Virus record (IMG/VR): IMGVR_UViG_2693429623_000012 | Strand: one strand, 5' to 3' | Origin: a virus | Taxonomy: Duplodnaviria > Heunggongvirae > Uroviricota > Caudoviricetes | DNA length: 28,812 bases | Notes under the pieces: generated by a model | What the model saw: only the letters and a program-made list of their open reading frames with translations | The model's database searches: none | What the model was told of the DNA's origin: nothing | Made by a program: the position numbers and the translations under genes | Part shown: piece by piece, positions 1 to 28,812 of the stretch | Numbering within the stretch: position 1 is the stretch's first letter | How the letters are laid out: each line of letters begins with the position of its first letter

Positions 1-28
1 AAAGTGATCTACTATTCCGCGCAGCTAT

Positions 29-493
29 TTAGATTCGTCTCGCCTGCCAGAAATTTTTCTGCCAATAGACATTATCAAGTGAGGAACGCATCACTCCCTT
101 GCTGGTAGAGGCGTGGATAAATTGGTTGTTGGTATCGTAAATACCTACATGCAAACCATTTTGTCCGGAACCCGTTTTGAAAAAGACCAGGTCACCAGGC
201 AGCAACTCGTCTTTATCAATTTGCGTGCCGATAGAGGCTTGTTCTTTGGTTTCTCGGGGCAGCTGCAAATCGAAACGATCGCGCATCGTTACAACCACAA
301 ATCCCGAACAGTCCACACCGCGCCGCGTCATGCCACCATAACGATACGGCGTGCCATGCCAGCTTTGTAGCTGGTCGTTCAAACCGGCAATAACGGTAAT
401 CGAATCAGAAAGTCTGGCATTTGGCGGCGGTGCTTTATGGTGGCTACACCCGGCCAGAAACAGTGCTGTGATCAAAATAAGGCAGAAACGCAT
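29..493 (-). CDS. nlpC: NlpC/P60-family lipoprotein (154 aa); signal peptide with lipobox LAGC
   Basis: ORF track 29..493; N-terminus MRFCLILITALFLAGC is a typical lipoprotein signal; position next to btuD matches the E. coli nlpC-btuD-btuE-btuC arrangement (recalled). Confidence 0.85.
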   Translation of the reverse strand: MRFCLILITALFLAGCSHHKAPPPNARLSDSITVIAGLNDQLQSWHGTPYRYGGMTRRGVDCSGFVVVTMRDRFDLQLPRETKEQASIGTQIDKDELLPGDLVFFKTGSGQNGLHVGIYDTNNQFIHASTSKGVMRSSLDNVYWQKNFWQARRI

Positions 494-570
494 TCCGTAC
501 GGTTCCTCTGTTTTTTATTCTTGCATTAATTTAGCGTCGTAATTACCCGATTTTCAAGATACTAATGAAA

Positions 571-1320
571 TCAGATGGTCGAAATCAGCATTCTGTGACC
601 TTCGATATCCAGACGGCGAAAATTCATCCCATAGGCCTGCGCCAGATTTGGCGGCGTGAGCACCTCTTCTCTGCGTCCACTGGCCAGCATTTTTCCACCT
701 TTTAGCAACCACGCCCGATGCGCATGACGCAATGTGTGGTTGAGATCGTGACTGCTCATCACAATCGCCAGTCCTTGCTGACACAGAGCGCTCAGAATTT
801 TGTCTAACGCACTTTGTTGCGCAACATCAAGACTGTTCATCGGCTCATCAAGAAGCAGCAATTGGCCTGCGGGATTGGCTTGTGGTGTGATTTGCAGCAC
901 CACCGCAGCAAGACGTACGCGTTGCCATTCACCGCCGGAAAGTTGATTGGTGCTACGTCCGAGTTTGTCATCAAGAGCCAGCGCCCCTGCGACATCATTC
1001 AGTAGTTCGGTACGCGTTTTATCGTGCTGATGCAGTGTCAGATAGTGCCAGACCGGCATTGCAAACGGCGGCGTCTGCTGTTGTGAAAGATAGGCGCGAT
1101 GCAGCGCGAGTTTTGTTGCGGACCATGCTTCCAGTGGTTGCCCCGCGAACTGAATACTTCCCTTACCGCTGGTCATTCCGGCCATTCGTGCCAGTAAGGT
1201 ACTCTTACCCGCGCCATTCGGCCCCACCAGGTGCAGGATCTCCCCAGCCCGAACCTCGCCAGAAAGTGGCCCCAGGCGGGTAGATTCCGCAACATCCTGT
1301 AACTGCATCACAATAGACAT
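571..1320 (-). CDS. btuD: Vitamin B12 ABC transporter ATP-binding protein BtuD (249 aa)
   Basis: Walker [13 protein letters not shown] signature LSGGEWQR, Walker B LLLLDEP; sequence matches E. coli BtuD as recalled; start overlaps btuE stop at 1320. Confidence 0.95.
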
Positions 1321-1871
1321 TATTTTGCCAACGCCAGTTTAATGCTTTCCATCACAATGGGGTCTTCCGGCGTCATATCCGGGGAAAAACGCTGGATGAC
1401 CAATCCGTCCCTGCCAACTAAAAATTTCTCAAAATTCCATAAAATATCATCAGGGTACAGCGGTGCACGACCTTTGCTGACCATACGGGCATAGAATCCG
1501 CTCTCTTCCGGCGCGACTGCGGTCGGCGCTGCGGCAATCAATTTTTGATACAGCGGATGGCGTCCTTCGCCGTTAACTTCAATCTTACTGAACATCGGGA
1601 ACGTCACCCCCCATGTGGTGGTACAGTAAGTTTTAATCTCTTCATCGCTGCCCGGTTCTTGTTCCAGAAACTGGTTGCACGGGAATCCCAGCACCACAAA
1701 ACCTCGATCGGCCCAGGCTTTCTGAATATTCTCCAACTGCTCATATTGCGGCGTTAAGCCACACTTTGAGGCGACATTGACAATCAACAGCACATTACCG
1801 GCGTACTTCTCCAGCGTGGTCACTTCACCGTCGATATCTTTCACTACGGTCGTCAGAATGGAATCTTGCAT
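1320..1871 (-). CDS. btuE: Glutathione peroxidase-family protein BtuE (183 aa)
   Basis: Full-length ORF between btuC and btuD; glutathione peroxidase-like motifs ([14 protein letters not shown]); operon context. Confidence 0.95.
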
Positions 1872-1933
1872 CGTTTCTCCTGGGTGTGGTCAGTAAAAAT
1901 CTTAGCTTTTAATCATAGACCGTCTTTTTGCGG

Positions 1934-2914
1934 CTAACGTCCTGCTTTTAACAATAACCAGATAAACACCGGCGCACCCAACGTTGCGGTGACCACGCCA
2001 ATAGGCAGCTCTGCGGCAGCTAATGCCAGGCGCGCTACAATATCGGCCAGCAGCACTGCGCTCGCCCCTGCCAGCGCGCAGCCGGGAAGTAATACGCGAT
2101 GATCGGTTAAACCACACAACCGAAGAATATGTGGGATCACCAGACCAATAAAGCCGATAGCACCCGCCAGCGCCACACTGACGCCAACCATCCAGCCGGT
2201 CGCTGCCACCAGCACATTGCGCCAGAACCACAGGGGTAAACCCAGTTGCCGCGCCGAGATCTCGCCAAGTGCTAACATATTCATCGGCCTGGACTGACAA
2301 CAGATCCACAACAACACGGGGATCAATGCCAGCATCAGCCAGCTTTGCCGCCAGTCTACGCCGCCAAAACCGCCCATCATCCAGTACATCAGCTGACGTA
2401 AATCAACAGAGGTGGAAAAGTAGATAGCCCACGTCATTAGTGCGCTACAGATAATCCCTAATGCAACGCCAGCCAGCAATAACCGACTGGTCGAAAGATG
2501 ACGACGGGCGAAACGTAAGAGTATTAAAGTGATGATAAGCGCGCCAGCAATCGCACACAGCCCTAGCGCCCAGTTGGGGAGTTGCCCTTGCCCAAGCAAT
2601 ACCGCGGCGATAAGCCCCACGCCTGCGCCGTTAGAGACGCCAAGTAGTCCAGGTTCTGCCAGAGGATTTTCAAACAACGCCTGCATTACAGCGCCGGATA
2701 TAGCCAGCGCCGCACCAACCAGCAATACAGCCAGCGTACGTGGCAGGCGAATTTGCCAGACGAACAGTTCGCCACGAGGAGTAAACCAGTCACCTGGCGA
2801 AATCCATTGTTCACCGGCGCAAAGGCTTAAGAGAAGCGCCAGCAGCATCAAAACTGACAGGCATAATAACCAGCGAATATTTTGTCGCTGTTGTTGGCGG
2901 GCAAGTGTCAGCAT
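1934..2914 (-). CDS. btuC: Vitamin B12 ABC transporter permease BtuC (326 aa)
   Basis: Highly hydrophobic multi-TM protein; sequence matches E. coli BtuC as recalled ([17 protein letters not shown]...LLKAGR). Confidence 0.95.
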
Positions 2915-2969
2915 GGTATCCGTTCTGCTGAAGTGTCATGGCGTTGATTTTACGGTGACTCTTCGACAG

Positions 2970-2997
2970 TGAAAAGAAAAAAGGCCGCAGAGCGGCC
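2970..2997 (-). terminator. Intrinsic terminator for a minus-strand transcript: hairpin GGCCGCTCTGCGGCC followed by TTTTTTCTTTTC
   Basis: Plus strand reads gaaaagaaaaaa-ggccgcagagcggcc (2970-2997); on the minus strand this is a 6-bp GC stem with 3-nt loop followed by a T-run. Lies about 110 bp downstream of the cargo ORF stop and about 60 bp upstream of the btuC start. Confidence 0.6.
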
Positions 2998-3106
2998 ATA
3001 AACACAAACAAAAATCAATAAGTTAGGTAATTATCAAAGACTTACAGACACACAAAAACACAGCCAACCACAACAAATAACAGAGATGTGGTCAATTTGT
3101 GGATCA

Positions 3107-3544
3107 TCAGCCAACAAATTTAGCAACAAATACAGCAACCGCCGCTGTGAAAATGGTTGTGCACACTGGCACAATAATGCCACTCCAACGCCACTTCGTA
3201 TTATCATCAACCTTGTCAAACCGCCGATTCATCTCATCCATAATCTTGTCAAAGCGTTTATCCATCGCTTCGGTAAGCTCACCCTTCAGGCTGTTAATGT
3301 CTGATTTGAGCTGCTCTTTCAGGTTAGCTGTATCAGATTTAAGCTCACCTTTCAGATTCGCAATATCGCATTCAAGATCACCTTTCAGATGTGCTATGTC
3401 TGCTTTGAGTTCACCTTTCACCTCACCAACATCGGCTTTAGTTGAGAGGTTTGTAGTGCGTTCAGCAAGCGTCGCAAGGTCGTTTCTTGTTAGCGATAAA
3501 TCACCTTCGAGCCGCTCAATTCGCCTTTCAAGTTTATCTGACAT
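3107..3544 (-). CDS. Membrane-anchored coiled-coil protein with five 11-residue (hendecad) repeats and one C-terminal TM helix; unknown function (alternative upstream start at 3661 gives 184 aa)
   Basis: ORF track 3107..3661. An internal ATG at 3544 is preceded by GGAGG (4-nt spacer) and gives MSDKLERRIERLEG... Repeats like ADIAHLKGDLE / CDIANLKGELK / SDTANLKEQLK; C-terminal hydrophobic segment IIVPVCTTIFTAAVAVFVAKFV. Lower GC than the flanking host genes. Confidence 0.6.
   Translation of the reverse strand: MSDKLERRIERLEGDLSLTRNDLATLAERTTNLSTKADVGEVKGELKADIAHLKGDLECDIANLKGELKSDTANLKEQLKSDINSLKGELTEAMDKRFDKIMDEMNRRFDKVDDNTKWRWSGIIVPVCTTIFTAAVAVFVAKFVG
3277..3441. repeat. Five imperfect tandem 33-bp repeats inside the coiled-coil cargo gene
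   Basis: Units start at 3277, 3310, 3343, 3376, 3409, for example gctcacctttcagattcgcaatatcgcattcaa and gatcacctttcagatgtgctatgtctgctttga; in frame, each encodes one 11-aa repeat. Confidence 0.85.
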
Positions 3545-3644
3545 TCCGCCTCCACTACTGCCGCCATCGCCACCATGATAAAGCACATCACGCTCAGAAT
3601 GCGACACACTACCTGCTGAATTACCGAAAAGATTTCTTGCTACA

Positions 3645-4178
3645 TTACCCATTATCACCATCCTGCGCTTTGTCTTTCTCCAACCACTTCAGCACCGCAG
3701 ACGTACGATAAAGGCTCAGGTAACCACAATTCAGGCAATGCAGCGTGTAATAAGTTTTGCGCATATCAGGTATGCTCTTAACATCACCCAAAAAAGCATA
3801 AGATACATAATGCTTTATGTTCTCTTTAATTAACTCACTCTGTTCCTCCAGGGGTAGATTGTTAAAATTTTCTGGTTTCTTATTTTTATCCCAGCAAAGA
3901 TCCATACTTTCTGGAACAGATAATCGCGACGATCCACATGAAGGGCAGACACTGGAGACCCCCTTCTCAGACAAGAAACGGAAGAAGATTTCTGGCGTAA
4001 TCTCCATCAGCCGCTCTTTATGTTTTNNNNNNNNNNNNNNNNNNNNNNNNNNNNNNNNNNNNNNNNNNNNNNNCGACTTCTTATTGATTTCATCAGCTTC
4101 TTCTTTGCATTTATCTTCTATATATTTCGATAGTAAATAGTCATATAACTCTTTTTTTGTAGGTTTTTTTATTTCCAT
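3645..4178 (-). CDS. Lys-rich protein with two CxxC pairs (CPSCG ... CLNCG), a putative zinc ribbon; unknown function; interrupted by an assembly gap so true length is uncertain
   Basis: ORF track 3645..4178 (16 X residues from the N run). Start ATG at 4178 lies 2 nt after the int stop (TAA at 4183-4181, minus strand) and is preceded by GGGAGGA inside the int 3' end. AT-rich (roughly 40% GC by eye). Confidence 0.55.
   Translation of the reverse strand: MEIKKPTKKELYDYLLSKYIEDKCKEEADEINKKSXXXXXXXXXXXXXXXXKHKERLMEITPEIFFRFLSEKGVSSVCPSCGSSRLSVPESMDLCWDKNKKPENFNNLPLEEQSELIKENIKHYVSYAFLGDVKSIPDMRKTYYTLHCLNCGYLSLYRTSAVLKWLEKDKAQDGDNG
4027..4073. other. Assembly gap (47 N)
   Basis: Run of n characters; not biological sequence. 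Confidence 0.99.
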
Positions 4179-4180
4179 AG

Positions 4181-5158
4181 TTACATTCCTCCCAAGGGAT
4201 TAAACCTCACCGCATCCTGCAAGTAATCCGGCGCAAGATGGGCATAAATCATCGTTGTCTGAATCTTTGCGTGCCCCAGAATTTTCTGGAGCGTCAGAAT
4301 ATTGCCGCCGTTCATCATGAAATGACTGGCGAAGGTGTGGCGCAGCGCATGAACAGCCTGGCCGTCAGGAACATCAGGTGCGACCGTTTTGATGACATCG
4401 CGAACCAATGAATAATCCAGCGTCGGAAACACCAGTTTCCCGCCCCGTTTTTTGATCTTTTCAAACAGGCTTTCAGAAATAGGAACGGTACGGTTTTTGC
4501 TGTTCTTCGTTTTTGAAAAAGTGATTCGACAATGAAGAACACGGCGCTGCTCCAGTGCCGCTACCTCGCCCCATCGCGCCCCGGTCGACAGAAGGATTTC
4601 GACGGCCAGCCGTTCATCGGGATTTTCAGCCAGTGCATCCAGCAACTGAACACATTCAGACTTACTCAGATATCCCATTTCACGCTCGTTAACCTTCATT
4701 CCTTTAAGGCCTTGAACGGGGTTATCGTTAAGAAAATGGCCGGATGAGATGAGTGCGGTAAACATCGCGCTTAACGCCCCAATCTCTCGATTTATGGTGC
4801 TGGGCTGTATCCCCTGCTCTATCCTGGACACACGTAGCTCGGTGAGCATCGTTGTATTAAGTTTATGCACGCACGGGTCATCCATTGCCTCACTCAAGCG
4901 CAGCAATTTAAGGCGCGTGTTATGCCCTGACTTCATTAGCTGGCCGTGGTATTTCCACCACAAGTCAATAAGCACTGACAGCGGACGGCGATCAATGGAG
5001 TTTCCTTTCCACTCATTGTTATGCTGTTGCGCCAGCACCCACCGCTCATATAAAACTGCATCCGATTTCGTTTTAAATTTTTTGCGAATGCGTTTGCCTT
5101 TACGCCCCTCAGGACGCATGTCAAGAAGATACCCTCCCGGAATTGATTTTATGCTCAT
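4181..5158 (-). CDS. int: Tyrosine site-specific integrase, P2 Int-like (about 325 aa)
   Basis: ORF track 4181..5308. Start moved to the ATG at 5158 (MSIKSIPGGYLLDMRPEGRKGKRIRKKF...), which aligns with the P2 Int N-terminus (MAIKKLDDGRYEVDIRPTGRNGKRIRRKF, recalled). C-terminal catalytic region HALRHTFASHFMMNGGNILTLQKILGHAKIQTTMIYAHLAPDYL carries the conserved R..H-x-x-R..Y motifs. Confidence 0.9.
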   Translation of the reverse strand: MSIKSIPGGYLLDMRPEGRKGKRIRKKFKTKSDAVLYERWVLAQQHNNEWKGNSIDRRPLSVLIDLWWKYHGQLMKSGHNTRLKLLRLSEAMDDPCVHKLNTTMLTELRVSRIEQGIQPSTINREIGALSAMFTALISSGHFLNDNPVQGLKGMKVNEREMGYLSKSECVQLLDALAENPDERLAVEILLSTGARWGEVAALEQRRVLHCRITFSKTKNSKNRTVPISESLFEKIKKRGGKLVFPTLDYSLVRDVIKTVAPDVPDGQAVHALRHTFASHFMMNGGNILTLQKILGHAKIQTTMIYAHLAPDYLQDAVRFNPLGGM

Positions 5159-5207
5159 TCGTGAAGCCCCAGCGTTACAAGACCACCATGCCCCCAGCGT
5201 TCCATGA

Positions 5208-5519
5208 TTAGCCGGGCTGTGTGCCAGTCTTGCGGGATTTTTGAGAAGACGATGTGTTTTCTGGCCCATCAGGGGAGAGAGAAGGACTGATCTGCCCAGC
5301 AGCCTCATTTGTTTCGTTACTCATCAACCACGTAGTGTATTTTTTAAATTCCGGGTGCATTGTGATTTTCAGTAAAACCTCCGTTCCCACACCTCGAATA
5401 CCAGTCTCGTATTGCTTAACCGTACCAACCGCAATACCTATTGAATCCGCGAACTTTGCCTGACTAAGCCCCTCAGATTCTCGAATTGCTTTTAGCTTCT
5501 TTGATATCTCTATTGACAT
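5208..5519 (-). CDS. Immunity repressor, P2 C-like (about 104 aa)
   Basis: ORF track 5208..5621; start moved to the ATG at 5519 (MSIEISKKLKAIRESEGLSQAKFADSIGIAVGTVKQYETG..., HTH). C-terminal part ...EFKKYTTWLMSNETNEAAGQISPSL... resembles P2 C (...QFTKYTLWFMTNQIAPESGQIAPAL..., recalled). Divergent from the cox-like gene, upstream of int. Confidence 0.8.
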   Translation of the reverse strand: MSIEISKKLKAIRESEGLSQAKFADSIGIAVGTVKQYETGIRGVGTEVLLKITMHPEFKKYTTWLMSNETNEAAGQISPSLSPDGPENTSSSQKSRKTGTQPG

Positions 5520-5614
5520 GGTGTGCACCTGAATACTATATTGGTTATCAGTTGAGTACCACTTGACGCTACAAAGAGCCACAAATAGCACCAGATTGAA
5601 TAGGTTATCACACC
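5520..5614. promoter_or_regulatory. Divergent lysogenic/early promoter-operator region between C and the cox-like gene
   Basis: 95-bp gap between divergently transcribed C (minus) and cox-like (plus) genes. Contains a direct repeat of GGTTATCA (5543-5550 and 5603-5610) with similar flanks (tattGGTTATCAg / aataGGTTATCAc) and a TTGACG hexamer at 5563-5568. Confidence 0.5.
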
Positions 5615-5893
5615 ATGGCAAAAGTCCTTAACACATACGAACAAGCGGATTTTGAGCGTTTGGCGGCGTTCTACCCATACCGTAATGAACATGGGCTACC
5701 GGTACTTGAAGAAAGCCTAGAGGATTATGCGAAACGCACAAATCAAAGCATTCTCGCTGTAAGAAGGCAGGCTGATAGATCGGTAATTCCCGTTACTCAA
5801 GAAGGAAGAAACACAAAACGCAAAGTAAATCTCTTCGCAATTTTCCTGAAAACCATCAGAAACGCAGAGAAATACGTGCAGATGACAAAATAA
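5615..5893 (+). CDS. Cox-like small early-operon protein (92 aa); assignment is positional
   Basis: First gene of the rightward early operon, divergent from C, about P2 Cox size (91 aa). I could not confirm sequence similarity to P2 Cox by eye. Confidence 0.5.
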   Translation: MAKVLNTYEQADFERLAAFYPYRNEHGLPVLEESLEDYAKRTNQSILAVRRQADRSVIPVTQEGRNTKRKVNLFAIFLKTIRNAEKYVQMTK

Positions 5894-5907
5894 CGAGGTG
5901 TCATTTT

Positions 5908-6246
5908 ATGCTGAAGCAACGCCGTAATTTTTGTACCGGAACAGAACGCCACGCTAACCGTTTCACTACCAGTGCATCACGCAGCAACATCCGCTACAGC
6001 CTGAGTGATACACACGCAACGCCGGATGGCTACCCAGTAAAACAAATCGGCGAGCACGCCTGGCTGATTGAGAAAGCTGGAATCGTGATCCACAAATGCC
6101 CACGCAATCCGTTTACCGGAAACCGCATTTTTGCACTGAGCTGTGGCGACAATCAGTTCGGGCAGGATTTCACATTATACGAAGCACTTCGCACGGTTGA
6201 TCGTCTGCTTCGCGGGCAAAGTTTTATTAAACAGGCTGATTTATAA
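5908..6246 (+). CDS. Hypothetical early-operon protein (112 aa)
   Basis: ORF track 5908..6246; GAGGTG 7 nt upstream of the ATG; no recognisable motif. Confidence 0.5.
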   Translation: MLKQRRNFCTGTERHANRFTTSASRSNIRYSLSDTHATPDGYPVKQIGEHAWLIEKAGIVIHKCPRNPFTGNRIFALSCGDNQFGQDFTLYEALRTVDRLLRGQSFIKQADL

Positions 6247-6256
6247 CAGGTGCTTT

Positions 6257-6544
6257 ATGACCAAAGACAATGCACAAGGTGTATTTATCCGTTTTATTGA
6301 TTTTCGCGGTGAACTGTTATTACGTGCATCCGCTATTGACGGAGTGACTCCGGCGGGTAAAAACGGAGCCGACGAAGCCACTTACGTTTATCTGAACGGC
6401 ACGCGACTGCTTGTGGAACTTCCGTACCAGACCGTACGAGAAATCATCAGCGAAGATGAAAAGGCACGCCAGGTTAATGGCGATGAACCCTATATCGAAA
6501 TTATTTGTATGGATTCAGAAGCTGAAATACAGAAAGCAGATTAA
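6257..6544 (+). CDS. Hypothetical early-operon protein (95 aa)
   Basis: ORF track 6143..6544 trimmed to the ATG at 6257 (MTKDNAQGVFIRF...) so it does not overlap the upstream gene; AGGTG just upstream. Confidence 0.45.
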   Translation: MTKDNAQGVFIRFIDFRGELLLRASAIDGVTPAGKNGADEATYVYLNGTRLLVELPYQTVREIISEDEKARQVNGDEPYIEIICMDSEAEIQKAD

Positions 6545-6552
6545 AGGGCGTT

Positions 6553-6798
6553 GTGATGGGCAAAGAATATAAAACTCTCATTAACAAAGCACTTGAGCGT
6601 TTTTATTTTCGCTTAAGTGCATCAGGCGCTCATGCTGAACGTGCGGCCCGTGACTCATTGACCAGAGCAATCCGAAGTCTGTATGACGTGGCTTTTTACG
6701 CTGATGATCTGGATGCACTTAACGAACTTTCCGAGCTGATCTGTGCCGCAGAATGCGGGGAACATATTGAACCGTATAAGCTGGGAAATATCGCATGA
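6553..6798 (+). CDS. Hypothetical early-operon protein (81 aa)
   Basis: ORF track 6553..6798; tightly packed in the operon. Confidence 0.5.
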   Translation: MMGKEYKTLINKALERFYFRLSASGAHAERAARDSLTRAIRSLYDVAFYADDLDALNELSELICAAECGEHIEPYKLGNIA

Positions 6799-6908
6799 GT
6801 ATATTTATTTCATGGCTTGTTCTGATTATTTCGGTGGTCTGCGCCATTGGGATTATGCGAATTATTAATTCAGTAAAAAAGATTGAACGCTTTTTCACTG
6901 AAGAATAA
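6795..6908 (+). CDS. Small hydrophobic protein (37 aa, one predicted TM helix); not in the ORF track
   Basis: My own translation: ATG at 6795 overlaps the upstream stop (ATGA) and reads MSIFISWLVLIISVVCAIGIMRIINSVKKIERFFTEE, stop at 6906-6908. Confidence 0.35.
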   Translation: MSIFISWLVLIISVVCAIGIMRIINSVKKIERFFTEE

Positions 6909-6994
6909 CCGCGCAAATAAGACCCTAGGTTAAATAAGAAAATGTGAAAACAATCCGCATTCGCGGAGGTATTCGCACACGCCAAGGAGGCGTA

Positions 6995-7198
6995 ATGGCA
7001 ATTAAGCATTTTCCTGTCGTTCGTTTCACCTCCAGAGGACGTGAATACGAAGTTGACGAACGCCTGATTACCACAATCGACAAACACCGTTCAGAAAAGG
7101 ATGCACATCATATCTATCTCACTGACGGCACTTACTTCTGCGCCACCAACGTGGTGCAGGTGAATCTTATCAGACAGGTACAGGAGTCACGCAGATGA
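6995..7198 (+). CDS. Hypothetical early-operon protein (67 aa)
   Basis: ORF track 6944..7198 trimmed to the ATG at 6995 (MAIKHFPVVRF...), preceded by AAGGAGG at 6984-6990. Confidence 0.5.
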   Translation: MAIKHFPVVRFTSRGREYEVDERLITTIDKHRSEKDAHHIYLTDGTYFCATNVVQVNLIRQVQESRR

Positions 7199-7440
7199 CC
7201 ATTCTGGACTACATCGCTGCCAATCCGGGTTGTAGCAGTGGAGAAATCGCCGCAGCACTGAATACACCAACCACAACCATTAATGCGGAGCTACGCCGTC
7301 TCTGGCGCAGCGGTTTAGTCACAAGAAAAGAGCGCAAAACAGGCGGTCGCTTTTCTTATCAGGTAAACCTGATGCCGTTTGGGTGTAGCAACCCACTAAC
7401 CCAGATGTTCAACCAGCTACTGAGGGAAATCAGAGCATGA
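7195..7440 (+). CDS. Small putative winged-helix DNA-binding protein (81 aa)
   Basis: ORF track 7195..7440; segment SSGEIAAALNTPTTTINAELRRLWRSGLVTRKER looks like an HTH with a wing; start overlaps the upstream stop. Confidence 0.45.
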   Translation: MTILDYIAANPGCSSGEIAAALNTPTTTINAELRRLWRSGLVTRKERKTGGRFSYQVNLMPFGCSNPLTQMFNQLLREIRA

Positions 7441-7581
7441 GCACCTCCAACTGCCGGAAACCACGTCGGGCTTCAGCAGCTCATCCGGCAGCAAAACAAA
7501 CTCCATTAATTCCTGTTCCGGGCCTTTCCTGCACCTTGCGGCGGGAGGCCTTCGCACATCTGTAACAAGAGGATTGCCGCA

Positions 7582-7947
7582 ATGATTCTCGCCAACGACT
7601 TTCTTGAATACCTGCTCAACACAGAGCGTGATCTTGCCGCTCGCGTGCGTGATCGTTATGACATGTACCTGAAATCCCTGCCTGTACCGCAGCTCGCTGA
7701 CGGAAAGATTGTTATTGATGGTCGCTACATGATTGACAGCCACGAGGGAAATTACAGGCTTTACCGCATTGAAGGTGGCACCCCGTCCGTTATTGGCATT
7801 TACCAGCGCCCATCCTCTGCAATCGTCGATGTGATTGCCGACAGCATCCGCATCACACATCGCCATGCCGACACAGAAGACACCGTGCTGGAAATTCAGC
7901 GGCTGGCTACAGTCTGCCGCGACACCCTGAATGGCATGACGAAGTAA
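7582..7947 (+). CDS. Hypothetical early-operon protein (121 aa)
   Basis: ORF track 7582..7947; AAGAGGA upstream; immediately precedes the replication gene. Confidence 0.5.
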   Translation: MILANDFLEYLLNTERDLAARVRDRYDMYLKSLPVPQLADGKIVIDGRYMIDSHEGNYRLYRIEGGTPSVIGIYQRPSSAIVDVIADSIRITHRHADTEDTVLEIQRLATVCRDTLNGMTK

Positions 7948-7953
7948 ATCACT

Positions 7954-10776
7954 ATGACGGCAGAGTACATCAGGGACTGGCAACAACCGCGCCACGCAGT
8001 GGGGCGTGAAGGAACGGGGATCCCCGCTCCTGAATCCGCGCTTTCCTCCTGGCTGGATGCCCACCGGGCAGAGAACGAGCGCCGCCAGGAAATGGCTGAT
8101 GCGGCGTTCTCCGCCACGCCACTGGGCAACCTGATTAATAAAAGCCTGGACGCACAGGAAAAACAGGACAAAACCATCACACTGGCAGGAGACGCCAGAA
8201 AACAGGCACGCGGCGCGGTGGATGAAGCCATGGCCTCGCTGCGCCTGCTGCCGTCCTATCTGCGCGATCCGCTTATTCGCCACCTCTCCTTCCTGCGCAA
8301 AAAACAGGAAGCCGATCGCCGGAAAGGCAAAAAGAGCTGGCAGGCGGAACGCTATGCACGCGGAACCCTGCGCAAAATATTCGAACGTCTGGATCGCACT
8401 GACGGACACTGGCTGACACCGGGTTATCGCTCCCTTGCCGGACGTGAACGCCTGGACGATTTGCTTTACCTGCCGCAACTCAACAAACACCAGATACAGA
8501 CGCTGGCCACCATGACGGCGGCGATGTTCAGCAGCACCTTCGAAAAACTCTGCGATGGTTTTGGCGCGACTGATGGCGAGCTGACCATGGATGTAACGCT
8601 GAAGGCGTATCAGATGCTGGCCCGCATGGCGTTACACTTACACGCCATGCCTCCGCATTATGACGCACTGACAACAGACAAAGACCGGAGGCACGAACCG
8701 GACACAGAACTGCTGCCGGGCGCAATCCTTCGCCTGACCTGTGCGGAATGGTGGAAACGCAAACTGTGGCTGTTACGTTGCGAGTGGAGAGAAGAACAAC
8801 TTCGCGCCGCCTGTCTGGTTTCCAGAAAAACATCGCCCTATCTGAGCCAGGACGCGTTAAGCGAGTTTCGCGCACAGCGCGAGAAAACACGCGATTTCCT
8901 GAAAAGTTTCATGCTGGAAAATGAAGACGGGTTCACGATTGATCTCGAGACGGTGTATTACGCGGGAGTAAGTAACCCGGTTCACCGTAAGGCAGAAATG
9001 ATGGCCACCATGAAGGGGCTGGAACTTCTGGCCGAAGCCCGTGGCGACAAAGCGGTGTTTCTGACTGTCACCTGCCCGTCAAAATACCACGCCACAACGG
9101 AGAACGGTCATCCGAATCCCAAATGGAACGGGGCCACAATGCGCGACTCCAGCGATTACCTGGTTAACACGTTTTTTGCGACGGTCCGCAAAAAACTGAA
9201 CCGCGACGGCCTGCGCTGGTATGGCATCCGCACGGCGGAGCCTCACCATGACGGCACCGTGCACTGGCATATGATGGTCTTTGCTCATCCGGAAGAAATC
9301 GACACCATTGTGTCCCACACCCGCGATATTGCCATTCAGGAAGATCGTCACGAGCTGGGCGATGACATAACTCCGCGCTTTAAGGCGGAGTATGTAGACG
9401 GCTCAAAAGGCACGCCAACCAGCTACATCGCCACCTACATCGGGAAAAACCTGGACAGCCGCGCCGTGGATGGCATCGACCCGAAAACGGGCAAGCCACG
9501 CGTTGACCACGAAACCGGAAAATCAATGGCCGAGAGCGTGGAACGCGCCATCGGCTGGGCGCGCCTTCACCGGGTCCGCCAGTTCCAGTTCTTTGGCATC
9601 CCCTCCCGCCAGGTATGGCGTGAACTGCGCCGCCTTGCCAGCCAGATGGCACGCAACCCGGAAGGCCCGCAACGGCTGAAGGATGACGCAATGGATGCGG
9701 TTCTTGCCGCCGCTGATGCCGGATGTTTTGCCACCTACATAGAGAAACAGGGCGGCGTACTTGTTCCACGCAAAGACTACCTGATTCGCACCGCCTACGA
9801 CCTCGCCGATGAGCTGAACGATTACGGCGAACAGAGCGTACAGATTTACGGGATCTGGTCACCACTCATCGGGGAATCCTCCCGTGTGTGCACGCATCCG
9901 GATAACTGGAAGCTGGTAAGACGCAAACCGGAAGCGGAAGACAGCGCCCGCGAAAATGGTTTTGACCTTCAGGGCGGCCCTGCCGCCCCTTGGACTCGTG
10001 GCAATAACTGTCCCCGTGTACAGGAAACGGACAACAACGGGACAGAACAGCCGGAAGAACGGCCAGCACCGTGGCCGCAGCTCCCTGACGGCGTTGATGT
10101 GGATGAATGGATGCGCTCACTGAAACGGCACGAACGCCGGGCGCTGATGCGTTCGCTTCGTGACAAACAGGCAAAAAACAGCAGTGATGAAATGCAGAGC
10201 TGGACACAGAGCCGCAAACAGCAGCGGCCTTTGCCTGATAACCACGAATTACTCGCTAAAGAATGGCGGGAGTCTGCTGAATCTCTCGGCCTGCATATCG
10301 GTGAACAACAGATGCAGCACCTGTTACGGGGCGGCAGTCTGTACGTTGACGGCAGCATCATTGCACCGCAGGGATTTGAAATTGTACGCAAACCGGATAC
10401 CCGCCCGGACAGCCGAATCACGCAGCTCTGGCAGCGCCTGAGCCGTAATCATGGCGTAAGCAGCACGGAGATCCGCCATAACCCGGTCGCCAGCTATCTG
10501 ACACAGCTGGGGGCATCAGACCCTGAAGCCGCCGCACGCCTGGCATCCACACTTCAGCAGGACCAGAACACCATGAAAACACCCGTTACCGTGCTTTCTG
10601 ACATGCTGCGCGCCATCCGCGACGCAGAGCACGCACAGAGAATCAGTGAAACCACTGAACGCGCCCGCCGCAAAGCAGACCTGCTGCGGGGTGGCCTGAC
10701 CAGTGGAAACAAAAAACAGACAGAAACGGGACTCACGAATCCCGTAAATGAGCAAAAAACGCGCAGCGATATATGA
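7954..10776 (+). CDS. A: Rolling-circle replication initiation endonuclease, P2 gpA family (940 aa, long C-terminal extension)
   Basis: HUH motif HWHMMVF encoded at 9262-9282 (residues 437-443) and paired catalytic tyrosines Y-x3-Y (SYIATYIGKN, 9421-9450, residues 491 and 495), as in P2 A; position after the early ORFs matches P2. Confidence 0.9.
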   Translation: MTAEYIRDWQQPRHAVGREGTGIPAPESALSSWLDAHRAENERRQEMADAAFSATPLGNLINKSLDAQEKQDKTITLAGDARKQARGAVDEAMASLRLLPSYLRDPLIRHLSFLRKKQEADRRKGKKSWQAERYARGTLRKIFERLDRTDGHWLTPGYRSLAGRERLDDLLYLPQLNKHQIQTLATMTAAMFSSTFEKLCDGFGATDGELTMDVTLKAYQMLARMALHLHAMPPHYDALTTDKDRRHEPDTELLPGAILRLTCAEWWKRKLWLLRCEWREEQLRAACLVSRKTSPYLSQDALSEFRAQREKTRDFLKSFMLENEDGFTIDLETVYYAGVSNPVHRKAEMMATMKGLELLAEARGDKAVFLTVTCPSKYHATTENGHPNPKWNGATMRDSSDYLVNTFFATVRKKLNRDGLRWYGIRTAEPHHDGTVHWHMMVFAHPEEIDTIVSHTRDIAIQEDRHELGDDITPRFKAEYVDGSKGTPTSYIATYIGKNLDSRAVDGIDPKTGKPRVDHETGKSMAESVERAIGWARLHRVRQFQFFGIPSRQVWRELRRLASQMARNPEGPQRLKDDAMDAVLAAADAGCFATYIEKQGGVLVPRKDYLIRTAYDLADELNDYGEQSVQIYGIWSPLIGESSRVCTHPDNWKLVRRKPEAEDSARENGFDLQGGPAAPWTRGNNCPRVQETDNNGTEQPEERPAPWPQLPDGVDVDEWMRSLKRHERRALMRSLRDKQAKNSSDEMQSWTQSRKQQRPLPDNHELLAKEWRESAESLGLHIGEQQMQHLLRGGSLYVDGSIIAPQGFEIVRKPDTRPDSRITQLWQRLSRNHGVSSTEIRHNPVASYLTQLGASDPEAAARLASTLQQDQNTMKTPVTVLSDMLRAIRDAEHAQRISETTERARRKADLLRGGLTSGNKKQTETGLTNPVNEQKTRSDI

Positions 10777-10821
10777 AGCGCGCACAAAACAGGCAAAAAC
10801 GGGATTTCAGAATCCCGTAAA
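10724..10821. repeat. Two copies of a 25-bp element AAACGGGAyTyAsGAATCCCGTAAA, each an inverted repeat (ACGGGA/TCCCGT); candidate parC-like centromere, operator or replication signal
   Basis: Copy 1 at 10724-10748 (inside the A 3' end), copy 2 at 10797-10821 (intergenic), 73 bp apart, just upstream of the ParM-like gene. Confidence 0.5.
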
Positions 10822-10852
10822 CGATTAATTAATCAACATAAGGAAAAGCGAC

Positions 10853-11812
10853 ATGAAAATTTGTATCGACGACGGCTCCACCAACATCAAGCTGGCATGG
10901 ACTGAGAACGGCGAACGCCGCAACGCCATCAGCCCGAACAGCTTCAAGTCGGAATGGTCTGCGCCGTTCGGTGGCATGCAGCCCGCGAACTACATGCTTG
11001 ATGGCGTGCGCTATGGTTTTGATCCGGTCAGCGATCGCTTTGTCCAGACAACCGACACGCAATACCAGTACAGCGATGTAAATGTCATTGCCATTCATCA
11101 CGCGCTGGTCAAATCAGGCATCACGCCACAGGAGGTGGATGTGGTTGTCACCCTGCCACTGAGCGAGTATTTCGACACAAACGCACAGCCGGACATGGCC
11201 AACATCAACCGCAAAAAAGCGAACGTTATGCGCCCGGTGGAGTACCAGAACGGCGAAGCATTCACTATCCGTAACGTGCGGGTTATGCCTGAATCCATTC
11301 CGGCTGGCTTTAAGGCACTGGCTGACATGAGTCCGTTTGAATCCCTGCTGATTGTGGATTTGGGCGGAACCACGCTGGATGTGGCAAAGGTTCAGGGGCA
11401 ACTGGCAGGTATCAGCCAGGTGTTTTGCGATCCACACGTAGGCGTTTCTCTGATGGCCGATGCCGTACTGTCGGTGATGGCCACTAACGGTATGCGCACC
11501 AGTCACCACATCGCCAATACCATTATCGAACATCGCCATGATGAAGCCTGGCTGCGCCAGCACATCCACAATGACGCGCATTACGCCAGCCTGATGGCGG
11601 TTATTCGTGAAAAGGAAGAAACACTGAAACAACGCGTGATCCGCGCGCTGGCGGGTTTTTCGGGTTACGGGCGGGTGATGGTTGTCGGTGGAGGGGCGGA
11701 GATTGTGGCACCCGCTATCCGCGAAGCCTGCGGAGTTAATGCGACTTTCATCGCGGACGGGGTGCCACAGTTTGCTCTGGTTAATGGGCTGTACGCAATG
11801 GACAAGGAGTAA
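10853..11812 (+). CDS. Actin-like segregation ATPase, ParM/StbA family (319 aa)
   Basis: N-terminus MKICIDDGSTNIKLAW...ISPNSFKSEW...YSDVNVIAIHHAL closely parallels plasmid R1 ParM (MLVFIDDGSTNIKLQW...ISPNSFKREW...YSDVNVVAVHHAL, recalled); AAGGAAAAG upstream. Confidence 0.85.
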   Translation: MKICIDDGSTNIKLAWTENGERRNAISPNSFKSEWSAPFGGMQPANYMLDGVRYGFDPVSDRFVQTTDTQYQYSDVNVIAIHHALVKSGITPQEVDVVVTLPLSEYFDTNAQPDMANINRKKANVMRPVEYQNGEAFTIRNVRVMPESIPAGFKALADMSPFESLLIVDLGGTTLDVAKVQGQLAGISQVFCDPHVGVSLMADAVLSVMATNGMRTSHHIANTIIEHRHDEAWLRQHIHNDAHYASLMAVIREKEETLKQRVIRALAGFSGYGRVMVVGGGAEIVAPAIREACGVNATFIADGVPQFALVNGLYAMDKE

Positions 11813-11816
11813 ACCA

Positions 11817-12128
11817 ATGACGACACCAACCAGACGGATAAGTTTCTATCTGAAGCCTGCGGCCGTCAAGAACGAAAGCGAAGCATGCGCCTGGCTGGGC
11901 AGCCTTACACCAGAAGCCCGCAAAAGCGGCCAACGCGTGGCTTTTCTGGCCGGGCTGGCACTTCTGAAAATGAATCCAGCAGAGGCTTACCGACTGGCTG
12001 CATGGGCTGACGATGAGGCGTTATCGGTGACACAAACCAGGACAGAACGCCCCGTGCCACAGCCAGTACCAACCGCACAGATAACCAGTCAGATAGCAGG
12101 GAATATCCGGGCATTATTTCCTGAATGA
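11817..12128 (+). CDS. Putative ParR-like partition adaptor (103 aa)
   Basis: In-frame ATG 5 nt after the parM-like stop. Weak but collinear resemblance to R1 ParR: RRISFYLKP vs RRTIAFKLNP, AGLAL core, C-terminal IRALFPE vs ILRSLFPKE (recalled). Confidence 0.55.
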   Translation: MTTPTRRISFYLKPAAVKNESEACAWLGSLTPEARKSGQRVAFLAGLALLKMNPAEAYRLAAWADDEALSVTQTRTERPVPQPVPTAQITSQIAGNIRALFPE

Positions 12129-12188
12129 CGAATTTGACGGCTTTTAATTTTATCGGGGTGCACTGTCGCCCCGCACGAGGAAAACACG

Positions 12189-12713
12189 ATGAAAAAATAC
12201 GAATACATGCTAATGAAAGAAGCACTGCGGGCTGGTCTGGCTCCCTGTCCTGTATCCGTAGAAGCTGTTGTTGGGAACACGATTTTCCGAACGCTGCGAA
12301 ATCGCGTATCCGTGAAGATGGTTCACCAACCACCCAAATCTACCAGCATGATCTATCTGCCGCTGCCCGAGGCTATCAAACTTATGCGTTCGCTGAAATT
12401 TGCGATTTGGATGCAGACACAAATCAACAAAGCGGTGCAAAACACCTTCGTTAAGAGACTAATACCGGAGCTTGCTGCCAGATGTGCAAAATGTACCAGA
12501 CCCGCACTTCAATTTGATCTGTCATTGATTCAACAAGCTACGGAGGCAGAACTGTACCGCCTGTCACCTATCCGTGATGCTCACACGGAAGCATCAGAAA
12601 TGTTCCGGCTCATGTTTCAATTTAATTTTGCCGTTCGACGCACACGCGTTCAGGTCAATCGCATGATGCAGGAGCAGGAAGAGTTAACACAGTACAAAGG
12701 GGGCAGCCAGTGA
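12189..12713 (+). CDS. Hypothetical protein (174 aa), accessory-locus cargo
   Basis: ORF track 12189..12713; GAGGA upstream; no recognisable motif. Confidence 0.5.
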   Translation: MKKYEYMLMKEALRAGLAPCPVSVEAVVGNTIFRTLRNRVSVKMVHQPPKSTSMIYLPLPEAIKLMRSLKFAIWMQTQINKAVQNTFVKRLIPELAARCAKCTRPALQFDLSLIQQATEAELYRLSPIRDAHTEASEMFRLMFQFNFAVRRTRVQVNRMMQEQEELTQYKGGSQ

Positions 12714-12949
12714 GTAATTCAGCACGACTACAGCTTGGTTTTTCACCGCTATCAAAAACCATCGTATTGGCAAAAATGCGTGACTTAGGAGACGGAACAA
12801 AACGCCGCGTAGGAAATGATCGCGGTCGCGATGTAACCAACGAGGCCGCTCAACTCGTTTGGCATCTAGTCATGGCAGAAGGCGGTGAAATTAATTGGGA
12901 GCTGGATGATGGTTCTCGTATGATTTTGAGGGCCGAGAAGAGTAAATAG
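12710..12949 (+). CDS. Hypothetical protein (79 aa), accessory-locus cargo
   Basis: ORF track 12710..12949; start overlaps the upstream stop (ATGA). Confidence 0.45.
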   Translation: MSNSARLQLGFSPLSKTIVLAKMRDLGDGTKRRVGNDRGRDVTNEAAQLVWHLVMAEGGEINWELDDGSRMILRAEKSK

Positions 12950-12963
12950 CTCAAGGGGGATTA

Positions 12964-13149
12964 ATGCTAAATGATGATGAAGAAGAGCTGCTTATGCAGG
13001 AATGGTCGCTCGGTGATTATGATAATGGTGAAAATGGGTGCCCGCATTGTGGCCGTTATCGTTTATGTATCTGCCAGAATGGAAAACACAGATGTGAAAA
13101 GTGCAATTGGTCTCCGGAACTTAATGACTACGTGCCGATCGAGTGGTAG
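12964..13149 (+). CDS. Small Cys-rich putative zinc-binding protein (61 aa)
   Basis: ORF track 12964..13149; CPHCGRYRLCICQNGKHRCEKCNW has at least two CxxC pairs. Confidence 0.45.
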   Translation: MLNDDEEELLMQEWSLGDYDNGENGCPHCGRYRLCICQNGKHRCEKCNWSPELNDYVPIEW

Positions 13150-13189
13150 AGGTAAGTCACACTAGGTGTTTTTTAGTTGATTTTATAAA

Positions 13190-13216
13190 TGCACAATAGT
13201 GCACAAATTTGCACAA
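13190..13216. repeat. Three TGCACAA heptamers phased exactly 10 bp apart
   Basis: TGCACAA at 13190-13196, 13200-13206, 13210-13216, with a fourth at 13282-13288. Nearby: direct repeat GGATCCGT (13260-13267 and 13271-13278) and a perfect 16-bp palindrome AAAAAACGCGTTTTTT (13288-13303). Confidence 0.8.
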
Positions 13217-13640
13217 TTTTTTTGAACGACTTTTTGCCCTTCCGGCCCGCGTGGCGGCTGGATCCGTCAAGGATCCGTGCATGCACAAAAAAACGCGTTT
13301 TTTCTGCGCGCAGGTGACGGGGGAACAGCCCGCGTTTCAGGGGGTAAATAGCATTCCCTGAACGATGTCGCAGAGATACAACAGAATGGCTGTATTTCTC
13401 ACGCTGAGCGTGAAAAAGACGTGAGGGCTTTTGATTTGATGGGGTGAAAGGTAAGGCCGTCAAAATCGCACTGAGACGGCGAGAATATGCAGTCAACGAG
13501 GTGGGATTGCGTAAGAGTCTGACTGTCGATGATGGCAATCAGCAGGAAAGCGTCGTGAAATTATCTGACTGATACAGGAGCTGGAGAGTCGGGGCATAAA
13601 TTTTTTATGCCCCGGCGAAGCAGCAGACAAGCGAAGCGCG

Positions 13641-14687
13641 TCAGGATGTGGGCTGGGTGTCTAACAGTGCGTAAGGGTTAAAGCGGATCACCTCTTCGCC
13701 AAGCCAGTCATTGATGTGCTTCATGGCCTCCATGACGGGCATCAGCTCGTTAATTGCGTAAACCCGCGCGGCCTTCTCCACATCACCAAACGCACTTTTT
13801 TCGCCCGGCATCGCCCCCATCAGTTGCGGCGGAACGCGGTGCGCAGCCAGCACATCATCACGGGATGCCGCCTTAACATTCATGAACTCATCCTTTGCGG
13901 TGATCTGCTGGAACGGCAAAATTTGCACCCCCTCTTTGCCCCCGTTGGGCGCATGAATGAGCACGTTTTTAAACGCACCACCACCACGTGCCCCCTGTAG
14001 CGTTTCTTTCAGGGAGTCCATGCTTTCGCGGTTTACCTGCGCTGCACCGATGTAGATGATGCACCCGGCGTGGGATCCGTTGTCGTAGTACAGTTTTCTG
14101 AACATGTCCGCCGAATGAGAAAGGCTGGCCGAGAGTAATGCGCCAAGATATTCCGGCATGCCGTAGATTTCCTGGTTAATATCCGGATTCATCAGGTGGC
14201 ACACTTTGCCAGGACGAAACTGAAACGCATCCTTGCCATCCTGCACATACCACCATGATTCAAGATCGCTTCCGCGTCGCATGTATTTCGCCAGGGCGTG
14301 CCGTAATTTAAGCGGTTCGCCGAGCATATTGCTCCGAAGCTCAAGGAATGCGTTACCGAACACAAACCAGTCCAGCGCCAGCGCCGAGAAATCCTGCCGG
14401 GAAAGCAGCGGGTGCGGAATATAGCAGCCGAGCAATACATTGCGCTTAAAGTAAAGCGCAGACTGATGCCAGGACGTTTGCCGGGCAGCTCTTGCCAGAC
14501 CGTACCAGTCCACCGGGGTTTCATACCACCGCCCGTTATCAGCACAGTACATATTGTCCAGCAGGTCATGCCCGGTCAGGCGGTAAGGACCATCAAATGT
14601 GAATGCACTGAGCGACGATTCTTTCCTGAGCGCATCAGCGAGATCAATGCGTGAACTCATGCGCACTTTTTTATTTTTTCTGCTCAT
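13641..14687 (-). CDS. Q: Portal protein, P2 gpQ-like (348 aa)
   Basis: ORF track 13641..14687; size and position match P2 Q (last gene of the leftward P-Q operon); start codon overlaps the P stop. Confidence 0.85.
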   Translation of the reverse strand: MSRKNKKVRMSSRIDLADALRKESSLSAFTFDGPYRLTGHDLLDNMYCADNGRWYETPVDWYGLARAARQTSWHQSALYFKRNVLLGCYIPHPLLSRQDFSALALDWFVFGNAFLELRSNMLGEPLKLRHALAKYMRRGSDLESWWYVQDGKDAFQFRPGKVCHLMNPDINQEIYGMPEYLGALLSASLSHSADMFRKLYYDNGSHAGCIIYIGAAQVNRESMDSLKETLQGARGGGAFKNVLIHAPNGGKEGVQILPFQQITAKDEFMNVKAASRDDVLAAHRVPPQLMGAMPGEKSAFGDVEKAARVYAINELMPVMEAMKHINDWLGEEVIRFNPYALLDTQPTS

Positions 14688-16438
14688 CAGAACTCCATAA
14701 CCGTGAAACGCTCGTTTTCTCCTTCGCCGCCAATCGGTTCGTTAATGACAGCAAGCATGGTTGCCCACGCAAGGTCGCCGTGGCTGATCCCCCTCGCGCG
14801 GTCCGTTTCGTAAGTGATAAAACCGCCCGGTGTTTTCACCTTACGCACGGCGTTAAAGGCCGCAACCAGCTCGCGTTCGGCGCGATCGTATTCCCACCGC
14901 CCGGCACGCATTATTTGCAGCATTTTCAGTACCAGCGACCGTTTTGATGACAGCGTGAAGGTGTAAGGGATGGCGGCGGGAAAAAACCGTTTCACTATCT
15001 GATAGACGGCATCCCCGTGCCCGCCCGTCGCATCAATGCCGATGTGTTCCACGTTGTAGCGATACGTGAACTCTTCAATAACTCTGGCCTGCTCTTCAAA
15101 TTCCAGCCCCTGAACGCGTCGCGTCTCCACCGTTCTGAAACGACCACCAGGAACAGCCGGAGGAACCACCACGGACACAGCGCCGCTGTCGCCGTTACCA
15201 CTGCTGCCGTTTGCGTCATACCCAATCCATACCGGACGATTCCCCATCGGGCGGGGGGCAAAGGGTTTCCAGTCTTTCCAGTCGTCGTATCCGTCAACAC
15301 CGCAGCCAATCAGGATATTCAGGTTAAATGCCGATTCCCCTTCGCGGACAAACTCACACATATAGAGATTGCGGAACTCGTCTTCGGTGTTTTCATCACG
15401 AATTTCATCAATATCGGTGTGTTTCCAGCCGTGATTAACCACATCTTCCAGCGTGACAATTTGCCGCCACGTCCGGTCAGGGCAGATAAGCCCGTTATGC
15501 AGCGTTTTCCAGTCCACAGAAAAACGCTGGCGTTTATGCGCGGCCTTTTTCTCGTTCCAGCGGTCGCCGTTCCAGTAGGCGTATGCCTCGTGCGTTTCGG
15601 TGGATGGCGTGGAGAAGCAGGTGCGCCGCAGTCCGCTGAGGGTTGCCATAGCGCCAGCCACCTTGCGCAGTTCAGCAAAGCGACTGACCCAGAAAAATTC
15701 ATCAAAATAAAAATTGCCCGTGTAAGATTGCGCCGTCGCAGCAGAAGTGCCGAGAAAATGCATCTCTGCGCCGTTGGAGAGGATGATTTTATCGCCCCCT
15801 TTCAGCTCCACATCGACTTCAGCCGCGGCCTTCTGAATAATGCTTTTAAACTGGAACGCCTGACGACGCGACGCAGACAAAAAAATCTGGTTACGCTGGT
15901 AAGGTTGTGCCACATCGTCACGCAGCGCCATCAGCAGTGCTTCCTGTGCAAAATACCAGGTCGCCCCAATCTGTCGGGATTTCAGGATCATCCTGTTACG
16001 TATCCCGGCTTCCCTGCAAAGCGTCAGGGAGTCAAACCAGCCCCGCTGATGCCACTCCAGCCTGCTGATGATTTTTTCCCGCAGTGCGGCAATCTGTTCC
16101 GGCGTGAAATGATTTTTGAGTTTTTTCGCCCGGCCTTTCTTTCCTGTGGCCGTCGCATCCGGCTGGCCATCATGCAGTTTTTTAAGCTGCCGGGTCAGCA
16201 GGTCTATTTCCTTAAAGTCACCACCTGTTTTATTCTGTTTTTCAGTAAGCTGGATGAGGCGCGCATCGATGGACTGCGTGACACGCTGCACGGGTGGCGT
16301 TTCATCCCACTGGTCGCGTTTTTTCCACGCATAAATCGTGTTCGGGTTTATTCCCATCAGACGTGATATTTCTGCGGGCGGATAACCCTGCCAGTAAAGT
16401 TGCCGCGCACGCTGGCGCACAAAAGCGTCCTGAATCAT
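14687..16438 (-). CDS. P: Terminase large (ATPase) subunit, P2 gpP-like (583 aa)
   Basis: ORF track 14687..16438; size and synteny match P2 P (about 590 aa), divergent from the O-N-M-L operon. Confidence 0.85.
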   Translation of the reverse strand: MIQDAFVRQRARQLYWQGYPPAEISRLMGINPNTIYAWKKRDQWDETPPVQRVTQSIDARLIQLTEKQNKTGGDFKEIDLLTRQLKKLHDGQPDATATGKKGRAKKLKNHFTPEQIAALREKIISRLEWHQRGWFDSLTLCREAGIRNRMILKSRQIGATWYFAQEALLMALRDDVAQPYQRNQIFLSASRRQAFQFKSIIQKAAAEVDVELKGGDKIILSNGAEMHFLGTSAATAQSYTGNFYFDEFFWVSRFAELRKVAGAMATLSGLRRTCFSTPSTETHEAYAYWNGDRWNEKKAAHKRQRFSVDWKTLHNGLICPDRTWRQIVTLEDVVNHGWKHTDIDEIRDENTEDEFRNLYMCEFVREGESAFNLNILIGCGVDGYDDWKDWKPFAPRPMGNRPVWIGYDANGSSGNGDSGAVSVVVPPAVPGGRFRTVETRRVQGLEFEEQARVIEEFTYRYNVEHIGIDATGGHGDAVYQIVKRFFPAAIPYTFTLSSKRSLVLKMLQIMRAGRWEYDRAERELVAAFNAVRKVKTPGGFITYETDRARGISHGDLAWATMLAVINEPIGGEGENERFTVMEF

Positions 16439-16592
16439 TGCTCCCCCTGAGTAATTACAGGAAGATTACCCGCGCGCGAAACCGTTCTCCTTAACCCCCT
16501 GTTCTGGCCGTTTTCTTACAACAAAAGCCCTTTGTATCAGCCTGTTACGCTTTGCCATCATGACTGAAGAACCAGTCAGAGGGGCAAAAACT
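16439..16592. promoter_or_regulatory. Divergent late promoter region between the P-Q and O-N-M-L operons
   Basis: Only noncoding gap between divergent late operons; contains a TGT-N15-ACA dyad at 16490-16510. The P2 late-promoter activator element is recalled as TGT-N12-ACA, so the motif match is imperfect. Confidence 0.4.
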
Positions 16593-17429
16593 ATGGCTAA
16601 TGAAAAAAAGACATCCCGCAAAAAGTTTCGCGTGGCTGTCTCCGGATCAACTGTTGATGGCCGTGAAATCAGTCCGGTGCATCTGCGTGAAGCCGCCGAG
16701 AACTTCAACCCGGATGTTTACGCTGCCCGCGTGAACGTTGAGCACTATCTCTCGCCATGCCCGTCAAGCGAATTTTCCGCAATGGGCGATGTCACCGCAC
16801 TGAGTACGGAAGACATTACGGAAGGTCCGCTGGCCGGACGTACTGCGCTGTATGCAGAAATCGAACCGACCGAGCGCATGAAGCAGCTTGTCGCGGACGG
16901 CAAGAAAATCTATTCCAGTATCGAACTGCACCCGCAGTTCTCCGTTAACGGGCGCGCCTATCTGGTCGGGCTGGCGATGACCGACACCCCGGCAAGCCTG
17001 GGCACTGAGCGCCTGAAATTCACGGCACAGCAACGTCAGGCGGTGATGACGTTCAACAGTATCCAGGGTGAAGCACCGCTTATCTCCGAAGCCATCGAGT
17101 CTGAAATCATCGAAATGGCAGAACAACGCCAGGAAGAAGGCACCCAGTGGTTTAACCGCGTAATGGGGATTATTGGTCGTGGCCGCAAAGCGGATGACGC
17201 CAGTTTCTCCCGTATTCAGGAAGCGGTGGAAAGCGTCGCAACGTCACAGGCCGACATTATCGACCGTTTTAATGCGCTGGAAACACGCCATCAGCAGGAC
17301 AGCCAGAAAATCACTTTACTGACCACGGAGCTGACAGCACTGAAGGAAAAACTGCGCACGCAGGACGGCGATCCGCAGAACCGGTTCACCGCAACGGGCG
17401 CAGCCTCCGACCAGCTGGCTGACTTCTGA
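16593..17429 (+). CDS. O: Capsid scaffolding protein, P2 gpO-like (about 278 aa)
   Basis: ORF track 16560..17429; start moved to the ATG at 16593 (MANEKKTSRKKFRVAVSGSTVDGREISPVHL...), preceded by GAGGGG; parallels P2 O N-terminus (MAKKVSKFFRIGVEGDTCDGRVISAQDI..., recalled). Confidence 0.85.
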   Translation: MANEKKTSRKKFRVAVSGSTVDGREISPVHLREAAENFNPDVYAARVNVEHYLSPCPSSEFSAMGDVTALSTEDITEGPLAGRTALYAEIEPTERMKQLVADGKKIYSSIELHPQFSVNGRAYLVGLAMTDTPASLGTERLKFTAQQRQAVMTFNSIQGEAPLISEAIESEIIEMAEQRQEEGTQWFNRVMGIIGRGRKADDASFSRIQEAVESVATSQADIIDRFNALETRHQQDSQKITLLTTELTALKEKLRTQDGDPQNRFTATGAASDQLADF

Positions 17430-17452
17430 TAAGACAAAGGAGCAAATTTTTT

Positions 17453-18505
17453 ATGAATCTGGTGATGTCAGATATTACCCGCAACAAGCTGGGTTGCTAT
17501 ATGGCGCAGCAGGCGTCGCTTAACAATATCCCGGTTTCTGCACTGGTATCGCGATTTACCGTGGAACCTGCGGTGCAGCAACGTTTTGAAAACGCCTCAA
17601 AGGATAGCACCGAACTTACAAAAAAAATTAACGTGATCGGCGTGACCGACCAGAAAGGCGAAAAAATCCTCCTGGACACCACAGGACCGATTGCACGCAC
17701 AAATACCAGTTATGACGGAACAAAACGCCGTAACCCGAATAACGTGGTTGATCTGAAAAACCGCAAATACCAGTGCGAACAGGTGAACTACGACACGTTT
17801 ATTTCGTATCCGCAGCTTGATGCCTGGTCGGCACACAGCGATTTTCAGTCCCGCATCAGCGCACAGATTGCCCGACAGGTGGCACTTGACCGCATCATGA
17901 TCGGTTTCAACGGCACATCTCACGCGGATGAGTCCAACTTCAGCACCAACAAGCTGCTTCAGGACGTTAACGTGGGGTGGCTGGAGCACATCAGAACCAA
18001 TGCCAGCGAGCGCGTAATGAATGACGTGACGCTGACTTCCCGCAACATGGACAACACCGTGGCGCACGCGGGTAAATACGCGAACCCTGATGCACTGGTA
18101 CAGGACGCGCGCTCATCTCTGCTGGATGAATGGCACAAGGAAGCTGACGACCTCGTGGTGATTATGGGGCGCAACCTGTTTAACTCGCTGCGTCTGCCAG
18201 TGCTGAACAGCATCAGCGGCCAGAATCCCAATGCGGAATTACTTGCCGGGCAGCTCATCCTGTCATCGCGCACCATTGGCGGGCTGGGTGTGTTCCTTGC
18301 ACCGTTCTTCCCGGATGCAACGATGCTGATCACCTCATTCAACAACCTGTCGATTTACTGGCAGAAAGGTTCAATGCGTCGTCTGATGAAAGACGAACCG
18401 GAATACAACCGCATCGCCACCTACCAGTCCATCAATGACGCTTATGTCGTTGAAGACTATGGCAAGTGCGCGATGGTCACTGGCCTGAAGTTCGCCGACA
18501 GCTAA
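17453..18505 (+). CDS. N: Major capsid protein, P2 gpN-like (350 aa)
   Basis: ORF track 17453..18505; AAGGAG upstream; similar to P2 N (for example ...FTVEP...KYECDQ...IMIGFNGT...LSIYW...YVVEDY...). Confidence 0.9.
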   Translation: MNLVMSDITRNKLGCYMAQQASLNNIPVSALVSRFTVEPAVQQRFENASKDSTELTKKINVIGVTDQKGEKILLDTTGPIARTNTSYDGTKRRNPNNVVDLKNRKYQCEQVNYDTFISYPQLDAWSAHSDFQSRISAQIARQVALDRIMIGFNGTSHADESNFSTNKLLQDVNVGWLEHIRTNASERVMNDVTLTSRNMDNTVAHAGKYANPDALVQDARSSLLDEWHKEADDLVVIMGRNLFNSLRLPVLNSISGQNPNAELLAGQLILSSRTIGGLGVFLAPFFPDATMLITSFNNLSIYWQKGSMRRLMKDEPEYNRIATYQSINDAYVVEDYGKCAMVTGLKFADS

Positions 18506-18550
18506 TCAACTCACGGCGGGCATCATGCCCGCCTGTAACGGAGAGAAAAA

Positions 18551-19351
18551 ATGATTACTCCTGCACAGCAACACTGGCAGAACGTGATGGCACAGCGCGC
18601 AGGCCGGGCGAATGAAGGTGTGGACCACGCCGCGCGTACCGCGCATGAAGAGGTGCTGTATCGTCTGCGTCTGGCACAGGCCCGGCTTAAGGGCGTACAG
18701 GCCAGAAGCGCGAAAGCCGACATCAAAAAAGCGTTGTTGCCGGACTTTTCCGGCTGGATTGAGGGAACGCTGGAGGCTGACGGCGGGCAACAGGACGAAG
18801 TGATTGCCACGCTGATGGTGTGGGCGATTGACTGCGGCGATCTTCCGCTTGCGCTGCGTATTGGTGCGTATGCGGTCCGTCACAACCTCATCATGCCGGA
18901 TAACTTTGGCCGTACTGCTGCCACAGTGCTGACCGAAGAAATCTGCAATCCGGTACTGACGCAGGCCGGGACGGATGCCGACGCGGATTTGTCCGTCTTT
19001 ATCGAACCACTGGACACACTTTGGGAAATTGTCGCCAACCAGGATATGCCGGACGAAGTGCGCGCCAAATTATGCAAGGCGTGCGCCTTTGCCCGCCGTG
19101 GCCTGAGCGATGCGGACAGCATGGCCTCATCACTGAAGCTGCTGCGCGAAGCGATGCATCTGAACCAGAACGCAGGTGTGAAACGCGAGATTGCAACCCT
19201 TTCCCGCGCCCTGAAAAAAGCCGATTCCGCAGCCGCACCAGAAGACGCCAGCGCACAGCAGGCGCAGGACGAAAGCAGCGAAAGTAAAAAGACAACGCGG
19301 AAGCCTGCAACACGAAAAACCACCGCGACGCAGAAGGCGAAGCGCGGTTAA
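18551..19351 (+). CDS. M: Terminase small/endonuclease subunit, P2 gpM-like (266 aa)
   Basis: ORF track 18551..19351; contains ...ADMPDEVRAKL...AGVKREI..., closely matching P2 M as recalled; basic C-terminal tail. Confidence 0.85.
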   Translation: MITPAQQHWQNVMAQRAGRANEGVDHAARTAHEEVLYRLRLAQARLKGVQARSAKADIKKALLPDFSGWIEGTLEADGGQQDEVIATLMVWAIDCGDLPLALRIGAYAVRHNLIMPDNFGRTAATVLTEEICNPVLTQAGTDADADLSVFIEPLDTLWEIVANQDMPDEVRAKLCKACAFARRGLSDADSMASSLKLLREAMHLNQNAGVKREIATLSRALKKADSAAAPEDASAQQAQDESSESKKTTRKPATRKTTATQKAKRG

Positions 19352-19452
19352 CGACTGACCCCGTCAGCGGGCGGCGTGCGCGGTGTTCCGGTTTGGCTCC
19401 GTGACCGTTTACACCGCGCACCCACCGCCCGATTTTTTCAGGAGTGAACCCC

Positions 19453-19947
19453 ATGAGTATGGTTGCCAGAACTGAACCCGGACCCGCAGAGGACGACATC
19501 ACCGACACCGAAGATGGCGATACCCGTATTTCAGCGGGTGCATTCTGGCCGGATATTGTGCTGCGCGAGCTGCGTCTGGCGGTACGACTGCCGGGCCGCG
19601 TGACCACCTCCCGCCTGCTGCATACCGCCACCGGGGCCGTGGCACACGTTACCCGCGAGCTGGAAGCATGGCAGCAGGAACAGCAGGCGGCTGGCCATCA
19701 GACGCTGGCCGATGTTCCGGCACCTGTAATTAACGGAGAAAGCGTCAATCTCTGGCACTGGCGCAATGCTGTTTATACCGCCACACGCGCCCTGATTCTG
19801 GAGCGTTACCGCGATGCGGACACAACGGACAAGGGCGACCGCCGGGCGGACGCACTGGATATACAGACATCGGATTTGTGGCGCGATGTGAGCTGGGCCA
19901 TCTCTGACATTCTGTGCCGCCCGCGAATCTTTGCGGAGTTGTGCTGA
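19453..19947 (+). CDS. L: Head completion/stabilisation protein, P2 gpL-like (about 164 aa)
   Basis: ORF track 19444..19947 (GTG); preferred ATG at 19453 after AGGAGTG. C-terminal part ...ADVPAPVINGESVNLWHWRNAV...DKGDRRADALDIQTSDLWRDVSWAI... matches P2 L as recalled. Confidence 0.85.
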   Translation: MSMVARTEPGPAEDDITDTEDGDTRISAGAFWPDIVLRELRLAVRLPGRVTTSRLLHTATGAVAHVTRELEAWQQEQQAAGHQTLADVPAPVINGESVNLWHWRNAVYTATRALILERYRDADTTDKGDRRADALDIQTSDLWRDVSWAISDILCRPRIFAELC

Positions 19948-20144
19948 TGAAAGTGAAGACACTGGAAGGCGACACCGTGGATTCGCTCTGTTTCCGGTAC
20001 TACGGCACGACGCAGGGCGTCACCGAAAAGGTGCTGGATGCCAACCCCGGACTCTGCCGACAGGTATTTCTGGAAGCCGGACAGGAGGTGGAAATGCCGG
20101 AGCCGGAGAAGAAAAAACAACGAGAGATGATACAGCTATGGTAA
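19947..20144 (+). CDS. X: Small tail protein, P2 gpX-like (65 aa)
   Basis: ATG at 19947 overlapping the L stop; MKVKTLEGDTVDSLCFRYYGTTQGVTEKVLDANPGL... resembles P2 X (MKTFALQGDTLDAICVRYYGRTEGVVETVLAANPGL, recalled). Confidence 0.8.
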   Translation: MKVKTLEGDTVDSLCFRYYGTTQGVTEKVLDANPGLCRQVFLEAGQEVEMPEPEKKKQREMIQLW

Positions 20145-20440
20145 CAGGTTTTTTTCAGCGGGTGAGTGACTGGATCACCTTCTGGGCATCAGTCACAGCC
20201 ACCACAATAGGCGTGATGACCATCAGTGAAAAAATCGCCCTTGCCGGGTTGTTACTCGGTTCTCTGTCTGCATTACATGCCTGGCGACATCGCCGCCTGA
20301 TGGAAACCGCCATGCAGCGTCGCAATGAACTCATCGCCAGTATCCTGGCGCAGTCAGACGCACGGCCACTTCACGACAGTGAGCGTCAGGCTCTGAACAT
20401 TCTGCGGGATAACGATACACATGATAAAGCTGCCCGTTAA
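20138..20440 (+). CDS. Holin, two predicted TM helices (100 aa)
   Basis: In-frame ATG at 20138 within ORF track 19931..20440; hydrophobic segments ITFWASVTATTIGVMTI and IALAGLLLGSLSALHAW; charged C-terminus; sits immediately before the endolysin. Confidence 0.7.
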   Translation: MVTGFFQRVSDWITFWASVTATTIGVMTISEKIALAGLLLGSLSALHAWRHRRLMETAMQRRNELIASILAQSDARPLHDSERQALNILRDNDTHDKAAR

Positions 20441-20969
20441 ACGTTACGCCGTAGCCGCCATTGTGGCGCTGGGGTTCTCCATTGCCCCTCACAAACTCCG
20501 GACCAGCCCGGAAGCGCAAATCCGCATTGCCACATGGGAGGACTGTCGCGCAACGCCTTACCGGGATATTGCCGGGGTAATGACCGTGGGGTGCGGCTCG
20601 ACCGGGCATGTGGAAAATCGTCTGTACACCGAAACGGAAGTCGCCGGGCGCTGGGTTAATGATATGCAACATGCAGAAAACTGCATAAATCAGAACTTCA
20701 GCGGCAACGCCATGCCACAGTCCGCGTTTGAGGCAATGACAGATGCCGCCTTTAATCTTGGATGCAGAAATCTTATGTGGTTCAGGGATAAGAACCGTAA
20801 CTACCACCGCACCACTATCTGGAAACATGCACAGGCGCACAACTGGCCTGACATGTGCAACAGACTGACTGACTTCGTGAACAGCGGCGGCGAACGCTCA
20901 CAGGGACTGGTTAACCGTCGTACTGATTTTCGTGCATGGTGCTTACGTGACACCGGAGGCCAGTCATGA
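20421..20969 (+). CDS. Endolysin, T4-lysozyme-like muramidase with N-terminal signal-anchor-release (SAR) segment (182 aa)
   Basis: Hydrophobic N-terminal segment YAVAAIVALGFSIAP followed by the catalytic triad spacing E-x8-D-x5-T (WEDCRATPYRDIAGVMT), as in phage P21-type SAR endolysins (established family feature). Confidence 0.8.
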   Translation: MIKLPVKRYAVAAIVALGFSIAPHKLRTSPEAQIRIATWEDCRATPYRDIAGVMTVGCGSTGHVENRLYTETEVAGRWVNDMQHAENCINQNFSGNAMPQSAFEAMTDAAFNLGCRNLMWFRDKNRNYHRTTIWKHAQAHNWPDMCNRLTDFVNSGGERSQGLVNRRTDFRAWCLRDTGGQS

Positions 20970-21439
20970 AAGTGCGTTACATCCTGATGATGGCACTGAC
21001 CGTCCTCACGCTGCTGACCATAACACTCTGGCAGACATTCAGACTGGGGCAGGAAGACGGACACAACCGTTATACACAGGCGCAACTGGACGATTACAGC
21101 CGGACCCTGAAAGAGGCCGGCACCATCATCAGCACCGCATCCGGTGTACTGCGTGACGTCATGACAGCGCGCCAGAACCGACAACAGGAAGGGGAAATCC
21201 GACGTGAACAGCTACGCAACGATATCACGACAGATGCATGTGCCCGCGCTGTTCCTGACGCTCGCTTTACTGAGCGGTTGCACCAGCACGCAGAACGCGT
21301 CCGCGCCGCCGCCGTCGTTCCGTTTCATCCCGGAAGGGCTGACCGCCCCCGTACTTCCCCCGCCGTTTCCGGTGACGCCATCATGGGGAAACATCGGGAT
21401 ATGGAGCGACAGCCTCATGGACGCACTGGAAACCTGTAA
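20966..21439 (+). CDS. Inner-membrane spanin component (Rz/LysB-like, 157 aa)
   Basis: N-terminal TM helix (ILMMALTVLTLLTITLW) then a charged coiled-coil region; follows the endolysin; start overlaps the endolysin stop. Confidence 0.65.
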   Translation: MKVRYILMMALTVLTLLTITLWQTFRLGQEDGHNRYTQAQLDDYSRTLKEAGTIISTASGVLRDVMTARQNRQQEGEIRREQLRNDITTDACARAVPDARFTERLHQHAERVRAAAVVPFHPGRADRPRTSPAVSGDAIMGKHRDMERQPHGRTGNL

Positions 21440-21524
21440 CGCCGATAAGCGGGCCATTGAATTACTGGAACAGCGCAGGCTGCAACGACTGAACAACGAG
21501 GACAACAACCATGCTGAAAACTGA
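21234..21524 (+). CDS. Outer-membrane lipoprotein spanin component (Rz1/LysC-like), embedded out of frame in and extending beyond the i-spanin gene
   Basis: ORF track 21204..21524 (GTG); ATG at 21234 gives MHVPALFLTLALLSGC with a lipobox, followed by a Pro-rich region, typical of o-spanins. Confidence 0.55.
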   Translation: MHVPALFLTLALLSGCTSTQNASAPPPSFRFIPEGLTAPVLPPPFPVTPSWGNIGIWSDSLMDALETCNADKRAIELLEQRRLQRLNNEDNNHAEN

Positions 21525-21978
21525 TTCCCTGCGTGAAGCCATGACCCGTTCATGCCGGTGGTGTCATGCCAACCCGGAAAAATTCACCATTTTCGTGGAG
21601 AGCGGCAACATTGAAACGACCGGAGAAACCCCATCGTTTGTTTACCGCTATCAGATAGTGATGTTTGTCATGGATTACGCCGGAGAGCTGGACGACCTCA
21701 CGCTGCCGCTGCTGGCGTGGTTATCCGAAAATCAGCCACAGTTGTTGCTCAATCCGGAGCGTAATCAGGACATCAAATTTTCCGCCGTTATCAATGACGA
21801 TGACAGCGCCGATCTCCTGTTTACGCTCCCCCTGCGGGAACGCGTTCGCATCACGCGCAGCAGTCAGGGCACACCGCAGGCAGAACACCTGCCGGAGCCA
21901 AAACCCCGCCTGCCCTCTTCCGAAGGCGACTGGTCGCATGTATTCCAGGATGTGACGTGGGGGGAAAGCGATGGATAA
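21511..21978 (+). CDS. R: Tail completion protein, P2 gpR-like (155 aa)
   Basis: ORF track 21511..21978; same length as P2 R; MLKTDSLREAM...LPLLAWLSENQP... parallels P2 R (MLKPDSLRRAL...VPVLAWLRENQP..., recalled). Confidence 0.8.
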   Translation: MLKTDSLREAMTRSCRWCHANPEKFTIFVESGNIETTGETPSFVYRYQIVMFVMDYAGELDDLTLPLLAWLSENQPQLLLNPERNQDIKFSAVINDDDSADLLFTLPLRERVRITRSSQGTPQAEHLPEPKPRLPSSEGDWSHVFQDVTWGESDG

Positions 21979-22606
21979 GGCATTCACCCGCGTGGATGAA
22001 ACCTTTGAGGCTATCCGCGACAGCCTGAATCAGCAGGCCATTAATAACATCGCCAGAAAGCTGGCACAGGATTTACGCCGCGCCCAGCAGGCGCGTATCC
22101 GGTCACAGAAAGCGCCGGACGGGACCGCATGGACACCACGCAGACGCCGCGTAACCCGGATACAGGAGCGCATTCGCTTTATCTGGAATAACGAAGCACG
22201 CACGCTGAAAAACTGGCATCACGACACGGGGAAATACGGGCGAACCATCACCGGGTGGGATGAGGATAAAAACAATATCCGCACGTTTTACCGGGATGAC
22301 ATCGACCGTTTTCTGGAAATACGCACCCGGCGCATCAACCAGGACAGCACCAGGCGCGTCTCCATGTTCGTAAAACTGCGCACCGCCCGCTACCTGAAAG
22401 CCCGTGCAGATGCTTCCGGTGTGACGGTGGGTTACAGCGGCGTGGCCGCACGTATTGCACGCGTTCATCAGTTCGGTGAGCGCGATCAGGTTGCGCCGGG
22501 CATTTTCACCGATTACCCGGTACGTGAGCTGCTGGGTATCAGCCAGGCAGATGAGCGCCTGATTTATAACACGGTGCTGGGCCGGATTGCGGAGGCTGTA
22601 CGATGA
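21971..22606 (+). CDS. S: Virion morphogenesis/tail completion protein, P2 gpS family (211 aa)
   Basis: ORF track 21971..22606; N-terminal region ...IARKLAQDLRRAQQARIRSQKAPDGTAWTP... is typical of the family; position between R and V. Confidence 0.7.
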   Translation: MDKAFTRVDETFEAIRDSLNQQAINNIARKLAQDLRRAQQARIRSQKAPDGTAWTPRRRRVTRIQERIRFIWNNEARTLKNWHHDTGKYGRTITGWDEDKNNIRTFYRDDIDRFLEIRTRRINQDSTRRVSMFVKLRTARYLKARADASGVTVGYSGVAARIARVHQFGERDQVAPGIFTDYPVRELLGISQADERLIYNTVLGRIAEAVR

Positions 22607-23184
22607 GCGCAGAACTCATGCGACTGCTGAGCAATATCATCCGCACCGGGATCATCTCTGAAGTTGATGAGGAATCCTGGTGCGTGCGCGTTCGCAGCGG
22701 CGAACTGGAAACAGGCTGGCTGCGCTGGAACACCACGCGCGCGGGAGACTTCAACGTGTGGTTTCCGCCATCACCAGGCGAACAGGTGGCAATTGCCTGC
22801 ATCGGCGGCAACCCGGAAACCGCCATGATAATCGGCAGCCTGTGGAGTGATGCCATTCCGGCACCCGGCAAAAGCCTGAAAGAAATCGTGGTCAGCGCGC
22901 CGGACGGCGCGGTGTTCCGCTACGACGCGGACGCAGGCGCACTGAGCGCAAGCGGCATGAAAACGGCCACTTTGCAGGCATCCATCAGCGTGACACTGAA
23001 CACGCCTGTCGTGGAATGCACAGACCTTCTGAGAACAGCGACGCTTGACGTCACAAAAGGGGGAACGATGAGCGGCAATATCACGCACAGCGGCGGCGAT
23101 TTCACCTCAAACGGCATCACAGTGCATACGCATAAGCACGGTGGCGTTAAAGGTGGCAGCGATTCGACAGGAGGCCCGCAGTGA
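22603..23184 (+). CDS. V: Baseplate spike/assembly protein, P2 gpV-like (193 aa)
   Basis: ORF track 22603..23184; ...IRTGII...GWL.W...RAG...GEQV...DGAV...TLDVTKGGTMSGNITHSGGDFTSNGITVHTHKHGG... closely matches P2 V as recalled. Confidence 0.9.
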   Translation: MSAELMRLLSNIIRTGIISEVDEESWCVRVRSGELETGWLRWNTTRAGDFNVWFPPSPGEQVAIACIGGNPETAMIIGSLWSDAIPAPGKSLKEIVVSAPDGAVFRYDADAGALSASGMKTATLQASISVTLNTPVVECTDLLRTATLDVTKGGTMSGNITHSGGDFTSNGITVHTHKHGGVKGGSDSTGGPQ

Positions 23185-23531
23185 CAACCCGCTACACAGG
23201 AATGAACCCGGACGGGACGGGAAACCTGAACGATATGGCGCACCTGAAACAGTCAGTCAGGGACATCCTGACCACCCCGCTGGCAAGCCGGGTTATGCGA
23301 CGGGAATATGGCAGCCTTGTGCCTGATTTGATTGACGAACCCATGAATAACACCACGCGTCTGCAATGCATGAGTGCTACCGTGATTGCACTGACACGAT
23401 GGGAACCACGCATTGCCCTGAACGCCATCGACGTTGTCTGGAAGGCAGGAGGCCACGCCGGGGTGACGCTGTCGGGCACTGTCATGCAGACCATGCAGAA
23501 TGTTGAATTAACCATCACGCTGAGGGAGTAA
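23181..23531 (+). CDS. W: Baseplate wedge protein, P2 gpW-like (116 aa)
   Basis: ORF track 23181..23531 (GTG start overlapping the V stop); size and position match P2 W (115 aa). Confidence 0.8.
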   Translation: MTTRYTGMNPDGTGNLNDMAHLKQSVRDILTTPLASRVMRREYGSLVPDLIDEPMNNTTRLQCMSATVIALTRWEPRIALNAIDVVWKAGGHAGVTLSGTVMQTMQNVELTITLRE

Positions 23532-23534
23532 ATC

Positions 23535-24431
23535 ATGCCTGCCGTTGACCTTTCCCAGTTACCGGAACCCGCCATCATCGCGGAGCCTGACTTTGAGGCA
23601 ATTCTGGCTGACACAAAGGCCATGATGATTGCAGCTTATCCCGCCGAACAGCGTGAAGTCGTCTCCGCCGCACTGGAACTGGAATCGGAACCCCTGAACG
23701 TTATCGCTCAAACCATGTCGTTTCGTGAAATGCTGTTACGCCAGCGGGTCAATGAGGCCGCACGCGCCTGCATGTTGAGCCACAGCGCCGGAACAGACCT
23801 GGACAACCTCGCGGGCAATATGAACACAAAGCGCCTGGTTATCACTCCGGCAACGGATACCACCGACGTGGTGATGGAGAACGACACCTCGCTGAGACTG
23901 CGGGCGCAGCGGGCGTATGACGGCCTGAGTGTTGCAGGCCCGTCAGGCGCATACGAGTATTTTGCCCGCAGCGCCAGCGGTCTGGTGCGCGATGCGCGGG
24001 CCATCAGTCCGTCTCCGGCAAATGTGACGGTTTCCATCCTGTCCACTGAGGGCGACGGCACAGCAACGGAGGCGTTGCTTAATACCGTTCGCGCCGTTCT
24101 GAATGCAGAGGATACCCGCCCGGTGGCCGACCGCCTGACCGTACAGAGTGCCAGAATCGTGACATGGCGGCTGAATGCAAAACTGTACTTTTACCCCGGT
24201 CCGGAATCCGAACCTATTCTGGCTGCGGCTGAATCGTCGTTCAGGAAGTGGCTGGCTGAGCAGGGGCTTATCGGTCAGGACGTGGCGTTGTCCGCCATTG
24301 CTGCCGCACTGCATGTGCACGGTGTGCAACGCGTGGAGATAATCGAACCCACACAGAATATGGCCATCAGCGACATACAGGCGGCGCGCTGTGAGTCATT
24401 CACCATCAGCGAAGGTGGGCGTAATGAGTAA
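23535..24431 (+). CDS. J: Baseplate protein, P2 gpJ-like (298 aa)
   Basis: ORF track 23535..24431; MPAVDLSQLPEPAIIAEPDFEAILADTKAMMIAAYP... vs P2 J MPIIDLNQLPAPDVVEELDFESILAERKATLISLYP... (recalled); C-terminal ...HVHGVQRVEI... also conserved. Confidence 0.9.
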   Translation: MPAVDLSQLPEPAIIAEPDFEAILADTKAMMIAAYPAEQREVVSAALELESEPLNVIAQTMSFREMLLRQRVNEAARACMLSHSAGTDLDNLAGNMNTKRLVITPATDTTDVVMENDTSLRLRAQRAYDGLSVAGPSGAYEYFARSASGLVRDARAISPSPANVTVSILSTEGDGTATEALLNTVRAVLNAEDTRPVADRLTVQSARIVTWRLNAKLYFYPGPESEPILAAAESSFRKWLAEQGLIGQDVALSAIAAALHVHGVQRVEIIEPTQNMAISDIQAARCESFTISEGGRNE

Positions 24432-24954
24432 TTCACTGTTACCACCATCAGCCAGCAATTTCATGCGTTGTGCCGAAGCCGTCGGAACACGCATTACAGA
24501 CATTCCGGCAGACCTCAACACGCTGTGGTCGCCGGACACCTGCCCGGTGCATCTGCTGCCTTATCTCGCCTGGGCGTTTTCCGTTGACCGCTGGGATCGC
24601 AACTGGCCGGAAGAGACAAAGCGACAGGTGATTCGTGATGCATGGCTGATACACCGACACAAAGGAACCATCAGCGCCCTGCGACGGGCCATTGAGCCGC
24701 TGGGATACCTCATTCGCGTGTCTGAGTGGTGGGAGTTCAACGGCGAACCCGGAACATTCAAGATTGATGTTGGCACGCTGGACAGTGGCGTGACGGAGGA
24801 AATGTATCTGGAAATGGAGCGGTTGATTGCTGATGCCCGCCCGGTCAGCCGCCACATGACAGGGCTGAATATCATTCAGGAGATTCAGGGAGATATTTTC
24901 GCGGCAGCAGCAACTTACGACGGTGAAGTCATTACCATTTATCCGGACGATTAA
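24424..24954 (+). CDS. I: Baseplate protein, P2 gpI-like (176 aa)
   Basis: ORF track 24391..24954; start moved to the ATG at 24424 (MSNSLLPPSASNF...), overlapping the J 3' end; length equals P2 I (176 aa). Confidence 0.85.
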   Translation: MSNSLLPPSASNFMRCAEAVGTRITDIPADLNTLWSPDTCPVHLLPYLAWAFSVDRWDRNWPEETKRQVIRDAWLIHRHKGTISALRRAIEPLGYLIRVSEWWEFNGEPGTFKIDVGTLDSGVTEEMYLEMERLIADARPVSRHMTGLNIIQEIQGDIFAAAATYDGEVITIYPDD

Positions 24955-24956
24955 GC

Positions 24957-25825
24957 ATGAGTACCACAACACGAAAATTTAAAACCATTATCACCGATAC
25001 GGGTGCAAAAAAATTAGCGCAGGCAACCGCGCCAGATGGGAAACCTGTCCGCCTGACACATATGGCCGTGGGTGACGGCGGCGGTACTTTACCCACGCCA
25101 GACAGTAAGCAGACCCGTCTTGTGCATGAGGTGTGGCGACATACCGTTAATCGCGTCACCCTGGACGCAACACATCAGAACCACATTATTGCGGAGCTGG
25201 TTATTCCTCCTGAAACGGGCGGATTCTGGATCCGGGAAATTGGTGTGTTTGATGAGCACGGCGATTTGATCGCGGTAGGCAATACTGCCGAAAGTTACAA
25301 GCCAACCGTTGCCGAAGGATCCGGACGTGCACAAACATTTCGCACCATTCTGACCGTATCCAGCACTGCCACTGTGGCGCTTACCGTGGATAACACCATG
25401 GTGATGGCCACAGTGAATTACGTGGATGACAAACTGAAAGAGCATGAACAGTCACGACGTCACCCGGACGCCTCGCTGACCGCAAAAGGCCTTGTCCAGC
25501 TCAGCAACGCCACCAACAGCACGTCTGAAACGCTGGCAGCGACACCAAAAGCCGTTAAGGCAGTAATGGATGAAACGAACAAGAAAGCCCCATTAAACAG
25601 CCCGGCACTGACCGGAACGCCAACAACACCAACTGCGCGACAGGGAACGAATAATACCCAAATCGCAAGCACGGCTTTCGTTATGGCTGCGATTGCCGCA
25701 CTTGTAGACTCTTCGCCTGATGCACTGAACACACTGAACGAGCTGGCGGCGGCGCTGGGCAACGACCCGAATTTTGCGACCACCATGACTAACGCGCTTG
25801 CGGGTAAGCAACCGAAAGATGCCAC
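24957..25825 (+). CDS. H: Tail fibre protein, P2 gpH-like, 3' end truncated by assembly gap
   Basis: ORF track 24957..25907 runs through the N run; only 24957..25825 is real sequence. Follows I as in P2. The C-proximal part shares a near-identical segment with the downstream stf gene. Confidence 0.85.
25493..25825. repeat. Copy 1 of a ~330-bp near-identical direct repeat (tail-fibre module shared by H and stf)
   Basis: 25493-25825 aligns with 27740-28072; exact identity over at least 90 bp (25606-25698 vs 27852-27949), scattered mismatches elsewhere. Copy 1 ends exactly at the N gap. Confidence 0.9.
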
Positions 25826-25852
25826 NNNNNNNNNNNNNNNNNNNNNNNNNNN
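25826..25852. other. Assembly gap (27 N) joining P2-like and lambdoid material
   Basis: Run of n characters placed at the end of the shared repeat; sequence on the two sides belongs to different phage modules. Confidence 0.99.
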
Positions 25853-26209
25853 TACAGCGATACCCGCTGGCATGAAGATTCCGTGCGTAACCGCTGGTTC
25901 AGCGTGATGGCGGGGCCGTCTGTACGCGTGAATGAATGGTTCAGCGCGTATGCGATGGTGGGTGTGGCTTACAGCCGTGTGTCGACTTTCTCCGGGGATT
26001 ATCTCCGCGTAACTGACAACAAGGGGAAAACGCACGATGTGCTGACCGGAAGTGATGACGGTCGCCACAGCAACACGTCTCTGGCGTGGGGGGCTGGCGT
26101 GCAGTTTAACCCGACCGAATCCGTGACCATTGACCTTGCTTATGAAGGTTCCGGTAGTGGTGACTGGCGAACGGATGCATTTATTGTTGGTATCGGATAC
26201 CGTATCTGA
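25853..26209 (+). CDS. lom: Ail/Lom-family outer-membrane beta-barrel protein, 3' fragment (5' end missing at the gap)
   Basis: Reading frame open from the gap edge: YSDTRWHEDSVRNRWFSVMAGPSVRVNEWFSAYAM...SLAWGAGVQFNPTESVTIDLAYEGSGSGDWRTDAFIVGIGYRI, matching the lambda Lom C-terminal half as recalled. Confidence 0.85.
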   Translation, partial: YSDTRWHEDSVRNRWFSVMAGPSVRVNEWFSAYAMVGVAYSRVSTFSGDYLRVTDNKGKTHDVLTGSDDGRHSNTSLAWGAGVQFNPTESVTIDLAYEGSGSGDWRTDAFIVGIGYRI

Positions 26210-26314
26210 CAACAGACGCCGATTTATCTTCTGTAAATATTGTTATGATACGCAGGTTCATCCACCTTATGGGGTGAACTGCGTTTGAGGAAACGTAAAG
26301 TTACACTGTCCTGA

Positions 26315-26348
26315 AGCCCGTGGCGTCACTGCTGCGGGCTTTTTTTAT
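26315..26348 (+). terminator. Possible intrinsic terminator downstream of lom
   Basis: AGCCCG-(14-nt loop)-CGGGCT followed by TTTTTTTATT (26340-26348). The loop is long, so confidence is limited. Confidence 0.4.
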
Positions 26349-26360
26349 TGGTGGAAAAGT

Positions 26361-28812
26361 ATGACAGTAAAAATTTCTGGCGTGCTTAAAGATGGCACAG
26401 GAAAACCAGTACAGAACTGCACCATTGTGCTGAAGGCCAGACGAACCAGCAGCACGATGGTGGTGAACACGGTGGCCTCTGAAAATCCGGATGAAGCCGG
26501 ACGTTACAGCATGGATGTTGAGCATGGTCAGTACAGCGTCACCCTGCTGGTTGAAGGTTTTCCGCCTTCACATGCCGGGACCATTACCGTCTATGAAGGT
26601 TCCAGACCAGGTACGCTGAATGATTTTCTCGGTGCCATGACGGAGGATGATGTCCGACCGGAGGCACTGCGCCGCTTTGAGCAGATGGTGGAAGAGGTGT
26701 CACGTAACGCCTCCGCGGTTGCACAGAATACGGCAGCCGCGAAAAAATCAGCCAGCGAGGCGGCAACTCATGCAACCGATGCTGCAGCCTCAGCACGTGC
26801 CGCCAGCACGTCAGCCGGACAGGCCGCGTCGTCGGCTCAGTCAGCGTCTTCCAGCGCAGGAACGGCATCGACAAAGGCCCGTGAAGCAGCAAAAAGTGCT
26901 GCTGCAGAGTCATCAAAAAGCGCGGCAGCTACCAGCGCCAGTGCCGCGAAAACGTCAGAAACGAATGCCGCAGCATCACAAAAATCGGCAGCCACTTCTG
27001 CATCCACAGCGACCACGAAGGCGTCAGAAGCTGCCACCTCGGCACGGGGTGCGGCGGCCTCAAAAGAGGCAGCGAAATCTTCAGAAACGAATGCATCATC
27101 AAGTGCCAGTAGTGCAGCTTCCTCGGCAACGGCGGCAGGAAATTCCGCGAAGGCGGCAAAAACGTCCGAGACGAACGCTAAGTCTTCTGAAACAGCAGCG
27201 GGACAGAGCGCCTCAGCTGCGGCAGGTTCAAAAACAGCGGCTGCATTATCTGCCAGTGCCGCGTCAACAAGTGCCGGGCAGGCCTCAGCCAGTGCCACCG
27301 CCGCCGGAAAATCGGCAGAAAGCGCCGCATCATCCGCTTCAACAGCCACAACGAAGGCTGGCAAAGCCACTGAGCAAGCCACTGCAGCAGCGAGGTCTGC
27401 TTCTGCAGCAAAAACCTCTGAAACAAATGCAAAGACTTCAGCAGACAATGCTGCTTCCTCTAAGGCAGCAGCCGCATCGTCAGCCAGTTCAGCGGCGTCA
27501 TCGGCATCATCTGCGTCTGCTTCAAAAGATGAGGCGACCAGACAAGCGTCAGCAGCGAAAGGTAGTGCCACGACAGCAACAACGAAAGCATCAGAGGCGG
27601 CAGGCAGTGCGACGGCTGCATCTCAGAGCAAAGTTGCTGCTGAATCCGCGGCAACGCGCGCCGAGACAGCAGCAAAACGGGCAGAGGATATTGCATCCGC
27701 CGTGGCGCTTGAGGATGCGAGCACGACGAAAAAGGGGATAGTACAGCTCAGCAGTGCGACCAACAGCACTTCCGAGTCACTGGCGGCAACGCCAAAAGCG
27801 GTTAAGGCGGTAATGGGTGAAACGAACAAGAAAGCGCCCTTAAATAGTCCTGCACTGACCGGAACGCCAACAACACCAACTGCGCGACAGGGAACGAATA
27901 ATACCCAAATCGCAAGCACGGCTTTCGTTATGGCTGCGATTGCCGCCCTTGTAGATTCGTCACCTGATGCACTGAACACGCTGAACGAGCTGGCTGCGGC
28001 GCTGGGCAACGACCCGAATTTTGCGACCACCATGACTAACGCGCTTGCGGGTAAGCAACCGAAAGATGCCACTCTGACGGCGCTGGCGGGGCTTGCTACT
28101 GCGGCAGACAGGTTTCCGTATTTTACGGGGAATGATGTCGCCAGCCTGGCAACCCTGACAAAAGTCGGGCGGGATATTCTTGCGAAATCGACCGTTGCTG
28201 CCGTTATCGAATACCTCGGTTTACAGGAAACGGTAAACAAGGCTGGTAACGCCGTTCAGCGTTCCGGCGATAAAATGACCGGAGAACTGAAAATTGGCAC
28301 GGTGAATGCGCTGCGAATTTTCAATGATACCTTCGGTCTAATTTTCCGTCGTTCAGAAGATTTTCTTCATTTCATTCCGACGGCTGAAGGACAAGGCGAA
28401 AACGGTAATATCGGCCCATTAAGGCCATTCGCTATAAATCTGAGAACAGGTGCTATATCTGTCAGCCACGGGGCCAAAATTAAAGGAGGTCTAGCTATTG
28501 GAGCTACTGATAACGCACTGGGTGAAAACTCCATTGTTCTGGGAGATAACGACACCGGATTTAGGCAAGATGGAGATGGTATTATTAGCTTCTATTCAAA
28601 TGGTTCGCGCATCGGACATATTGATGAGTTAGGATTACATCTTTATAAAGATATTGAATCTAATGGCAGCAATTTTAGATTAAAAAGTAATTACCGCCAC
28701 CACATTACATTCGCCAACGAAGACGGAAGAATTCGTATGTTTTTGTGGAAAGATAACGGTGGTGATGGTGTTCATATTAATAACGGTTCAGATGGTGGTG
28801 GTGATTTCATTT
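26361..28812 (+). CDS. stf: Side tail fibre protein, lambda Stf-like (partial, continues past window end)
   Basis: My own translation from the ATG at 26361 is open to the end of the window (not in the ORF track because there is no stop): MTVKISGVLKDGTGKPVQNCTIVLKARR...SMDVEHGQYSV..., then a long Ala/Ser/Thr-rich repeat region, then ...KKGIVQLSSATNSTSESLAATPKAVKAV...ALAGKQPKDATLTALAGL..., matching lambda Stf as recalled. Confidence 0.9.
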   Translation, partial: MTVKISGVLKDGTGKPVQNCTIVLKARRTSSTMVVNTVASENPDEAGRYSMDVEHGQYSVTLLVEGFPPSHAGTITVYEGSRPGTLNDFLGAMTEDDVRPEALRRFEQMVEEVSRNASAVAQNTAAAKKSASEAATHATDAAASARAASTSAGQAASSAQSASSSAGTASTKAREAAKSAAAESSKSAAATSASAAKTSETNAAASQKSAATSASTATTKASEAATSARGAAASKEAAKSSETNASSSASSAASSATAAGNSAKAAKTSETNAKSSETAAGQSASAAAGSKTAAALSASAASTSAGQASASATAAGKSAESAASSASTATTKAGKATEQATAAARSASAAKTSETNAKTSADNAASSKAAAASSASSAASSASSASASKDEATRQASAAKGSATTATTKASEAAGSATAASQSKVAAESAATRAETAAKRAEDIASAVALEDASTTKKGIVQLSSATNSTSESLAATPKAVKAVMGETNKKAPLNSPALTGTPTTPTARQGTNNTQIASTAFVMAAIAALVDSSPDALNTLNELAAALGNDPNFATTMTNALAGKQPKDATLTALAGLATAADRFPYFTGNDVASLATLTKVGRDILAKSTVAAVIEYLGLQETVNKAGNAVQRSGDKMTGELKIGTVNALRIFNDTFGLIFRRSEDFLHFIPTAEGQGENGNIGPLRPFAINLRTGAISVSHGAKIKGGLAIGATDNALGENSIVLGDNDTGFRQDGDGIISFYSNGSRIGHIDELGLHLYKDIESNGSNFRLKSNYRHHITFANEDGRIRMFLWKDNGGDGVHINNGSDGGGDFI
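27740..28072. repeat. Copy 2 of the ~330-bp direct repeat shared with gene H
   Basis: See copy 1; here the repeat continues into ...actctgacggcgctggcggggctt..., the sequence expected to follow where copy 1 is cut by the gap. Confidence 0.9.

Follow-up and report, generated by a model that had tools for sequence, protein, structure and literature searches.

Gene content of the window and the host side of the junction

The stretch of DNA analyzed here, 28,812 nucleotides long and referred to below as the window, opens with four host genes that all lie on the minus strand. The open reading frame list and the RefSeq annotation of the corresponding locus in E. coli O26 RM8426 identify them as nlpC (29-493), btuD (571-1320), btuE (1320-1871), and btuC (1934-2914). 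The last of these encodes the permease of the vitamin B12 ABC transporter and belongs to a locus that is 99.5% identical in RM8426; btuE, btuD, and nlpC are found downstream of it. The btuC leader (2915-2972, minus strand) is host DNA as well and is the same as that of the empty site in the prophage-free strain DH1. A promoter-like site, TTTTCA-17-TAAAAT at 2975-2947, was found in the leader as a consensus match only. From the 25-bp core described below through the btuC ATG, the window and the DH1 empty site are identical, which rules out a change of the immediate upstream region of btuC by the insertion.

To the right of btuC, a short noncoding stretch is followed by two AT-rich open reading frames, an integrase gene (int, 4181-5158), and a gene for a helix-turn-helix (HTH) repressor, and from the repressor to the window end at 28812 the genes continue with P2-like replication, head, lysis, and tail functions. 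The GC content drops to 0.32-0.40 across 3600-4350. A preliminary description of the window had reported AT-rich prophage cargo and then int close upstream of btuC, and this arrangement was borne out. It had also stated that in E. coli K-12 ihfA lies immediately upstream of btuC on the same strand; in DH1, ihfA is located 100 bp upstream of btuC in that orientation and is followed by pheT. As the preliminary description had stated, the window contains no IhfA-like open reading frame in any frame (tblastn, best E = 4.7), and neither ihfA DNA nor the ihfA side of the attachment site attB was matched anywhere in it.

A 25-bp core at the host/phage boundary

A megablast search with positions 2600-3400 of the window gave matches in all 5426 complete E. 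coli genomes, and in nearly all of them the match ended at query base 398, which corresponds to window position 2997. As mapped by these alignments, the host/phage boundary is 2997|2998. The core was defined by a three-way alignment of the DH1 attB, the window attL, and the attR of RM8426, whose junction is 99.9% identical to that of the window across 801 bp. In this alignment attB equals attL up to ...GCGGCC and diverges beyond it, and attB equals attR from AAAGAAAAAAGG... onward. The resulting common core, AAAGAAAAAAGGCCGCAGAGCGGCC, is 25 bp long, and the alignment, a terminator scan, and a fold prediction all bear on its assignment. Its attL copy occupies 2973-2997, lies 58 bp upstream of btuC, and is the only copy in the window; the core is identical in DH1 attB, in the window attL, and in RM8426 attR, the last being taken from a relative and not from the window's own genome. 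An attL core had been expected in or near 2915-3106, and alignment to a prophage-free ihfA-btuC region had been suggested as the way to the exact breakpoint; the core was found within that interval and the breakpoint at its last base, 2997.

The core consists of an A/T-tract (2973-2982) followed by a stem-loop, GGCCGC-AGA-GCGGCC, at 2983-2997. A terminator scan returned this element as a minus-strand terminator, GGCCGCTCTGCGGCC, with the tail TTTTTTCTTT, and the window hairpin folds with -12.6 kcal/mol (z = -2.9). The hairpin of the empty site forms a perfect palindrome with an 11-bp stem, AAAAAGGCCGC-AGA-GCGGCCTTTTT, has U-tracts in both directions, and folds with about -17 kcal/mol on either strand; it is predicted to terminate transcription from both directions between ihfA and btuC. 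The hairpin that the preliminary description had placed at 2970-2997 is real, but the hairpin proper covers 2983-2997 and the wider span adds the A-tract. Whether it was of phage or host origin had been left undecided. By the attB/attL/attR alignment it is both, being the common core of all three sites.

The attP arm and the integrase

Positions 2998-3106 (109 bp) form the int-proximal attP arm, which is kept across prophages that carry different cargo. Across 51 aligned attL arms, taken from IMG/VR contigs as well as complete genomes, the sequence is near-invariant from the core to TTTGTGGATC (3105/3106), after which unrelated sequences follow. Two predicted integration host factor (IHF) sites, AATCAATAAGTTA at 3013-3025 and TATCAAAGACTTA at 3032-3044, are perfect consensus matches on the plus strand; in the whole 28.8-kb window there are two perfect WATCAANNNNTTR matches, both inside the arm, with 0.73 expected by chance. 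Close to the distal end of the arm are two predicted P2-type Int arm repeats, TGTGGTCA (3087-3094) and TGTGGATC (3098-3105), arranged as direct repeats on the plus strand with their starts 11 bp apart and invariant in the 51 arms. Both repeats agree with tgTGGaCa, the published arm-site consensus for P2-type Int (PMC3448106). The attR arm of RM8426 (L002) has the repeats TGTGGACA (38368-38375) and AGTGGAAC (38379-38386), also 11 bp apart, and an IHF consensus, AATCAATCAGTTA, that adjoins the core (38408-38420; a consensus match only). The predicted P2-type arm repeats are therefore present as a direct pair on each flank of the core. These consensus matches suggest that Int and IHF would bind at the arm sites.

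The int gene (4181-5158, minus strand) encodes a P2-family tyrosine integrase of 325 amino acids, as assigned by Pfam (Int_N, 2.1e-28; Phage_integrase, 5.7e-20), by alignment to the Wphi-type Int, and by tblastn against phages. It is 49% identical to the Wphi-type Int over the full length, with the catalytic residues R, K, HxxR, H, and Y conserved and the motifs LSTGxRW, TKNxKxRTVP, HxLRHTFAS, LGHA, and YAHL retained; the two reference loci, labelled P2 and Wphi, do not differ in their Int sequence. Residues Y10, D13, and R15, associated with P2-type arm recognition, are conserved in the window Int, and such Y/D/R residues have been proposed to separate P2-type from 186-type arm recognition (PMC3448106).

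The Wphi-type attP follows the same plan: the int stop is followed by a pair of TGTCCACA repeats, some 90 bp in which an IHF consensus lies, the core with its hairpin, further repeats, and then ogr. The Wphi/P2 module and the one described here share a heterobivalent tyrosine integrase, tgTGGaCa direct pairs 11 bp apart in both arms, an IHF consensus beside the hairpin core, and an int gene transcribed towards att with ogr on the opposite side. However, the core sequence and attB differ, and the only architectural difference is the gap between int and the repeats, which is a variable cargo slot of 0.4-1.1 kb here and about 15 bp in the Wphi-type phage. The protein in the position of cox is also unrelated in sequence to that of Wphi: the 92-amino-acid open reading frame assigned by position (5615-5893, plus strand) had no similarity to Wphi Cox and matched no Pfam or NCBIfam family. 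The HTH repressor gene (5208-5519, minus strand; Pfam HTH_3 and annotation) occupies the position of P2 gene C.

Identity of the prophage and location of ihfA

With a probability of roughly 93%, we read 2973-3106 as the attL of an approximately 35-kb prophage of the P2 family (Peduoviridae) that is inserted in the terminator hairpin between ihfA and btuC. The finding is an ordinary one, and the integration site is already known: for E. coli SE11, Oshima et al. (2008, PMC2608844, Table 2) listed PP_SE11-4, which is P2-like, measures 35.8 kb, lies "between btuC and ihfA", and is accompanied by a 25-nt duplication. Likened by its published description, PP_SE11-4 agrees with the present element in its site, its P2-like type, the 25-nt duplication, and its size (35.8 kb against 35.1 kb in RM8426), whereas its cargo and mosaic segments may differ from those of the window, as they do among the occupied genomes.

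The preliminary description had proposed that a matching attR direct repeat be sought beyond the window. Such a second copy of the core was found in RM8426, 35,098 bp from the first, with an intact ihfA-pheT-pheS beyond attR. Between btuC and this intact ihfA, the RefSeq annotation of RM8426 shows a full P2-like gene set, which includes portal, large terminase, GPO scaffold, P2-family major capsid, gpM, tail, baseplate, and ogr genes; the position of ogr is beyond the window end. The claim that the expected ihfA neighbor was missing thus holds for the window, but in RM8426 the gene was not lost and is displaced 35.1 kb, beyond attR. Judging from these relatives, the window's own attR and ihfA would be located about 9 kb past the window end, in the expected order AAAGAAAAAAGGCCGCAGAGCGGCC, then TTTTTAGTTAG, and then ihfA.

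The window and RM8426 are 94-99.5% identical over most of 30-25560, with 99.4-99.5% in the leading 12 kb and 94-97% thereafter, apart from some unmatched segments. The segments lacking a megablast match to the RM8426 prophage, 12127-13187, 20136-21200, and 25561-28812, represent mosaic replacement. The first of them sits between the partition genes and the portal gene, a position at which P2-like phages carry variable old/tin-type cargo. The annotated replication endonuclease (7954-10776, plus strand) has 940 amino acids and is longer than P2 gpA. It is followed by a full ParM actin-like segregation protein (10853-11812, plus strand; Pfam StbA_N, 2.7e-82, and ParM C-terminal model, 1.3e-68). 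A partitioning/stability gene adjoins the ParM open reading frame, and such a plasmid-style module is unusual in an integrating P2-like phage.

Occupancy of the site in genomes and databases

An uninterrupted attB was found in 5118 of the 5426 complete E. coli genomes. The phage arm (2998-3106) was present in 296 of the 5426, in one copy each, always on the chromosome and with 93-100% identity, and the integrase in 299, some copies of which were truncated. The carriers include O26:H11 11368, O103:H2 12009, O111 strains, O104:H4 C227-11, O55:H7 CB9615, and O157:H7 FRIK944. The arm adjoins btuC in all five annotated complete genomes that were inspected and in 43 of the 44 junction-bearing IMG/VR contigs. 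According to the preliminary description, the genes at 3107-4178 are phage cargo, a reading that would fall if prophage-free genomes held them at this position. The 5118 empty sites run from the hairpin into ihfA without 2998-4178, and this absence, together with the location of the arm beside btuC, supports the phage origin of these genes. The boundary 2997|2998 and the core are now fixed for a prophage that about 5% of complete E. coli genomes carry.

At least 13 complete genomes have an interrupted attB in which megablast did not detect the 2998-3106 arm; the ihfA-btuC attB of these genomes may be occupied by arms of greater divergence or by other elements.

No isolated phage with this int/att module was found at the DNA level in 50,697 phage records, the best protein match being 56.5%. 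The attP form of the junction reads ...CAGTTATTG + core + ATAAACAC..., and a 40-nt exact pattern of the excised attP gave 0 matches in IMG/VR. A 25-nt pattern gave 44 matches there, comprising 43 attL sites and one attL' nested in a lambdoid prophage, with no attP.

Complete host btuC is carried by 10 of the 44 IMG/VR junction contigs (L011, L015, L016, L023, L025, L027, L028, L030, L031, and L046), some of which extend to btuE, btuD, and nlpC. In a 2026 survey (PMC13100340), BtuC is listed among the auxiliary metabolic genes that P2-like viruses carry. We infer, from the junction and not from a comparison with the survey data, that this listing may be a boundary artifact of the btuC-side junction. 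The boundary is of practical use, since viral-contig databases often include host btuC together with the prophage.

Independent integrations and the region of strand exchange

Among species-representative genomes, two records with btuC genes 78-79% identical to that of E. coli have, at the same btuC-side site, an Int that is 98-99% identical to that of the window; all remaining Int relatives were at most 51% identical. One of the two records is from Salmonella enterica and has TAA as the loop of the core. The other (L057, NZ_JBQPOM010000071.1) is labelled "Vagococcus sp. WN89Y" and contains an enterobacterial btuC (78%) and a P2-like prophage; given its Gram-positive label, it is most likely a contamination or a mislabelled assembly.

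An entire prophage of the btuC-site type was also found nested in a lambdoid prophage, both in an IMG/VR contig (L013, position 4562) and in the complete genome of ETEC1738 (L055, approximately 4860-40930). In these, it lies between the lambdoid lysis and terminase genes. The uninterrupted lambdoid UTAK-5 carries catGAAAAAGGCCGCAGAGCGGCCtttatgg at this place, a sequence that resembles the core but is one A shorter; the look-alike core of the lambdoid target, GAAAAAGGCCGCAGAGCGGCC, is at 20660-20682 of L052. In ETEC1738, attL' retains the target-type left edge catGAAAAAGG and attR' retains the phage-type GAAAGAAAAAAGG, and these left edges place the strand exchange within 2978-2997, the right-hand 20 nt of the core. 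The lambdoid look-alike segment is apparently present in more than 100 genomes that do not have the P2-like arm.

Alternative readings of the junction

One alternative would shift the junction rightward to about 4180, next to int, and assign 2998-4178 to host DNA specific to the strain; in its favor, the cargo slot is strain-variable and AT-rich in the manner of many host islets. However, host homology stops at 2997 across the genomes, and the empty sites join the hairpin to ihfA. The arm, moreover, is about as frequent as int (296 and 299 genomes), accompanies the phage both at its location inside a lambdoid prophage and in records from outside E. coli, and bears the Int arm repeats that a P2-type attP needs. 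The end of host homology, the arm counts, the attB/attL/attR alignment, and the 5118 empty sites rule out a junction at about 4180, and we give it practically no weight. That the strain has lost ihfA, through a rearrangement or an imprecise excision for instance, would explain why the window holds no ihfA sequence, and is scarcely more credible: RM8426, which has the closest junction, retains an intact ihfA just past attR, the ihfA side of attB is matched in every one of the 5426 genomes, and the window ends inside the prophage, about 9 kb short of the expected attR.

A less remote alternative, although still an improbable one, is that the element is a decayed, immobile remnant and the junction a historical scar. 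Truncated int genes do occur at the btuC site in some genomes, such as those of many O111:H8 strains, and neither a free phage nor an attP form was found in the records searched (50,697 phage records and IMG/VR, respectively). On the other hand, int and the core are intact in the window and the P2-like gene set is contiguous, and the independent integrations at a secondary site and in other genera, as judged from the sequence records, argue for recent mobility of this type.

The RNA target and a proposed mechanism of integration

The Rfam family STnc540 (RF02082; gathering score 38 bits) scored 67.4 bits at the empty attB (L001 1816-1974, minus strand) and 43 bits, above the gathering score, at the attR of RM8426 (L002 38368-38524, minus strand). 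At the window attL (2915-3038, minus strand) it scored 22.1 bits, below the gathering score, and Rfam at the gathering threshold gave no match in the window. These scores indicate that the sRNA locus stays with ihfA at attR and that the window has a copy of the terminator only. In Salmonella, STnc540 is a ProQ-dependent sRNA that is processed from the ihfA 3′ UTR (PMC6315103). Because STnc540 derives from this 3′ UTR, the att core would be the terminator common to the ihfA mRNA and STnc540.

Some prophages integrate at the 3′ ends of genes for small stable RNAs, such as 186 in tRNA-Ile and Fels-2/SopEPhi in ssrA (PMC3448106). As in those phages, the target here is a terminator-proximal RNA 3′ end and the phage-borne core restores the target. 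In contrast to them, it is the terminator of an sRNA derived from an mRNA 3′ UTR, not a tRNA or tmRNA, and the core is short, at 25 bp.

We propose that the integrase would recombine the phage attP with the 25-bp host attB, which would be the intrinsic terminator of the pheST-ihfA transcript, hairpin and T-tract together, as well as the 3′ end of STnc540. Since the core is duplicated at both prophage ends, both junctions would keep the terminator. At attL, the hairpin with TTTTTTCTTT on the minus strand would separate the int/cargo transcription unit from the btuC leader, which is unchanged; behind ihfA, attR would retain the complete bidirectional hairpin, with integration regenerating the hairpin and ten bases of the U-tract there. 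The stretch 2998-3106 would serve as the int-proximal attP arm with its putative IHF and Int sites, and the cargo slot (3107-4178) would be placed between this arm and int. The terminator function of the core is itself a prediction from the scan and the fold, and no functional effect of the insertion on ihfA, STnc540, or btuC is predicted. It is a curiosity that a phage with IHF consensus sites in its attP lands right behind an IHF gene; we found no evidence of regulatory coupling.

A variable cargo slot between the arm and int

The two AT-rich open reading frames of the window fill the slot between the arm repeats and int. Cargo gene 1 (3107-3661, minus strand) encodes a protein that combines a coiled coil of 11-residue repeats with a membrane anchor at the C terminus (subthreshold likeness to DUF1640/CCDC90; phrog_9415); the RefSeq start of this gene at 3544 gives 145 amino acids. 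Cargo gene 2 (3645-4178, minus strand), as judged by the translation of the RM8426 copy, encodes a small protein with two CxxC pairs that is zinc-ribbon-like (phrog_4293). At least five cassette forms of 417-1141 bp were found in the slot (window 3107-4178; L003 4524-5323; L004 2607-3002; L057). Three of these at least five forms, that of the window included, are diverged versions of the pair of zinc-ribbon-like (phrog_4293) and tail-anchored coiled-coil (phrog_9415) proteins. Of the other cassettes, one encodes a single 131-amino-acid protein and one an unrelated pair of 222 and 123 amino acids.

Searches of the cargo proteins against Pfam, PADLOC, PHROGs, and NCBIfam returned only subthreshold coiled-coil noise and PHROGs without known function. 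We tentatively consider, as a rather doubtful possibility, that 3107-4178 is an undescribed hypervariable cargo hotspot of this P2-like lineage and that its two genes could make up a new module for superinfection exclusion or for defense against phages, whose expression from the prophage would end at the att-core hairpin.

A 33-bp tandem repeat of 3.2 copies (3316-3420) encodes the 11-residue coiled-coil repeats of cargo gene 1, and the repeat copy number makes its open reading frame 184 or 195 amino acids long, depending on the strain. In cargo gene 2, a masked run of 47 N is present at 4027-4073, where RM8426 has 14 bases, and the window's copy of this gene may be 33 bp longer than that of RM8426.

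What the first reader, a model, noticed from the sequence alone, without database searches (positions are those of the whole stretch)
2970..4180. Two-gene AT-rich cargo module coupled to int at the end of the prophage lysogeny operon
Downstream of the P2-like int, on the same strand, are two genes absent from the canonical P2 layout. The first encodes a Lys-rich protein with two CxxC pairs (3645-4178); its ATG sits 2 nt after the int stop, with GGGAGGA inside the int 3' end. The second encodes a coiled-coil protein with hendecad repeats and a C-terminal TM anchor (3107-3544). An intrinsic terminator (2970-2997) follows. In P2 the C-int transcript is the lysogenic one, so the geometry predicts these genes are expressed in the lysogen. 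That is the expression pattern of superinfection-exclusion, abortive-infection or lysogenic-conversion cargo. Neither protein resembles anything I can name. Composition is clearly more AT-rich than the flanking btu genes and prophage core.
Basis: partly seen in the sequence, partly recalled or inferred. Interest (0 to 1): 0.8.

Follow-up and report, generated by a model that had tools for sequence, protein, structure and literature searches.

The report
Prophage zinc-ribbon plus membrane-anchor gene pair
Two uncharacterised genes sit between the integrase and the attachment site of a P2-like E. coli prophage: a zinc-binding cytoplasmic protein and a membrane-anchored coiled-coil protein that always travel together in phage lysogeny operons, which makes them a good untested candidate for a system that protects the lysogen from other phages.

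Summary
Window 2998-28812 is a P2-like prophage inserted between ihfA and btuC.

**What lies between int and attL**
- A 4-Cys zinc-ribbon gene (3645-4178). It is 166 aa in gap-free relatives, not 177.
- A DUF1640/CCDC90-like gene (3107-3544). It more likely starts at 3652/3661, overlapping the zinc-ribbon stop codon.
- The "terminator" (2970-2997), which is the att core, a copy of the host ihfA terminator.

**Evidence that this is phage cargo**
- Prophage-free E. coli lack the pair.
- Canonical P2 has no gene in this interval.
- In about 300 E. coli prophages at this site, the slot holds one of four divergent alleles of the pair (140 genomes) or an unrelated gene (158 genomes).

**Evidence that the two genes are one unit**
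- In 18 loci examined (17 with a zinc-ribbon gene), the zinc-ribbon gene is followed by a coiled-coil, single-TM partner in all but one.
- The pair usually lies just downstream of int or of a cI-like repressor. It occurs once alone in a chromosome.

**Function**
No homology to any characterised protein, fold or defence model was found. My best reading is a lysogen-expressed, Rex-like exclusion or abortive-infection cassette. That is inferred, not shown. I class it as a new member of a known kind, of moderate interest.

The parts
2970..2997 (-). attL core, which is also a copy of the host ihfA intrinsic terminator (GGCCGCTCTGCGGCC + T6CT4)
   Evidence: Homology to prophage-free genomes ends at 2997. 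The same ~27 nt is present at attB in E. coli C and at attR next to ihfA in RM8426. The hairpin has dG -11.6 kcal/mol and matches the terminator scan.
2998..3106 (.). AT-rich P' arm of the attachment site (GC 0.32), with a possible Int arm repeat TGTGGTCA/TGTGGATCA at 3087-3107
   Evidence: These 108 nt are conserved at 94-98% in 306 E. coli genomes whatever gene follows. In P2 the Int P' arm and Cox sites occupy the same position relative to the core. The function of the repeat is inferred.
3107..3661 (-). DUF1640/CCDC90-like tail-anchored coiled-coil protein. Short form 3107-3544 (145 aa, the RefSeq call). Probable true start is the ATG at 3652 (181 aa) or 3661 (184 aa), overlapping the zinc-ribbon stop.
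   Evidence: ORF. Beta-layer motif LSTKAD and C-terminal TM. The frame is open up to the upstream gene's stop, with a conserved GG.GG.GM tract, in the divergent homologues examined. The AF2 monomer shows residues 1-33 disordered, helices 37-67, 72-146 and 150-180, with a break at the beta-layer motif.
3316..3420 (-). 33-nt tandem repeats encoding the hendecad (11-aa) units of the stalk
   Evidence: TRF: period 33, 3.2 copies. Alleles differ by exact multiples of 11 aa.
3645..4178 (-). 4-Cys zinc-ribbon protein (phrog_4293 family). 166 aa in gap-free relatives.
   Evidence: ORF. Full sequence from RM8426. phrog_4293 E = 1.5e-22. 90 representative clusters among 1.84e9 proteins. Four invariant Cys. 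AF2 pLDDT 83.9.
4027..4073 (.). Run of 47 N inside the zinc-ribbon gene
   Evidence: The corresponding stretch is 14 nt in NZ_CP028116.1.
4187..4193 (-). Shine-Dalgarno GGGAGGA for the zinc-ribbon gene, inside the last codons of int
   Evidence: Sequence read on the minus strand.
4181..5158 (-). P2-type tyrosine integrase
   Evidence: Pfam Int_N 2.1e-28 and Phage_integrase 5.7e-20. The RefSeq gene is 978 nt.
5208..5519 (-). P2 C-type immunity repressor, first gene of the lysogenic operon
   Evidence: HTH_3 1.1e-09. RefSeq annotation. It lies divergent from a cox-like gene at 5615-5893, with a strong early promoter match at 5513-5542(+).

Best explanation
The two genes form a self-contained accessory cassette in the int-att cargo slot of a P2-like prophage. 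They are transcribed as the tail of the C-int lysogenic operon, and transcription stops at the att-core/ihfA terminator.

Gene 1 encodes a cytoplasmic protein built around a 4-Cys zinc ribbon. Gene 2 is translationally coupled to it. It encodes an inner-membrane protein with a disordered Gly-rich N-terminal tail, an alpha/beta coiled-coil stalk of variable hendecad number, and a C-terminal anchor, so its bulk faces the cytoplasm.

I infer that the zinc-ribbon protein binds the partner's N-terminal tail. I also infer that the pair acts at the cytoplasmic face of the membrane as a Rex-like exclusion or abortive-infection device: the soluble protein senses an incoming phage and releases or activates the membrane protein, which compromises the membrane.

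**Shown:** anatomy, cargo status, obligate pairing, lysogeny-operon synteny, independent mobility.
**Inferred:** expression in the lysogen, physical interaction, anti-phage function.
For: **Cargo and slot**
- Absent from prophage-free E. coli and from P2.
- Present in an episomal P2-like genome.
- The slot holds four divergent alleles of the pair (23 + 14 + 17 + 86 genomes) or an unrelated gene (158 genomes) behind the same P' arm.
- The int-att interval of P2-like phages is a recognised minor defence hotspot (PMC13586616).

**Obligate pair**
- 18 loci were examined: the window/L001 plus 17 others. One of them (L021, O104:H4) holds an unrelated gene instead of the pair.
- Of the 17 with a zinc-ribbon gene, 16 have it followed by a coiled-coil + TM partner. 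The genes mostly overlap by 4-17 nt or abut.
- The exception is L042.

**Lysogeny-operon position**
- After int: window, L002, L003, L004, L014, L022, L038.
- Directly after an S24 cI-like repressor: L010, L017/L018, L041.
- Two genes downstream of an S24 repressor: L040.
- Between repressor genes and int: L006.

**Self-sufficiency**
- A stand-alone copy lies between cdaR and dapD (L015).

**Interaction hint**
- Between two otherwise 98%-identical prophage ends, the swapped block is the zinc-ribbon gene plus the partner's N-terminal extension.
- Extension types track zinc-ribbon clades.

**Other**
- AT-rich composition typical of morons.
- The closest analogue in geometry is lambda cI-rexA-rexB (PMC11077077).
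Against: - No experimental or transcript data exist for this pair.
- No hit to any PADLOC defence model in seven family members. The only matches are coiled-coil noise.
- No structural or sequence similarity to RexA/RexB or any characterised exclusion protein.
- The two proteins diverge at similar rates overall (median 31% vs 32% identity), so there is no general signature of a faster-evolving sensor.
- A cytoplasm-facing coiled coil is not what classical DNA-injection blockers look like.
- A three-helix TM bundle is not an obvious pore.
Confidence: 0.45

Rival explanations
1. A toxin-antitoxin-like addiction module. The tail-anchored membrane protein is a growth-arresting toxin and the zinc-ribbon protein its antidote. 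Together they stabilise the prophage rather than (or as well as) excluding phages.
For: - Upstream-soluble, downstream-effector gene order with overlapping or abutting genes.
- Small proteins.
- Stand-alone two-gene insertions in core chromosomal intergenic regions (L015; L036).
- The same prophage carries a Hok/Gef toxin at its other end.
Against: - No similarity to any TA family in Pfam or NCBIfam.
- No similarity to the MqsA zinc-ribbon antitoxin in a profile comparison.
- A 100-150-residue coiled-coil stalk of variable length is unusual for membrane toxins.
- In L036 the zinc-ribbon gene is disrupted by an IS while the partner ORF stays intact, which argues against a strongly toxic partner.
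Confidence: 0.2
2. A lysogenic-conversion module that changes host envelope or stress physiology, for example by scaffolding or tethering a host factor at the inner membrane. It has no role against phages.
For: - Lysogen-expression geometry.
- The DUF1640/CCDC90 architecture is that of a membrane-anchored scaffold (PMC4786415).
- The carriers listed among the best matches are mostly STEC serotypes: O26, O103, O145, O157.
Against: - The module occurs in prophages of very different hosts, including Methylorubrum (CP001510.1).
- It is swapped among alleles, or for an unrelated gene, within one prophage lineage. That pattern fits conflict systems better than a host-specific adaptation.
Confidence: 0.15
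3. An accessory regulator of integration, excision or prophage maintenance that works with Int or the repressor.
For: Constant linkage to int or to the immunity repressor across phage types. A zinc ribbon could bind nucleic acid.
Against: - About half of the prophages with the same P' arm and att site carry an unrelated 131-aa gene instead, so the pair is dispensable for this Int system.
- It accompanies unrelated repressor types (P2 C-type and S24).
- It occurs with no phage genes at all (L015).
Confidence: 0.08

Closest known systems
Lambda RexA/RexB exclusion system (cI-rexA-rexB operon)
   Same: Two genes ride on the repressor (lysogenic) transcript and end at a terminator: one soluble cytoplasmic protein plus one inner-membrane protein. 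In several relatives the pair sits exactly where rexAB sits, directly after a cI-like S24 repressor (PMC11077077; 10.1101/2021.04.19.439022).
   Different: No sequence or fold similarity. There are no Pfam RexA/RexB hits. RexB is a polytopic membrane protein (from my own knowledge), whereas the partner here is a single-pass tail-anchored coiled coil. RexA has no zinc ribbon.
DUF1640 / CCDC90-like family (PF07798; MCUR1, CCDC90B and prokaryotic homologues)
   Same: Coiled-coil stalk beginning with the [aliphatic]-A/S-T-K-x-[D/E] beta-layer motif (LSTKAD here) and a C-terminal membrane anchor. RefSeq names the protein DUF1640/CCDC90 family.
   Different: The window protein scores 24.1 bits against a gathering threshold of 33.5. 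It has a hendecad array of variable copy number and a Gly-rich N-terminal tail. It is always paired with a zinc-ribbon gene. No function is known for any prokaryotic member.
P2-like phage cargo hotspots (old/tin between gpA and gpQ, Z/fun, and the minor int-att hotspot)
   Same: A variable, AT-rich accessory slot in a P2-like genome. The int-att interval was reported to hold 3% of recognisable P2 defence systems (PMC13586616; PMC9122126).
   Different: This cassette is not recognised by PADLOC and I found no description of it in the papers searched.
Ltp-type superinfection-exclusion genes of Gram-positive temperate phages (TP-J34 Ltp prototype)
   Same: Membrane-associated proteins encoded in the lysogeny module of temperate phages and expressed by the lysogen (PMC3952083, abstract seen; the paper was not opened).
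   Different: Those proteins are surface-exposed lipoproteins (PMC3952083, abstract seen). Here both products are predicted to face the cytoplasm. No homology.

Membership tests
DUF1640 / CCDC90-like (PF07798) | Pfam HMM score at or above the gathering threshold | tested here: not met
   24.1 bits against a cutoff of 33.5. Several close homologues do carry a precomputed PF07798 hit.
DUF1640 / CCDC90-like (PF07798) | Beta-layer motif [aliphatic]-A/S-T-K-polar-[D/E] at the start of the stalk | tested here: met
   LSTKAD at residues 33-38 of the short form. T, K and D are invariant in alignments A4 and A6. The motif definition comes from PMC4786415.
DUF1640 / CCDC90-like (PF07798) | Single membrane anchor at the C-terminal end | tested here: met
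   The best 19-aa hydropathy window is at residues 162-180 of 184 (mean KD 2.43). The same holds in the other loci scored, except that in L017 the TM is followed by a Pro/Ala-rich tail.
DUF1640 / CCDC90-like (PF07798) | Trimeric alpha/beta coiled coil | not testable with these tools
   Only a monomer AF2 model was possible (pLDDT 58.6). It shows a helix break at the motif.
P2-like (Peduoviridae) prophage | P2-type integrase, C/cox switch, gpA, portal Q, terminase P and tail fibre genes in P2 order | tested here: met
   Int_N + Phage_integrase. Phage_GPA 6.6e-131, Phage_portal, Terminase_6N/6C/5 and Phage_tail_fib. RefSeq annotation of the identical prophage.
Lambda Rex system | Homology to RexA and RexB | tested here: not met
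   No RexA/RexB family among Pfam hits at E <= 1. No PADLOC hit. No PDB fold match.
Lambda Rex system | Soluble + membrane gene pair on the immunity-repressor transcript | tested here: met
   Position after C-int here (2-nt gap, no promoter match) and after S24 repressors elsewhere. Transcription itself was not tested.
Known anti-phage defence systems (PADLOC-DB v2.0.0) | Significant match of either protein to a defence-system model | tested here: not met
   The zinc-ribbon proteins give no hits. The partners match only the coiled-coil regions of LmuB, ZorA, LeoBC and PbeC, at 11-21 bits.
Type II toxin-antitoxin with a zinc-ribbon antitoxin (MqsRA type) | Homology of the zinc-ribbon protein to the MqsA N-domain | tested here: not met
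   hhalign probability 5%, with 12 aligned columns.

The most novel reading that the evidence does not exclude
The pair is a previously unrecognised two-component anti-phage system. It consists of a 4-Cys zinc-ribbon sensor docked on the N-terminal tail of a tail-anchored trimeric coiled-coil effector, whose stalk length is tuned by gain and loss of hendecads. It is carried in the lysogenic operons of P2-like and lambdoid prophages across Proteobacteria and works in a Rex-like, membrane-directed way.
Probability: 0.35. Interest if true: 0.7.

Novelty: new member of a known kind. Interest (0 to 1): 0.5.

Why it matters
Prophage cargo slots are the richest current source of new anti-phage systems. 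The int-att interval of P2-like phages has only recently been recognised as one.

This cassette is compact (about 1.1 kb) and is present in roughly 140 of 5426 complete E. coli genomes at this one site. It recurs in unrelated temperate phages and is invisible to current defence annotation. If it proves defensive, it would add a new effector architecture, a tail-anchored alpha/beta coiled coil, and would give the first function to prokaryotic DUF1640 proteins.

The natural cassette swap and the 11-residue length polymorphisms provide ready-made specificity and stalk-length variants for experiments. If it is not defensive, it is still a clean example of an obligate protein pair tied to lysogeny.

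Tried and rejected
- **Host genes rather than cargo.** Rejected: prophage-free genomes join ihfA to btuC at the hairpin.
- **Cargo-specific terminator.** Rejected: it is the att core.
- **Sequence searches.** The profile against PDB, Pfam, NCBIfam and PADLOC gave nothing significant.
- **MqsA-like antitoxin idea.** No support.
- **tblastn of the zinc-ribbon protein against 50,697 phage records.** No match, although a 32%-identical family member (local alignment) is present in CP052639.1, so BLAST is too insensitive for this family.
- **The search for related loci with broad alignments.** Failed for lack of a conserved stretch. The narrow alignment found only 2 species-representative genomes and 14 viral contigs, mostly the same prophage.
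- **Faster evolution of the zinc-ribbon protein than its partner.** Not supported overall.
- **Rfam scan of the whole window.** No RNA family.
- **Literature.** Searches for DUF1640 or CCDC90 in phage defence, and for the RefSeq accessions, found nothing relevant.
Full report
**Setting.**
The window begins with E. coli nlpC, btuD, btuE and btuC, all on the minus strand (29-2914). From 2998 onward it is a P2-like prophage. In order it contains two small genes, a P2-type integrase (Int_N 2.1e-28, Phage_integrase 5.7e-20) and a C-type HTH repressor. These are followed by a divergent cox-like gene, gpA (Phage_GPA 6.6e-131), portal, terminase and tail fibre genes.

The closest complete genome is E. 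coli O26 RM8426, at 99.9% identity over the region. There the prophage ends about 35 kb further on, at ogr, a Hok/Gef gene and then ihfA.

**Checking the observation.**
- The zinc-ribbon ORF 3645-4178(-) starts 2 nt after the int stop, with GGGAGGA inside the last int codons.
- It is 13.9% lysine.
- It has two CxxC pairs.
- The second ORF has a 33-nt tandem repeat (period 33, 3.2 copies, 3316-3420). This encodes 11-residue units such as HLKGDLECDIA and NLKGELKSDTA, with hydrophobic residues spaced 4-4-3.
- It has a C-terminal hydrophobic segment at residues 162-180 of the 184-aa reading frame.
- The hairpin plus U-tract at 2970-2997 scores as a terminator, with dG -11.6 kcal/mol and z = -2.55.
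- GC content is 0.384 and 0.443 for the two genes, against 0.49-0.55 for the flanks.

**Corrections.**
First, the 47-N run corresponds to only 14 nt in RM8426. The protein is therefore 166 aa, and the hidden residues read MSRVK.

Second, the terminator is not a cargo feature. Homology to prophage-free genomes runs up to 2997, the end of the stem. In E. coli C the same hairpin sits 18 nt downstream of the ihfA stop codon. A near-identical copy, TTGAAAGAAAAAAGGCCGCAGAGCGGCC, lies at the other prophage end beside ihfA. The roughly 27-nt att core therefore is the ihfA terminator, and attP must carry it too. As a result the int operon ends at the same terminator in both the phage and the prophage state. 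The next 108 nt (2998-3106, GC 0.32) are the P' arm. They are conserved in 306 E. coli genomes whatever gene follows.

Its frame is open back to 3661, overlapping the zinc-ribbon stop at 3645. The ATG at 3652 has AGGA 8 nt upstream. In every divergent relative examined, the partner frame likewise stays open until it abuts or overlaps the upstream stop codon. The extension always ends in a Gly-rich tract (GGDGGSSGGGM, GGDDGGDDM, GGGGGSGM, GNDGGDGM and so on) just before the coiled coil. An open frame of about 35-45 codons in this many independent lineages is not chance. An internal start with its own GGAGG remains possible as a second isoform.

**Is it cargo?**
Yes.
- Only 23 of 5426 complete E. 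coli genomes carry this allele.
- Canonical P2 has int overlapping the P' arm, with no gene before attP.
- An episomal 32-kb Klebsiella P2-like genome has C, int, a zinc-ribbon homologue, a DUF1640-like gene, then the tail/D genes, so the pair travels with the phage.

A census of the slot behind the same P' arm gives four divergent zinc-ribbon alleles:

| Slot content | Genomes |
|---|---|
| Window-type zinc-ribbon allele | 23 |
| STEC388-type allele | 14 |
| K_EC180-type allele | 17 |
| MS6193-type allele | 86 |
| Unrelated 131-aa gene (O104:H4 type, no Pfam or PADLOC hit) | 158 |

Each of the four alleles examined is followed by a coiled-coil/TM partner. I did not verify that every counted genome carries its allele at this particular locus. 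A 2026 survey of P2-like phages lists the int-att interval as a minor defence hotspot holding 3% of recognisable systems (PMC13586616).

**What the proteins are.**
The zinc-ribbon protein belongs to phrog_4293 (E = 1.5e-22, function unknown). The family is small:
- 18 clusters found by word search among 5.8 billion proteins.
- 90 representative clusters at E <= 1e-3 among 1.84 billion.

Members are 100-180 aa long. Across 44 diverse members, the only invariant residues besides the start Met are the four cysteines, with G141 and W154 nearly invariant. The conserved core is a helix (ITPExFxxFL) followed by CxxCG, a variable insert, and then Y-x-x-x-C-x-N-C-G with a C-terminal helix. The N-terminal Lys/Glu-rich helix of the window protein is absent from the short members.

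AF2 gives a confident model (pLDDT 83.9), but it matches nothing beyond generic zinc ribbons:
- Foldseek against PDB, best E 0.44.
- BFVD, best E 0.012.

Pfam, NCBIfam, PADLOC and a profile search of PDB sequences give nothing significant. A comparison with the MqsA zinc-ribbon antitoxin is negative.

The partner is named DUF1640 or CCDC90 family by RefSeq. Its own Pfam score is sub-threshold (24.1 against 33.5 bits). It does carry the beta-layer motif that Hartmann et al. described for DUF1640 membrane proteins, [aliphatic]-A-T-K-polar-[D/E] (PMC4786415). Here the motif is LSTKAD, and T, K and D are invariant in homologues. The AF2 monomer model breaks its helix exactly there.

Homologues come in lengths of 112, 123, 134, 145 and 156 aa. 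Alleles that are 99% identical elsewhere lack exactly one or two hendecads, so the stalk length changes by slippage of the repeat.

With no signal peptide and only four residues after the TM, the protein is most likely tail-anchored, with its bulk in the cytoplasm. That is also where a zinc-thiolate protein is expected. This topology is inferred, not shown.

**The two genes are one unit.**
I examined 18 loci: the window/L001, L002, L003, L004, L006, L010, L013, L014, L015, L017, L019, L021, L022, L036, L038, L040, L041 and L042. One of them (L021) holds the unrelated gene. Of the 17 with a zinc-ribbon gene, 16 have it followed by a coiled-coil protein with a TM. The genes usually overlap by 4-17 nt or abut. 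The exception is L042, next to Csy genes, which has a 55-aa hydrophobic ORF instead.

The contexts are telling:
- Directly after int in P2-like prophages at three or more different att sites.
- Directly after an S24 cI-like repressor, or two genes further down such an operon.
- Between repressor genes and int in a 186-like prophage.
- Beside ogr in Providencia.
- Beside an S24 repressor in Methylorubrum extorquens (CP001510.1).
- Once as a bare two-gene insertion between cdaR and DUF3461/dapD/glnD, with no phage genes.
- In L036 the zinc-ribbon gene is cut by an IS while the partner is intact.

This is the behaviour of an independently mobile cassette that prefers lysogenic operons.

**A hint of interaction.**
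RM8426 and STEC388 share about 98% identity from att through the partner's coiled coil, and again from the int 3' end onwards. Between those points lies a replaced block. It comprises the zinc-ribbon gene (35% protein identity over the local alignment; 30% by BLASTP) together with the partner's N-terminal extension, up to the Gly tract.

Extension types follow zinc-ribbon clades. The MGNxAxNLFG type goes with the 165-aa clade, and the xKRxxGxTPIR type with the 130-aa clade. I infer that the zinc-ribbon protein recognises the partner's N-terminal tail. Overall the two proteins diverge at similar rates (median 31% and 32% identity over 105 locus pairs). That fits co-evolving partners rather than a fast sensor paired with a slow effector.

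**Mechanism.**
- **Shown:** anatomy, cargo status, obligate pairing, operon position, independent mobility.
- **Inferred:**
  - Transcription from Pc. No sigma-70-like match lies on the minus strand within int, the gap to int is 2 nt, and in P2 the only annotated promoter for C-int is Pc.
  - A complex at the cytoplasmic face of the inner membrane.
  - An anti-phage role.

The closest analogue is lambda cI-rexA-rexB: a soluble protein and a membrane protein on the repressor transcript (PMC11077077; 10.1101/2021.04.19.439022). There is no homology to either Rex protein. I put about 0.45 on a defence function, whether exclusion or abortive infection.

The rivals are:
- A TA-like addiction module (0.2). 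This is not mutually exclusive with abortive infection. The IS-disrupted copy with an intact partner argues against strong toxicity.
- Non-defensive lysogenic conversion (0.15).
- An Int or repressor accessory (0.08). This is weakened because half of the prophages with the same P' arm and att site lack the pair, and because of the stand-alone copy.

**Novelty.**
The genes are annotated only as hypothetical or DUF1640. I found no paper describing the pair, and PADLOC v2 does not model it. The kind of thing is well known: a lysogeny-operon cargo cassette in a recognised P2 hotspot. The specific protein pair is not. I therefore file it as a new member of a known kind, of moderate interest, with a real chance of being a new defence-system family.

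Noticed in passing
window 10853-11812 (+), with ORFs 12125-12713: A ParM/StbA actin-like segregation protein (StbA_N 2.7e-82, ParM_N 1.3e-68) sits in the gpA-gpQ cargo hotspot of this prophage. It is followed by ORFs with no Pfam or PADLOC hit.
   Followed up: partly
window 25826-25852: A second run of 27 N lies inside the tail-fibre region.
   Followed up: no
L011 (NZ_CP028116.1 2405000-2420000): The far end of the same prophage in RM8426 carries three further cargo genes: a Hok/Gef toxin gene between ogr and attR, a 500-aa PIN-domain protein between D and ogr, and a serine O-acetyltransferase near the tail genes.
   Followed up: no
window 3087-3107: A direct repeat, TGTGGTCA and TGTGGATCA 12 nt apart, lies at the inner edge of the conserved P' arm and overlaps the partner's stop codon. 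These are possible Int arm-type sites.
   Followed up: no
L021 2705-3100 (NC_018650.1, E. coli O104:H4 2009EL-2050): In 158 complete E. coli genomes the same int-att slot holds a single unrelated 131-aa gene with no Pfam or PADLOC match. It is the alternative occupant of the hotspot.
   Followed up: partly
L015 4001-4658: A stand-alone copy of the pair lies between cdaR and DUF3461/dapD/glnD in an enterobacterial chromosome, with no phage genes nearby.
   Followed up: partly
L042 2537-3333: A zinc-ribbon family member (P0113, 147 aa) lies upstream of Csy1-4 genes without the usual partner. A 55-aa, very hydrophobic ORF follows instead.
   Followed up: no
L036 5112-5782: A zinc-ribbon gene truncated by IS insertion, with an intact partner gene, lies next to hinT, ycfL and lpoB.
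   Followed up: no

What the first reader, a model, noticed from the sequence alone, without database searches (positions are those of the whole stretch)
3277..3441. Five in-frame 33-bp tandem repeats encoding an 11-residue repeat coiled coil
Units at 3277, 3310, 3343, 3376 and 3409 are imperfect copies of a 33-bp unit, each encoding one hendecad (xDIAxLKGELK-like). A hendecad repeat ending in one TM helix suggests a membrane-anchored rod whose length could vary by repeat gain or loss (slippage or recombination). Such length-variable architecture is unusual for a prophage gene beside int.
Basis: seen in the sequence. Interest (0 to 1): 0.5.

Follow-up and report, generated by a model that had tools for sequence, protein, structure and literature searches.

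The report
Variable-length stalk of prophage membrane protein
The five 33-bp repeats are real and encode the rod-like stalk of a small membrane-anchored protein carried as cargo by a P2-like prophage; the protein belongs to a known but functionally unexplained family (DUF1640/CCDC90, which includes Borrelia Bdr), and its stalk differs between strains in exact 11-residue steps.

Summary
Observation confirmed. On the minus strand, codon-phased units at 3275-3439 encode five hendecads (KADVGEVKGEL ... KSDINSLKGEL) in gene 3107-3652. The 33-nt periodicity is far beyond chance.

The gene encodes a head-neck-stalk-anchor protein of the DUF1640/CCDC90-like kind:
- a variable N-terminal peptide and a Gly-rich linker;
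- a conserved helix;
- an LSTKAD "neck" motif;
- the hendecad stalk;
- a C-terminal TM helix.

It is homologous to Borrelia Bdr repeat proteins.

Copy number varies. All 43 homologues differ by exact multiples of 11 residues (2-7 units, and 0 in Providencia). One E. coli allele is nucleotide-identical except for a clean 33-bp deletion between 13-nt microhomologies. Another carries a 32/33-identical duplicated unit. Variation is slow, though: 36 of 39 complete E. coli genomes with the gene have five units.

The gene is always paired with an overlapping zinc-ribbon gene. The pair occupies the integrase-att cargo slot of a P2-like prophage beside btuC. Most related lysogens (265 of 304) carry an unrelated gene there instead.

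Function is unknown. I infer a lysogen-expressed, membrane-tethered scaffold, possibly anti-phage.

The parts
3107..3652 (-). Gene for the DUF1640/CCDC90-like membrane protein, long form: 181 aa from ATG 3652-3650, stop codon 3109-3107. The longest ORF starts at 3661. RefSeq annotates only 3107..3544 (145 aa).
   Evidence: ORF list; 100% identical to E. coli O26 RM8426, WP_005142454.1 'DUF1640 domain-containing protein'; 181-aa homologue cluster P0001 with 98 member sequences.
3545..3652 (-). N-terminal variable peptide (aa 1-27, containing an ERDV motif) plus a Gly-rich linker (GGDGGSSGGG). Probably translated. Its start overlaps the stop of the upstream zinc-ribbon gene (ATGGGTAA).
   Evidence: The upstream frame is open with a start codon about 37 codons before the invariant Met in every locus, although the sequences differ widely. 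Class-specific motifs ([ED]RD[VI], or G[VI]TPIR) are conserved across genera. AF2 gives pLDDT <50 here, i.e. disordered.
3542..3544 (-). Invariant internal Met codon (aa 37 of the long form), preceded by GGAGGCGGA, which resembles a Shine-Dalgarno site. This is the RefSeq start and a possible second initiation site.
   Evidence: Met is invariant in alignment A1. Upstream sequence. RefSeq CDS 3107..3544.
3449..3544 (-). Conserved 'head' helix (aa 37-68, MSDKLERRIERLEGDLSLTRNDLATLAERTTN) with heptad-like periodicity (3.56).
   Evidence: AF2 helix 38-68. Periodicity. About 99% nucleotide identity between alleles whose flanking modules differ.
3431..3448 (-). Neck: LSTKAD (aa 69-74), matching the beta-layer motif [aliphatic]-A-T-K-[polar]-[DE] that marks the start of the DUF1640 stalk. 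It overlaps the first three codons of unit 1.
   Evidence: T71, K72 and D74 are invariant in 33 homologues. Motif definition from PMC4786415. AF2 helix break at 69-72. It aligns with MATKED of 6H9L.
3275..3439 (-). Five canonical hendecads (33 nt each): units at 3407-3439, 3374-3406, 3341-3373, 3308-3340 and 3275-3307. This is the copy-number-variable part of the stalk.
3378..3390 (-). 13-nt word ATCTGAAAGGTGA in unit 2. Its twin lies 33 nt away in unit 3. The two words bound the 33-bp deletion seen in allele L002.
   Evidence: Exactly two matches in the window, none expected by chance. Alignment of the window gene with L002.
3345..3357 (-). Second copy of ATCTGAAAGGTGA, in unit 3.
3209..3274 (-). 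Two degenerate hendecads (TEAMDKRFDKI, MDEMNRRFDKV) that continue the stalk toward the membrane. Periodicity 3.69.
   Evidence: AF2 helix continuous to aa 146.
3122..3181 (-). C-terminal transmembrane anchor (aa 158-177, GIIVPVCTTIFTAAVAVFVA), followed by only KFVG.
   Evidence: The most hydrophobic 19-mer scores 2.43 on the Kyte-Doolittle scale. AF2 helix 153-180. The juxtamembrane and TM region aligns with Bdr at hhalign probability 96.9%.
2973..2997 (-). Terminator-like hairpin (GGCCGC-TCT-GCGGCC plus a T-run) at the prophage/host junction. E. coli without the prophage match the window only up to about 2997.
3645..4145 (-). Conserved partner gene: a 166-aa zinc-ribbon protein (CxxC...CxxC, phrog_4293). 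Its stop overlaps the start of the stalk-protein gene. In the window it is interrupted by an N run at 4027-4073.
   Evidence: AF2 pLDDT 83.5 with no informative fold match.
4148..5486 (-). Integrase (4148-5125) and HTH repressor (5175-5486). They are co-oriented with and tightly spaced to the cassette, suggesting one lysogenic operon.

Best explanation
**Shown.**
- The five 33-bp units encode the variable central stalk of a small protein of the DUF1640/CCDC90-like 'head-neck-stalk-anchor' kind. It is 181 aa long, or 145 aa from the internal Met.
- The domain order is: a disordered N-terminal peptide, a Gly-rich linker, a conserved helix, an LSTKAD neck motif, hendecads with hydrophobic residues at positions a, d and h, and one C-terminal TM helix.
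- Unit number changes between alleles in exact 11-residue steps, through deletion or duplication of whole 33-bp units at short shared words.
- The gene is always paired with an overlapping zinc-ribbon gene.

**Inferred.**
- The protein is tail-anchored in the inner membrane, with the whole rod in the cytoplasm, because there is no signal peptide and only four residues follow the TM helix.
- It probably forms a parallel trimer like its solved relatives. Each hendecad would add about 1.6 nm.
- The stalk would then act as a spacer that sets how far the head and N-terminal peptide sit from the membrane.
- The cassette is probably co-transcribed with the repressor and integrase, and so expressed in lysogens.
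- The N-terminal peptide may dock the zinc-ribbon partner.
- The module most likely serves a lysogenic-conversion or phage-exclusion role at the membrane.
- Copy-number change is occasional unequal recombination or slippage, not programmed hypervariation.
For: **The repeat is real and in frame:**

**Family placement.**
- RefSeq names the product DUF1640/CCDC90.
- Pfam PF07798 hit at E 3.7e-5.
- T, K and D of the neck motif are invariant, matching the DUF1640 beta-layer motif of PMC4786415.
- The family profile's best PDB hit is 6H9L (E 1.1e-4, three chains), aligned neck-to-neck.
- BLASTP against a Borrelia Bdr protein gives E 2e-13. hhalign gives 96.9% probability over the juxtamembrane and TM region.
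- Bdr itself passes the PF07798 threshold.

**Structure.**
- Periodicity of 3.65 in the array.
- AF2 helices at 38-68, 73-146 and 153-180, with a break at the neck.

**Copy-number variation.**
- All 43 homologues equal a constant plus n x 11 aa, with n = 2-7.
- L002 is nucleotide-identical apart from one 33-bp deletion bounded by 13-nt words.
- L033 has unit 3 duplicated at 32/33 identity, and L004 has adjacent 33/33-identical units.
- The Providencia homologue has no hendecads at all.

**Genomic context.**
- The order repressor, int, zinc-ribbon gene, this gene, att, btuC holds in E. coli and Salmonella. The same order up to attP holds in an extrachromosomal Klebsiella P2-like phage genome.
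- The gene is inside the phage genome in that Klebsiella record.
- An alternative unrelated cargo gene fills the slot in 265 of 304 lysogens.
- The int-att region of P2 is a reported defence hotspot (PMC13586616).
- The prophage has its own lysis cassette.
Against: - No experiment or annotation gives a function. PADLOC, NCBIfam and PHROGs give only unknown-function or coiled-coil noise hits.
- This sequence scores below Pfam's gathering threshold for PF07798 (24.1 vs 33.5 bits).
- Oligomeric state and topology were not testable. The monomer AF2 model has low confidence (pLDDT 58).
- The partner protein has no informative fold match.
- No promoter was detected for the proposed operon by the simple scan.
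- Co-variation of the N-terminal peptide with partner class could simply reflect physical linkage of adjacent DNA.
- The start codon is unresolved: RefSeq uses the internal Met.
Confidence: 0.7

Rival explanations
1. The 11-mers form an apolipoprotein/LEA/synuclein-type amphipathic helix that lies flat on the membrane surface, rather than a coiled-coil rod.
For: The top (sub-threshold) Pfam hit is Apolipoprotein A1/A4/E, E 1e-5. The family profile hits apolipoprotein A-IV structures at E about 1e-3. An 11/3 periodicity is shared by both kinds of helix.
Against: - The score is 25.8 bits against a gathering threshold of 90.
- Only 3 of 11 positions are strongly hydrophobic, a narrow a-d-h stripe in an array with 21 charged residues out of 55.
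- The neck motif and the better match to the three-chain coiled-coil entry 6H9L argue for a stalk.
- Length variation in strict hendecad steps, which would preserve the register between head and anchor, fits a rod.
Confidence: 0.08
2. The array is a fast contingency locus: repeat number changes at high frequency within a culture to switch or tune function.
For: Alleles that are otherwise identical differ by one unit. Some alleles carry perfect 33/33 adjacent units, which would slip more easily.
Against: - The units in this window are only 58-73% identical.
- Changes are multiples of 3, so they cannot switch the gene off.
- 36 of 39 complete E. coli genomes with the gene have five units, across O26, O103, O145, O157 and others.
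- The 5-unit clusters hold 159 member sequences, against 1-12 for other counts.
- bdr repeat numbers were reported stable in culture (Zuckert & Barbour 2000, as cited in PMC3303823).
Confidence: 0.05
3. The protein is a lysis accessory (holin-, spanin- or XhlA-like) acting at the end of the lytic cycle.
For: Weak PHROG hits to holin (phrog_689, E 0.004), 'hemolysin' (phrog_1193, E 0.023) and Rz-like spanins (E 0.03). It is a small protein with one TM helix.
Against: - These hits are at noise level for a coiled-coil protein with one TM helix.
- The prophage has a complete P2-type lysis cassette elsewhere: holin, M15 endolysin, a DUF2570 protein and LysC at 20208-21475.
- The gene lies in the repressor-integrase orientation, next to att, in an optional cargo slot that 265 of 304 related lysogens fill with an unrelated gene.
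Confidence: 0.04
4. It is ordinary low-complexity sequence with no biological meaning, or the real gene is the antisense ORF 3099..3578 (+).
For: The repeats keep a 159-aa ORF open on the plus strand.
Against: - The minus-strand protein has hundreds of relatives with the same architecture: 773 representative clusters at E<=1e-3. Of the 127 listed representatives of 300 aa or less, 72 have a C-terminal TM helix and 110 show lag-11 periodicity.
- It keeps a conserved partner and synteny across four genera.
- Array length is strictly quantised in hendecads.
Confidence: 0.02

Closest known systems
Borrelia Bdr (Borrelia direct repeat) proteins of cp32 prophage-plasmids and linear plasmids
   Same: - Small inner-membrane-associated proteins with tandem imperfect 11-residue (33-bp) repeats of the same type (KSDIMSVKSDL vs KSDINSLKGEL here) and a C-terminal hydrophobic anchor.
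- Carried as prophage 'lysogenic conversion' cargo, with function unknown.
- Repeat number differs between strains in otherwise near-identical genes: bdrT has about 9 repeats in B31 and about 6 in N40 at 99.4% identity (PMC3303823; PMC10016077).
- Direct similarity: BLASTP E 2e-13, and hhalign probability 96.9% over the juxtamembrane and TM region.
   Different: - The N-terminal domains are unrelated.
- There is no KID/KIE tripeptide core (here it is ADI, CDI or SDI).
- It is a single-copy gene in an enterobacterial P2-like prophage, not a multi-paralog plasmid family.
- It has an obligate zinc-ribbon partner gene, which was not seen next to the one bdr locus examined.
DUF1640 / CCDC90-like 'head-neck-stalk-anchor' membrane proteins (human MCUR1 and CCDC90B; PDB 6H9L; Adlakha et al. 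2019 Structure, recalled from memory because the paper is not held)
   Same: - N-terminal head, a beta-layer neck motif ([aliphatic]-A-T-K-x-[DE]; here LSTKAD), a coiled-coil stalk and a C-terminal TM anchor.
- The bulk of the protein lies on the cytoplasmic/matrix side.
- 6H9L is the best PDB hit for the family profile, and it aligns neck-to-neck.
   Different: - This sequence is below Pfam's gathering score.
- The head is a single short helix plus a disordered peptide. I have not shown it to be the CCDC90B-type head.
- The stalk is built of near-canonical hendecads whose number is polymorphic.
- It is encoded by a phage, together with a partner gene.
DUF1640 genes of other phages (Liberibacter phages SC1/SC2 gp26; Hamiltonella phage APSE-1 P47)
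   Same: The same hendecad and TM architecture on temperate phage genomes; function unknown.
   Different: The genomic position differs: in SC1 the gene follows the primase. There is no zinc-ribbon partner, and identity is about 33-43% over the repeats only.
Cargo hotspots of P2-like phages (old/tin locus, Z/fun locus, int-att region)
   Same: The cassette occupies the integrase-att slot. That slot holds alternative unrelated genes in otherwise syntenic prophages and is reported to hold 3% of P2-borne defence systems (PMC13586616).
   Different: The cassette matches no model in PADLOC. No anti-phage activity has been shown for it.

Membership tests
DUF1640 / CCDC90-like (Pfam PF07798; head-neck-stalk-anchor proteins) | Match to the PF07798 profile at or above the gathering score (33.5 bits) | tested here: inconclusive
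   This protein scores 24.1 bits (E 3.7e-5), below the cutoff. The 7-unit allele P0024 scores 33.1 bits and Bdr 41.1 bits. Precomputed Pfam hits for cluster P0001 list PF07798. RefSeq names the product DUF1640/CCDC90 family. The score rises with the number of repeats.
DUF1640 / CCDC90-like (Pfam PF07798; head-neck-stalk-anchor proteins) | Beta-layer neck motif [aliphatic]-A-T-K-[polar]-[DE] at the start of the C-terminal stalk (PMC4786415) | tested here: met
   LSTKAD at aa 69-74, with Ser in place of Ala and Ala at the 'polar' position. T71, K72 and D74 are invariant in 33 homologues. It aligns to MATKED of 6H9L. AF2 breaks the helix at 69-72.
DUF1640 / CCDC90-like (Pfam PF07798; head-neck-stalk-anchor proteins) | Single C-terminal transmembrane anchor after the stalk | tested here: met
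   aa 158-177: mean hydropathy 2.43, AF2 helix 153-180, and only 4 residues follow.
DUF1640 / CCDC90-like (Pfam PF07798; head-neck-stalk-anchor proteins) | Parallel trimeric coiled-coil stalk | not testable with these tools
   Only monomer AF2 was available (pLDDT 58). Periodicity of 3.65 is consistent with a hendecad coiled coil. The closest solved relative, 6H9L, has three identical chains.
Borrelia Bdr family (InterPro IPR003900 KID repeats; paralogous family PFam80) | Tandem 11-residue repeats of variable number plus a C-terminal hydrophobic anchor | tested here: met
Borrelia Bdr family (InterPro IPR003900 KID repeats; paralogous family PFam80) | KID/KIE tripeptide core in the repeats (PMC4370689) and the conserved Bdr N-terminal domain | tested here: not met
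   The repeats here read K[AS]D[IVT] with no KID or KIE. The BLASTP alignment covers only the repeats and the membrane-proximal part, not the Bdr N-terminus. I therefore file the protein as a relative in the same superfamily, not as a Bdr.
Apolipoprotein A1/A4/E-type amphipathic 11/22-mer repeats (PF01442) | Profile match at the gathering score (90 bits) | tested here: not met
   25.8 bits.
Known anti-phage defence systems (PADLOC-DB 2.0) | Significant match of either cassette protein to a defence-system model | tested here: not met
   For the stalk protein there are only coiled-coil-level hits (LmuB, ZorA, LeoBC; E 4e-5 to 3e-2, 11-21 bits). For the partner there are none.
Simple-sequence contingency locus (phase variation) | Near-perfect short repeats whose gain or loss shifts the frame or promoter spacing at high frequency | tested here: not met
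   The unit is 33 nt, so the frame is always kept. Units are 58-73% identical. 36 of 39 complete genomes have the same count.

The most novel reading that the evidence does not exclude
The zinc-ribbon protein and the tail-anchored stalk protein form a previously undescribed two-gene prophage module, for example a superinfection-exclusion or abortive-infection system in the P2 int-att hotspot. In this reading a trimeric hendecad stalk acts as a molecular ruler. The polymorphic unit number (0-7, about 1.6 nm each) would tune how far a partner-docking peptide is held from the inner membrane. Because the protein is homologous to Borrelia Bdr and distantly to MCUR1/CCDC90B, this would give the first genetically tractable handle on the function of the whole DUF1640/Bdr superfamily.
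Probability: 0.2. Interest if true: 0.65.

Novelty: new member of a known kind. Interest (0 to 1): 0.38.

Why it matters
Bdr proteins have lacked a known function since the late 1990s, and the wider DUF1640/CCDC90 class is poorly understood. This locus offers three things:
- It places a clear relative in a P2-like prophage of E. coli, where genetics is easy.
- It provides a natural allelic series of stalk lengths (0-7 hendecads) with otherwise near-identical sequence.
- It identifies a conserved partner gene.

Together these make simple experiments possible, such as phage challenge, two-hybrid assays and stalk-length swaps. The locus also adds one uncharacterised cassette to the integrase-att cargo hotspot of P2-like phages. 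In itself, however, the repeat is an expected feature of a described protein family.

Tried and rejected
- **Family libraries.** Pfam, NCBIfam, PHROGs and PADLOC scans of the stalk protein gave no match above a curated threshold. The best specific hit was phrog_9415, of unknown function.
- **PDB sequence search.** The single sequence gave nothing significant. Only the family profile reached 6H9L.
- **AF2 of the monomer.** Confidence was low (pLDDT 58). I used it only for secondary-structure boundaries and ran no fold search on it.
- **Genome-contig scan.** It returned a single locus because the back-translated patterns were too specific.
- **Papers not held.** Adlakha 2019 (Structure) and the primary Bdr papers (PMC116504, PMC2640845) could not be read. 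Statements about them rest on citing papers or on memory and are marked as such.
- **Literature searches.** Searches for hendecad plus prophage, and for tail-anchored exclusion proteins, found nothing specific.
- **Lysis role.** Considered and rejected, because the prophage has its own lysis cassette.
- **Antisense ORF 3099-3578.** Considered and rejected as a by-product of the repeats.
- **Promoter scan.** It found no convincing promoter for the cassette or the repressor, so co-transcription remains an inference from gene spacing.
Full report
**1. The observation**

The repeat is real, but it is read on the minus strand. The longest ORF is 3107..3661 (184 aa). Gene callers elsewhere use the ATG at 3652 (181 aa), while RefSeq uses an internal ATG at 3544 (145 aa).

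In codon phase the units lie at 3407-3439, 3374-3406, 3341-3373, 3308-3340 and 3275-3307. They encode KADVGEVKGEL, KADIAHLKGDL, ECDIANLKGEL, KSDTANLKEQL and KSDINSLKGEL.

Units are 58-73% identical at DNA level. The fraction of identical bases at lag 33 is 0.667, against 0.295 +/- 0.041 in 20,000 codon shuffles, none of which reached it. This is the highest lag-33 value of any 165-nt stretch in the window. Tandem Repeats Finder reports only the three central copies.

Two degenerate hendecads (TEAMDKRFDKI, MDEMNRRFDKV) continue the period. A 20-residue hydrophobic helix ends the protein four residues before the stop.

**2. What the protein is**

The window is 100% identical to E. coli O26 RM8426, where the product is annotated 'DUF1640 domain-containing protein'. 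Other genomes call it 'CCDC90 family protein'.

The Pfam match to PF07798 (CCDC90-like) is significant by E-value (3.7e-5) but below the curated cutoff (24.1 vs 33.5 bits). The score rises with repeat number: the 7-unit allele reaches 33.1 bits.

Independent support comes from anatomy. Hartmann et al. (PMC4786415) describe DUF1640 as integral membrane proteins of prokaryotes and mitochondria that carry a beta-layer motif, [aliphatic]-A-T-K-[polar]-[DE], at the start of their C-terminal stalk. Here LSTKAD sits exactly at the start of the hendecad array, and T, K and D are invariant in 33 homologues.

A profile of the family finds 6H9L as its best solved structure (E 1.1e-4; three identical chains). 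The alignment pairs MATKED with LSTKAD and then runs through 11-residue repeats. From memory, 6H9L belongs to Adlakha et al. 2019 (Structure 27:464), which defined the trimeric 'head-neck-stalk-anchor' class that includes MCUR1 and CCDC90B. That paper is not held.

AF2 of the monomer is low-confidence, as expected for an obligate oligomer. It gives these segments:

| Residues | Prediction |
|---|---|
| 1-36 | disordered |
| 38-68 | helix |
| 69-72 | break |
| 73-146 | one helix |
| 153-180 | TM helix |

Hydrophobic periodicity is 3.56 in the head helix and 3.65 in the array (11/3 = 3.67), with I/V, L and L at positions 4, 7 and 11, i.e. an a-d-h pattern.

**3. The Bdr connection**

A tblastn search of plasmids hit Borrelia 'Bdr family repetitive proteins'. 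A B. miyamotoi Bdr has the same hendecad (KSDIMSVKSDL), a C-terminal TM helix, and passes the PF07798 threshold.

BLASTP between the two proteins gives E 2e-13. hhalign gives 96.9% probability over the juxtamembrane and TM region (KW..G..I..C T.IF), so the similarity is not limited to the repeats.

The literature describes Bdr proteins as follows:
- inner-membrane-associated cargo of cp32 prophages, of unknown function (PMC10016077; PMC3303823);
- imperfect direct repeats whose number differs between strains: bdrT has about 9 repeats in B31 and about 6 in N40, in genes otherwise 99.4% identical;
- no change seen in culture (Zuckert & Barbour 2000, as cited).

The protein here lacks the KID/KIE core and the Bdr N-terminal domain. 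It is therefore a superfamily relative, not a Bdr.

Other phage-borne relatives are Liberibacter SC1/SC2 gp26 and APSE-1 P47. An exhaustive search found 773 representative clusters at E<=1e-3. Among the listed representatives of 300 aa or less, 110 of 127 show lag-11 periodicity and 72 of 127 have a C-terminal TM helix.

**4. Copy number does vary, in exact hendecad steps**

I anchored the array between the neck motif and the post-array EAMDKRFD motif. On that basis all 43 homologues equal a constant plus n x 11 residues.

| Allele type | Unit counts seen |
|---|---|
| This window's type | 2, 3, 4, 5, 6 |
| Second C-terminal type | 2-7 |
| Salmonella type | four length classes spanning five hendecad steps |

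DNA-level events are directly visible:
- L002 (E. coli GCA_000936475.1) is nucleotide-identical to the window gene apart from one clean 33-bp deletion. Its ends fall in the 13-nt word ATCTGAAAGGTGA, which is present in units 2 and 3 at 3378-3390 and 3345-3357.
- L033 has unit 3 duplicated at 32/33 identity, and L004 has adjacent units identical at 33/33.
- A Providencia homologue has the linker, head helix, a neck-like AKKED and the TM helix, but no hendecads at all.

The variation is slow. All 39 complete E. coli genomes with the gene fall into these classes:

| State | Genomes |
|---|---|
| Five units, same-type allele | 36 |
| Five units, divergent allele | 1 |
| IS element immediately after the gene (count not checked) | 1 |
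| Truncated by an IS element | 1 |

The 5-unit clusters hold 159 member sequences, against 1-12 for the other counts.

Alleles are also mosaic. The head module is about 99% identical at nucleotide level between alleles whose N-terminal and C-terminal modules differ strongly.

**5. Genomic context**

The rest of the window is a P2-like prophage. It has GpA replication endonuclease, portal, terminase, GPO scaffold, P2-family capsid, a complete lysis cassette at 20208-21475, and baseplate and tail genes.

E. coli without the prophage match the window only up to about 2997, at a terminator hairpin. The gene is therefore the last prophage gene before att and btuC. A 32-kb extrachromosomal Klebsiella P2-like genome carries a homologue between int and the tail genes, so the gene belongs to the phage.

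In E. coli and Salmonella the order is repressor, int, a zinc-ribbon ORF, this gene, att, btuC. The Klebsiella phage genome has the same order up to attP.

The zinc-ribbon ORF (129-166 aa; four invariant Cys; phrog_4293) is present in every locus, including Salmonella loci where it was not called. Its stop abuts or overlaps the upstream start of the stalk gene by 0-8 nt. The pair also occurs in Providencia.

Of the 304 complete E. coli genomes that share this prophage end, 265 carry a single unrelated 131-aa gene in the slot instead. The slot therefore holds alternative cargo. De Sousa and colleagues (PMC13586616) report the int-att region of P2 as a minor defence hotspot.

**6. Start codon and N-terminal peptide**

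The internal Met is invariant and follows GGAGGCGGA. However, the frame upstream is open with a start codon about 37 codons earlier in every locus, although the sequences differ widely.

Two classes of N-terminal peptide exist:
- one contains [ED]RD[VI] and accompanies the 160-166-aa partner (E. coli, Salmonella, Providencia);
- the other contains G[VI]TPIR and accompanies the 129-137-aa partner.

I take the long form to be translated. The internal start may also give a short isoform. The co-variation with partner class may reflect binding, or only linkage of adjacent DNA.

**7. Mechanism**

Shown:
- the architecture;
- family resemblance;
- quantised length polymorphism with recombination footprints;
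- the obligate gene pair;
- cargo status.

Inferred:
- A tail-anchored topology with the rod in the cytoplasm, because there is no signal peptide and only four residues follow the TM helix. From memory, this matches the matrix-facing orientation of MCUR1/CCDC90B.
- Trimerisation.
- About 1.6 nm per hendecad (11 x 0.15 nm), so the 74-residue helix is roughly 11 nm long and the variable part spans 0 to about 11.5 nm among alleles.
- Co-transcription with the repressor and integrase, as for C-int of P2 (own knowledge), and hence expression in lysogens.
- A scaffold or ruler role that positions the head and peptide, and perhaps the zinc-ribbon partner, relative to the inner membrane. The likely purpose is lysogenic conversion or phage exclusion.

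No tool result bears directly on the function. PADLOC gives only coiled-coil noise, and the partner's confident AF2 model (pLDDT 83.5) has no informative fold match.

**8. Verdict**

The claim of unusualness is not. The hendecad array is the expected stalk of a described family, its copy-number polymorphism has a direct precedent in Bdr, and its location is a known cargo slot.

What is new here is modest:
- an enterobacterial P2-prophage member of the family, with a documented allelic series of stalk lengths;
- a conserved zinc-ribbon partner;
- an explicit sequence link to Bdr.

I rate it a new member of a known kind, with interest 0.38.

Noticed in passing
window 3645-4145 (-): A zinc-ribbon gene (four invariant Cys, phrog_4293, no Pfam family) is always found immediately upstream of the stalk gene, with overlapping stop and start. 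This holds in E. coli, Salmonella, Klebsiella and Providencia. Its AF2 model is confident (pLDDT 83.5: a long N-terminal helix plus a beta zinc ribbon) but matches no known fold.
   Followed up: yes
window 3542-3553 (-): An invariant internal Met is preceded by GGAGGCGGA, encoded by the Gly-rich linker. It could be a second translation start giving a short isoform without the N-terminal peptide. RefSeq annotates only this short form.
   Followed up: partly
L045 4165-4560 (E. coli O104:H4), equivalent to window ~3107-4145: In 265 of 304 complete E. coli genomes with the same prophage end, the int-att slot holds one unrelated 131-aa hypothetical protein (WP_000416308.1) instead of the two-gene cassette.
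   Followed up: partly
window 4027-4073 and 25826-25852: Two runs of N (masked bases). The first interrupts the zinc-ribbon gene, so I used the identical RM8426 record (L001) for its sequence.
   Followed up: partly
window 10820-13685 (+): Between the replication gene (GpA) and the portal gene lie a ParM-like actin, a 'plasmid partitioning/stability' protein and two hypothetical proteins. This is the main P2 cargo hotspot, so plasmid-style segregation genes in a P2-like prophage may be worth a look.
   Followed up: no
window 27662-28234 (-): A serine O-acetyltransferase family gene lies between the tail-fibre assembly gene and the tail genes, at the position of the P2 Z/fun cargo slot. It may be a lysogenic-conversion gene.
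   Followed up: no
L046 323-1837 (strain M1/5); L047 1501-3154 (strain 300709): IS3-family elements have hit this gene or its end in two of the 39 genomes. ISEc52 truncates the 5' part in M1/5. In 300709 an IS3 sits immediately after an altered 3' end.
   Followed up: partly
window 3099-3578 (+): A 159-aa antisense ORF is kept open by the repeats (SSPFR-like units). I judge it a by-product of the repeats, not a gene.
   Followed up: partly
window 3431-3544 vs L004 6001-6114: Alleles are mosaic. The head and neck module is about 99% identical at nucleotide level between alleles whose N-terminal peptide and C-terminal/TM modules are strongly diverged. This suggests recombination breakpoints in or beside the repeat array.
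   Followed up: partly
window 3112-3139: Tandem Repeats Finder reports a 12-nt unit x 2.3 (CAACAAATACAG) inside the TM-coding region, corresponding to ...AVFVAKFV... It is probably trivial.
   Followed up: no

What the first reader, a model, noticed from the sequence alone, without database searches (positions are those of the whole stretch)
10724..10821. Paired palindromic 25-bp elements straddling the A stop codon, upstream of the ParM-like gene
AAACGGGACTCACGAATCCCGTAAA (10724-10748) and AAACGGGATTTCAGAATCCCGTAAA (10797-10821) are direct repeats, and each is itself an inverted repeat (ACGGGA...TCCCGT). They sit where a parC centromere and autoregulated promoter would be expected for a ParMR cassette. 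Because copy 1 lies inside the A coding sequence, they could instead relate to the replication origin, which in P2 lies within gene A.
Basis: partly seen in the sequence, partly recalled or inferred. Interest (0 to 1): 0.5.

Follow-up and report, generated by a model that had tools for sequence, protein, structure and literature searches.

The report
Likely partition centromere boxes upstream of parM
Two matching 20-bp palindromes just upstream of a phage-borne actin-like DNA-segregation operon are most likely the docking sites (centromere) for its adaptor protein ParR, not the phage replication origin; this is an ordinary kind of element in an unusual two-box layout.

Summary
ACGGGA-N8-TCCCGT occurs exactly twice in 28.8 kb (10726-10745, 10799-10818), 73 bp apart. 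Each copy sits in a 42-nt direct repeat (10710-10751, 10783-10824) either side of the gene A stop codon and upstream of parM (10853) and parR (11817).

The window is an integrated P88-like (Xuanwuvirus, P2-family) prophage.

Best reading (confidence 0.6): the boxes are ParR-binding sites of a compact parC centromere.
- **Conserved geometry.** Four lineages of P2-like prophages (ParM down to 62% identity) keep two GGG-N10-CCC elements 72-73 bp apart at the same distance from the parM ATG. Meanwhile the inner sequence, the hairpin potential and the upstream ORF all change.
- **DNA shape.** The region has the strongest 10-11 bp A-tract phasing in the window.
- **Proteins.** ParM and ParR are clear R1/pB171 homologues.

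The origin alternative is not supported. The P2 nick-site sequence aligns to 9974-10011, about 735 bp upstream. The "autoregulated promoter" part is also unsupported: no sigma-70 consensus promoter was found, although the same scan finds the R1 par promoter in a control.

ParR binding is inferred, not shown. I rate this a new member of a known kind, of modest interest.

The parts
10726..10745 (.). Box 1: 20-bp palindrome ACGGGACTCACGAATCCCGT (core GGG-N10-CCC), inside the last codons of gene A
   Evidence: The GG/CC centre is invariant in 57 distinct P88-group variants. The GGG-N10-CCC geometry is kept in L092, L099 and L100.
10799..10818 (.). Box 2: 20-bp palindrome ACGGGATTTCAGAATCCCGT, 34 bp upstream of the parM ATG
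10710..10751 (+). Repeat unit 1 (42 nt): A-rich arm CAAAAAACAGACAGAA plus box 1
   Evidence: Direct-repeat family D1, 81% identity, spacing 73.
10783..10824 (+). Repeat unit 2 (42 nt): A-rich arm CACAAAACAGGCAAAA plus box 2. The arm motif CAGGCAAAAACGGGA is also kept in the Serratia-type cassettes.
10752..10782 (.). Spacer between the units. It holds a short GC-rich inverted repeat (CGCGC 10760-10764 / GCGCG 10778-10782), the conserved CGATATA, and the gene A stop codon (10774-10776). No consensus promoter.
10661..10870 (+). A-tract-phased, strongly A-skewed DNA that embeds both boxes (predicted intrinsic curvature)
   Evidence: Eight of the ten highest 10-11 bp AA-periodicity scores among 2,868 windows start at 10661-10731. 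The highest AT skew (0.58-0.60) within the stretch profiled, 9800-12400, is here.
10853..11812 (+). parM, actin-like segregation ATPase (319 aa); RBS AGGAA at 10841-10845
   Evidence: Pfam StbA_N 2.7e-82 and ParM C-terminal domain 1.3e-68. R1 ParM structure 1MWK, E 8.5e-93 over residues 2-316.
11817..12128 (+). parR, adaptor protein (103 aa). It has an N-terminal PTRRISFYLKP strand plus helices, a hypervariable linker and a conserved NIRALFPE tail.
   Evidence: Pfam Plasmid_stab_B 5e-23. PHROG partition protein 2.3e-56. Profile vs pB171 ParR 2JD3, E 0.0018. 32% identity to R1-type ParR, E 3e-7. Variation pattern.
7954..10776 (+). Gene A, P2-type replication endonuclease (940 aa); its 3' end runs over box 1
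   Evidence: Pfam Phage_GPA 6.6e-131. 30% identity to P2 A, E 2e-77.
9974..10011 (+). Predicted origin nick region (homologue of the P2 ori; nick expected near 9991/9992). Listed here to show that it is separate from the boxes.
   Evidence: P2 nick annotation, sequence, alignment. It is one of only two DNA-level matches between P2 A and this A.
5513..5542 (+). Strong sigma-70-like promoter (TTGACA-18-TATATT) at the head of the + strand early operon that runs through A, parM and parR. It is the likely source of parMR transcription.
   Evidence: Gene order and strand. Integrase and HTH repressor lie divergently upstream.

Best explanation
The two palindromes are the ParR-binding boxes of a compact parC centromere. 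This centromere belongs to a type II (ParM/ParR) partition cassette carried by a P88-like, P2-family prophage.

Inferred mechanism:
1. ParR dimers have a ribbon-helix-helix N-terminus with an invariant RRISFYLKP strand. They bind the inverted CGGGA(T)/(A)TCCCG half-sites, probably two dimers per 20-bp box.
2. The boxes are 73 bp apart (about 7 helical turns), so they lie on the same face of an intrinsically curved, A-tract-phased segment of about 150 bp.
3. The bound ParR presents its conserved C-terminal tails (NIRALFPE) to the ends of ParM filaments, which push ParR-bound phage DNA circles apart.

Transcription of parMR most likely comes by read-through from the early operon (promoter at 5513-5542), not from a ParR-repressed promoter between the boxes. 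The system would then act after infection or induction rather than in the repressed, integrated prophage.

Shown: the anatomy, the conservation, and the protein homologies.
Inferred: ParR binding, stoichiometry, transcription source and timing.
For: 1. **Position.** The boxes lie directly upstream of parM-parR, on the same strand as the cassette.
2. **Conserved geometry with diverging sequence.** Two GGG-N10-CCC elements lie at these distances from the parM ATG:
   - -125/-52 in the window
   - -124/-51 in L092 (ParR 74% identical)
   - -131/-59 in L099 (Plesiomonas, ParM 63%)
   - -128/-55 in L100 (Hafnia, ParM 62%)

   The background is 0.038 such elements per 220 bp.
3. **The boxes travel with parM, not with gene A.** The upstream ORF ends after box 1 (window, L099), inside box 1 (L092) or before the elements (L101), or is a different 167-aa ORF (L100). 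In L092 the A 3' end has diverged while the segment from about 10705 to parM stays about 85% identical.
4. **The hairpin is not what is conserved.** There are 0 two-sided changes in 16 stem pairs across 57 distinct variants. The stems are reduced to 3-4 bp in L099 and L100.
5. **DNA shape.** The region ranks first in the window for 10-11 bp A-tract periodicity. R1 parC is described as strongly curved (PMC2241845).
6. **ParR.** The DNA-binding part of ParR is invariant across alleles that are otherwise only 52% identical, and those alleles sit next to the same boxes. ParR matches pB171 and R1 ParR.
7. **Precedents.** pB171 ParR binds just two repeats (PMC9426499). A ParR-bound parC made of palindromic repeats has been reported in C. 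botulinum (PMC12270681).
Against: - There are no binding data of any kind.
- A 2022 paper states that all ParR proteins characterised to that date bind direct repeats (PMC9426499). Here the half-sites are inverted and there are only two boxes, against ten iterons in R1.
- The half-site centres are 13 bp apart, not a whole helical turn.
- The Serratia/Enterobacter cassettes (ParM 54-58%) use a different layout, one long inverted repeat. The two-box design is therefore not universal.
- No covariation between ParR allele and box variant could be seen.
- No recognisable promoter lies between or after the boxes, unlike R1.
- One natural variant (L182) has lost one 73-bp unit while the sequence read through the parM start is unchanged.
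- The AlphaFold monomer model of ParR was of low confidence (pLDDT 62) and did not itself show the ribbon strand.
Confidence: 0.6

Rival explanations
1. The palindromes act as RNA (or single-stranded DNA) hairpins in the A-parM transcript. They could be an intercistronic mRNA stabiliser or a processing site that uncouples A and parM expression.
For: Both copies fold as 6-8 bp hairpins on the + strand (-9.0 and -10.7 kcal/mol, z -2.8 and -3.7). The commonest arm changes in copy 2 (A to G at 10799, C to T at 10816) keep G-U pairing on the + strand.
Against: There is no compensatory (two-sided) change in 16 pairs over 57 variants. Several one-sided changes break pairing, for example C-A at 10732/10739 in 14 variants. 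In L099 and L100 the stem shrinks to 3-4 bp with a 10-nt loop while the GGG-N10-CCC geometry and the 72-73 bp spacing persist. No U-run follows on the + strand, so they are not terminators there.
Confidence: 0.1
2. They are intrinsic terminators for the minus strand. They would stop antisense or late-operon read-through from entering gene A.
For: On the minus strand each stem is followed by a T-rich run, and both score as terminator-like.
Against: No minus-strand gene lies upstream of them until the portal gene at 13641-14687. A terminator for that operon would be expected there. The terminator-like form is absent in L099 and L100, although the boxes are kept. Two copies 73 bp apart, at a fixed distance from parM, are not explained.
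Confidence: 0.06
3. They are binding sites for a protein other than ParR. Candidates are an auxiliary element of the A-dependent origin, a phage regulator or a host nucleoid protein.
For: Copy 1 lies inside gene A, and the P2 origin lies inside A. Palindromes suit many dimeric DNA-binding proteins. No promoter or ParR-binding data tie them to ParR.
Against: The P2 nick-site homologue is at 9974-10011. It is one of only two DNA-level matches between the two A genes, and it is identical in L092. No exact match to GGGA-N8-TCCC is reported for the P2 stretch held (L098: the 3' end of B, gene A, orf91, tin, old; P2 lacks parMR). In L100 the boxes keep their distance to parM although a different ORF, not A, lies upstream.
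Confidence: 0.12
4. They are a functionless duplication: a 73-bp tandem-like repeat left by recombination at the cassette junction.
For: The two units are direct repeats that can recombine. One natural single-unit variant exists (L182).
Against: Two units are kept in nearly all of the 173 loci examined and in four lineages whose other non-coding sequence has diverged. The GG/CC cores are invariant while the centres vary.
Confidence: 0.05

Closest known systems
parC of plasmid R1 (ParMRC, type II partition; Dam & Gerdes 1994; PMC2241845)
   Same: It lies immediately upstream of parM-parR. The proteins are homologous (ParM E 8.5e-93 to 1MWK; ParR 32% identity, E 3e-7). The repeats form two groups separated by a spacer. 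The top strand is A/C-rich with CCC-plus-A-tract motifs, and the DNA is curved or A-tract-phased.
   Different: R1 has ten 11-bp direct iterons (5 + 5) flanking a clear promoter within a 39-bp spacer. The scan tool finds that promoter, TTGACT-16-TAAACT, in an R1-type control. Here there are two 20-bp palindromes with inverted half-sites, 53 bp between the palindromes, and no recognisable promoter. The element sits in an integrated phage and overlaps the end of a replication gene.
parC1 of plasmid pB171 par1 (ParR structure 2JD3)
   Same: The ParR profile matches pB171 ParR (E 0.0018, residues 9-73). pB171 ParR is reported to bind only two repeats upstream of parM (PMC9426499), so a two-site centromere has a precedent.
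   Different: The pB171 repeats are 10-bp direct repeats, whereas here they are 20-bp palindromes 73 bp apart. The P88-type ParR lacks the roughly 25-residue segment (..TTISQIRHLISSVLP..) that the other ParRs share.
Chromosomal Cb-cParCMR of Clostridium botulinum (PMC12270681)
   Same: Its parC is made of palindromic repeats and was shown by EMSA to bind its ParR. The ParMR system is encoded on a chromosome rather than a plasmid.
   Different: It has three palindromic repeats, the proteins are unrelated in sequence to the level tested here, and it is from a Gram-positive host. That paper makes no mention of phage or prophage.
AlpAC/alpS of Corynebacterium prophage CGP3 (PMC5539076)
   Same: It is a prophage-encoded actin-like filament with a DNA-binding adaptor and specific DNA sites, implicated in phage DNA transport and replication (abstract seen). 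This is a functional analogy for why a phage would carry such a system.
   Different: The actin-like family and the adaptor are different, and the adaptor is not a ParR homologue by any test run here. The comparison rests on the abstract only.

Membership tests
Type II (ParMRC) partition locus: parC centromere | Lies next to (typically upstream of) a parM-parR operon | tested here: met
   The boxes are at 10726-10818, parM at 10853-11812 and parR at 11817-12128, all on the + strand.
Type II (ParMRC) partition locus: parC centromere | The cassette encodes an actin-like ParM ATPase | tested here: met
   Pfam StbA_N 2.7e-82 and ParM C-terminal domain 1.3e-68. R1 ParM 1MWK, E 8.5e-93, full length.
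Type II (ParMRC) partition locus: parC centromere | The cassette encodes a ribbon-helix-helix ParR adaptor with a ParM-binding C-terminal tail | tested here: met
   By sequence: Pfam PF10784 5e-23, pB171 ParR 2JD3 E 0.0018, R1-type ParR E 3e-7. The N-x-x-x-L-F-P tail is shared with plasmid ParRs. By structure the result is inconclusive: AF2 monomer pLDDT 62 with helices 20-29, 32-52, 54-61 and 86-100, and the N-terminal strand not modelled. Foldseek gave no hit.
Type II (ParMRC) partition locus: parC centromere | Consists of repeated sequence motifs | tested here: met
   Two 42-nt direct repeats, each with a 20-bp palindrome. The number (2) and the symmetry (inverted half-sites) differ from R1 (10 direct iterons).
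Type II (ParMRC) partition locus: parC centromere | Repeats are conserved with the cassette in relatives | tested here: met
   GGG-N10-CCC occurs twice, at 72-73 bp spacing, in four lineages. Both positions are kept across most of the P88-like loci, and most loci listed with one match carry the CCT variant of box 2.
Type II (ParMRC) partition locus: parC centromere | Repeats overlap or flank the par promoter, which ParR represses (as in R1) | tested here: not met
   No sigma-70 consensus promoter at 10500-11000 or in L099, L100 or L106. The control finds the R1-type promoter. Weak or non-consensus promoters are not excluded, and autoregulation itself cannot be tested here.
Type II (ParMRC) partition locus: parC centromere | Intrinsically curved DNA (described for R1 parC) | tested here: met
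   This is a proxy only. The AA-dinucleotide periodicity at 10-11 bp is the highest of 2,868 windows. No curvature model or gel assay was run.
Type II (ParMRC) partition locus: parC centromere | ParR binds the repeats specifically and cooperatively | not testable with these tools
   Needs EMSA, footprinting or ChIP.
Type II (ParMRC) partition locus: parC centromere | Stabilises an unstable replicon in cis and exerts incompatibility in trans | not testable with these tools
   Needs plasmid-loss assays.
P2-type origin of replication (A-protein nick site) | Contains the sequence that A nicks (homologous to P2 GCGCCTCGGAGTCCTGTCAATAAC) | tested here: not met
   The homologue is at 9974-10011 (30 of 38 identical to P2). 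Nothing similar lies at 10724-10821.
Intrinsic (rho-independent) terminator | GC-rich stem followed by a U-run on the transcribed strand, downstream of a gene on that strand | tested here: not met
   On the + strand the stems are followed by AAA, not a U-run. On the - strand the form is present, but there is no upstream gene on that strand, and the form is not conserved in L099 or L100.

The most novel reading that the evidence does not exclude
P2-family prophages, present in about a quarter of complete E. coli genomes, carry an intact, minimal two-box ParMRC centromere. It would be silent while the phage is integrated. After infection or induction it would actively move or segregate phage DNA circles. 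That would allow a transient or stable plasmid-like (episomal) state, or spatial organisation of replicating genomes. A 'plasmid' partition machine would then be repurposed as part of a temperate-phage life cycle.
Probability: 0.25. Interest if true: 0.65.

Novelty: new member of a known kind. Interest (0 to 1): 0.38.

Why it matters
The parM and parR genes of P88-like phages are annotated in public records. The searches I ran found no description of their centromere. Defining the boxes gives a concrete, mutable target of about 115 bp for a simple question: what does a plasmid-partition machine do in an integrating P2-family phage? The cassette is in 1,321 of 5,426 complete E. coli genomes, almost always on the chromosome, and the carriers include O157:H7 EDL933 and an O127:H6 strain. 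The layout also adds a two-palindrome design to the known range of ParR sites, most of which are direct repeats.

Tried and rejected
1. **Wrong spacer.** My first motif search used a 7-nt spacer and found nothing. Corrected to 8 nt.
2. **Close relatives only.**
   - The genome, viral and metagenome scans seeded with ParM returned almost only 98-100% identical P88-like copies or plasmid types.
   - They therefore added little depth.
   - The useful intermediate lineages came from protein-homologue look-ups.
3. **ParR structure.** The AlphaFold2 monomer model was of low confidence (pLDDT 62). Foldseek against the PDB gave only noise. Single-sequence phmmer of ParR against PDB sequences found nothing, and only the profile reached pB171 ParR.
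4. **Covariation.** I looked for covariation between ParR allele classes and box variants and found none.
5. **Promoter.** I looked for a promoter between or after the boxes by eye and by scan and found nothing convincing.
6. **Per-position variability.**
   - Within the P88 group this is only descriptive.
   - The arms are not clearly less variable than the flanks at this shallow divergence.
   - Only the GG/CC cores and the variable centres stand out.
7. **Third GGGA-N8-TCCC hit.** A third hit in some loci (for example L003 6444-6459) is not flanked by the A-tracts that adjoin the boxes. I judged it to be chance.
8. **Ogr-type late promoter, IHF site.** I considered an Ogr-type late promoter (TGT-N12-ACA) and an IHF site by eye. 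Neither fits.
9. **Literature.** Searches for P88, Xuanwuvirus or P2-like ParM centromeres found nothing relevant.
Full report
**1. The observation**

Each holds a 20-bp palindrome, ACGGGA-N8-TCCCGT (10726-10745 and 10799-10818).

- This exact pattern occurs nowhere else in the 28,812-base window. Allowing two mismatches adds a single weak hit, at the level shuffles give.
- The repeat is longer than reported. It is 42 nt (10710-10751 vs 10783-10824, 81% identical, 73 bp start to start), and an A-rich arm precedes each palindrome.
- The long ORF 7954-10776 stops at 10774-10776, between the copies. parM starts at 10853.

**2. Context**

- ORF 7954-10776 is a P2-type replication endonuclease (Pfam Phage_GPA 6.6e-131; 30% identical to P2 A).
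- ORF 10853-11812 is ParM (Pfam 2.7e-82 and 1.3e-68; R1 ParM structure 1MWK, E 8.5e-93 over the full length).
- ORF 11817-12128 is a 103-residue ParR-type adaptor:
  - Pfam Plasmid_stab_B 5e-23.
  - PHROG 'partition protein' 2.3e-56.
  - Profile match to pB171 ParR 2JD3, E 0.0018.
  - 32% identity to an R1-type ParR, E 3e-7.
- The DNA is 95-98% identical to Escherichia phage P88 and other Xuanwuvirus (Peduoviridae) records, in which parM and the partition protein are annotated.
- The window holds an integrated prophage. ABC-transporter (FecCD/ABC_tran) genes, probably host, lie at about 570-2914. An integrase is at 4181-5308 (-) and an HTH repressor at 5208-5621 (-). A long + strand early operon begins behind a strong promoter at 5513-5542.
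- The cassette is common. It is found in 1,321 of 5,426 complete E. coli genomes, at 1,473 chromosomal places against 2 on plasmids.

**3. Is it the origin?**

P2's annotated nick site (29892) lies in codon ~620 of A. Its surrounding DNA, GCGGCATCGCCGCGCCTCGGAGTCCTGTCAATAACTGT, aligns to window 9974-10011, GCGGCCCTGCCGCCCCTTGGACTCGTGGCAATAACTGT. The window sequence is identical in a Hafnia-like relative.

A sensitive blastn of the two A genes finds only two DNA-level matches: the catalytic-motif region and this one. The predicted nick is therefore near 9991/9992, about 735 bp upstream of box 1. Nothing resembling it lies at the palindromes.

**4. Do the boxes belong to gene A or to the par cassette?**

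I recovered more distant P2-like prophages that carry parMR in the same slot, after A and before the portal gene:
- L092/L091 (ParR 74% identical)
- L099, Plesiomonas (ParM 63%)
- L100, Hafnia (ParM 62%)
- L101/L104 Serratia, plus L102, L105 and L106 (ParM 54-58%)

Two GGG-N10-CCC elements lie at these distances from the parM ATG:

| Locus | Box positions | Spacing |
|---|---|---|
| window | -125 / -52 | 73 |
| L092 | -124 / -51 | 73 |
| L099 | -131 / -59 | 72 |
| L100 | -128 / -55 | 73 |

The background frequency of this pattern in the window is 0.038 per 220 bp.

What lies upstream varies:
- In the window and L099, gene A ends just after box 1.
- In L092 the A stop codon sits in the centre of box 1.
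- In L100 a separate 167-aa ORF covers the region.
- In L101, A ends before the elements.

In L092 the A 3' end has diverged, while the stretch from about 10705 to parM stays about 85% identical. The boxes are therefore positioned relative to parM. Their overlap with A is incidental.

**5. Double-stranded protein site or hairpin?**

In the window each box can form a modest hairpin (-9.0 and -10.7 kcal/mol). On the minus strand each resembles a terminator.

Three results argue against a hairpin function:
- In L099 the elements are GGGACAACAAAAACCC and GGGACAACACTAACCC. In L100 they are GGGATTGAGGAAACCC and GGGTTCATTAAATCCC. Only the outer triplets remain complementary, and the predicted stems drop to 3-4 bp.
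- Neither L099 nor L100 scores as terminator-like.
- Among 57 distinct P88-group variants, none of the 16 stem pairs shows a two-sided change. All changes are one-sided and some break pairing. The central GG/CC positions are invariant and the 4-nt centres are the most variable.

What is conserved is the spacing of short inverted motifs on duplex DNA. This is the pattern expected for a symmetric DNA-binding protein.

**6. Why ParR?**

- **Invariant DNA-binding part.**
  - ParR alleles in this phage group differ greatly. Some are only 52% identical overall and have a hypervariable linker at residues ~65-95.
  - All keep the N-terminal strand PTRRISFYLKP, the helix QR.AFLAGLAL and the tail NI(R/Q)ALFPE.
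  - The divergent alleles sit beside the same boxes.
- **Shared features.** Strand, helix and tail motifs are shared with R1-type and other plasmid ParRs.
- **Strand and layout change together.** Lineages with TRR(I/V)SFYL have the two-box layout. Those with NRKISFYL have a long inverted repeat instead (GGGAACGATATAGAAAAAT, 26-28 nt, ATTTTTCTGTTTCGTTCCC). Its left flank, CAGGCAAAAACGGGA, is homologous to the arm of box 2.
- **DNA shape.**
  - The surrounding ~200 bp has the strongest 10-11 bp AA periodicity in the window. Eight of the top ten of 2,868 windows fall here.
  - Its top strand is strongly A-rich: 57 A to 16 T in 130 nt.
  - An R1-type parC fetched for comparison has an A/C-rich top strand with CCC-plus-A-tract iterons. 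R1 parC is described as strongly curved (PMC2241845).
- **Precedents.**
  - pB171 ParR binds only two repeats (PMC9426499).
  - A ParR-bound parC made of palindromic repeats has been reported (PMC12270681).

**7. What does not fit the R1 model**

- R1 has ten direct 11-bp iterons around a promoter. The scan tool finds that promoter in an R1-type control.
- The same scan finds no consensus promoter upstream of parM in the window or in L099, L100 or L106.
- All genes from 5615 to parR lie on the + strand, with short gaps and no convincing + strand terminator. I therefore infer that parMR is read from the early promoter at 5513-5542. It would then be silent in the repressed lysogen.
- The P88-type ParR also lacks a ~25-residue segment conserved in other ParRs. 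This may bear on higher-order assembly, but that is speculation.
- One natural variant (L182) has lost exactly one 73-bp unit.

**8. Verdict**

The most likely identity is a compact, two-box parC centromere for a phage-borne ParMR system (confidence 0.6).
- ParR binding, stoichiometry and timing are inferred.
- The origin reading is rejected on sequence evidence.
- The autoregulated-promoter part is unsupported.
- The rivals rate lower for the reasons given: + strand RNA hairpins, minus-strand terminators, a site for another protein, and a neutral duplication.

The element is a new member of a known kind. The broader open question is why an integrating P2-family phage in a quarter of E. coli genomes keeps a plasmid-partition machine. 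That question is the more interesting one, and these boxes make it testable.

Noticed in passing
window 9974-10011: Predicted replication-origin nick region of this phage. It is 30/38 identical to the annotated P2 ori nick site and identical in a Hafnia-like relative. It is one of only two DNA-level matches between the P2 and P88-type A genes.
   Followed up: yes
window 11817-12128 and ParR of L006-L085: ParR is mosaic. The N-terminal ~60 residues and the last 8 are conserved, while residues ~65-95 are hypervariable. Two allele classes (..TPEARKSGQRV.. and ..PASERSRAQRA..), 52% identical overall, lie next to near-identical parM and boxes. The recombination breakpoint is about 55 nt into parR.
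   Followed up: partly
L182 1440-1475 (IMGVR_UViG_2657245439_000011): A natural variant has a single hybrid palindrome. Exactly one 73-bp repeat unit has been deleted, and the sequence from there through the parM start is unchanged.
   Followed up: partly
L088 (NZ_CP148288.1, 34,461-bp circular record in PLSDB): A record of about phage-genome size (34,461 bp), carrying gene A, parM, parR and a terminase gene, is deposited as a circular, non-mobilizable E. coli plasmid. This hints at an episomal form or an assembled excised circle. In complete E. coli genomes the cassette is at 1,473 chromosomal places against 2 on plasmids.
   Followed up: partly
window 12125-13149: ORFs downstream of parR (109, 174, 79 and 61 aa). 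The first two match no Pfam or PHROG family. In relatives the parR-to-portal interval holds other genes (HicAB in L101, a KAP NTPase in L102, an Rrf2 regulator in L090). It looks like a cargo hotspot.
   Followed up: no
window 10826-10845; L092, L099, L100 at the same place: The motif ATTAATCAA(A/C)..ATAAGG, just upstream of the parM ribosome-binding site, is kept (one position differs in L092) in all four two-box lineages. Its function is unknown. It is not a consensus -10 element.
   Followed up: no
L101, L102, L105, L106, upstream of parM: The Serratia/Enterobacter-type phage cassettes replace the two boxes with one long inverted repeat (arms up to 20 nt, 26-28 nt apart) around a short GC-rich palindrome. 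This may be an alternative centromere design in the same gene slot.
   Followed up: partly
window 10760-10764 / 10778-10782: A short GC-rich inverted repeat (CGCGC / GCGCG) lies between the boxes and spans the gene A stop codon. The Serratia-type spacers have a comparable GC-rich mini-palindrome, but it is only weakly conserved in L092.
   Followed up: no
window 1-5621: The left part of the window is not matched by P88-like phage records. ABC-transporter genes (FecCD family 1934-2914, ABC ATPase 571-1320) are followed by unassigned ORFs (3107-4178), then the integrase (4181-5308) and repressor (5208-5621). The attachment site was not located.
   Followed up: no
window 11817-12128 vs other ParRs (alignment A5): The P88-type ParR (103 aa) lacks the conserved ~25-residue segment (..TTISQIRHLISSVLP..) found in R1-type, IncF/IncK-plasmid-type and the other phage ParRs.
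   Followed up: no

What the first reader, a model, noticed from the sequence alone, without database searches (positions are those of the whole stretch)
10853..12128. Plasmid-type ParM/ParR-like partition cassette inside an integrating P2-like prophage
The 319-aa protein is a clear ParM/StbA actin-like ATPase, followed 5 nt later by a small ParR-like gene. The cassette occupies the variable locus between A and the portal gene, where P2 carries tin and old and which has been reported as a hotspot for anti-phage cargo. An active-segregation system in a phage that also has an integrase is unexpected. It may indicate an episomal (phage-plasmid) lifestyle or stabilisation of replicative intermediates. 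It may also be a co-opted cytoskeletal module working with the three downstream unknown ORFs.
Basis: partly seen in the sequence, partly recalled or inferred. Interest (0 to 1): 0.7.

Follow-up and report, generated by a model that had tools for sequence, protein, structure and literature searches.

The report
ParM-ParR module of P88-like prophage
A plasmid-style actin-like DNA-segregation gene pair (parM-parR) does sit between the replication gene and the head genes of this integrated P2-family prophage, but it is an already-annotated, lineage-conserved feature of the common P88-like phages (about a quarter of E. coli genomes), and its role in an integrating phage has been remarked on but never tested.

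Summary
Window 10853-11812 encodes a full-length ParM. It matches Pfam StbA_N at 2.7e-82 and the ParM C-terminal domain at 1.3e-68, and is 47% identical to crystallised R1 ParM. Window 11817-12128 encodes a 103-aa ParR (Pfam PF10784 at 2e-23; a profile hits pB171 ParR, 2JD3).

The cassette is not new. It is 99.7% identical to gp17/gp18 of phage P88 and occurs in about 1,300 of 5,426 complete E. coli genomes, with 1,453 chromosomal places against 2 plasmid places. Rousset et al. 2022 already noted that about a quarter of P2-like phages carry a "putative plasmid partitioning system" at this locus.

It is also not variable cargo:
- It is nearly fixed in the lineage that has this gpA type.
- parM is intact in 88 of 88 loci, with dN/dS of 0.03-0.13.
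- ParM relatives at 54-63% identity in Hafnia, Plesiomonas, Serratia and Enterobacter sit in the same gpA-parM-parR-cargo-portal position.
- All plasmid ParMs are 52% identical or less.

The variable hotspot starts downstream of, or inside the 3' half of, parR.

My best reading is inferred, not shown. I think this is a working ParMRC-type module that is co-transcribed with the early replication operon and positions or segregates extrachromosomal circular phage DNA transiently. Stable plasmid lysogeny is poorly supported, and so is a link to the three downstream ORFs. Interest is low to moderate.

The parts
5513..5542 (+). Promoter-like site (TTGACA-18-TATATT, 11 of 12 matches) in front of the rightward early genes. 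I infer it is the start of the transcription unit that contains gpA, parM and parR.
   Evidence: No strong plus-strand terminator-like site lies between here and 13199. This is a consensus match only, and function is inferred.
7954..10776 (+). gpA, the rolling-circle replication endonuclease (940 aa). It lies directly upstream of parM, and its last codons overlap repeat unit A.
   Evidence: Pfam Phage_GPA at 6.6e-131 and phrog_91. It is 97.5% nt identical to P88 gp16.
10710..10751 (.). Repeat unit A (42 nt) holding the palindrome ACGGGACT-CACG-AATCCCGT (10726-10745). This is the first half of the candidate parC/operator and lies inside the 3' end of gpA.
   Evidence: An analogous two-copy arrangement with 72-nt spacing, its first copy also inside gpA, is present in the Plesiomonas relative L012.
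10783..10824 (.). Repeat unit B (42 nt, 81% identical to A, 73 nt from A) holding the perfect palindrome ACGGGATT-TCAG-AATCCCGT (10799-10818), 35 nt before the parM start codon. This is the second half of the candidate parC/operator. On the minus strand it also fits a terminator pattern.
   Evidence: It is present in all 85 close relatives, with variable loops and single-arm changes only.
10853..11812 (+). parM, an actin-like partition ATPase of 319 aa.
   Evidence: It is intact in 88 of 88 related loci, with dN/dS of 0.03-0.13.
11817..12128 (+). parR, a 103-aa adaptor. Residues 1-63 form a conserved N-terminal domain, predicted to be a ribbon-helix-helix DNA-binding domain. Residues 64-95 are a hypervariable linker. 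The C-terminal motif NI(R/Q)xxFPE is invariant and is shared with plasmid ParRs.
12189..13149 (+). Three small cargo ORFs: 12189-12713 (no family match), 12710-12949 (DUF7446) and 12964-13149 (zinc-ribbon-like). These are the variable hotspot proper and are not part of the partition module.
   Evidence: no PADLOC hit. This segment is absent from most relatives.
13199..13224 (+). Terminator-like hairpin GTGCACAAATTTGCAC followed by a T-run. I infer it is the end of the rightward transcription unit.

Best explanation
This is a complete and probably functional type II (ParMRC-like) DNA-positioning module. It is a vertically inherited core component of the P88-like (Xuanwuvirus) branch, and of a wider clade, of P2-family temperate phages. 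It is not accessory cargo and not a plasmid fragment.

Proposed mechanism:
1. parM and parR are transcribed as the distal part of the rightward early (replication) unit that contains gpA. They would therefore be made when the phage genome is extrachromosomal and replicating, after infection or after excision.
2. ParR dimers bind the two palindromic sites immediately upstream of parM (10726-10745 and 10799-10818).
3. The invariant C-terminal ParR tail captures the ends of ATP-ParM filaments.
4. Filament growth pushes the monomeric circular phage genomes produced by gpA rolling-circle replication apart.
5. This spreads or segregates the genomes. It could help efficient replication and packaging, or inheritance by both daughter cells before integration or lysis.

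Shown: gene identities, intactness, purifying selection, conserved synteny, a phage-specific ParM clade, and the chromosomal location of nearly all copies.

Inferred: timing of expression, the identity of the centromere, filament activity, and the benefit to the phage.
For: Identity:
- ParM matches the Pfam and PDB ParM families with all nucleotide-binding motifs present.
- ParR matches PF10784 and pB171 ParR, 2JD3.
- ParR shows the expected three-part architecture. Its C-terminal motif is shared with IncF and IncK plasmid ParRs and with D6 StbB.

Core status, not cargo:
- The same 14 phage records carry this gpA 3' end and parM.
- The gpA segment occurs in 1,355 E. coli genomes, against about 1,300 with parMR.
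- parM is intact in 88 of 88 loci with dN/dS of 0.03-0.13. It is more conserved than gpA.

Ancient phage association:
- ParMs at 54-63% identity in Hafnia, Plesiomonas, Serratia and Enterobacter all lie in the order gpA, parM, parR, variable cargo, portal, terminase.
- ParMs at 52% identity or less lie in plasmids or ICEs.
- A neighbour-joining tree groups the phage copies without any sequence of known plasmid context.

Transcription:
- A strong promoter-like site lies at 5513-5542.
- No plus-strand terminator pattern occurs before 13199, and no sigma-70 consensus lies between gpA and parM.

Centromere candidate:
- The unique two-copy palindrome lies directly upstream of parM.
- A parallel 72-nt-spaced pair occurs in the Plesiomonas lineage, where it has no terminator shape.
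- The motif GGCAAAAACGGGA is shared with the Serratia and Enterobacter lineages.

Precedent: the integrated prophage CGP3 uses an actin-like protein (AlpC) and an adaptor (AlpA). These are induced early and are needed for efficient replication of the excised circle (PMC4446434).
Against: - There are no expression, binding or imaging data for this module.
- The candidate centromere has only two sites, whereas R1 parC has ten iterons (the R1 figure is from my own knowledge). The plasmid relatives examined have 300-400 nt of repeat-rich upstream DNA.
- Across 85 relatives the palindrome arms are no more conserved than their flanks. They change on one arm only, with no compensating change.
- Both palindromes also fit a minus-strand intrinsic-terminator pattern.
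- A lytic cycle does not obviously need segregation. P2, 186 and roughly three quarters of P2-like phages do without the module.
- An unrecognised parR-regulated promoter could make the module lysogen-expressed instead.
Confidence: 0.5

Rival explanations
1. Plasmid-prophage maintenance. The module would let these phages persist as low-copy plasmids, stably or conditionally, as an alternative to integration. This phage-plasmid lifestyle is the first reader's idea and the suggestion made in Rousset et al. 2022.
For: - The cassette is a bona fide plasmid-type partition system.
- The same ParM family serves the phage-plasmid D6, at 47.8% identity.
- A complete 34,461-bp P88-like genome with integrase and parMR is deposited as a circular 'plasmid', NZ_CP148288.1.
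- Phages 520873 and 503458 were deposited as separate replicons of E. coli assemblies.
- The suggestion is published (PMC9122126).
Against: - There are 1,453 chromosomal against 2 plasmid places in complete E. coli genomes.
- Only two phage-sized records occur among 72,556 plasmids.
- Every lineage examined keeps an integrase or is embedded in a chromosome.
- The only replication initiator I identified is the rolling-circle endonuclease gpA. I did not find a plasmid-type, copy-controlled replicon.
- A parMR-less P2-like phage (500465-2) was also deposited as a separate replicon. Such records therefore do not depend on the module.
Confidence: 0.17
2. A conflict or exclusion function expressed in the lysogen. 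ParR and ParM made from the prophage would interfere with incoming elements that carry a cognate centromere. Targets could be related P2-like phages, satellites or plasmids, and the effect would be partition incompatibility or mis-segregation. This would fit the neighbourhood of a defence hotspot.
For: - The module borders the gpA-gpQ defence hotspot.
- ParR shows at least 8 allele groups with a hypervariable linker. That pattern is sometimes seen in conflict genes.
- The downstream cargo is exchanged frequently.
Against: - No PADLOC defence model matches.
- The parts of ParR that make contacts are invariant. These are the N-terminal strand, whose first 17 residues are identical between alleles, and the C-terminal tail. 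The variable part is a spacer.
- ParM is almost invariant, so there is no sign of an arms race.
- tblastn with this ParR finds no plasmid homologue, only prophage copies, so the ParR family is specific to these phages.
Confidence: 0.1
3. An inert remnant of an old plasmid capture, or a module that works together with the three downstream ORFs as a co-opted cytoskeletal device.
For: - The candidate centromere is minimal, with only two sites.
- The three downstream ORFs are uncharacterised.
Against: - parM is intact in 88 of 88 loci, dN/dS is 0.03-0.13, and synteny is kept across genera at 54-63% identity. These argue against decay.
- The downstream ORFs differ among relatives: HicAB in one, a KAP NTPase in another, other sets elsewhere.
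- The full window arrangement is seen in only 30 of 1,570 matching genomes.
- ORF4 homologues occur in lambdoid phages and in plasmids of about 90 kb.
Confidence: 0.05

Closest known systems
gp17/gp18 of Escherichia phage P88 (NC_026014; Xuanwuvirus, Peduoviridae), plus the same pair in Citrobacter phage phiSM and in P2-like prophages of E. coli O157:H7
   Same: Same genes at the same position. ParM is 99.7% identical at the amino-acid level, parR is 94.5% identical at the nucleotide level, and the upstream repeats are the same. The pair is annotated as 'plasmid segregation protein ParM' and 'partition protein'.
   Different: Only the cargo downstream of parR and a few substitutions differ. 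P88 has different small ORFs between parR and the portal gene.
ParMRC of plasmid R1 (type II partition; ParM structures 1MWK and 4A62)
   Same: - ParM is full length and 47% identical, with all nucleotide-binding motifs present.
- The gene order is parM then parR, with candidate binding sites upstream of parM.
- ParR is a small protein of the same Pfam family.
   Different: - It sits in an integrated, virion-forming phage and not in a low-copy plasmid.
- ParR is shorter: 103 aa, against 138-140 aa in the IncF and IncK plasmid relatives examined.
- The upstream DNA is 76 nt of intergenic sequence with two palindromes, one of which reaches into gpA, and is not a long iteron array.
- No plasmid ParM is more than 52% identical.
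ParR/StbB of plasmid pB171 (PDB 2JD3)
   Same: A profile of the phage ParR family aligns residues 9-75 to residues 11-76 of the solved N-terminal DNA-binding domain, at E=1e-3.
   Different: The similarity is weak. The single sequence alone gives no PDB hit, and the AlphaFold monomer model was too poor (pLDDT 56) to compare folds.
AlpC/AlpA of the integrated Corynebacterium glutamicum prophage CGP3
   Same: This is the functional analogue. An integrated prophage encodes an actin-like filament former and a co-transcribed DNA-binding adaptor whose site lies upstream of the operon. Both are induced early and are needed for efficient replication of the excised circular phage DNA (PMC4446434).
   Different: The host phylum and the phage type differ. 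Sequence relatedness to AlpC and AlpA was not tested here. The gene order is described as alpAC, whereas here parM precedes parR.
StbA/StbB of phage-plasmid D6 (P1-like)
   Same: A phage genome with an R1-type ParM (47.8% identical) followed by a StbB-type ParR. D6's annotators themselves noted the similarity to P88 StbA.
   Different: D6 is a 91-kb extrachromosomal prophage. It has about 270 nt of repeat-rich DNA (TTCTCAA motifs) upstream of its parM. The present phage is integrative.
The gpA-gpQ hotspot of P2-like phages (tin and old in P2)
   Same: Same genomic interval. The literature counts the partition system among the 'systems' found there, in about a fourth of P2-like phages (PMC9122126).
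   Different: parMR behaves as a fixed flank of the hotspot and not as exchangeable cargo. It matches no defence model.

Membership tests
Type II (ParMRC) partition system | An actin-fold ATPase (ParM) with the conserved nucleotide-binding motifs | tested here: met
   Pfam StbA_N at 2.7e-82 and the ParM C-terminal domain at 1.3e-68. R1 ParM scores E=8.5e-93 with 47% identity over 316 residues. The motifs IDDGSTNIK, PESIPAG, DLGGTTLD and GGGAE are conserved.
Type II (ParMRC) partition system | A small ParR adaptor encoded immediately downstream, with an N-terminal ribbon-helix-helix DNA-binding domain | tested here: met
   The gene starts 4 nt after parM. It matches Pfam PF10784 at 2e-23 (82 bits, cut-off 25). 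A profile hits pB171 ParR (2JD3) at E=1e-3 over the DNA-binding domain. The fold itself was not confirmed, because the AlphaFold monomer model has pLDDT 56.
Type II (ParMRC) partition system | A C-terminal ParR segment that binds ParM | tested here: inconclusive
   The C-terminal motif NI(R/Q)xxFPE is invariant in 17 diverse phage ParRs. Similar motifs end the plasmid ParRs (NNIKNLFPD, RNAENMF) and D6 StbB. A helix is predicted at residues 86-100. Binding to ParM was not testable.
Type II (ParMRC) partition system | A cis-acting centromere (parC) of repeated ParR-binding sites next to parM, overlapping its promoter | tested here: inconclusive
   Two 42-nt repeats with 20-bp palindromes lie 35 and 108 nt upstream of parM and are unique in the window. 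A parallel arrangement occurs in the Plesiomonas lineage. However, there are only two sites, no promoter consensus, and no extra conservation of the arms. A minus-strand terminator reading is also possible.
Type II (ParMRC) partition system | ATP-dependent filament formation that moves DNA | not testable with these tools
   This needs biochemistry or imaging.
Type II (ParMRC) partition system | Residence on, and stabilisation of, a low-copy extrachromosomal replicon | tested here: not met
   The element is integrated next to btuC and has a tyrosine integrase. There are 1,453 chromosomal against 2 plasmid places in complete E. coli genomes.
Phage-plasmids (P1, D6, N15 and SSU5 type) | The prophage is maintained extrachromosomally, with a plasmid-type replicon and usually no chromosomal integration | tested here: not met
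   An integrase and a host junction are present. The only replication initiator I identified is gpA, a rolling-circle endonuclease. Only 2 phage-sized records occur among 72,556 plasmids.
P2-family (Peduoviridae) temperate phages, P88-like lineage | P2-type gene order: int, repressor, cox, then gpA; portal and terminase divergent from scaffold and capsid; P2-type tail genes | tested here: met
   The window's ORFs and Pfam hits fit this order. There is 94-99% nt identity to P88 across gpA, parM and parR, and the gene order matches P88.
Anti-phage cargo of the gpA-gpQ hotspot (tin/old-like) | Patchy presence among otherwise similar phages, and/or a match to known defence families | tested here: not met
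   The pair is nearly fixed with this gpA type. It is conserved in synteny across genera. There is no PADLOC match.
AlpAC-type prophage cytoskeleton (CGP3) | Early induction on excision, and a requirement for efficient replication of the excised phage circle | not testable with these tools
   Only the operon context is suggestive. The literature precedent is PMC4446434.

The most novel reading that the evidence does not exclude
A phage-specific clade of ParMRC has been kept for a long time by one branch of integrative P2-family phages. In this reading it acts as a small viral cytoskeleton. It would organise or segregate the monomeric circular genomes made by gpA rolling-circle replication. Alternatively it would support a heritable, unintegrated carrier phase. 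Either way, an 'integrating' phage would have a regulated episomal stage in which active partition matters. A reduced two-site centromere partly embedded in the replication gene would be part of this adaptation.
Probability: 0.3. Interest if true: 0.6.

Novelty: already known. Interest (0 to 1): 0.3.

Why it matters
About a quarter of E. coli genomes carry this module, yet I found no test of what a plasmid partition machine does for a phage that integrates. If it positions replicating phage circles, it would extend the AlpAC and PhuZ idea of phage-encoded cytoskeletons to small temperate enterobacterial phages. If it supports an unintegrated carrier state, that would change how P2-like 'prophages' are counted and how their cargo spreads.

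There is also a practical point. Surveys of the gpA-gpQ defence hotspot should treat parM-parR as a conserved flank and not as cargo. As a database-level observation, though, the finding is ordinary and already published.

Tried and rejected
- **PADLOC defence models.** I scanned all five proteins of the interval and found nothing.
- **Rfam.** I scanned 10500-13700 at E up to 1 and found nothing.
- **ParR against PDB.** The single sequence gave no hit. Only the 17-sequence profile reached pB171 ParR.
- **AlphaFold model of ParR.** The monomer model was too poor (pLDDT 56, pTM 0.28) for a fold search. This is expected for an obligate-dimer fold, so I ran no fold search.
- **tblastn of ParR against 72,556 plasmids.** It found only seven records, all prophage-type copies. 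Plasmid ParRs had to be taken from next to ParM hits instead.
- **Promoter scans.** Scans between gpA and parM in the window and in three divergent lineages gave no usable sigma-70 site. The hits in L013 and L014 overlap the start codon.
- **Variation test on the palindromes.** Across 85 relatives the arms are no more conserved than the flanks. All changes are on one arm only, and the wobble-compatible changes favour neither strand. The test therefore cannot separate a protein-binding site from a hairpin.
- **Genome-contig scan.** A single-protein query returned only near-identical copies. Divergent relatives came from the protein search plus contig look-ups.
- **Literature on expression.** Searches for CP-933T parMR expression found nothing usable.
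- **'Fragment of an adjacent integrated plasmid'.** Rejected, because the cassette is inside the packaged P88 genome.
- **'Recent capture from a plasmid'.** Rejected, because no plasmid ParM lies between 60% and 95% identity.
Full report
**1. What is at the coordinates**

The ORF at 10853-11812 (+) encodes a 319-aa protein.
- It matches the two Pfam domains of ParM end to end: StbA_N at 2.7e-82 and the ParM C-terminal domain at 1.3e-68.
- It matches the PHROG family annotated 'partition protein', phrog_691, at 3.4e-90.
- Against solved structures its best matches are the R1 ParM chains, at E=8.5e-93 over residues 2-316. BLASTP gives 47% identity.
- The phosphate-binding and adenosine motifs are conserved: IDDGSTNIK, PESIPAG, DLGGTTLD and GGGAE.

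Four bases after its stop codon, an ATG at 11817 opens a 103-aa ORF that ends at 12128.
- The mechanically listed ORF starts earlier, at a TTG at 11682 inside parM.
- The 103-aa protein matches Pfam Plasmid_stab_B (PF10784) at 2e-23 and phrog_2515 'partition protein' at 2.3e-56.
- A single-sequence search of PDB finds nothing. A profile of 17 homologues hits the DNA-binding domain of pB171 ParR/StbB (2JD3) at E=1e-3.

**2. Context**

The left end of the window is E. coli chromosome: an NlpC/P60 gene followed by btuD, btuE and btuC. Then come:
- two small phage-family ORFs;
- a tyrosine integrase (4181-5308, minus strand);
- an HTH repressor;
- a promoter-like site at 5513-5542 that matches the consensus at 11 of 12 positions;
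- a tight rightward gene string ending in gpA (7954-10776; Phage_GPA at 6.6e-131).

After parM and parR come three small ORFs. The first has no family match, the second is DUF7446, and the third looks like a zinc ribbon. None matches a PADLOC model. A plus-strand terminator-like hairpin follows at 13199-13224. Next is a block of about 400 nt next to the portal gene, which I take to be the cos region from my own knowledge of P2. The leftward portal and terminase genes come last. This is an integrated P2-family prophage.

**3. It is a known, very common element**

- Phage P88 (Xuanwuvirus, Peduoviridae) has the same pair, gp17 and gp18, at the same place. Its ParM is 99.7% identical.
- In all, 14 phage records carry it, including Citrobacter phage phiSM.
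- In 5,426 complete E. coli genomes the 1,276-nt cassette matches in 1,307 genomes, at 1,453 chromosomal and 2 plasmid places. RefSeq names the two genes 'plasmid segregation protein ParM' and 'plasmid partitioning/stability family protein'.
- The C. rodentium prophage paper lists it as a 'fitness' cargo gene (PMC6456863).
- Rousset et al. [quoted passage not shown]

My searches found no functional study.

**4. It is not hotspot cargo but a conserved lineage module**

*(a) Fixation with this gpA type.* The 3' end of this gpA type and parM occur in exactly the same 14 phage records. A gpA segment is found at 80% coverage or more in 1,355 E. coli genomes, against about 1,300 with parMR.

*(b) Intactness and selection.* parM is intact in all 88 related loci I collected. 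It is 96-99.5% identical at the nucleotide level, against 88.6-97.7% for gpA. Its dN/dS against seven relatives is 0.03-0.13.

*(c) Variable downstream region.* The stretch between parR and the portal gene varies from 988 to 4,167 nt. Only 30 of 1,570 genomes share the window's arrangement over at least 80% of the query.

*(d) Synteny across genera.* A protein search found ParMs at 54-63% identity in Hafnia, Plesiomonas, Serratia and Enterobacter. All four that I looked up show the same order:
- gpA, then 0-2 small genes;
- ParM, then a PF10784 ParR;
- variable cargo (HicAB in one, a KAP NTPase in another);
- in two of them Ogr, then portal and terminase.

By contrast, three ParMs at 49-50% identity lie in an ICE with Tra genes or next to Rep3, umuDC and ArdA plasmid genes. 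None of more than 5,000 plasmid ParMs falls between 60% and 95% identity, and the best are at 52%. A neighbour-joining tree of 109 ParMs places the window and the four phage-context sequences in a 16-leaf clade that contains no sequence of known plasmid context. That tree is a simple distance tree without bootstrap.

The association of this ParMR lineage with P2-family phages is therefore old and maintained by selection.

**5. Anatomy of ParR**

Alignment of 17 phage ParRs and of 83 loci shows three parts:
- Residues 1-63 are conserved. The first 17 residues, which include the RRISFYLKP strand expected to contact DNA, are identical between alleles that are otherwise only 52% identical.
- Residues 64-95 are a hypervariable linker, with at least eight allele groups.
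- The tail NI(R/Q)xxFPE is invariant.

IncF and IncK plasmid ParRs end in the same kind of motif (NNIKNLFPDDE, RNAENMFGDD), and so do D6 StbB and the four divergent phage ParRs. From my own knowledge of R1 (Gayathri et al. 2012), the C-terminal peptide of ParR is what binds ParM. The conservation pattern fits that role, but I did not test binding. The AlphaFold monomer model was poor (pLDDT 56). It does place helices at residues 20-61 and 86-100 around a disordered linker.

**6. Candidate centromere**

Directly upstream of parM are two copies of a 42-nt unit, at 10710-10751 and 10783-10824, 73 nt apart start to start. Each holds a 20-bp palindrome, ACGGGAyT-N4-AATCCCGT. The first copy lies within the last codons of gpA. 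The palindrome occurs nowhere else in the window, against 0 expected by chance.

Evidence in favour of a centromere or operator:
- The Plesiomonas lineage has an analogous pair, GCGGGACAAC..., with 72-nt spacing. Its first copy is also inside gpA, and it has no hairpin or terminator shape.
- The Serratia and Enterobacter lineages keep a GGCAAAAA(C/T)GGGAA motif next to a long AT-rich inverted repeat.
- The DNA-contacting strand of ParR is nearly the same in all these lineages, which fits a shared GGGA-type half-site.

Evidence against:
- There are only two sites.
- Across 85 close relatives the arms are no better conserved than the flanks. They change on one arm at a time with no compensating change.
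- Both palindromes also fit a minus-strand intrinsic-terminator pattern.

I therefore call this a candidate parC/operator and not a demonstrated one.

**7. How it most likely works**

No plus-strand terminator pattern lies between the strong promoter-like site at 5513-5542 and 13199. No sigma-70 consensus lies between gpA and parM, either here or in three divergent lineages. The simplest inference is that parMR is the distal part of the early replication operon. That operon is repressed in the lysogen and expressed when the genome is an extrachromosomal circle, after infection or excision.

From established P2 biology (my own knowledge), gpA-driven rolling-circle replication yields monomeric double-stranded circles, which are also the packaging substrate. 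A ParMRC machine acting on such circles would push them apart.

The nearest documented precedent is the integrated prophage CGP3. Its actin-like AlpC and adaptor AlpA are induced early, bind a site upstream of their operon, and are needed for efficient replication of the excised circle (PMC4446434).

My confidence by step:
- Identity and intactness of the module: near certainty.
- Core-lineage status: about 0.85.
- The transient-episome mechanism: about 0.45-0.5.

**8. Rivals**

*Stable plasmid lysogeny* is weakly supported. One complete 34.4-kb P88-like genome is deposited as a circular plasmid, and two other parMR-positive phages were deposited as separate replicons. But a parMR-less P2-like phage (500465-2) was too. 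The 1,453:2 ratio of chromosomal to plasmid places and the near absence from PLSDB argue against it as a normal lifestyle. So does the lack of any copy-controlled replicon that I could recognise.

*A conflict or incompatibility role* is not excluded, but it has no support beyond the neighbourhood and the variability of the ParR linker.

*Decay* is contradicted by the selection data, and *functional coupling to the three downstream ORFs* by the distribution data.

**9. Verdict**

The feature is real and correctly identified. It is already annotated and already remarked on in the literature, and it belongs to a known kind of system (type II ParMRC).

This analysis adds three points:
- The module is a conserved flank of the gpA-gpQ hotspot and not cargo.
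- It defines a phage-specific ParM/ParR clade that spans several genera of Enterobacterales.
- Its ParR is compact, and its candidate centromere has two sites and partly overlaps gpA.

Its function in an integrative phage is still an open question that can be tested by experiment. That keeps the interest above zero but modest.

Noticed in passing
window 3107-4178 (minus strand): Two ORFs lie between the host btuC gene and the phage integrase. One encodes a 184-aa coiled-coil protein (phrog_9415, with only weak coiled-coil-type hits to LmuB and ZorA models). The other encodes a 177-aa protein (phrog_4293, with a faint zinc-ribbon match). P88 has nothing at this position, so this looks like a second, integrase-proximal cargo site of unknown function.
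   Followed up: partly
window 11868-12100 (parR codons ~18-95): The middle of parR is hypervariable. There are at least 8 allele groups among 83 loci, and alleles are as little as 52% identical. parM, the first 17 codons of parR and its last 8 codons stay fixed. In about half of the E. coli genomes, DNA homology to the window breaks at about 11871. The left edge of the recombination hotspot may therefore lie inside parR.
   Followed up: partly
window 13190-13224: TGCACAA is repeated three times at a 10-bp period and overlaps a plus-strand terminator-like hairpin followed by a T-run. The block next to the portal gene (13190-13640) is also conserved at 97% in a P2-like phage that lacks parMR (phage 500465-2). 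It probably holds the end of the early transcript and packaging signals.
   Followed up: no
window 12710-12949: The DUF7446 ORF, which RefSeq calls ead/Ea22-like, has copies at 80-92% nt identity in lambdoid phages, in a Yersinia phage and in many plasmids of 48-93 kb. This small gene therefore moves between unrelated mobile elements.
   Followed up: no
window 12189-12713: This 174-aa ORF has no match in Pfam, NCBIfam, PHROGs or PADLOC. The window's full parMR-plus-cargo arrangement is shared by only about 30 of the 1,570 matching E. coli genomes.
   Followed up: no
window 7954-10776: This gpA is 940 aa, but the Pfam GPA domain covers only residues 179-503. The C-terminal 440 or so residues match only phage families of unknown function (phrog_6857, phrog_14885). 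The very last codons overlap the first parMR-associated repeat.
   Followed up: no
L003 (E. coli O157:H7 strain 2571) 3850-6314: The O157:H7 copy sits in a degraded prophage. An IS3 pseudogene follows parR directly, and the head genes are gone. Palindrome B has decayed to GCGGGATTTAAAAATCCTGT. The parM and parR ORFs are still intact.
   Followed up: partly
L007 (contig titled Vagococcus sp. WN89Y): A 226-kb contig assigned to a Gram-positive Vagococcus genome carries a 98% identical Escherichia-type gpA-parM-parR region. This is most likely contamination or a mis-binned contig.
   Followed up: no
L005 (NZ_CP148288.1, 34,461 bp): A complete P88-like phage genome is deposited as a circular, non-mobilizable 'plasmid' of an E. 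coli isolate from a cat. It has the integrase, parMR and all structural genes, and in the record the integrase end adjoins the opposite end of the phage genome, as expected for an excised circle. I could not check whether the same strain also has an integrated copy.
   Followed up: partly

What the first reader, a model, noticed from the sequence alone, without database searches (positions are those of the whole stretch)
13150..13640. Repeat-dense intergenic region where cos is expected
The 490-bp noncoding stretch between the accessory genes and the portal gene holds three TGCACAA heptamers phased exactly 10 bp apart (13190-13216) and a fourth at 13282-13288. It also has a GGATCCGT direct repeat (13260-13278), a perfect palindrome AAAAAACGCGTTTTTT (13288-13303) and a GC-rich block (ccggcccgcgtggcggctgg, 13242-13261). 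By P2 genome organisation, cos and the terminase recognition site lie between the accessory region and Q. Helical-face phasing of the heptamers suggests cooperative protein binding.
Basis: partly seen in the sequence, partly recalled or inferred. Interest (0 to 1): 0.45.

Follow-up and report, generated by a model that had tools for sequence, protein, structure and literature searches.

The report
Packaging (cos) site of a P88-like prophage
This is very probably the DNA-packaging (cos) site of a common P2-family prophage, an expected and ordinary element whose repeated TGCACAA motifs sit where phages P2, 186 and P4 carry TGCAT motifs upstream of their mapped cut sites.

Summary
A 10-bp-phased heptamer triple occurs once in the 28.8-kb window and in 0 of 2000 shuffles.

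The window is a P88-like (Xuanwuvirus, P2-family) prophage. The stretch lies between the variable cargo region and the portal and terminase genes.

Comparison with about 200 related loci defines a conserved module of about 145 bp (13190-13334):
- Homology among relatives begins at the first heptamer.
- Heptamers 2, 3 and 4, the 10-bp spacing and the adjoining T7/A7 tracts are near-invariant across 16 Enterobacterales species.
- A 19-mer, GGTGACGGGGGAACAGCCC (13313-13331), is invariant, and divergence starts at the next base.

Measured from 13313, the TGCA motifs lie at -123, -113, -103, -35 and -31. In P2, 186 and P4 they lie at -124, -111, -101, -35 and -29 from the annotated cos cut. The 19-mer matches the P2 cohesive end at 13 of 19 positions.

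I conclude this is a diverged P2-type cos. The repeats are probably terminase recognition sites, and the 19-mer is probably the cohesive end.

The GGATCCGT repeat, the palindrome and the GC block are lineage-specific. The ends have not been mapped. This is a new member of a known kind, of low to moderate interest.

The parts
13190..13216 (+). Distal array: three direct TGCACAA heptamers at exactly 10-bp spacing (13190, 13200, 13210). Proposed terminase recognition repeats (cosB-like). Also the left boundary of the conserved cos module.
   Evidence: Homology to relatives starts at 13188-13191 in 63 of 80 loci. 0 of 2000 shuffles give such a triple. Near-invariant in about 100 unique sequences and 16 species. 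Same offsets as the TGCAT triple of P2, 186 and P4.
13217..13225 (+). T7 tract plus GA directly after heptamer 3 (TGCACAATTTTTTTGA). Invariant. Possibly an intrinsic bend.
13242..13257 (.). GC-rich imperfect inverted repeat CCGGCC-cgcgt-GGCGG in the spacer. The sequence is lineage-specific, but inverted-repeat potential recurs.
   Evidence: Other lineages have CCGCC/GGCGG, TCCGGCCT/AGGCCGGA or GCCCGG/CCGGGC. P4 and 186 have CCGCGCC/GGCGCGG and CGCCAG/CTGGCG at the same place.
13260..13276 (.). GGATCC-gtcaa-GGATCC, which is both a direct and an inverted repeat. Specific to the P88 lineage. A single GGATCC at about -51 is also present in some 186-type cos regions.
   Evidence: GGATCC within -58..-41 in 58 of 96 P88-type and 22 of 110 P2-type sequences.
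13278..13293 (+). Proximal doublet TGCAT/TGCACAA followed by an A-tract (TGCATGCACAAAAAAA). The counterpart of TGCAAC-TGCATTAAAA at -35/-29 in P2, 186 and P4.
13288..13303 (.). Perfect palindrome AAAAAACGCGTTTTTT between the proximal motif and the predicted cut. Not conserved outside the P88 lineage. P2 has the inverted repeat CCGCCC..GGGCGG at the same place.
13305..13312 (+). Conserved left flank TGCGCGCA of the predicted nick.
13313..13331 (+). Predicted cosN: a 19-nt cohesive-end sequence GGTGACGGGGGAACAGCCC. By analogy with P2 and 186, the top-strand nick would fall at 13312|13313 and the bottom-strand nick at 13331|13332, leaving a 5' overhang.
   Evidence: 13 of 19 identical to the P2 cohesive end; only 8 of 57,588 positions in the window match that well. 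An invariant run of exactly 19 in 71 unique P88-like sequences. Invariant through its last three bases, with divergence from the next base, in all lineages but one. At the right distance from the TGCA motifs. Not mapped physically.
13336..13362 (.). Hairpin TTCAGGG-N13-CCCTGAA just right of the predicted cos. Partly conserved. Role unknown.
13590..13614 (.). Perfect 11-bp hairpin CGGGGCATAAA-ttt-TTTATGCCCCG, 26 bp downstream of the portal stop. It sits where P2 has terminator tQ, but no T-run follows it.
   Evidence: The weak sub-threshold Rfam hit lies on it.
13641..14687 (-). Portal gene (P2 Q homologue).
   Evidence: Pfam Phage_portal. Annotated as portal in P88.
14687..16438 (-). Large terminase (P2 gpP homologue) with an N-terminal helix-turn-helix domain.
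   Evidence: Pfam Terminase_5 + Terminase_6N + Terminase_6C. 44% identity to P2 gpP.
18551..19351 (+). Small terminase (P2 gpM homologue).
   Evidence: Pfam Phage_term_smal. 36% identity to P2 gpM.

Best explanation
Window 13190-13334 is the cos (cohesive-end packaging) site of a P88-like, P2-family prophage. It is built on the same plan as the cos of P2, 186 and the satellite P4.

Proposed working:
- After replication, the phage terminase recognises an array of direct TGCA-type repeats on one face of the helix. The terminase is the large subunit at 14687-16438 plus the small subunit at 18551-19351.
- Three distal TGCACAA copies lie at -123, -113 and -103, followed by a T7 tract. A proximal TGCAT/TGCACAA doublet plus an A-tract lies at -35/-31.
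- This positions the nuclease on the invariant 19-mer GGTGACGGGGGAACAGCCC (13313-13331). Staggered nicks there would give 19-nt 5' cohesive ends.
- The spacer holds interchangeable GC-rich inverted repeats, which may help the DNA bend or wrap.

Shown here: the repeats are real, non-random and conserved. They form the left edge of the conserved module. The layout is colinear with the annotated cos sites of P2 and 186 and with the cos region of P4. P2-type terminase genes are present.

Inferred, not shown: the exact nick positions, the 19-nt overhang, and terminase (either subunit) as the protein that reads the repeats.
For: 1. Position. The region lies between the gpA/cargo region and the portal, TerL, scaffold, capsid and TerS genes of a P2-type head module. 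P2-like phages are reported to carry cos next to a cargo hotspot between gpA and gpQ (PMC9122126).
2. Boundary. In 80 IMG/VR loci with near-identical portals, homology starts at 13188-13191 in 63 and at 13169-13184 in 13. DNA to the left is unrelated cargo.
3. Conservation.
- Heptamers 2 to 4, the 10-bp spacing and the T7/A7 tracts are near-invariant in about 100 unique sequences whose portals are only 68-77% identical.
- They are also kept in 16 species of Enterobacteriaceae and Erwiniaceae.
4. The 19-mer.
- 13313-13331 is an invariant run of exactly 19 in 71 unique P88-like sequences.
- Across lineages, conservation stops after its last base.
5. Colinearity with mapped cos sites.
- TGCA offsets from the annotated cut are -123, -111, -101, -29 in P2 and -124, -111, -101, -35, -29 in 186 and P4. 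In the window they are -123, -113, -103, -35, -31 from 13313.
- In 108 unique P2-type cos regions, TGCA is enriched only at -124, -111, -101, -35 and -29.
6. Sequence match. 13 of 19 identity to the P2 cohesive end. Only 8 of 57,588 window positions match that well, about 7e-4 for a hit within +/-2 nt of the expected place.
7. Shared spacer block. phiT5282H-type spacers share GGCGCGGTCTGA with P4 at the same offset.
8. Non-randomness. 0 of 2000 shuffles give a phased heptamer triple.
Against: - No virion ends have been mapped for any P88-type phage that I could find. None of the 18 matching phage records annotates cos or begins or ends at 13313.
- The one linear record that breaks inside the module (LR595891) starts at the equivalent of 13235. 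Its authors say nt 1 was chosen relative to reference genomes, so this is not a mapping result.
- Sequence similarity to P2-type cos is weak. Summed ungapped identity over 160 nt ranks 13313 only joint first with a chance site, and offset 13257 scores nearly as high. The case therefore rests on motif positions and conservation.
- The viable phage P88_4B11 has a 5-nt deletion in the 3' part of the predicted overhang.
- Which protein binds the repeats is untested.
Confidence: 0.8

Rival explanations
1. The region is cos, but the cut lies about 80 bp further left. The candidates are 13234|13235, which is nt 1 of the linear record LR595891, or the GC-rich block (cGCGTGGCGG at 13248-13257, resembling the first 10 nt of the 186 cohesive end GGCGTGGCGG). 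In that case the heptamers would sit immediately beside the nick.
For: - The LR595891 record ends ...TTTTTTTGAACGAATTTT and begins TGCCCTTCC.
- 9 of 10 match of 13248-13257 to the start of the 186 cos.
- The ungapped-identity scan gives offset 13257 a score nearly as high as 13313.
Against: - The authors state that nt 1 was chosen relative to reference genomes after trimming contig-end repeats, so it is not mapped.
- The GC block varies between lineages, whereas 13313-13331 is invariant.
- With a cut at 13235 or 13248 the TGCA motifs would fall at offsets unlike those of P2, 186 and P4.
Confidence: 0.12
2. The phased heptamers are a centromere (parC-like iterons) for the ParM/StbB partition cassette encoded 1-2.3 kb upstream, bound cooperatively by the ParR-like protein.
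For: - ParM (10853-11812) and a Plasmid_stab_B protein (within 11682-12128) are present.
- Partition centromeres are typically short iterons in helical phase (general knowledge).
Against: - The cassette has its own candidate site directly upstream of parM. It is two 42-nt repeats, each holding ACGGGA-N6/7-ATCCCGT, at 10710-10824. No TGCACAA lies there.
- In phiT5282H the same heptamers follow an AAA ATPase/S8 peptidase cargo with no ParM annotated in the 2.5 kb upstream.
- The equivalent TGCAT arrays occur in P2, 186 and P4.
- Unrelated cargo separates parMR from the heptamers.
Confidence: 0.03
3. The repeats are a transcriptional operator or promoter element, or part of a small RNA, that regulates cargo or late genes rather than packaging.
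For: - In P2 the distal TGCAT array lies just upstream of the annotated old-tin transcript starts.
- The region right of the module folds well, with z about -4.
Against: - No sigma-70-like promoter was found in 12900-13800.
- No gene starts next to the array on either strand. The cargo genes run towards it and the portal gene ends 425 bp away.
- No Rfam family reached threshold.
- The folding z-score is equal on both strands, as expected for DNA-level inverted repeats.
- The array is kept next to unrelated cargo in either orientation, and in P4, which argues for a cos-linked role.
Confidence: 0.04

Closest known systems
cos sites of coliphages P2 and 186 and satellite P4 (19-nt 5' cohesive ends; '55-bp core' of Ziermann & Calendar 1990, as cited in PMC5694545 and PMC3931495)
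   Same: - Same genomic place, between the cargo hotspot and the portal gene.
- Same terminase gene families.
- Same layout: three distal TGCA-type motifs at about -124, -111 and -101, a spacer with a GC-rich inverted repeat, a proximal TGCA doublet plus A-tract at -35/-29, a short inverted repeat, then a G-rich 19-mer.
- Motif offsets agree within 2 nt.
   Different: - The repeat unit is TGCACAA at 10+10 bp spacing, not TGCAT at 12-13+10 bp.
- The 19-mer matches P2 at only 13 of 19 positions.
- TGCGCGC lies left of the 19-mer rather than right of it.
- TerL is 44% and TerS 36% identical to those of P2.
- The ends are not mapped.
- No P4-like satellite was seen carrying this cos type.
Phage lambda cos (cosQ-cosN-cosB, with R3, R2 and R1 sites for gpNu1 and the IHF site I1)
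   Same: The same logic: a nicking site flanked by several copies of a short terminase-recognition repeat, with DNA bending between them (general knowledge).
   Different: - The proteins and sequences are unrelated.
- Lambda has 12-nt ends and three R sites, one of them inverted, plus an IHF site.
- Here all repeats are direct. There is no IHF consensus within 13186-13340. A/T tracts and inverted repeats occupy the spacer.
parC centromere of ParMRC partition systems (plasmid R1 type)
   Same: Short iterons in helical phase, and a ParM/ParR-like cassette encoded nearby.
   Different: - The cassette's own repeat pair lies upstream of parM.
- The heptamers are conserved in phages without ParM.

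Membership tests
P2-family cos site | Lies between the variable cargo region downstream of gpA and the 3' end of the portal gene Q | tested here: met
   gpA at 7954-10776, cargo to 13149, portal at 13641-14687 on the minus strand. Same order in P88 and P2.
P2-family cos site | Accompanied by P2-type terminase genes (gpP-like large subunit, gpM-like small subunit) | tested here: met
   Pfam Terminase_5/6N/6C and Phage_term_smal. 44% and 36% identity to P2 gpP and gpM.
P2-family cos site | G-rich 19-nt cohesive-end sequence of the type GGYGWGGCGGGG... | tested here: inconclusive
   GGTGACGGGGGAACAGCCC at 13313-13331 matches P2 at 13 of 19 positions. That is rare in the window (8 of 57,588) but not unique. 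The first 12 nt match the consensus at 9 of 12. The block is invariant and ends sharply after 19 nt.
P2-family cos site | TGCA-type motifs at fixed offsets upstream of the cut (-124, -111, -101, -35, -29). This feature was derived here from P2, 186, P4 and 108 unique relatives | tested here: met
   Window offsets are -123, -113, -103, -35 and -31 relative to 13313.
P2-family cos site | Sequence conservation of the 55-bp core shared by P2 and P4 | tested here: inconclusive
   Only motif-level similarity: TGCAnnAAAA, an inverted repeat and the G-rich 19-mer. Ungapped identity over 160 nt is not decisive.
P2-family cos site | Terminase cleavage giving 19-nt 5' protruding ends in virion DNA | not testable with these tools
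   Needs virion DNA. No record or paper found maps P88-type ends.
ParMRC centromere (parC) | Iterons located at the parM promoter and associated with the parMR genes | tested here: not met
   The heptamers lie 2.3 kb downstream of the parM start, beyond unrelated cargo. A separate repeat pair lies upstream of parM. The heptamers are present in phiT5282H with no ParM annotated in the 2.5 kb upstream.
Lambda-type cosB | IHF-binding site between terminase-binding repeats | tested here: not met
   No match to WATCAANNNNTTR (up to 1 mismatch) within 13186-13340.

The most novel reading that the evidence does not exclude
The TGCA-type repeat array could be the specificity-determining 'cosB' of the whole P2 family.
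- It might be read by the N-terminal helix-turn-helix of the large terminase rather than by the small subunit.
- The P88-type switch (TGCAT to TGCACAA, and a cosN that matches P2 at only 13 of 19 positions) would then define a separate packaging-specificity group that P4-like satellites have not colonised.
- cos divergence would thus act as an escape from satellite parasitism.

Hints only:
- TerL residues 21-40 are 95-96% conserved within each cos type but only 20% identical between types.
- None of the 77 genuine P88-type cos loci lacks a portal gene, whereas 18 of 81 P2-type loci do, 14 of them with P4 Psu.
- Both samples were capped at 120 rows.
Probability: 0.2. Interest if true: 0.55.

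Novelty: new member of a known kind. Interest (0 to 1): 0.3.

Why it matters
- The module occurs in 1101 of 5426 complete E. coli genomes, and no feature was annotated under the match in the rows shown. Its core is identical across many Enterobacterales. A defined cos therefore lets these prophages be oriented, and their completeness judged. An IS1 insertion at 13311 in one relative, for example, predicts a packaging-dead prophage.
- It marks the exact right-hand edge of the P2-family cargo and defence hotspot.
- It gives concrete sequences for building P88-type cosmids or transducing particles.
- It allows a test of whether helper-satellite compatibility in the P2/P4 system is set by the repeat array.
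- The finding that TGCA-type motifs sit at fixed offsets upstream of all P2-type cos sites is a simple, testable statement about how this terminase finds its site.

Tried and rejected
- Rfam scan of 12500-14200 at permissive E-value: only a sub-threshold gyrA-RNA hit on the 13590-13614 hairpin.
- Promoter and terminator scan: no promoter. One 'terminator' that is simply heptamers 2 and 3 pairing.
- Coding potential of the annotated small ORFs: rejected, because there is no codon periodicity and some relatives carry stops.
- LR595891 nt 1 as a mapped end: rejected after reading the methods.
- IMG/VR contig L025 ending near 13311: it is an IS1 insertion, not a physical end.
- Ungapped identity scan of P2, 186 and P4 cos regions against the whole window: 13313 is joint top but not significant on its own.
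- Search for phage records starting or ending at the predicted cut: none.
- Literature: the P88 paper and the Citrobacter phiSM paper say nothing on cos. Reviews give only the '55-bp core' statement. The 1990 Ziermann & Calendar paper is not in the library, so I could not check whether it already described the TGCAT repeats. A full-text search for TGCACAA returned only noise.
- Using the L203/L143 chimera to ask which terminase subunit tracks the repeats: uninformative, because its TerL is only 35% identical throughout.
- DNA folding of the module itself: z = -1.3, not exceptional.

Full report
OBSERVATION

All the listed features are at the stated coordinates.
- TGCACAA at 13190, 13200 and 13210, exactly 10 bp apart, and at 13282.
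- GGATCCGT at 13260 and 13271.
- AAAAAACGCGTTTTTT at 13288-13303.
- The GC-rich block at 13242-13261.

The heptamer is not over-represented in the window overall: 8 copies against 7.9 expected. The arrangement is what stands out. A triple of identical 7-mers at 8-12 bp spacing occurs once in the 28.8-kb window and in 0 of 2000 dinucleotide-preserving shuffles of the region.

The stretch is effectively noncoding. The 42-aa ORF at 13444-13572, annotated as hypothetical in some relatives, shows no codon periodicity in its variable sites (18/17/15) and has an internal stop in some copies.

CONTEXT

The window is a P88-like prophage (genus Xuanwuvirus, family Peduoviridae). The region matches Escherichia phages P88, 500465-2, 520873 and P88_4B11 and Citrobacter phiSM at 92-98% identity.

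Gene order:
- gpA-type replication protein, 7954-10776.
- ParM, 10853-11812, and a StbB/ParR-like protein within 11682-12128.
- Small cargo ORFs up to 13149.
- The gap under study.
- Portal, 13641-14687, minus strand.
- Large terminase, 14687-16438, minus strand, 44% identical to P2 gpP.
- Scaffold and capsid genes.
- Small terminase, 18551-19351, 36% identical to P2 gpM.

This is the P2 prophage order, in which cos lies between the cargo hotspot and gene Q. NC_001895 annotates cosL at 1-19 with Q at 187-1221. The hotspot next to cos is described in PMC9122126.

WHAT COMPARISON SHOWS

1. Left boundary.
- In 80 IMG/VR loci with near-identical portals, homology to the window starts at 13188-13191 in 63 and at 13169-13184 in 13.
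- DNA further left is unrelated cargo.
- The first heptamer is therefore the edge of the conserved module.

2. Deep conservation.
- An 18-mer from the right end of the module retrieved 120 IMG/VR loci. Many have portals only 68-77% identical to the window's.
- In about 100 unique sequences, heptamers 2 and 3 with the T7 tract (TGCACAATTTTTTTGA), heptamer 4 with its A-tract and the 10-bp spacing are near-invariant. Heptamer 1 varies slightly (C/T at position 1, A/G at position 6).
- The GGATCCGT repeat, the palindrome and the GC block are replaced by other sequences.
- An exact 24-mer of the core, with the heptamers at identical offsets, occurs in 16 species. These include Erwinia, Pantoea, Mixta, Kosakonia, Enterobacter, Citrobacter, Salmonella, Kluyvera, Izhakiella and Apirhabdus.

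3. An invariant 19-mer.
- Among 71 unique P88-like sequences, 13313-13331 (GGTGACGGGGGAACAGCCC) is an invariant run of exactly 19. Positions 13312 and 13332 on either side vary.
- Across all lineages the last three bases, which the search pattern did not impose, are kept, and the sequences diverge from the next base.
- The one clear exception is the viable phage P88_4B11, which has a 5-nt deletion there.

4. Colinearity with mapped cos sites.
- The cos cuts of P2 and 186 are annotated in their records, and the P4 record starts with the P2 19-mer. I measured TGCA motif offsets from these positions:

| Phage | TGCA offsets from the cos cut |
|---|---|
| P2 | -123, -111, -101, -29 |
| 186 | -124, -111, -101, -35, -29 |
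| P4 | -124, -111, -101, -35, -29 |
| Window, from 13313 | -123, -113, -103, -35, -31 |

- In 108 unique P2-type cos regions from IMG/VR, TGCA is enriched only at those five offsets, at 48, 66, 77, 90 and 104 of 108. DNA left of -125 is variable.
- Consensus sequences of the two types in the same register show the same plan: a distal triple, a spacer, a proximal doublet plus A-tract, a short inverted repeat, then a G-rich 19-mer.
- The 19-mer matches the P2 cohesive end at 13 of 19 positions. Only 8 of 57,588 window positions do as well. That is roughly 7e-4 for a hit within +/-2 nt of the place the motifs predict.
- The spacers also correspond. P4 has CCGCGCC-attcc-CGGCGCGGTCTGA, and the phiT5282H lineage of the present cos type has the same GGCGCGGTCTGA.
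- Perfect stems of at least 6 bp in the spacer occur in 66% of P88-type sequences and 30% of P2-type sequences, against 11-12% of shuffles. Relatedness inflates these figures.

INTERPRETATION

Window 13190-13334 is a diverged member of the P2-family cos.

The most likely mechanism is as follows.
- Terminase binds the direct TGCACAA repeats. Three lie on one helical face, and a fourth lies 72 bp further on, about seven turns away.
- The A/T tracts and the spacer inverted repeats help bend the DNA.
- The nuclease then nicks on either side of 13313-13331, giving 19-nt 5' ends as in P2 and 186.

The location, the conservation and the colinearity are shown here. The nick positions, the overhang length and the identity of the binding protein are inferred.

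On the binding protein there is only a hint. The large terminase carries an N-terminal helix-turn-helix (Pfam Terminase_5). Residues 21-40 are 95-96% conserved within each cos type but only 20% identical between types. No comparable stretch stands out in the small subunit. The contrast with other windows is modest, so either subunit remains possible.

RIVALS

(a) A cut further left.
- The linear record LR595891 begins at the equivalent of 13235.
- Its authors chose nt 1 relative to reference genomes (PMC6969025).
- That position lies in a variable segment and breaks the colinearity.
- The GC block resembles the first 10 nt of the 186 cos (9 of 10), but it is not conserved.

(b) A parC centromere for the ParM/StbB cassette.
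- The cassette has its own 2 x 42-nt repeat with inverted repeats upstream of parM.
- The heptamers occur in phages with no ParM annotated nearby, and their equivalents occur in P2, 186 and P4.

(c) An operator, promoter or small RNA.
- There is no promoter and no Rfam family. No gene starts beside the array.

LIMITS

- No end mapping exists for this cos type in the records or papers I could reach.
- Sequence similarity to P2 cos is too weak to be decisive alone. Summed ungapped identity ranks 13313 joint first, z about 4, tied with a chance site.
- The 1990 paper that defined the P2 and P4 cos is not in the library. I therefore cannot say whether the TGCAT repeats were described there. Later papers cite only a 55-bp core.

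NOVELTY AND INTEREST

A cos site here is expected from genome organisation, so the kind is known. What is new is modest.
- It defines the P88-type cos, which is present in 20% of complete E. coli genomes. The eight listed matches have no feature annotated under them.
- It observes that the P2 family keeps TGCA-type repeats at fixed offsets.
- It hints that this cos type forms a separate packaging group. No P4-like satellite was seen among the 77 genuine P88-type loci, against 14-18 of 81 P2-type loci. Both samples were capped at 120 rows.

Noticed in passing
window 10710-10824 and 10853-12128: A ParM plus StbB/ParR-like partition cassette inside an integrated P2-family prophage. Directly upstream of parM are two 42-nt direct repeats, each containing the inverted repeat ACGGGA-N6/7-ATCCCGT, a candidate parC/operator. 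1249 of 1250 copies of the nearby cos module in E. coli are chromosomal, so the role of a partition system here is unclear.
   Followed up: partly
L025 / L155 (IMGVR_UViG_2681813261_000011), equivalent to window 13311: An IS1 end is inserted two bases left of the predicted cos nick, and the contig breaks there. That prophage should be unable to package its DNA.
   Followed up: partly
L203 and L143 (IMG/VR): A P88-type cos with a clean deletion between heptamer 2 and heptamer 4 (recombination between repeats). It is joined to a head module whose portal (30% identity) and large terminase (35% identity) are of a different P2-like lineage. This is a chimera or a decayed junction.
   Followed up: partly
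L101, L108, L110 and about 10 other loci; equivalent to window ~13615-13640: Some relatives carry an extra ~630 bp with a 174-aa ORF and its own terminator between the 13590-13614 hairpin and the portal gene. This is a second small cargo slot on the portal side of cos.
   Followed up: partly
window 13335-13640: The ~300 bp between the cos core and the portal gene is hairpin-rich, with folding z about -4 on both strands. It includes a 7-bp inverted repeat (extendable to about 10 pairs when folded) at 13336-13362 next to the predicted cut and a palindrome CACGCTGAGCGTG at ~13400-13412. It is conserved within P88-like phages but absent from phiT5282H. Function unknown.
   Followed up: partly
window 3013-3025 and 3032-3044: Two perfect matches to the IHF consensus WATCAANNNNTTR lie 19 bp apart, near a 326-aa minus-strand ORF (1934-2914). 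This could be the attP/integrase control region.
   Followed up: no
L337 (NZ_JBQPOM010000071.1, 'Vagococcus sp. WN89Y'): A 226-kb contig labelled Vagococcus carries a cos module almost identical to the E. coli P88 type. It is probably contamination or a mislabelled enterobacterial contig.
   Followed up: no
window 12964-13149 and 12710-12949: The last cargo genes before cos are a 61-aa zinc-ribbon-like protein and a DUF7446 protein. Only 2 of 80 related loci share this cargo (L020, L073), in line with the hotspot.
   Followed up: no

What the first reader, a model, noticed from the sequence alone, without database searches (positions are those of the whole stretch)
25493..28072. Near-identical 330-bp tail-fibre segment shared by P2-like H and lambdoid stf, coinciding with a scaffold gap
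The H segment 25493-25825 is almost identical to the stf segment 27740-28072, with exact identity over at least 90 bp. The 27-N gap begins at the last base of the H copy. The sequence after the gap is a lambdoid lom fragment, not P2 gene G or the tail sheath genes. Two conclusions follow. First, the join between H and lom is probably a scaffolding decision across a repeat, so contiguity here is unproven. Second, a P2-like and a lambdoid prophage in this genome share a tail-fibre module, a classic substrate for horizontal exchange of host-range determinants and for prophage-prophage recombination.
Basis: seen in the sequence. Interest (0 to 1): 0.65.

Follow-up and report, generated by a model that had tools for sequence, protein, structure and literature searches.

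The report
Shared tail-fibre module breaks an assembly
Two prophages in this Shigella/E. coli genome carry the same well-known tail-fibre module, which ends at a DNA-invertase crossover site; a short-read assembler broke on it, so the join from the P2-like fibre gene to the lambdoid lom gene is most likely an artefact.

Summary
The repeat is real. Window 25493-25825 matches 27740-28072 at 306/333 (91.9%), in the same codon phase, with exact blocks of 95 and 77 nt. The 27-N run (25826-25852) and the lom fragment after it are also real.

In an intact H gene that is 100% identical to the window's H contig, the homology runs about 185 nt further, roughly 530 nt in all. It ends about 30 nt past a 26-bp Gin/Cin/Pin-type invertase crossover site, present in stf at 28204-28229. 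This is the conserved end of the constant part of enterobacterial phage fibre genes (P2 H, lambda stf, Mu S, P1 S), upstream of exchangeable or invertible receptor-binding parts. It is long known.

The H contig ends on the last base of a block that is exactly 77 nt in a sister S. sonnei assembly. The window's stf then carries H alleles at six sites (28073-28111). This looks like a k=77 de Bruijn break with a path switch, though a real conversion tract is not excluded.

None of 5,426 complete E. coli genomes has H next to lom. Close relatives have an intact H, and a J-lom-stf locus with a full-length lom. The join is therefore probably an artefact, but why the scaffolder made it is unexplained. 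Low novelty.

The parts
24957..25825 (+). 5' 869 nt (aa 1-289 of 678) of the P2-like tail-fibre gene H, cut by the contig end
   Evidence: 100% identical to the intact H genes of NZ_CP065615 (L001) and CP026836 (L003). Pfam finds the Phage_tail_fib N-terminal domain and Phage_fiber_2 at aa 173-213.
25484..25825 (+). H copy of the shared fibre module, truncated (342 of about 530 nt)
25749..25825 (+). 77-nt exact block shared with stf 27996-28072; the H contig ends on its last base
   Evidence: Between the intact H (L003) and the sister stf (L013) this block is exactly 77 nt, bounded by mismatches at 25748 and 25826.
25826..25852 (.). 27-N scaffold gap; the join is unverified
   Evidence: The flanks are not colinear in any reference. 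There is no overlap or microhomology between the expected continuations.
25853..26209 (+). 3' part of lambdoid lom (Ail/Lom outer-membrane protein), lacking about 81 N-terminal residues
   Evidence: Pfam Ail_Lom profile 82-198/199, E = 9e-71. It maps to L013 from position 9493, inside a full-length 199-aa lom that follows J.
26313..26342 (+). Terminator-like hairpin between lom and stf
   Evidence: consensus scan only
26361..28811 (+). Lambdoid side tail-fibre gene stf, first 817 of 917 codons; runs off the window
   Evidence: Open frame. Pfam phage_tail_N at aa 1-134. P0001, S. sonnei Stf of 917 aa, is about 100% identical.
27731..28255 (+). stf copy of the shared module, complete (stf aa 452-633 correspond to H aa 171-352)
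   Evidence: There are 26 synonymous and 4 non-synonymous codon differences in 176 codons.
28073..28111 (+). Patch where the window's stf carries H-type alleles at 6 of 6 diagnostic sites; the possible extent is 27996-28198
28204..28229 (+). 26-bp DNA-invertase crossover site TTATCGAATACCTCGGTTTACAGGAA (boundary between constant and variable parts)
   Evidence: Same sequence as the left arm of the inverted repeat flanking the invertible segment in the intact H. Window 28204-28258 matches the annotated Mu 'G-segment boundary' at 89% (H165). The 26-bp site is identical to the EC958 Phi4 5' crossover site in Table 3 of PMC4134206.
28256..28812 (+). Start of the variable, receptor-binding part of stf
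   Evidence: Homology to this prophage's H stops here. The same variable part sits in a P2-like H gene in E. coli 4238 at 97%.
4027..4073 (.). First scaffold gap, used as a control: 47 N stand for 14 real bases and the flanks are colinear with references

Best explanation
The repeat is the conserved distal-shaft module that closes the constant part of many enterobacterial phage tail-fibre genes. It runs into a 26-bp Gin/Cin/Pin-type invertase crossover site, after which the receptor-binding part is exchangeable and often invertible. This genome is S. sonnei-like. It carries a P2-like prophage next to btuC, whose gene H has the module, and a lambdoid prophage, whose gene stf has it. A short-read de Bruijn assembly could not thread H through the module. 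The H contig stops on the last base of a 77-nt exact block shared with stf, and the next stretch of H sequence appears inside the stf contig (six H alleles at 28073-28111). The scaffolder then placed the dead-ended H contig in front of a contig that starts inside lom. The H-to-lom adjacency is therefore not biological. In the real chromosome H most likely continues into its invertible segment and tail genes, and lom is full length behind J. Shown directly: the repeat, its extent, the crossover site, the position of the contig end, the allele patch, and the normal contexts in relatives. Inferred: the k=77 mechanism, the artefactual nature of the join, and the assumption that the source genome resembles L003 and L013.
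For: Repeat and phase. An intact H 100.000% identical to window 14424-25825 (L003) continues to match the window's stf for a further 126 exact nt, one mismatch, then 56 exact nt. Inverted-repeat arms flank a segment of about 3 kb beside a recombinase in L001 and L009. That recombinase is a Mu Gin homologue (PDB 3uj3/4m6f, E about 1e-100). The same 26-bp site is at window 28204-28229. It matches the Mu G-segment boundary and equals the EC958 Phi4 crossover site. The module occurs in lambda stf (79%), P1/D6, and Mu and SfMu (crossover region), and in many P2-like H genes. Contig end: the stf (L013) vs H (L003) exact blocks are 95, 77, 87 and 56 nt; the H contig ends at the last base of the 77-nt block; the window's stf is H-type at 6 of 6 sites right after it and stf-type at every other diagnostic site. 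Join: 0 of 5,426 complete genomes cover both flanks in one place. The junction pattern is absent from genome and metagenome collections. All 8 distinct long contexts of the identical gpI show an intact H. L013 shows J, full-length lom, then stf. Gap 1 is colinear with references, so the N runs are true scaffold gaps. Literature: fibre-gene exchange among unrelated phages, probably driven by the associated invertases, is called well documented (PMC3945230). Two prophages in one genome with near-identical crossover sites, one with a truncated invertase served in trans, and assembly trouble at such loci, are described in PMC4134206.
Against: I could not reconstruct why a scaffolder would link the H contig to the lom contig with a small positive gap. 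Mis-pairing through the repeat predicts an overlap of about -2.2 kb (inference). There is no shared sequence between the expected continuations. Gap 1 shows the scaffolder's estimates are otherwise reasonable (47 vs 14 nt), which slightly favours real read-pair support. The assembler and its k are unknown. The source assembly itself was not found, so 'the true H continues as in L003' is an extrapolation from 11.4 kb of identity. The window's stf differs from L013 at other places too (one SNP at 27710 and a GGT indel near 28800). The two isolates are therefore not identical, and the six-site patch could be real.
Confidence: 0.78

Rival explanations
1. The H-to-lom adjacency is real. An illegitimate or IS-mediated rearrangement fused a truncated P2-like prophage to a truncated lambdoid prophage, and the 27 N hide the true junction.
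For: The scaffold's other gap is correct and well estimated, so the scaffolder presumably had read-pair links. Repeat-induced mis-pairing does not predict this geometry (inference). Shigella genomes are rich in IS elements and rearrangements; IS copies sit in this very fibre region in L003, L004 and L007.
Against: No such adjacency occurs in 5,426 complete E. coli genomes, in the long contigs with identical gpI, or in the genome and metagenome pattern scans. Neither contig end carries IS-end sequence: both are pure H and pure lom to the last base. The H contig ends exactly at a repeat k-mer boundary. That is expected for an assembly break and would be a coincidence for a biological breakpoint.
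Confidence: 0.1
2. The six H-type alleles in stf (28073-28111) are a real, recent gene-conversion tract of 39-203 nt between the two resident prophage fibre genes. The true exact repeat in this isolate would then be 203 nt, not 77 nt.
For: The patch is flanked by blocks identical in both genes (77 and 87 nt), which are ideal conversion end-points. Alleles at these sites are mosaic among other H and stf genes (L011, L012). That shows natural patchwork exchange in this module. The 95-nt exact block within about 85%-identical surroundings also looks like an older exchange.
Against: The switch begins on the base after the H contig's end, and the H contig has no continuation. This is what a de Bruijn path switch or bubble collapse produces. 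S. sonnei is highly clonal (my own knowledge), so six clustered differences from a sister isolate are unusual unless they are artefactual.
Confidence: 0.25
3. The contig break is caused by population heterogeneity of the invertible H segment (both orientations present in the culture), not by the repeat shared with stf.
For: The intact relative has a functional-looking Gin homologue. Both orientations of the segment occur among genomes: the 678-aa H in L003 and the 656-aa H in L009. Such inversions are known to create spurious contigs (PMC4134206).
Against: The crossover site lies 128-153 nt beyond the contig end, whereas the end coincides to the base with the shared 77-mer. Heterogeneity may still explain why H could not be threaded through once the graph was tangled.
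Confidence: 0.1

Closest known systems
Horizontal exchange of tail-fibre gene segments among P2 H, lambda stf/tfa, Mu S/U, P1 S/U, e14 and p15B (Haggard-Ljungquist et al. 1992; Sandmeier et al. 1992; Sandmeier 1994; seen here only as cited in PMC3945230 and PMC9594776)
   Same: A P2-type H and a lambdoid stf share a fibre segment at high nucleotide identity. The segment also matches lambda stf, P1 S and the Mu G-segment boundary. The N-terminal virion-attachment domains are phage-specific: PF12571 in H and PF08400 in stf.
   Different: Nothing essential differs. This is one more pair of carriers, both resident in one genome. The original papers could not be read here, so the exact segment boundaries they reported were not compared.
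[quoted passage not shown] 2014, PMC4134206)
   Same: A stable 5' part with Phage_fibre_2 repeats is fused to an invertible 3' part. The loci have 26-bp crossover sites, and window 28204-28229 is identical to the Phi4 5' site. Two prophages in one genome have near-identical sites. One locus has a truncated invertase (the 60-aa Resolvase remnant in L013) next to a locus with an intact one (L003). These loci cause assembly artefacts.
   Different: The artefact here is a short-read contig break plus a doubtful scaffold join, not extra PacBio contigs. Inversion in the source sample was not tested.
Phage Mu G segment / Gin, P1 C segment / Cin, e14 P segment / Pin (Din-family serine invertase switches)
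   Same: The recombinase beside the intact H is a close Gin homologue. It is accompanied by an inverted pair of crossover sites, and by alternative fibre C-termini with their chaperones in opposite orientation.
   Different: The carriers are a P2-like myovirus prophage and a lambdoid siphovirus prophage. In the window only one crossover site is visible (stf), and no invertase gene.
Repeat-induced contig breaks and mis-scaffolding in short-read de Bruijn assemblies
   Same: The contig ends exactly k (77) bases into a shared exact block. Alleles of one copy appear in the other copy's contig. The scaffold flanks are not colinear with any finished genome.
   Different: The specific join (H contig to lom contig, +27 nt) is not predicted by simple mis-pairing through this repeat. 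Its cause remains unexplained.

Membership tests
Din-family (Gin/Cin/Pin) invertible tail-fibre switch | 26-bp crossover site at the boundary between the constant and variable parts of the fibre gene | tested here: met
   Window 28204-28229 is TTATCGAATACCTCGGTTTACAGGAA. It is identical to the left arm in the intact H and to the EC958 Phi4 5' site. Window 28204-28258 is 89% identical to the annotated Mu G-segment boundary. The H copy of the site lies beyond the contig end, so it is not in the window.
Din-family (Gin/Cin/Pin) invertible tail-fibre switch | Second crossover site in inverted orientation, 2-4 kb away | not testable with these tools
   The window ends at 28812. In relatives it is present: L001 10558(-)/13633(+), and L013 11844(-)/14757(+).
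Din-family (Gin/Cin/Pin) invertible tail-fibre switch | Adjacent small serine recombinase (Resolvase plus HTH_7) | not testable with these tools
   It is not in the window. The H locus of L003 has a 195-aa Gin homologue (E about 1e-100 to PDB 3uj3). The stf locus of L013 has only a 60-aa Resolvase remnant.
Din-family (Gin/Cin/Pin) invertible tail-fibre switch | Alternative fibre C-terminus and chaperone encoded in the opposite orientation, with both orientations observed | tested here: met
   Tested in relatives only. L003 (H of 678 aa) and L009 (H of 656 aa) carry the same segment in opposite orientations, with paired Caudo_TAP genes. The orientation mix in the source sample was not tested.
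P2 gpH-type tail fibre | Phage_tail_fib N-terminal domain (PF12571) and the gene order baseplate J, I, then H | tested here: met
   PF12571 at aa 6-152, E = 4e-56. Baseplate J and tail protein I lie immediately upstream. 83% nt identity to the H genes of P2-like phages such as Wphi.
Lambda Stf side tail fibre | Prophage tail fibre N-terminal domain (PF08400) and a position downstream of J and lom | tested here: met
   PF08400 at aa 1-134, E = 3e-69. A lom fragment lies upstream in the window, and the full J-lom-stf order is seen in L012 and L013. The module is 79% identical to lambda orf-401/orf-314.
Scaffolding artefact | Flanks of the N run are not adjacent in finished genomes of close relatives | tested here: met
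   0 of 5,426 complete E. coli genomes. Relatives 100% identical on the H side have an intact H. The sister stf contig has a full-length lom after J.
Scaffolding artefact | Read-level evidence (no reads or pairs spanning the join) | not testable with these tools
   No reads are available and the source assembly was not identified.

The most novel reading that the evidence does not exclude
The window has caught live prophage-prophage recombination in a clonal pathogen. The six-site H-type patch in stf would be a real, very recent gene-conversion tract between a P2-like and a lambdoid fibre gene resident in one chromosome. Less likely, the H-to-lom join is a true hybrid junction. With a single intact Gin-type invertase serving both loci, fibre parts could be shuffled between two unrelated virion types within one cell.
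Probability: 0.2. Interest if true: 0.3.

Novelty: already known. Interest (0 to 1): 0.15.

Why it matters
The value is mostly practical. The H-to-lom adjacency should not be annotated as a hybrid or truncated prophage. The 316-codon ORF that reads through the Ns (24957-25907) is not a gene. The window's stf may contain a short chimeric stretch. Biologically it is one more example of the modular build of enterobacterial tail fibres: a phage-specific N-terminal anchor, a shared shaft module ending in an invertase crossover site, then an exchangeable receptor-binding part. This has been known since the early 1990s and underlies current host-range engineering of P2 and lambda fibres.

Tried and rejected
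1. I searched for the exact junction with 27 Ns in representative genomes and with N{10,40} in metagenome contigs. Neither gave a hit. This is a weak negative, and the tool may not match N characters.

2. I tried to find the source scaffold through the ORF that reads through the gap. It is not on record.

3. I tested whether the N runs are masking of real bases. This is rejected: gap 1 holds 47 N where references have 14 nt.

4. I tested whether stf is frameshifted at the repeat, because an ORF ends at 27741. This is rejected: that ORF is in another frame, and stf is open from 26361 to the window end.

5. I looked for overlap or microhomology between the expected continuation of H and the sequence upstream of the lom contig that could explain the join. 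Only one 12-mer is shared, at unrelated positions.

6. I worked through mis-pairing models via the 95-nt and 77-nt blocks, the 203-nt identity between the window's stf and the reference H, and the shared tfa genes. All predict an overlap of about -2.1 to -2.2 kb rather than +27 nt (inference). The join therefore stays unexplained.

7. I checked whether the window's variable stf part equals either variable part of this prophage's H. It does not.

8. I tried to read Haggard-Ljungquist 1992 and Sandmeier 1992. Neither paper is held.
Full report
**1. The observation**

The window has two N runs: 4027-4073 (47 N) and 25826-25852 (27 N). A direct repeat with an offset of 2247 nt links 25484-25825 to 27731-28072.
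- The longest exact run is 95 nt (25605-25699), and the last 77 nt before the gap (25749-25825) are exact.
- Chance would give about 14 nt.
- The left copy lies in an ORF starting at ATG 24957. The right copy lies in a frame open from ATG 26361 to the window end. Both copies are in the same codon phase.
- The sequence after the gap matches Ail/Lom profile positions 82-198 of 199.

The observation therefore stands.

**2. What the genes are**

Window 24400-25825 is 100% identical to a P2-like prophage in E. coli FDAARGOS_943. There the gene order is baseplate J, I, H (2037 nt), tail-fibre assembly, an inverted second assembly gene and fibre fragment, a recombinase, and then the tail genes.

Window 14424-25825 is 100.000% identical to CP026836.1 (L003), where H is an intact 678-aa protein.
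- H has the P2-type N-terminal domain PF12571 and a Phage_fiber_2 repeat at aa 173-213, which is where the shared module starts.
- In complete STEC genomes this kind of prophage sits between btuC and ihfA, and the window begins nlpC-btuDEC-integrase in the same way.

The right-hand gene has the lambdoid Stf N-terminal domain PF08400. Its only exact relative is a 917-aa S. sonnei protein (P0001). That protein lies on a contig (L013) carrying tape measure, M, L, K, I, J, full-length lom, stf, tfa, an inverted tfa and a 60-aa Resolvase remnant.

**3. True extent and nature of the repeat**

I used the intact H of L003 as a stand-in for the missing part. The homology to the window's stf then continues about 185 nt beyond the contig end.
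- The whole module is about 530 nt: H aa 171-352 correspond to stf aa 452-633.
- It has 26 synonymous and 4 non-synonymous codon differences in 176 codons.
- Homology stops abruptly about 30 nt after a 26-bp sequence, TTATCGAATACCTCGGTTTACAGGAA, at window 28204-28229.

In the intact H locus the same sequence is the left arm of an inverted repeat. Its partner lies about 3 kb away, beside the recombinase.
- The recombinase is a close homologue of Mu Gin (PDB 3uj3/4m6f, E about 1e-100).
- Window 28204-28258 matches the annotated 'G-segment boundary' of phage Mu at 89%.
- The module as a whole matches lambda stf (orf-401/orf-314) at 79%, P1 S at 67%, and many P2-like H genes at 91-95%.
- The 26-bp site is identical to the 5' crossover site of prophage Phi4 in E. 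coli EC958 (Table 3 of PMC4134206).
- The segment occurs in both orientations among genomes: the 678-aa H in L003 and the 656-aa H in L009.

The receptor-binding part downstream of the site in the window's stf occurs at 97% identity inside a P2-like H gene of E. coli 4238. Window 25853-28561, from lom through 28561, occurs at 96.6% in a lambdoid locus of an O121 strain.

The repeat is therefore the conserved end of the constant part of these fibre genes, including the invertase crossover site. Both phage types plug interchangeable receptor-binding cassettes in behind it.

**4. The contig break**

I compared three sequences: the window's stf, the sister S. sonnei stf (L013) and the intact H (L003). 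The exact blocks between L013 stf and H are 95, 77, 87 and 56 nt.
- The 77-nt block is 25749-25825 in H coordinates and 27996-28072 in stf coordinates, bounded by mismatches on both sides.
- The window's H contig ends on its last base.
- Immediately afterwards, the window's stf carries the H allele at all six diagnostic sites (28073, 28088, 28091, 28095, 28108, 28111).
- It carries the stf allele at all 30 diagnostic sites upstream, and again from 28199 onward.
- Every copy of this prophage's H has the H pattern at those six sites.

My inference is as follows. In a de Bruijn graph with k = 77, the 77-nt block is the single vertex shared by the two genes. The H path stops there, and the stf path was threaded through the H branch of the following bubble. 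The H contig was left without a continuation.

A real gene-conversion tract of 39-203 nt would look the same in the consensus, so I give that reading about 0.25. Orientation heterogeneity of the invertible segment (crossover site 128-153 nt further on) may have added to the tangle. It does not explain the exact end point.

**5. The join**

Gap 1 is a genuine scaffold gap: 47 N replace 14 nt, and the flanks are colinear with complete genomes. Gap 2 is different.
- No place in any of 5,426 complete E. coli genomes covers both flanks.
- The junction pattern is absent from the genome and metagenome collections.
- All eight distinct long contexts of the identical gpI have an intact H.
- The sister stf contig has a full-length lom behind J.
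- Neither contig end carries IS sequence.
- The expected continuations share no overlap.

I conclude, with about 0.8 confidence, that the H-to-lom adjacency is not biological.

I could not explain why the scaffolder made this link. Mis-pairing through the repeat, or through the shared tfa genes (82% identity), would imply an overlap of about -2.1 to -2.2 kb rather than a +27-nt gap. This remains unexplained and keeps a real junction at about 0.1.

**6. Comparison with what is known**

Exchange of fibre segments among P2 H, lambda stf, Mu S, P1 S, e14 and p15B is described as a well-documented case. It is thought to be driven by the associated invertases (PMC3945230, citing Haggard-Ljungquist 1992, Sandmeier 1992 and Sandmeier 1994. 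Also PMC9594776).

The EC958 genome paper describes features closely matching those found here (PMC4134206):
- a stable Phage_fibre_2 5' part;
- an invertible 3' part;
- 26-bp crossover sites;
- two prophages in one genome with near-identical sites;
- one truncated invertase presumably served in trans;
- assembly artefacts at these loci.

Nothing here departs from that picture.

**7. Verdict**

The caution about contiguity is right, and the shared-module point is right but already known. The role of the repeat is to break the contig, not to create the join.

Novelty: already known. Interest: low (0.15). The useful outcomes are a warning against annotating a hybrid prophage or the read-through ORF 24957-25907, and a flag that 28073-28111 in stf may be chimeric.

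Noticed in passing
window 4027-4073: The first scaffold gap has 47 N where complete genomes have 14 nt (TTGACACGACTCAT). It lies inside a small ORF between btuC and the prophage integrase, and the flanks are perfectly colinear. The break is in unique, AT-rich sequence, so it probably reflects a coverage drop.
   Followed up: yes
window 27942-28030 (and 25695-25783): About 240 mycobacteriophage tail or minor-tail genes match this 89-nt stretch at about 78-83% nucleotide identity. At protein level, Solon gp4 shares 30/48 residues (AALVDSxPxxLNTLNELAAALGxDPNFATT). This short fibre motif is conserved across phages of Actinobacteria and Enterobacteria.
   Followed up: partly
window 28150-28812; L011 6001-6663: The receptor-binding part that follows the crossover site in this lambdoid stf occurs at 97% identity in the H gene of a P2-like prophage in E. 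coli 4238. The same host-range cassette is therefore used by both virion types.
   Followed up: partly
window 10853-12128: The P2-like prophage encodes a plasmid-type partition pair: ParM (StbA_N plus the ParM C-terminal domain, E = 1e-82) and a Plasmid_stab_B protein. The pair lies between the replication endonuclease gene and the portal gene.
   Followed up: partly
window 12127-13665 and 20136-21200: Two stretches of the prophage have no megablast match (12127-13187) or only a 94% match (13188-13647) to the otherwise 97-99% identical O26 RM8426 prophage. One is a cargo region before the portal gene, holding a DUF7446 ORF and unassigned ORFs of 174 and 121 aa. The other is the lysis cassette, which is lysozyme-type in L003 and M15 peptidase-type in RM8426.
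   Followed up: no
window 26736-27437: The Ala/Ser-rich stretch of stf between the N-terminal domain and the shared module contains a degenerate 33-nt repeat family: five copies at 67-82% identity, all spaced by multiples of 3.
   Followed up: no
window about 28795-28803 vs L013: The window has one extra GGT (Gly) in a GGT run compared with the sister S. sonnei stf. There is also a single SNP at 27710. The two isolates are therefore close but not identical in this gene.
   Followed up: partly
L013 14837-15019; L003 15956-16543: The lambdoid stf locus keeps only a 60-aa Resolvase remnant, 95% identical in DNA to the 5' end of the intact Gin-like gene of the P2-like prophage. If the stf segment still inverts, it would need that enzyme in trans.
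   Followed up: partly
window 24957-25907: A 316-codon ORF reads from H through the 27 N into lom out of frame. Automatic annotation of this scaffold would call a spurious fusion protein.
   Followed up: yes
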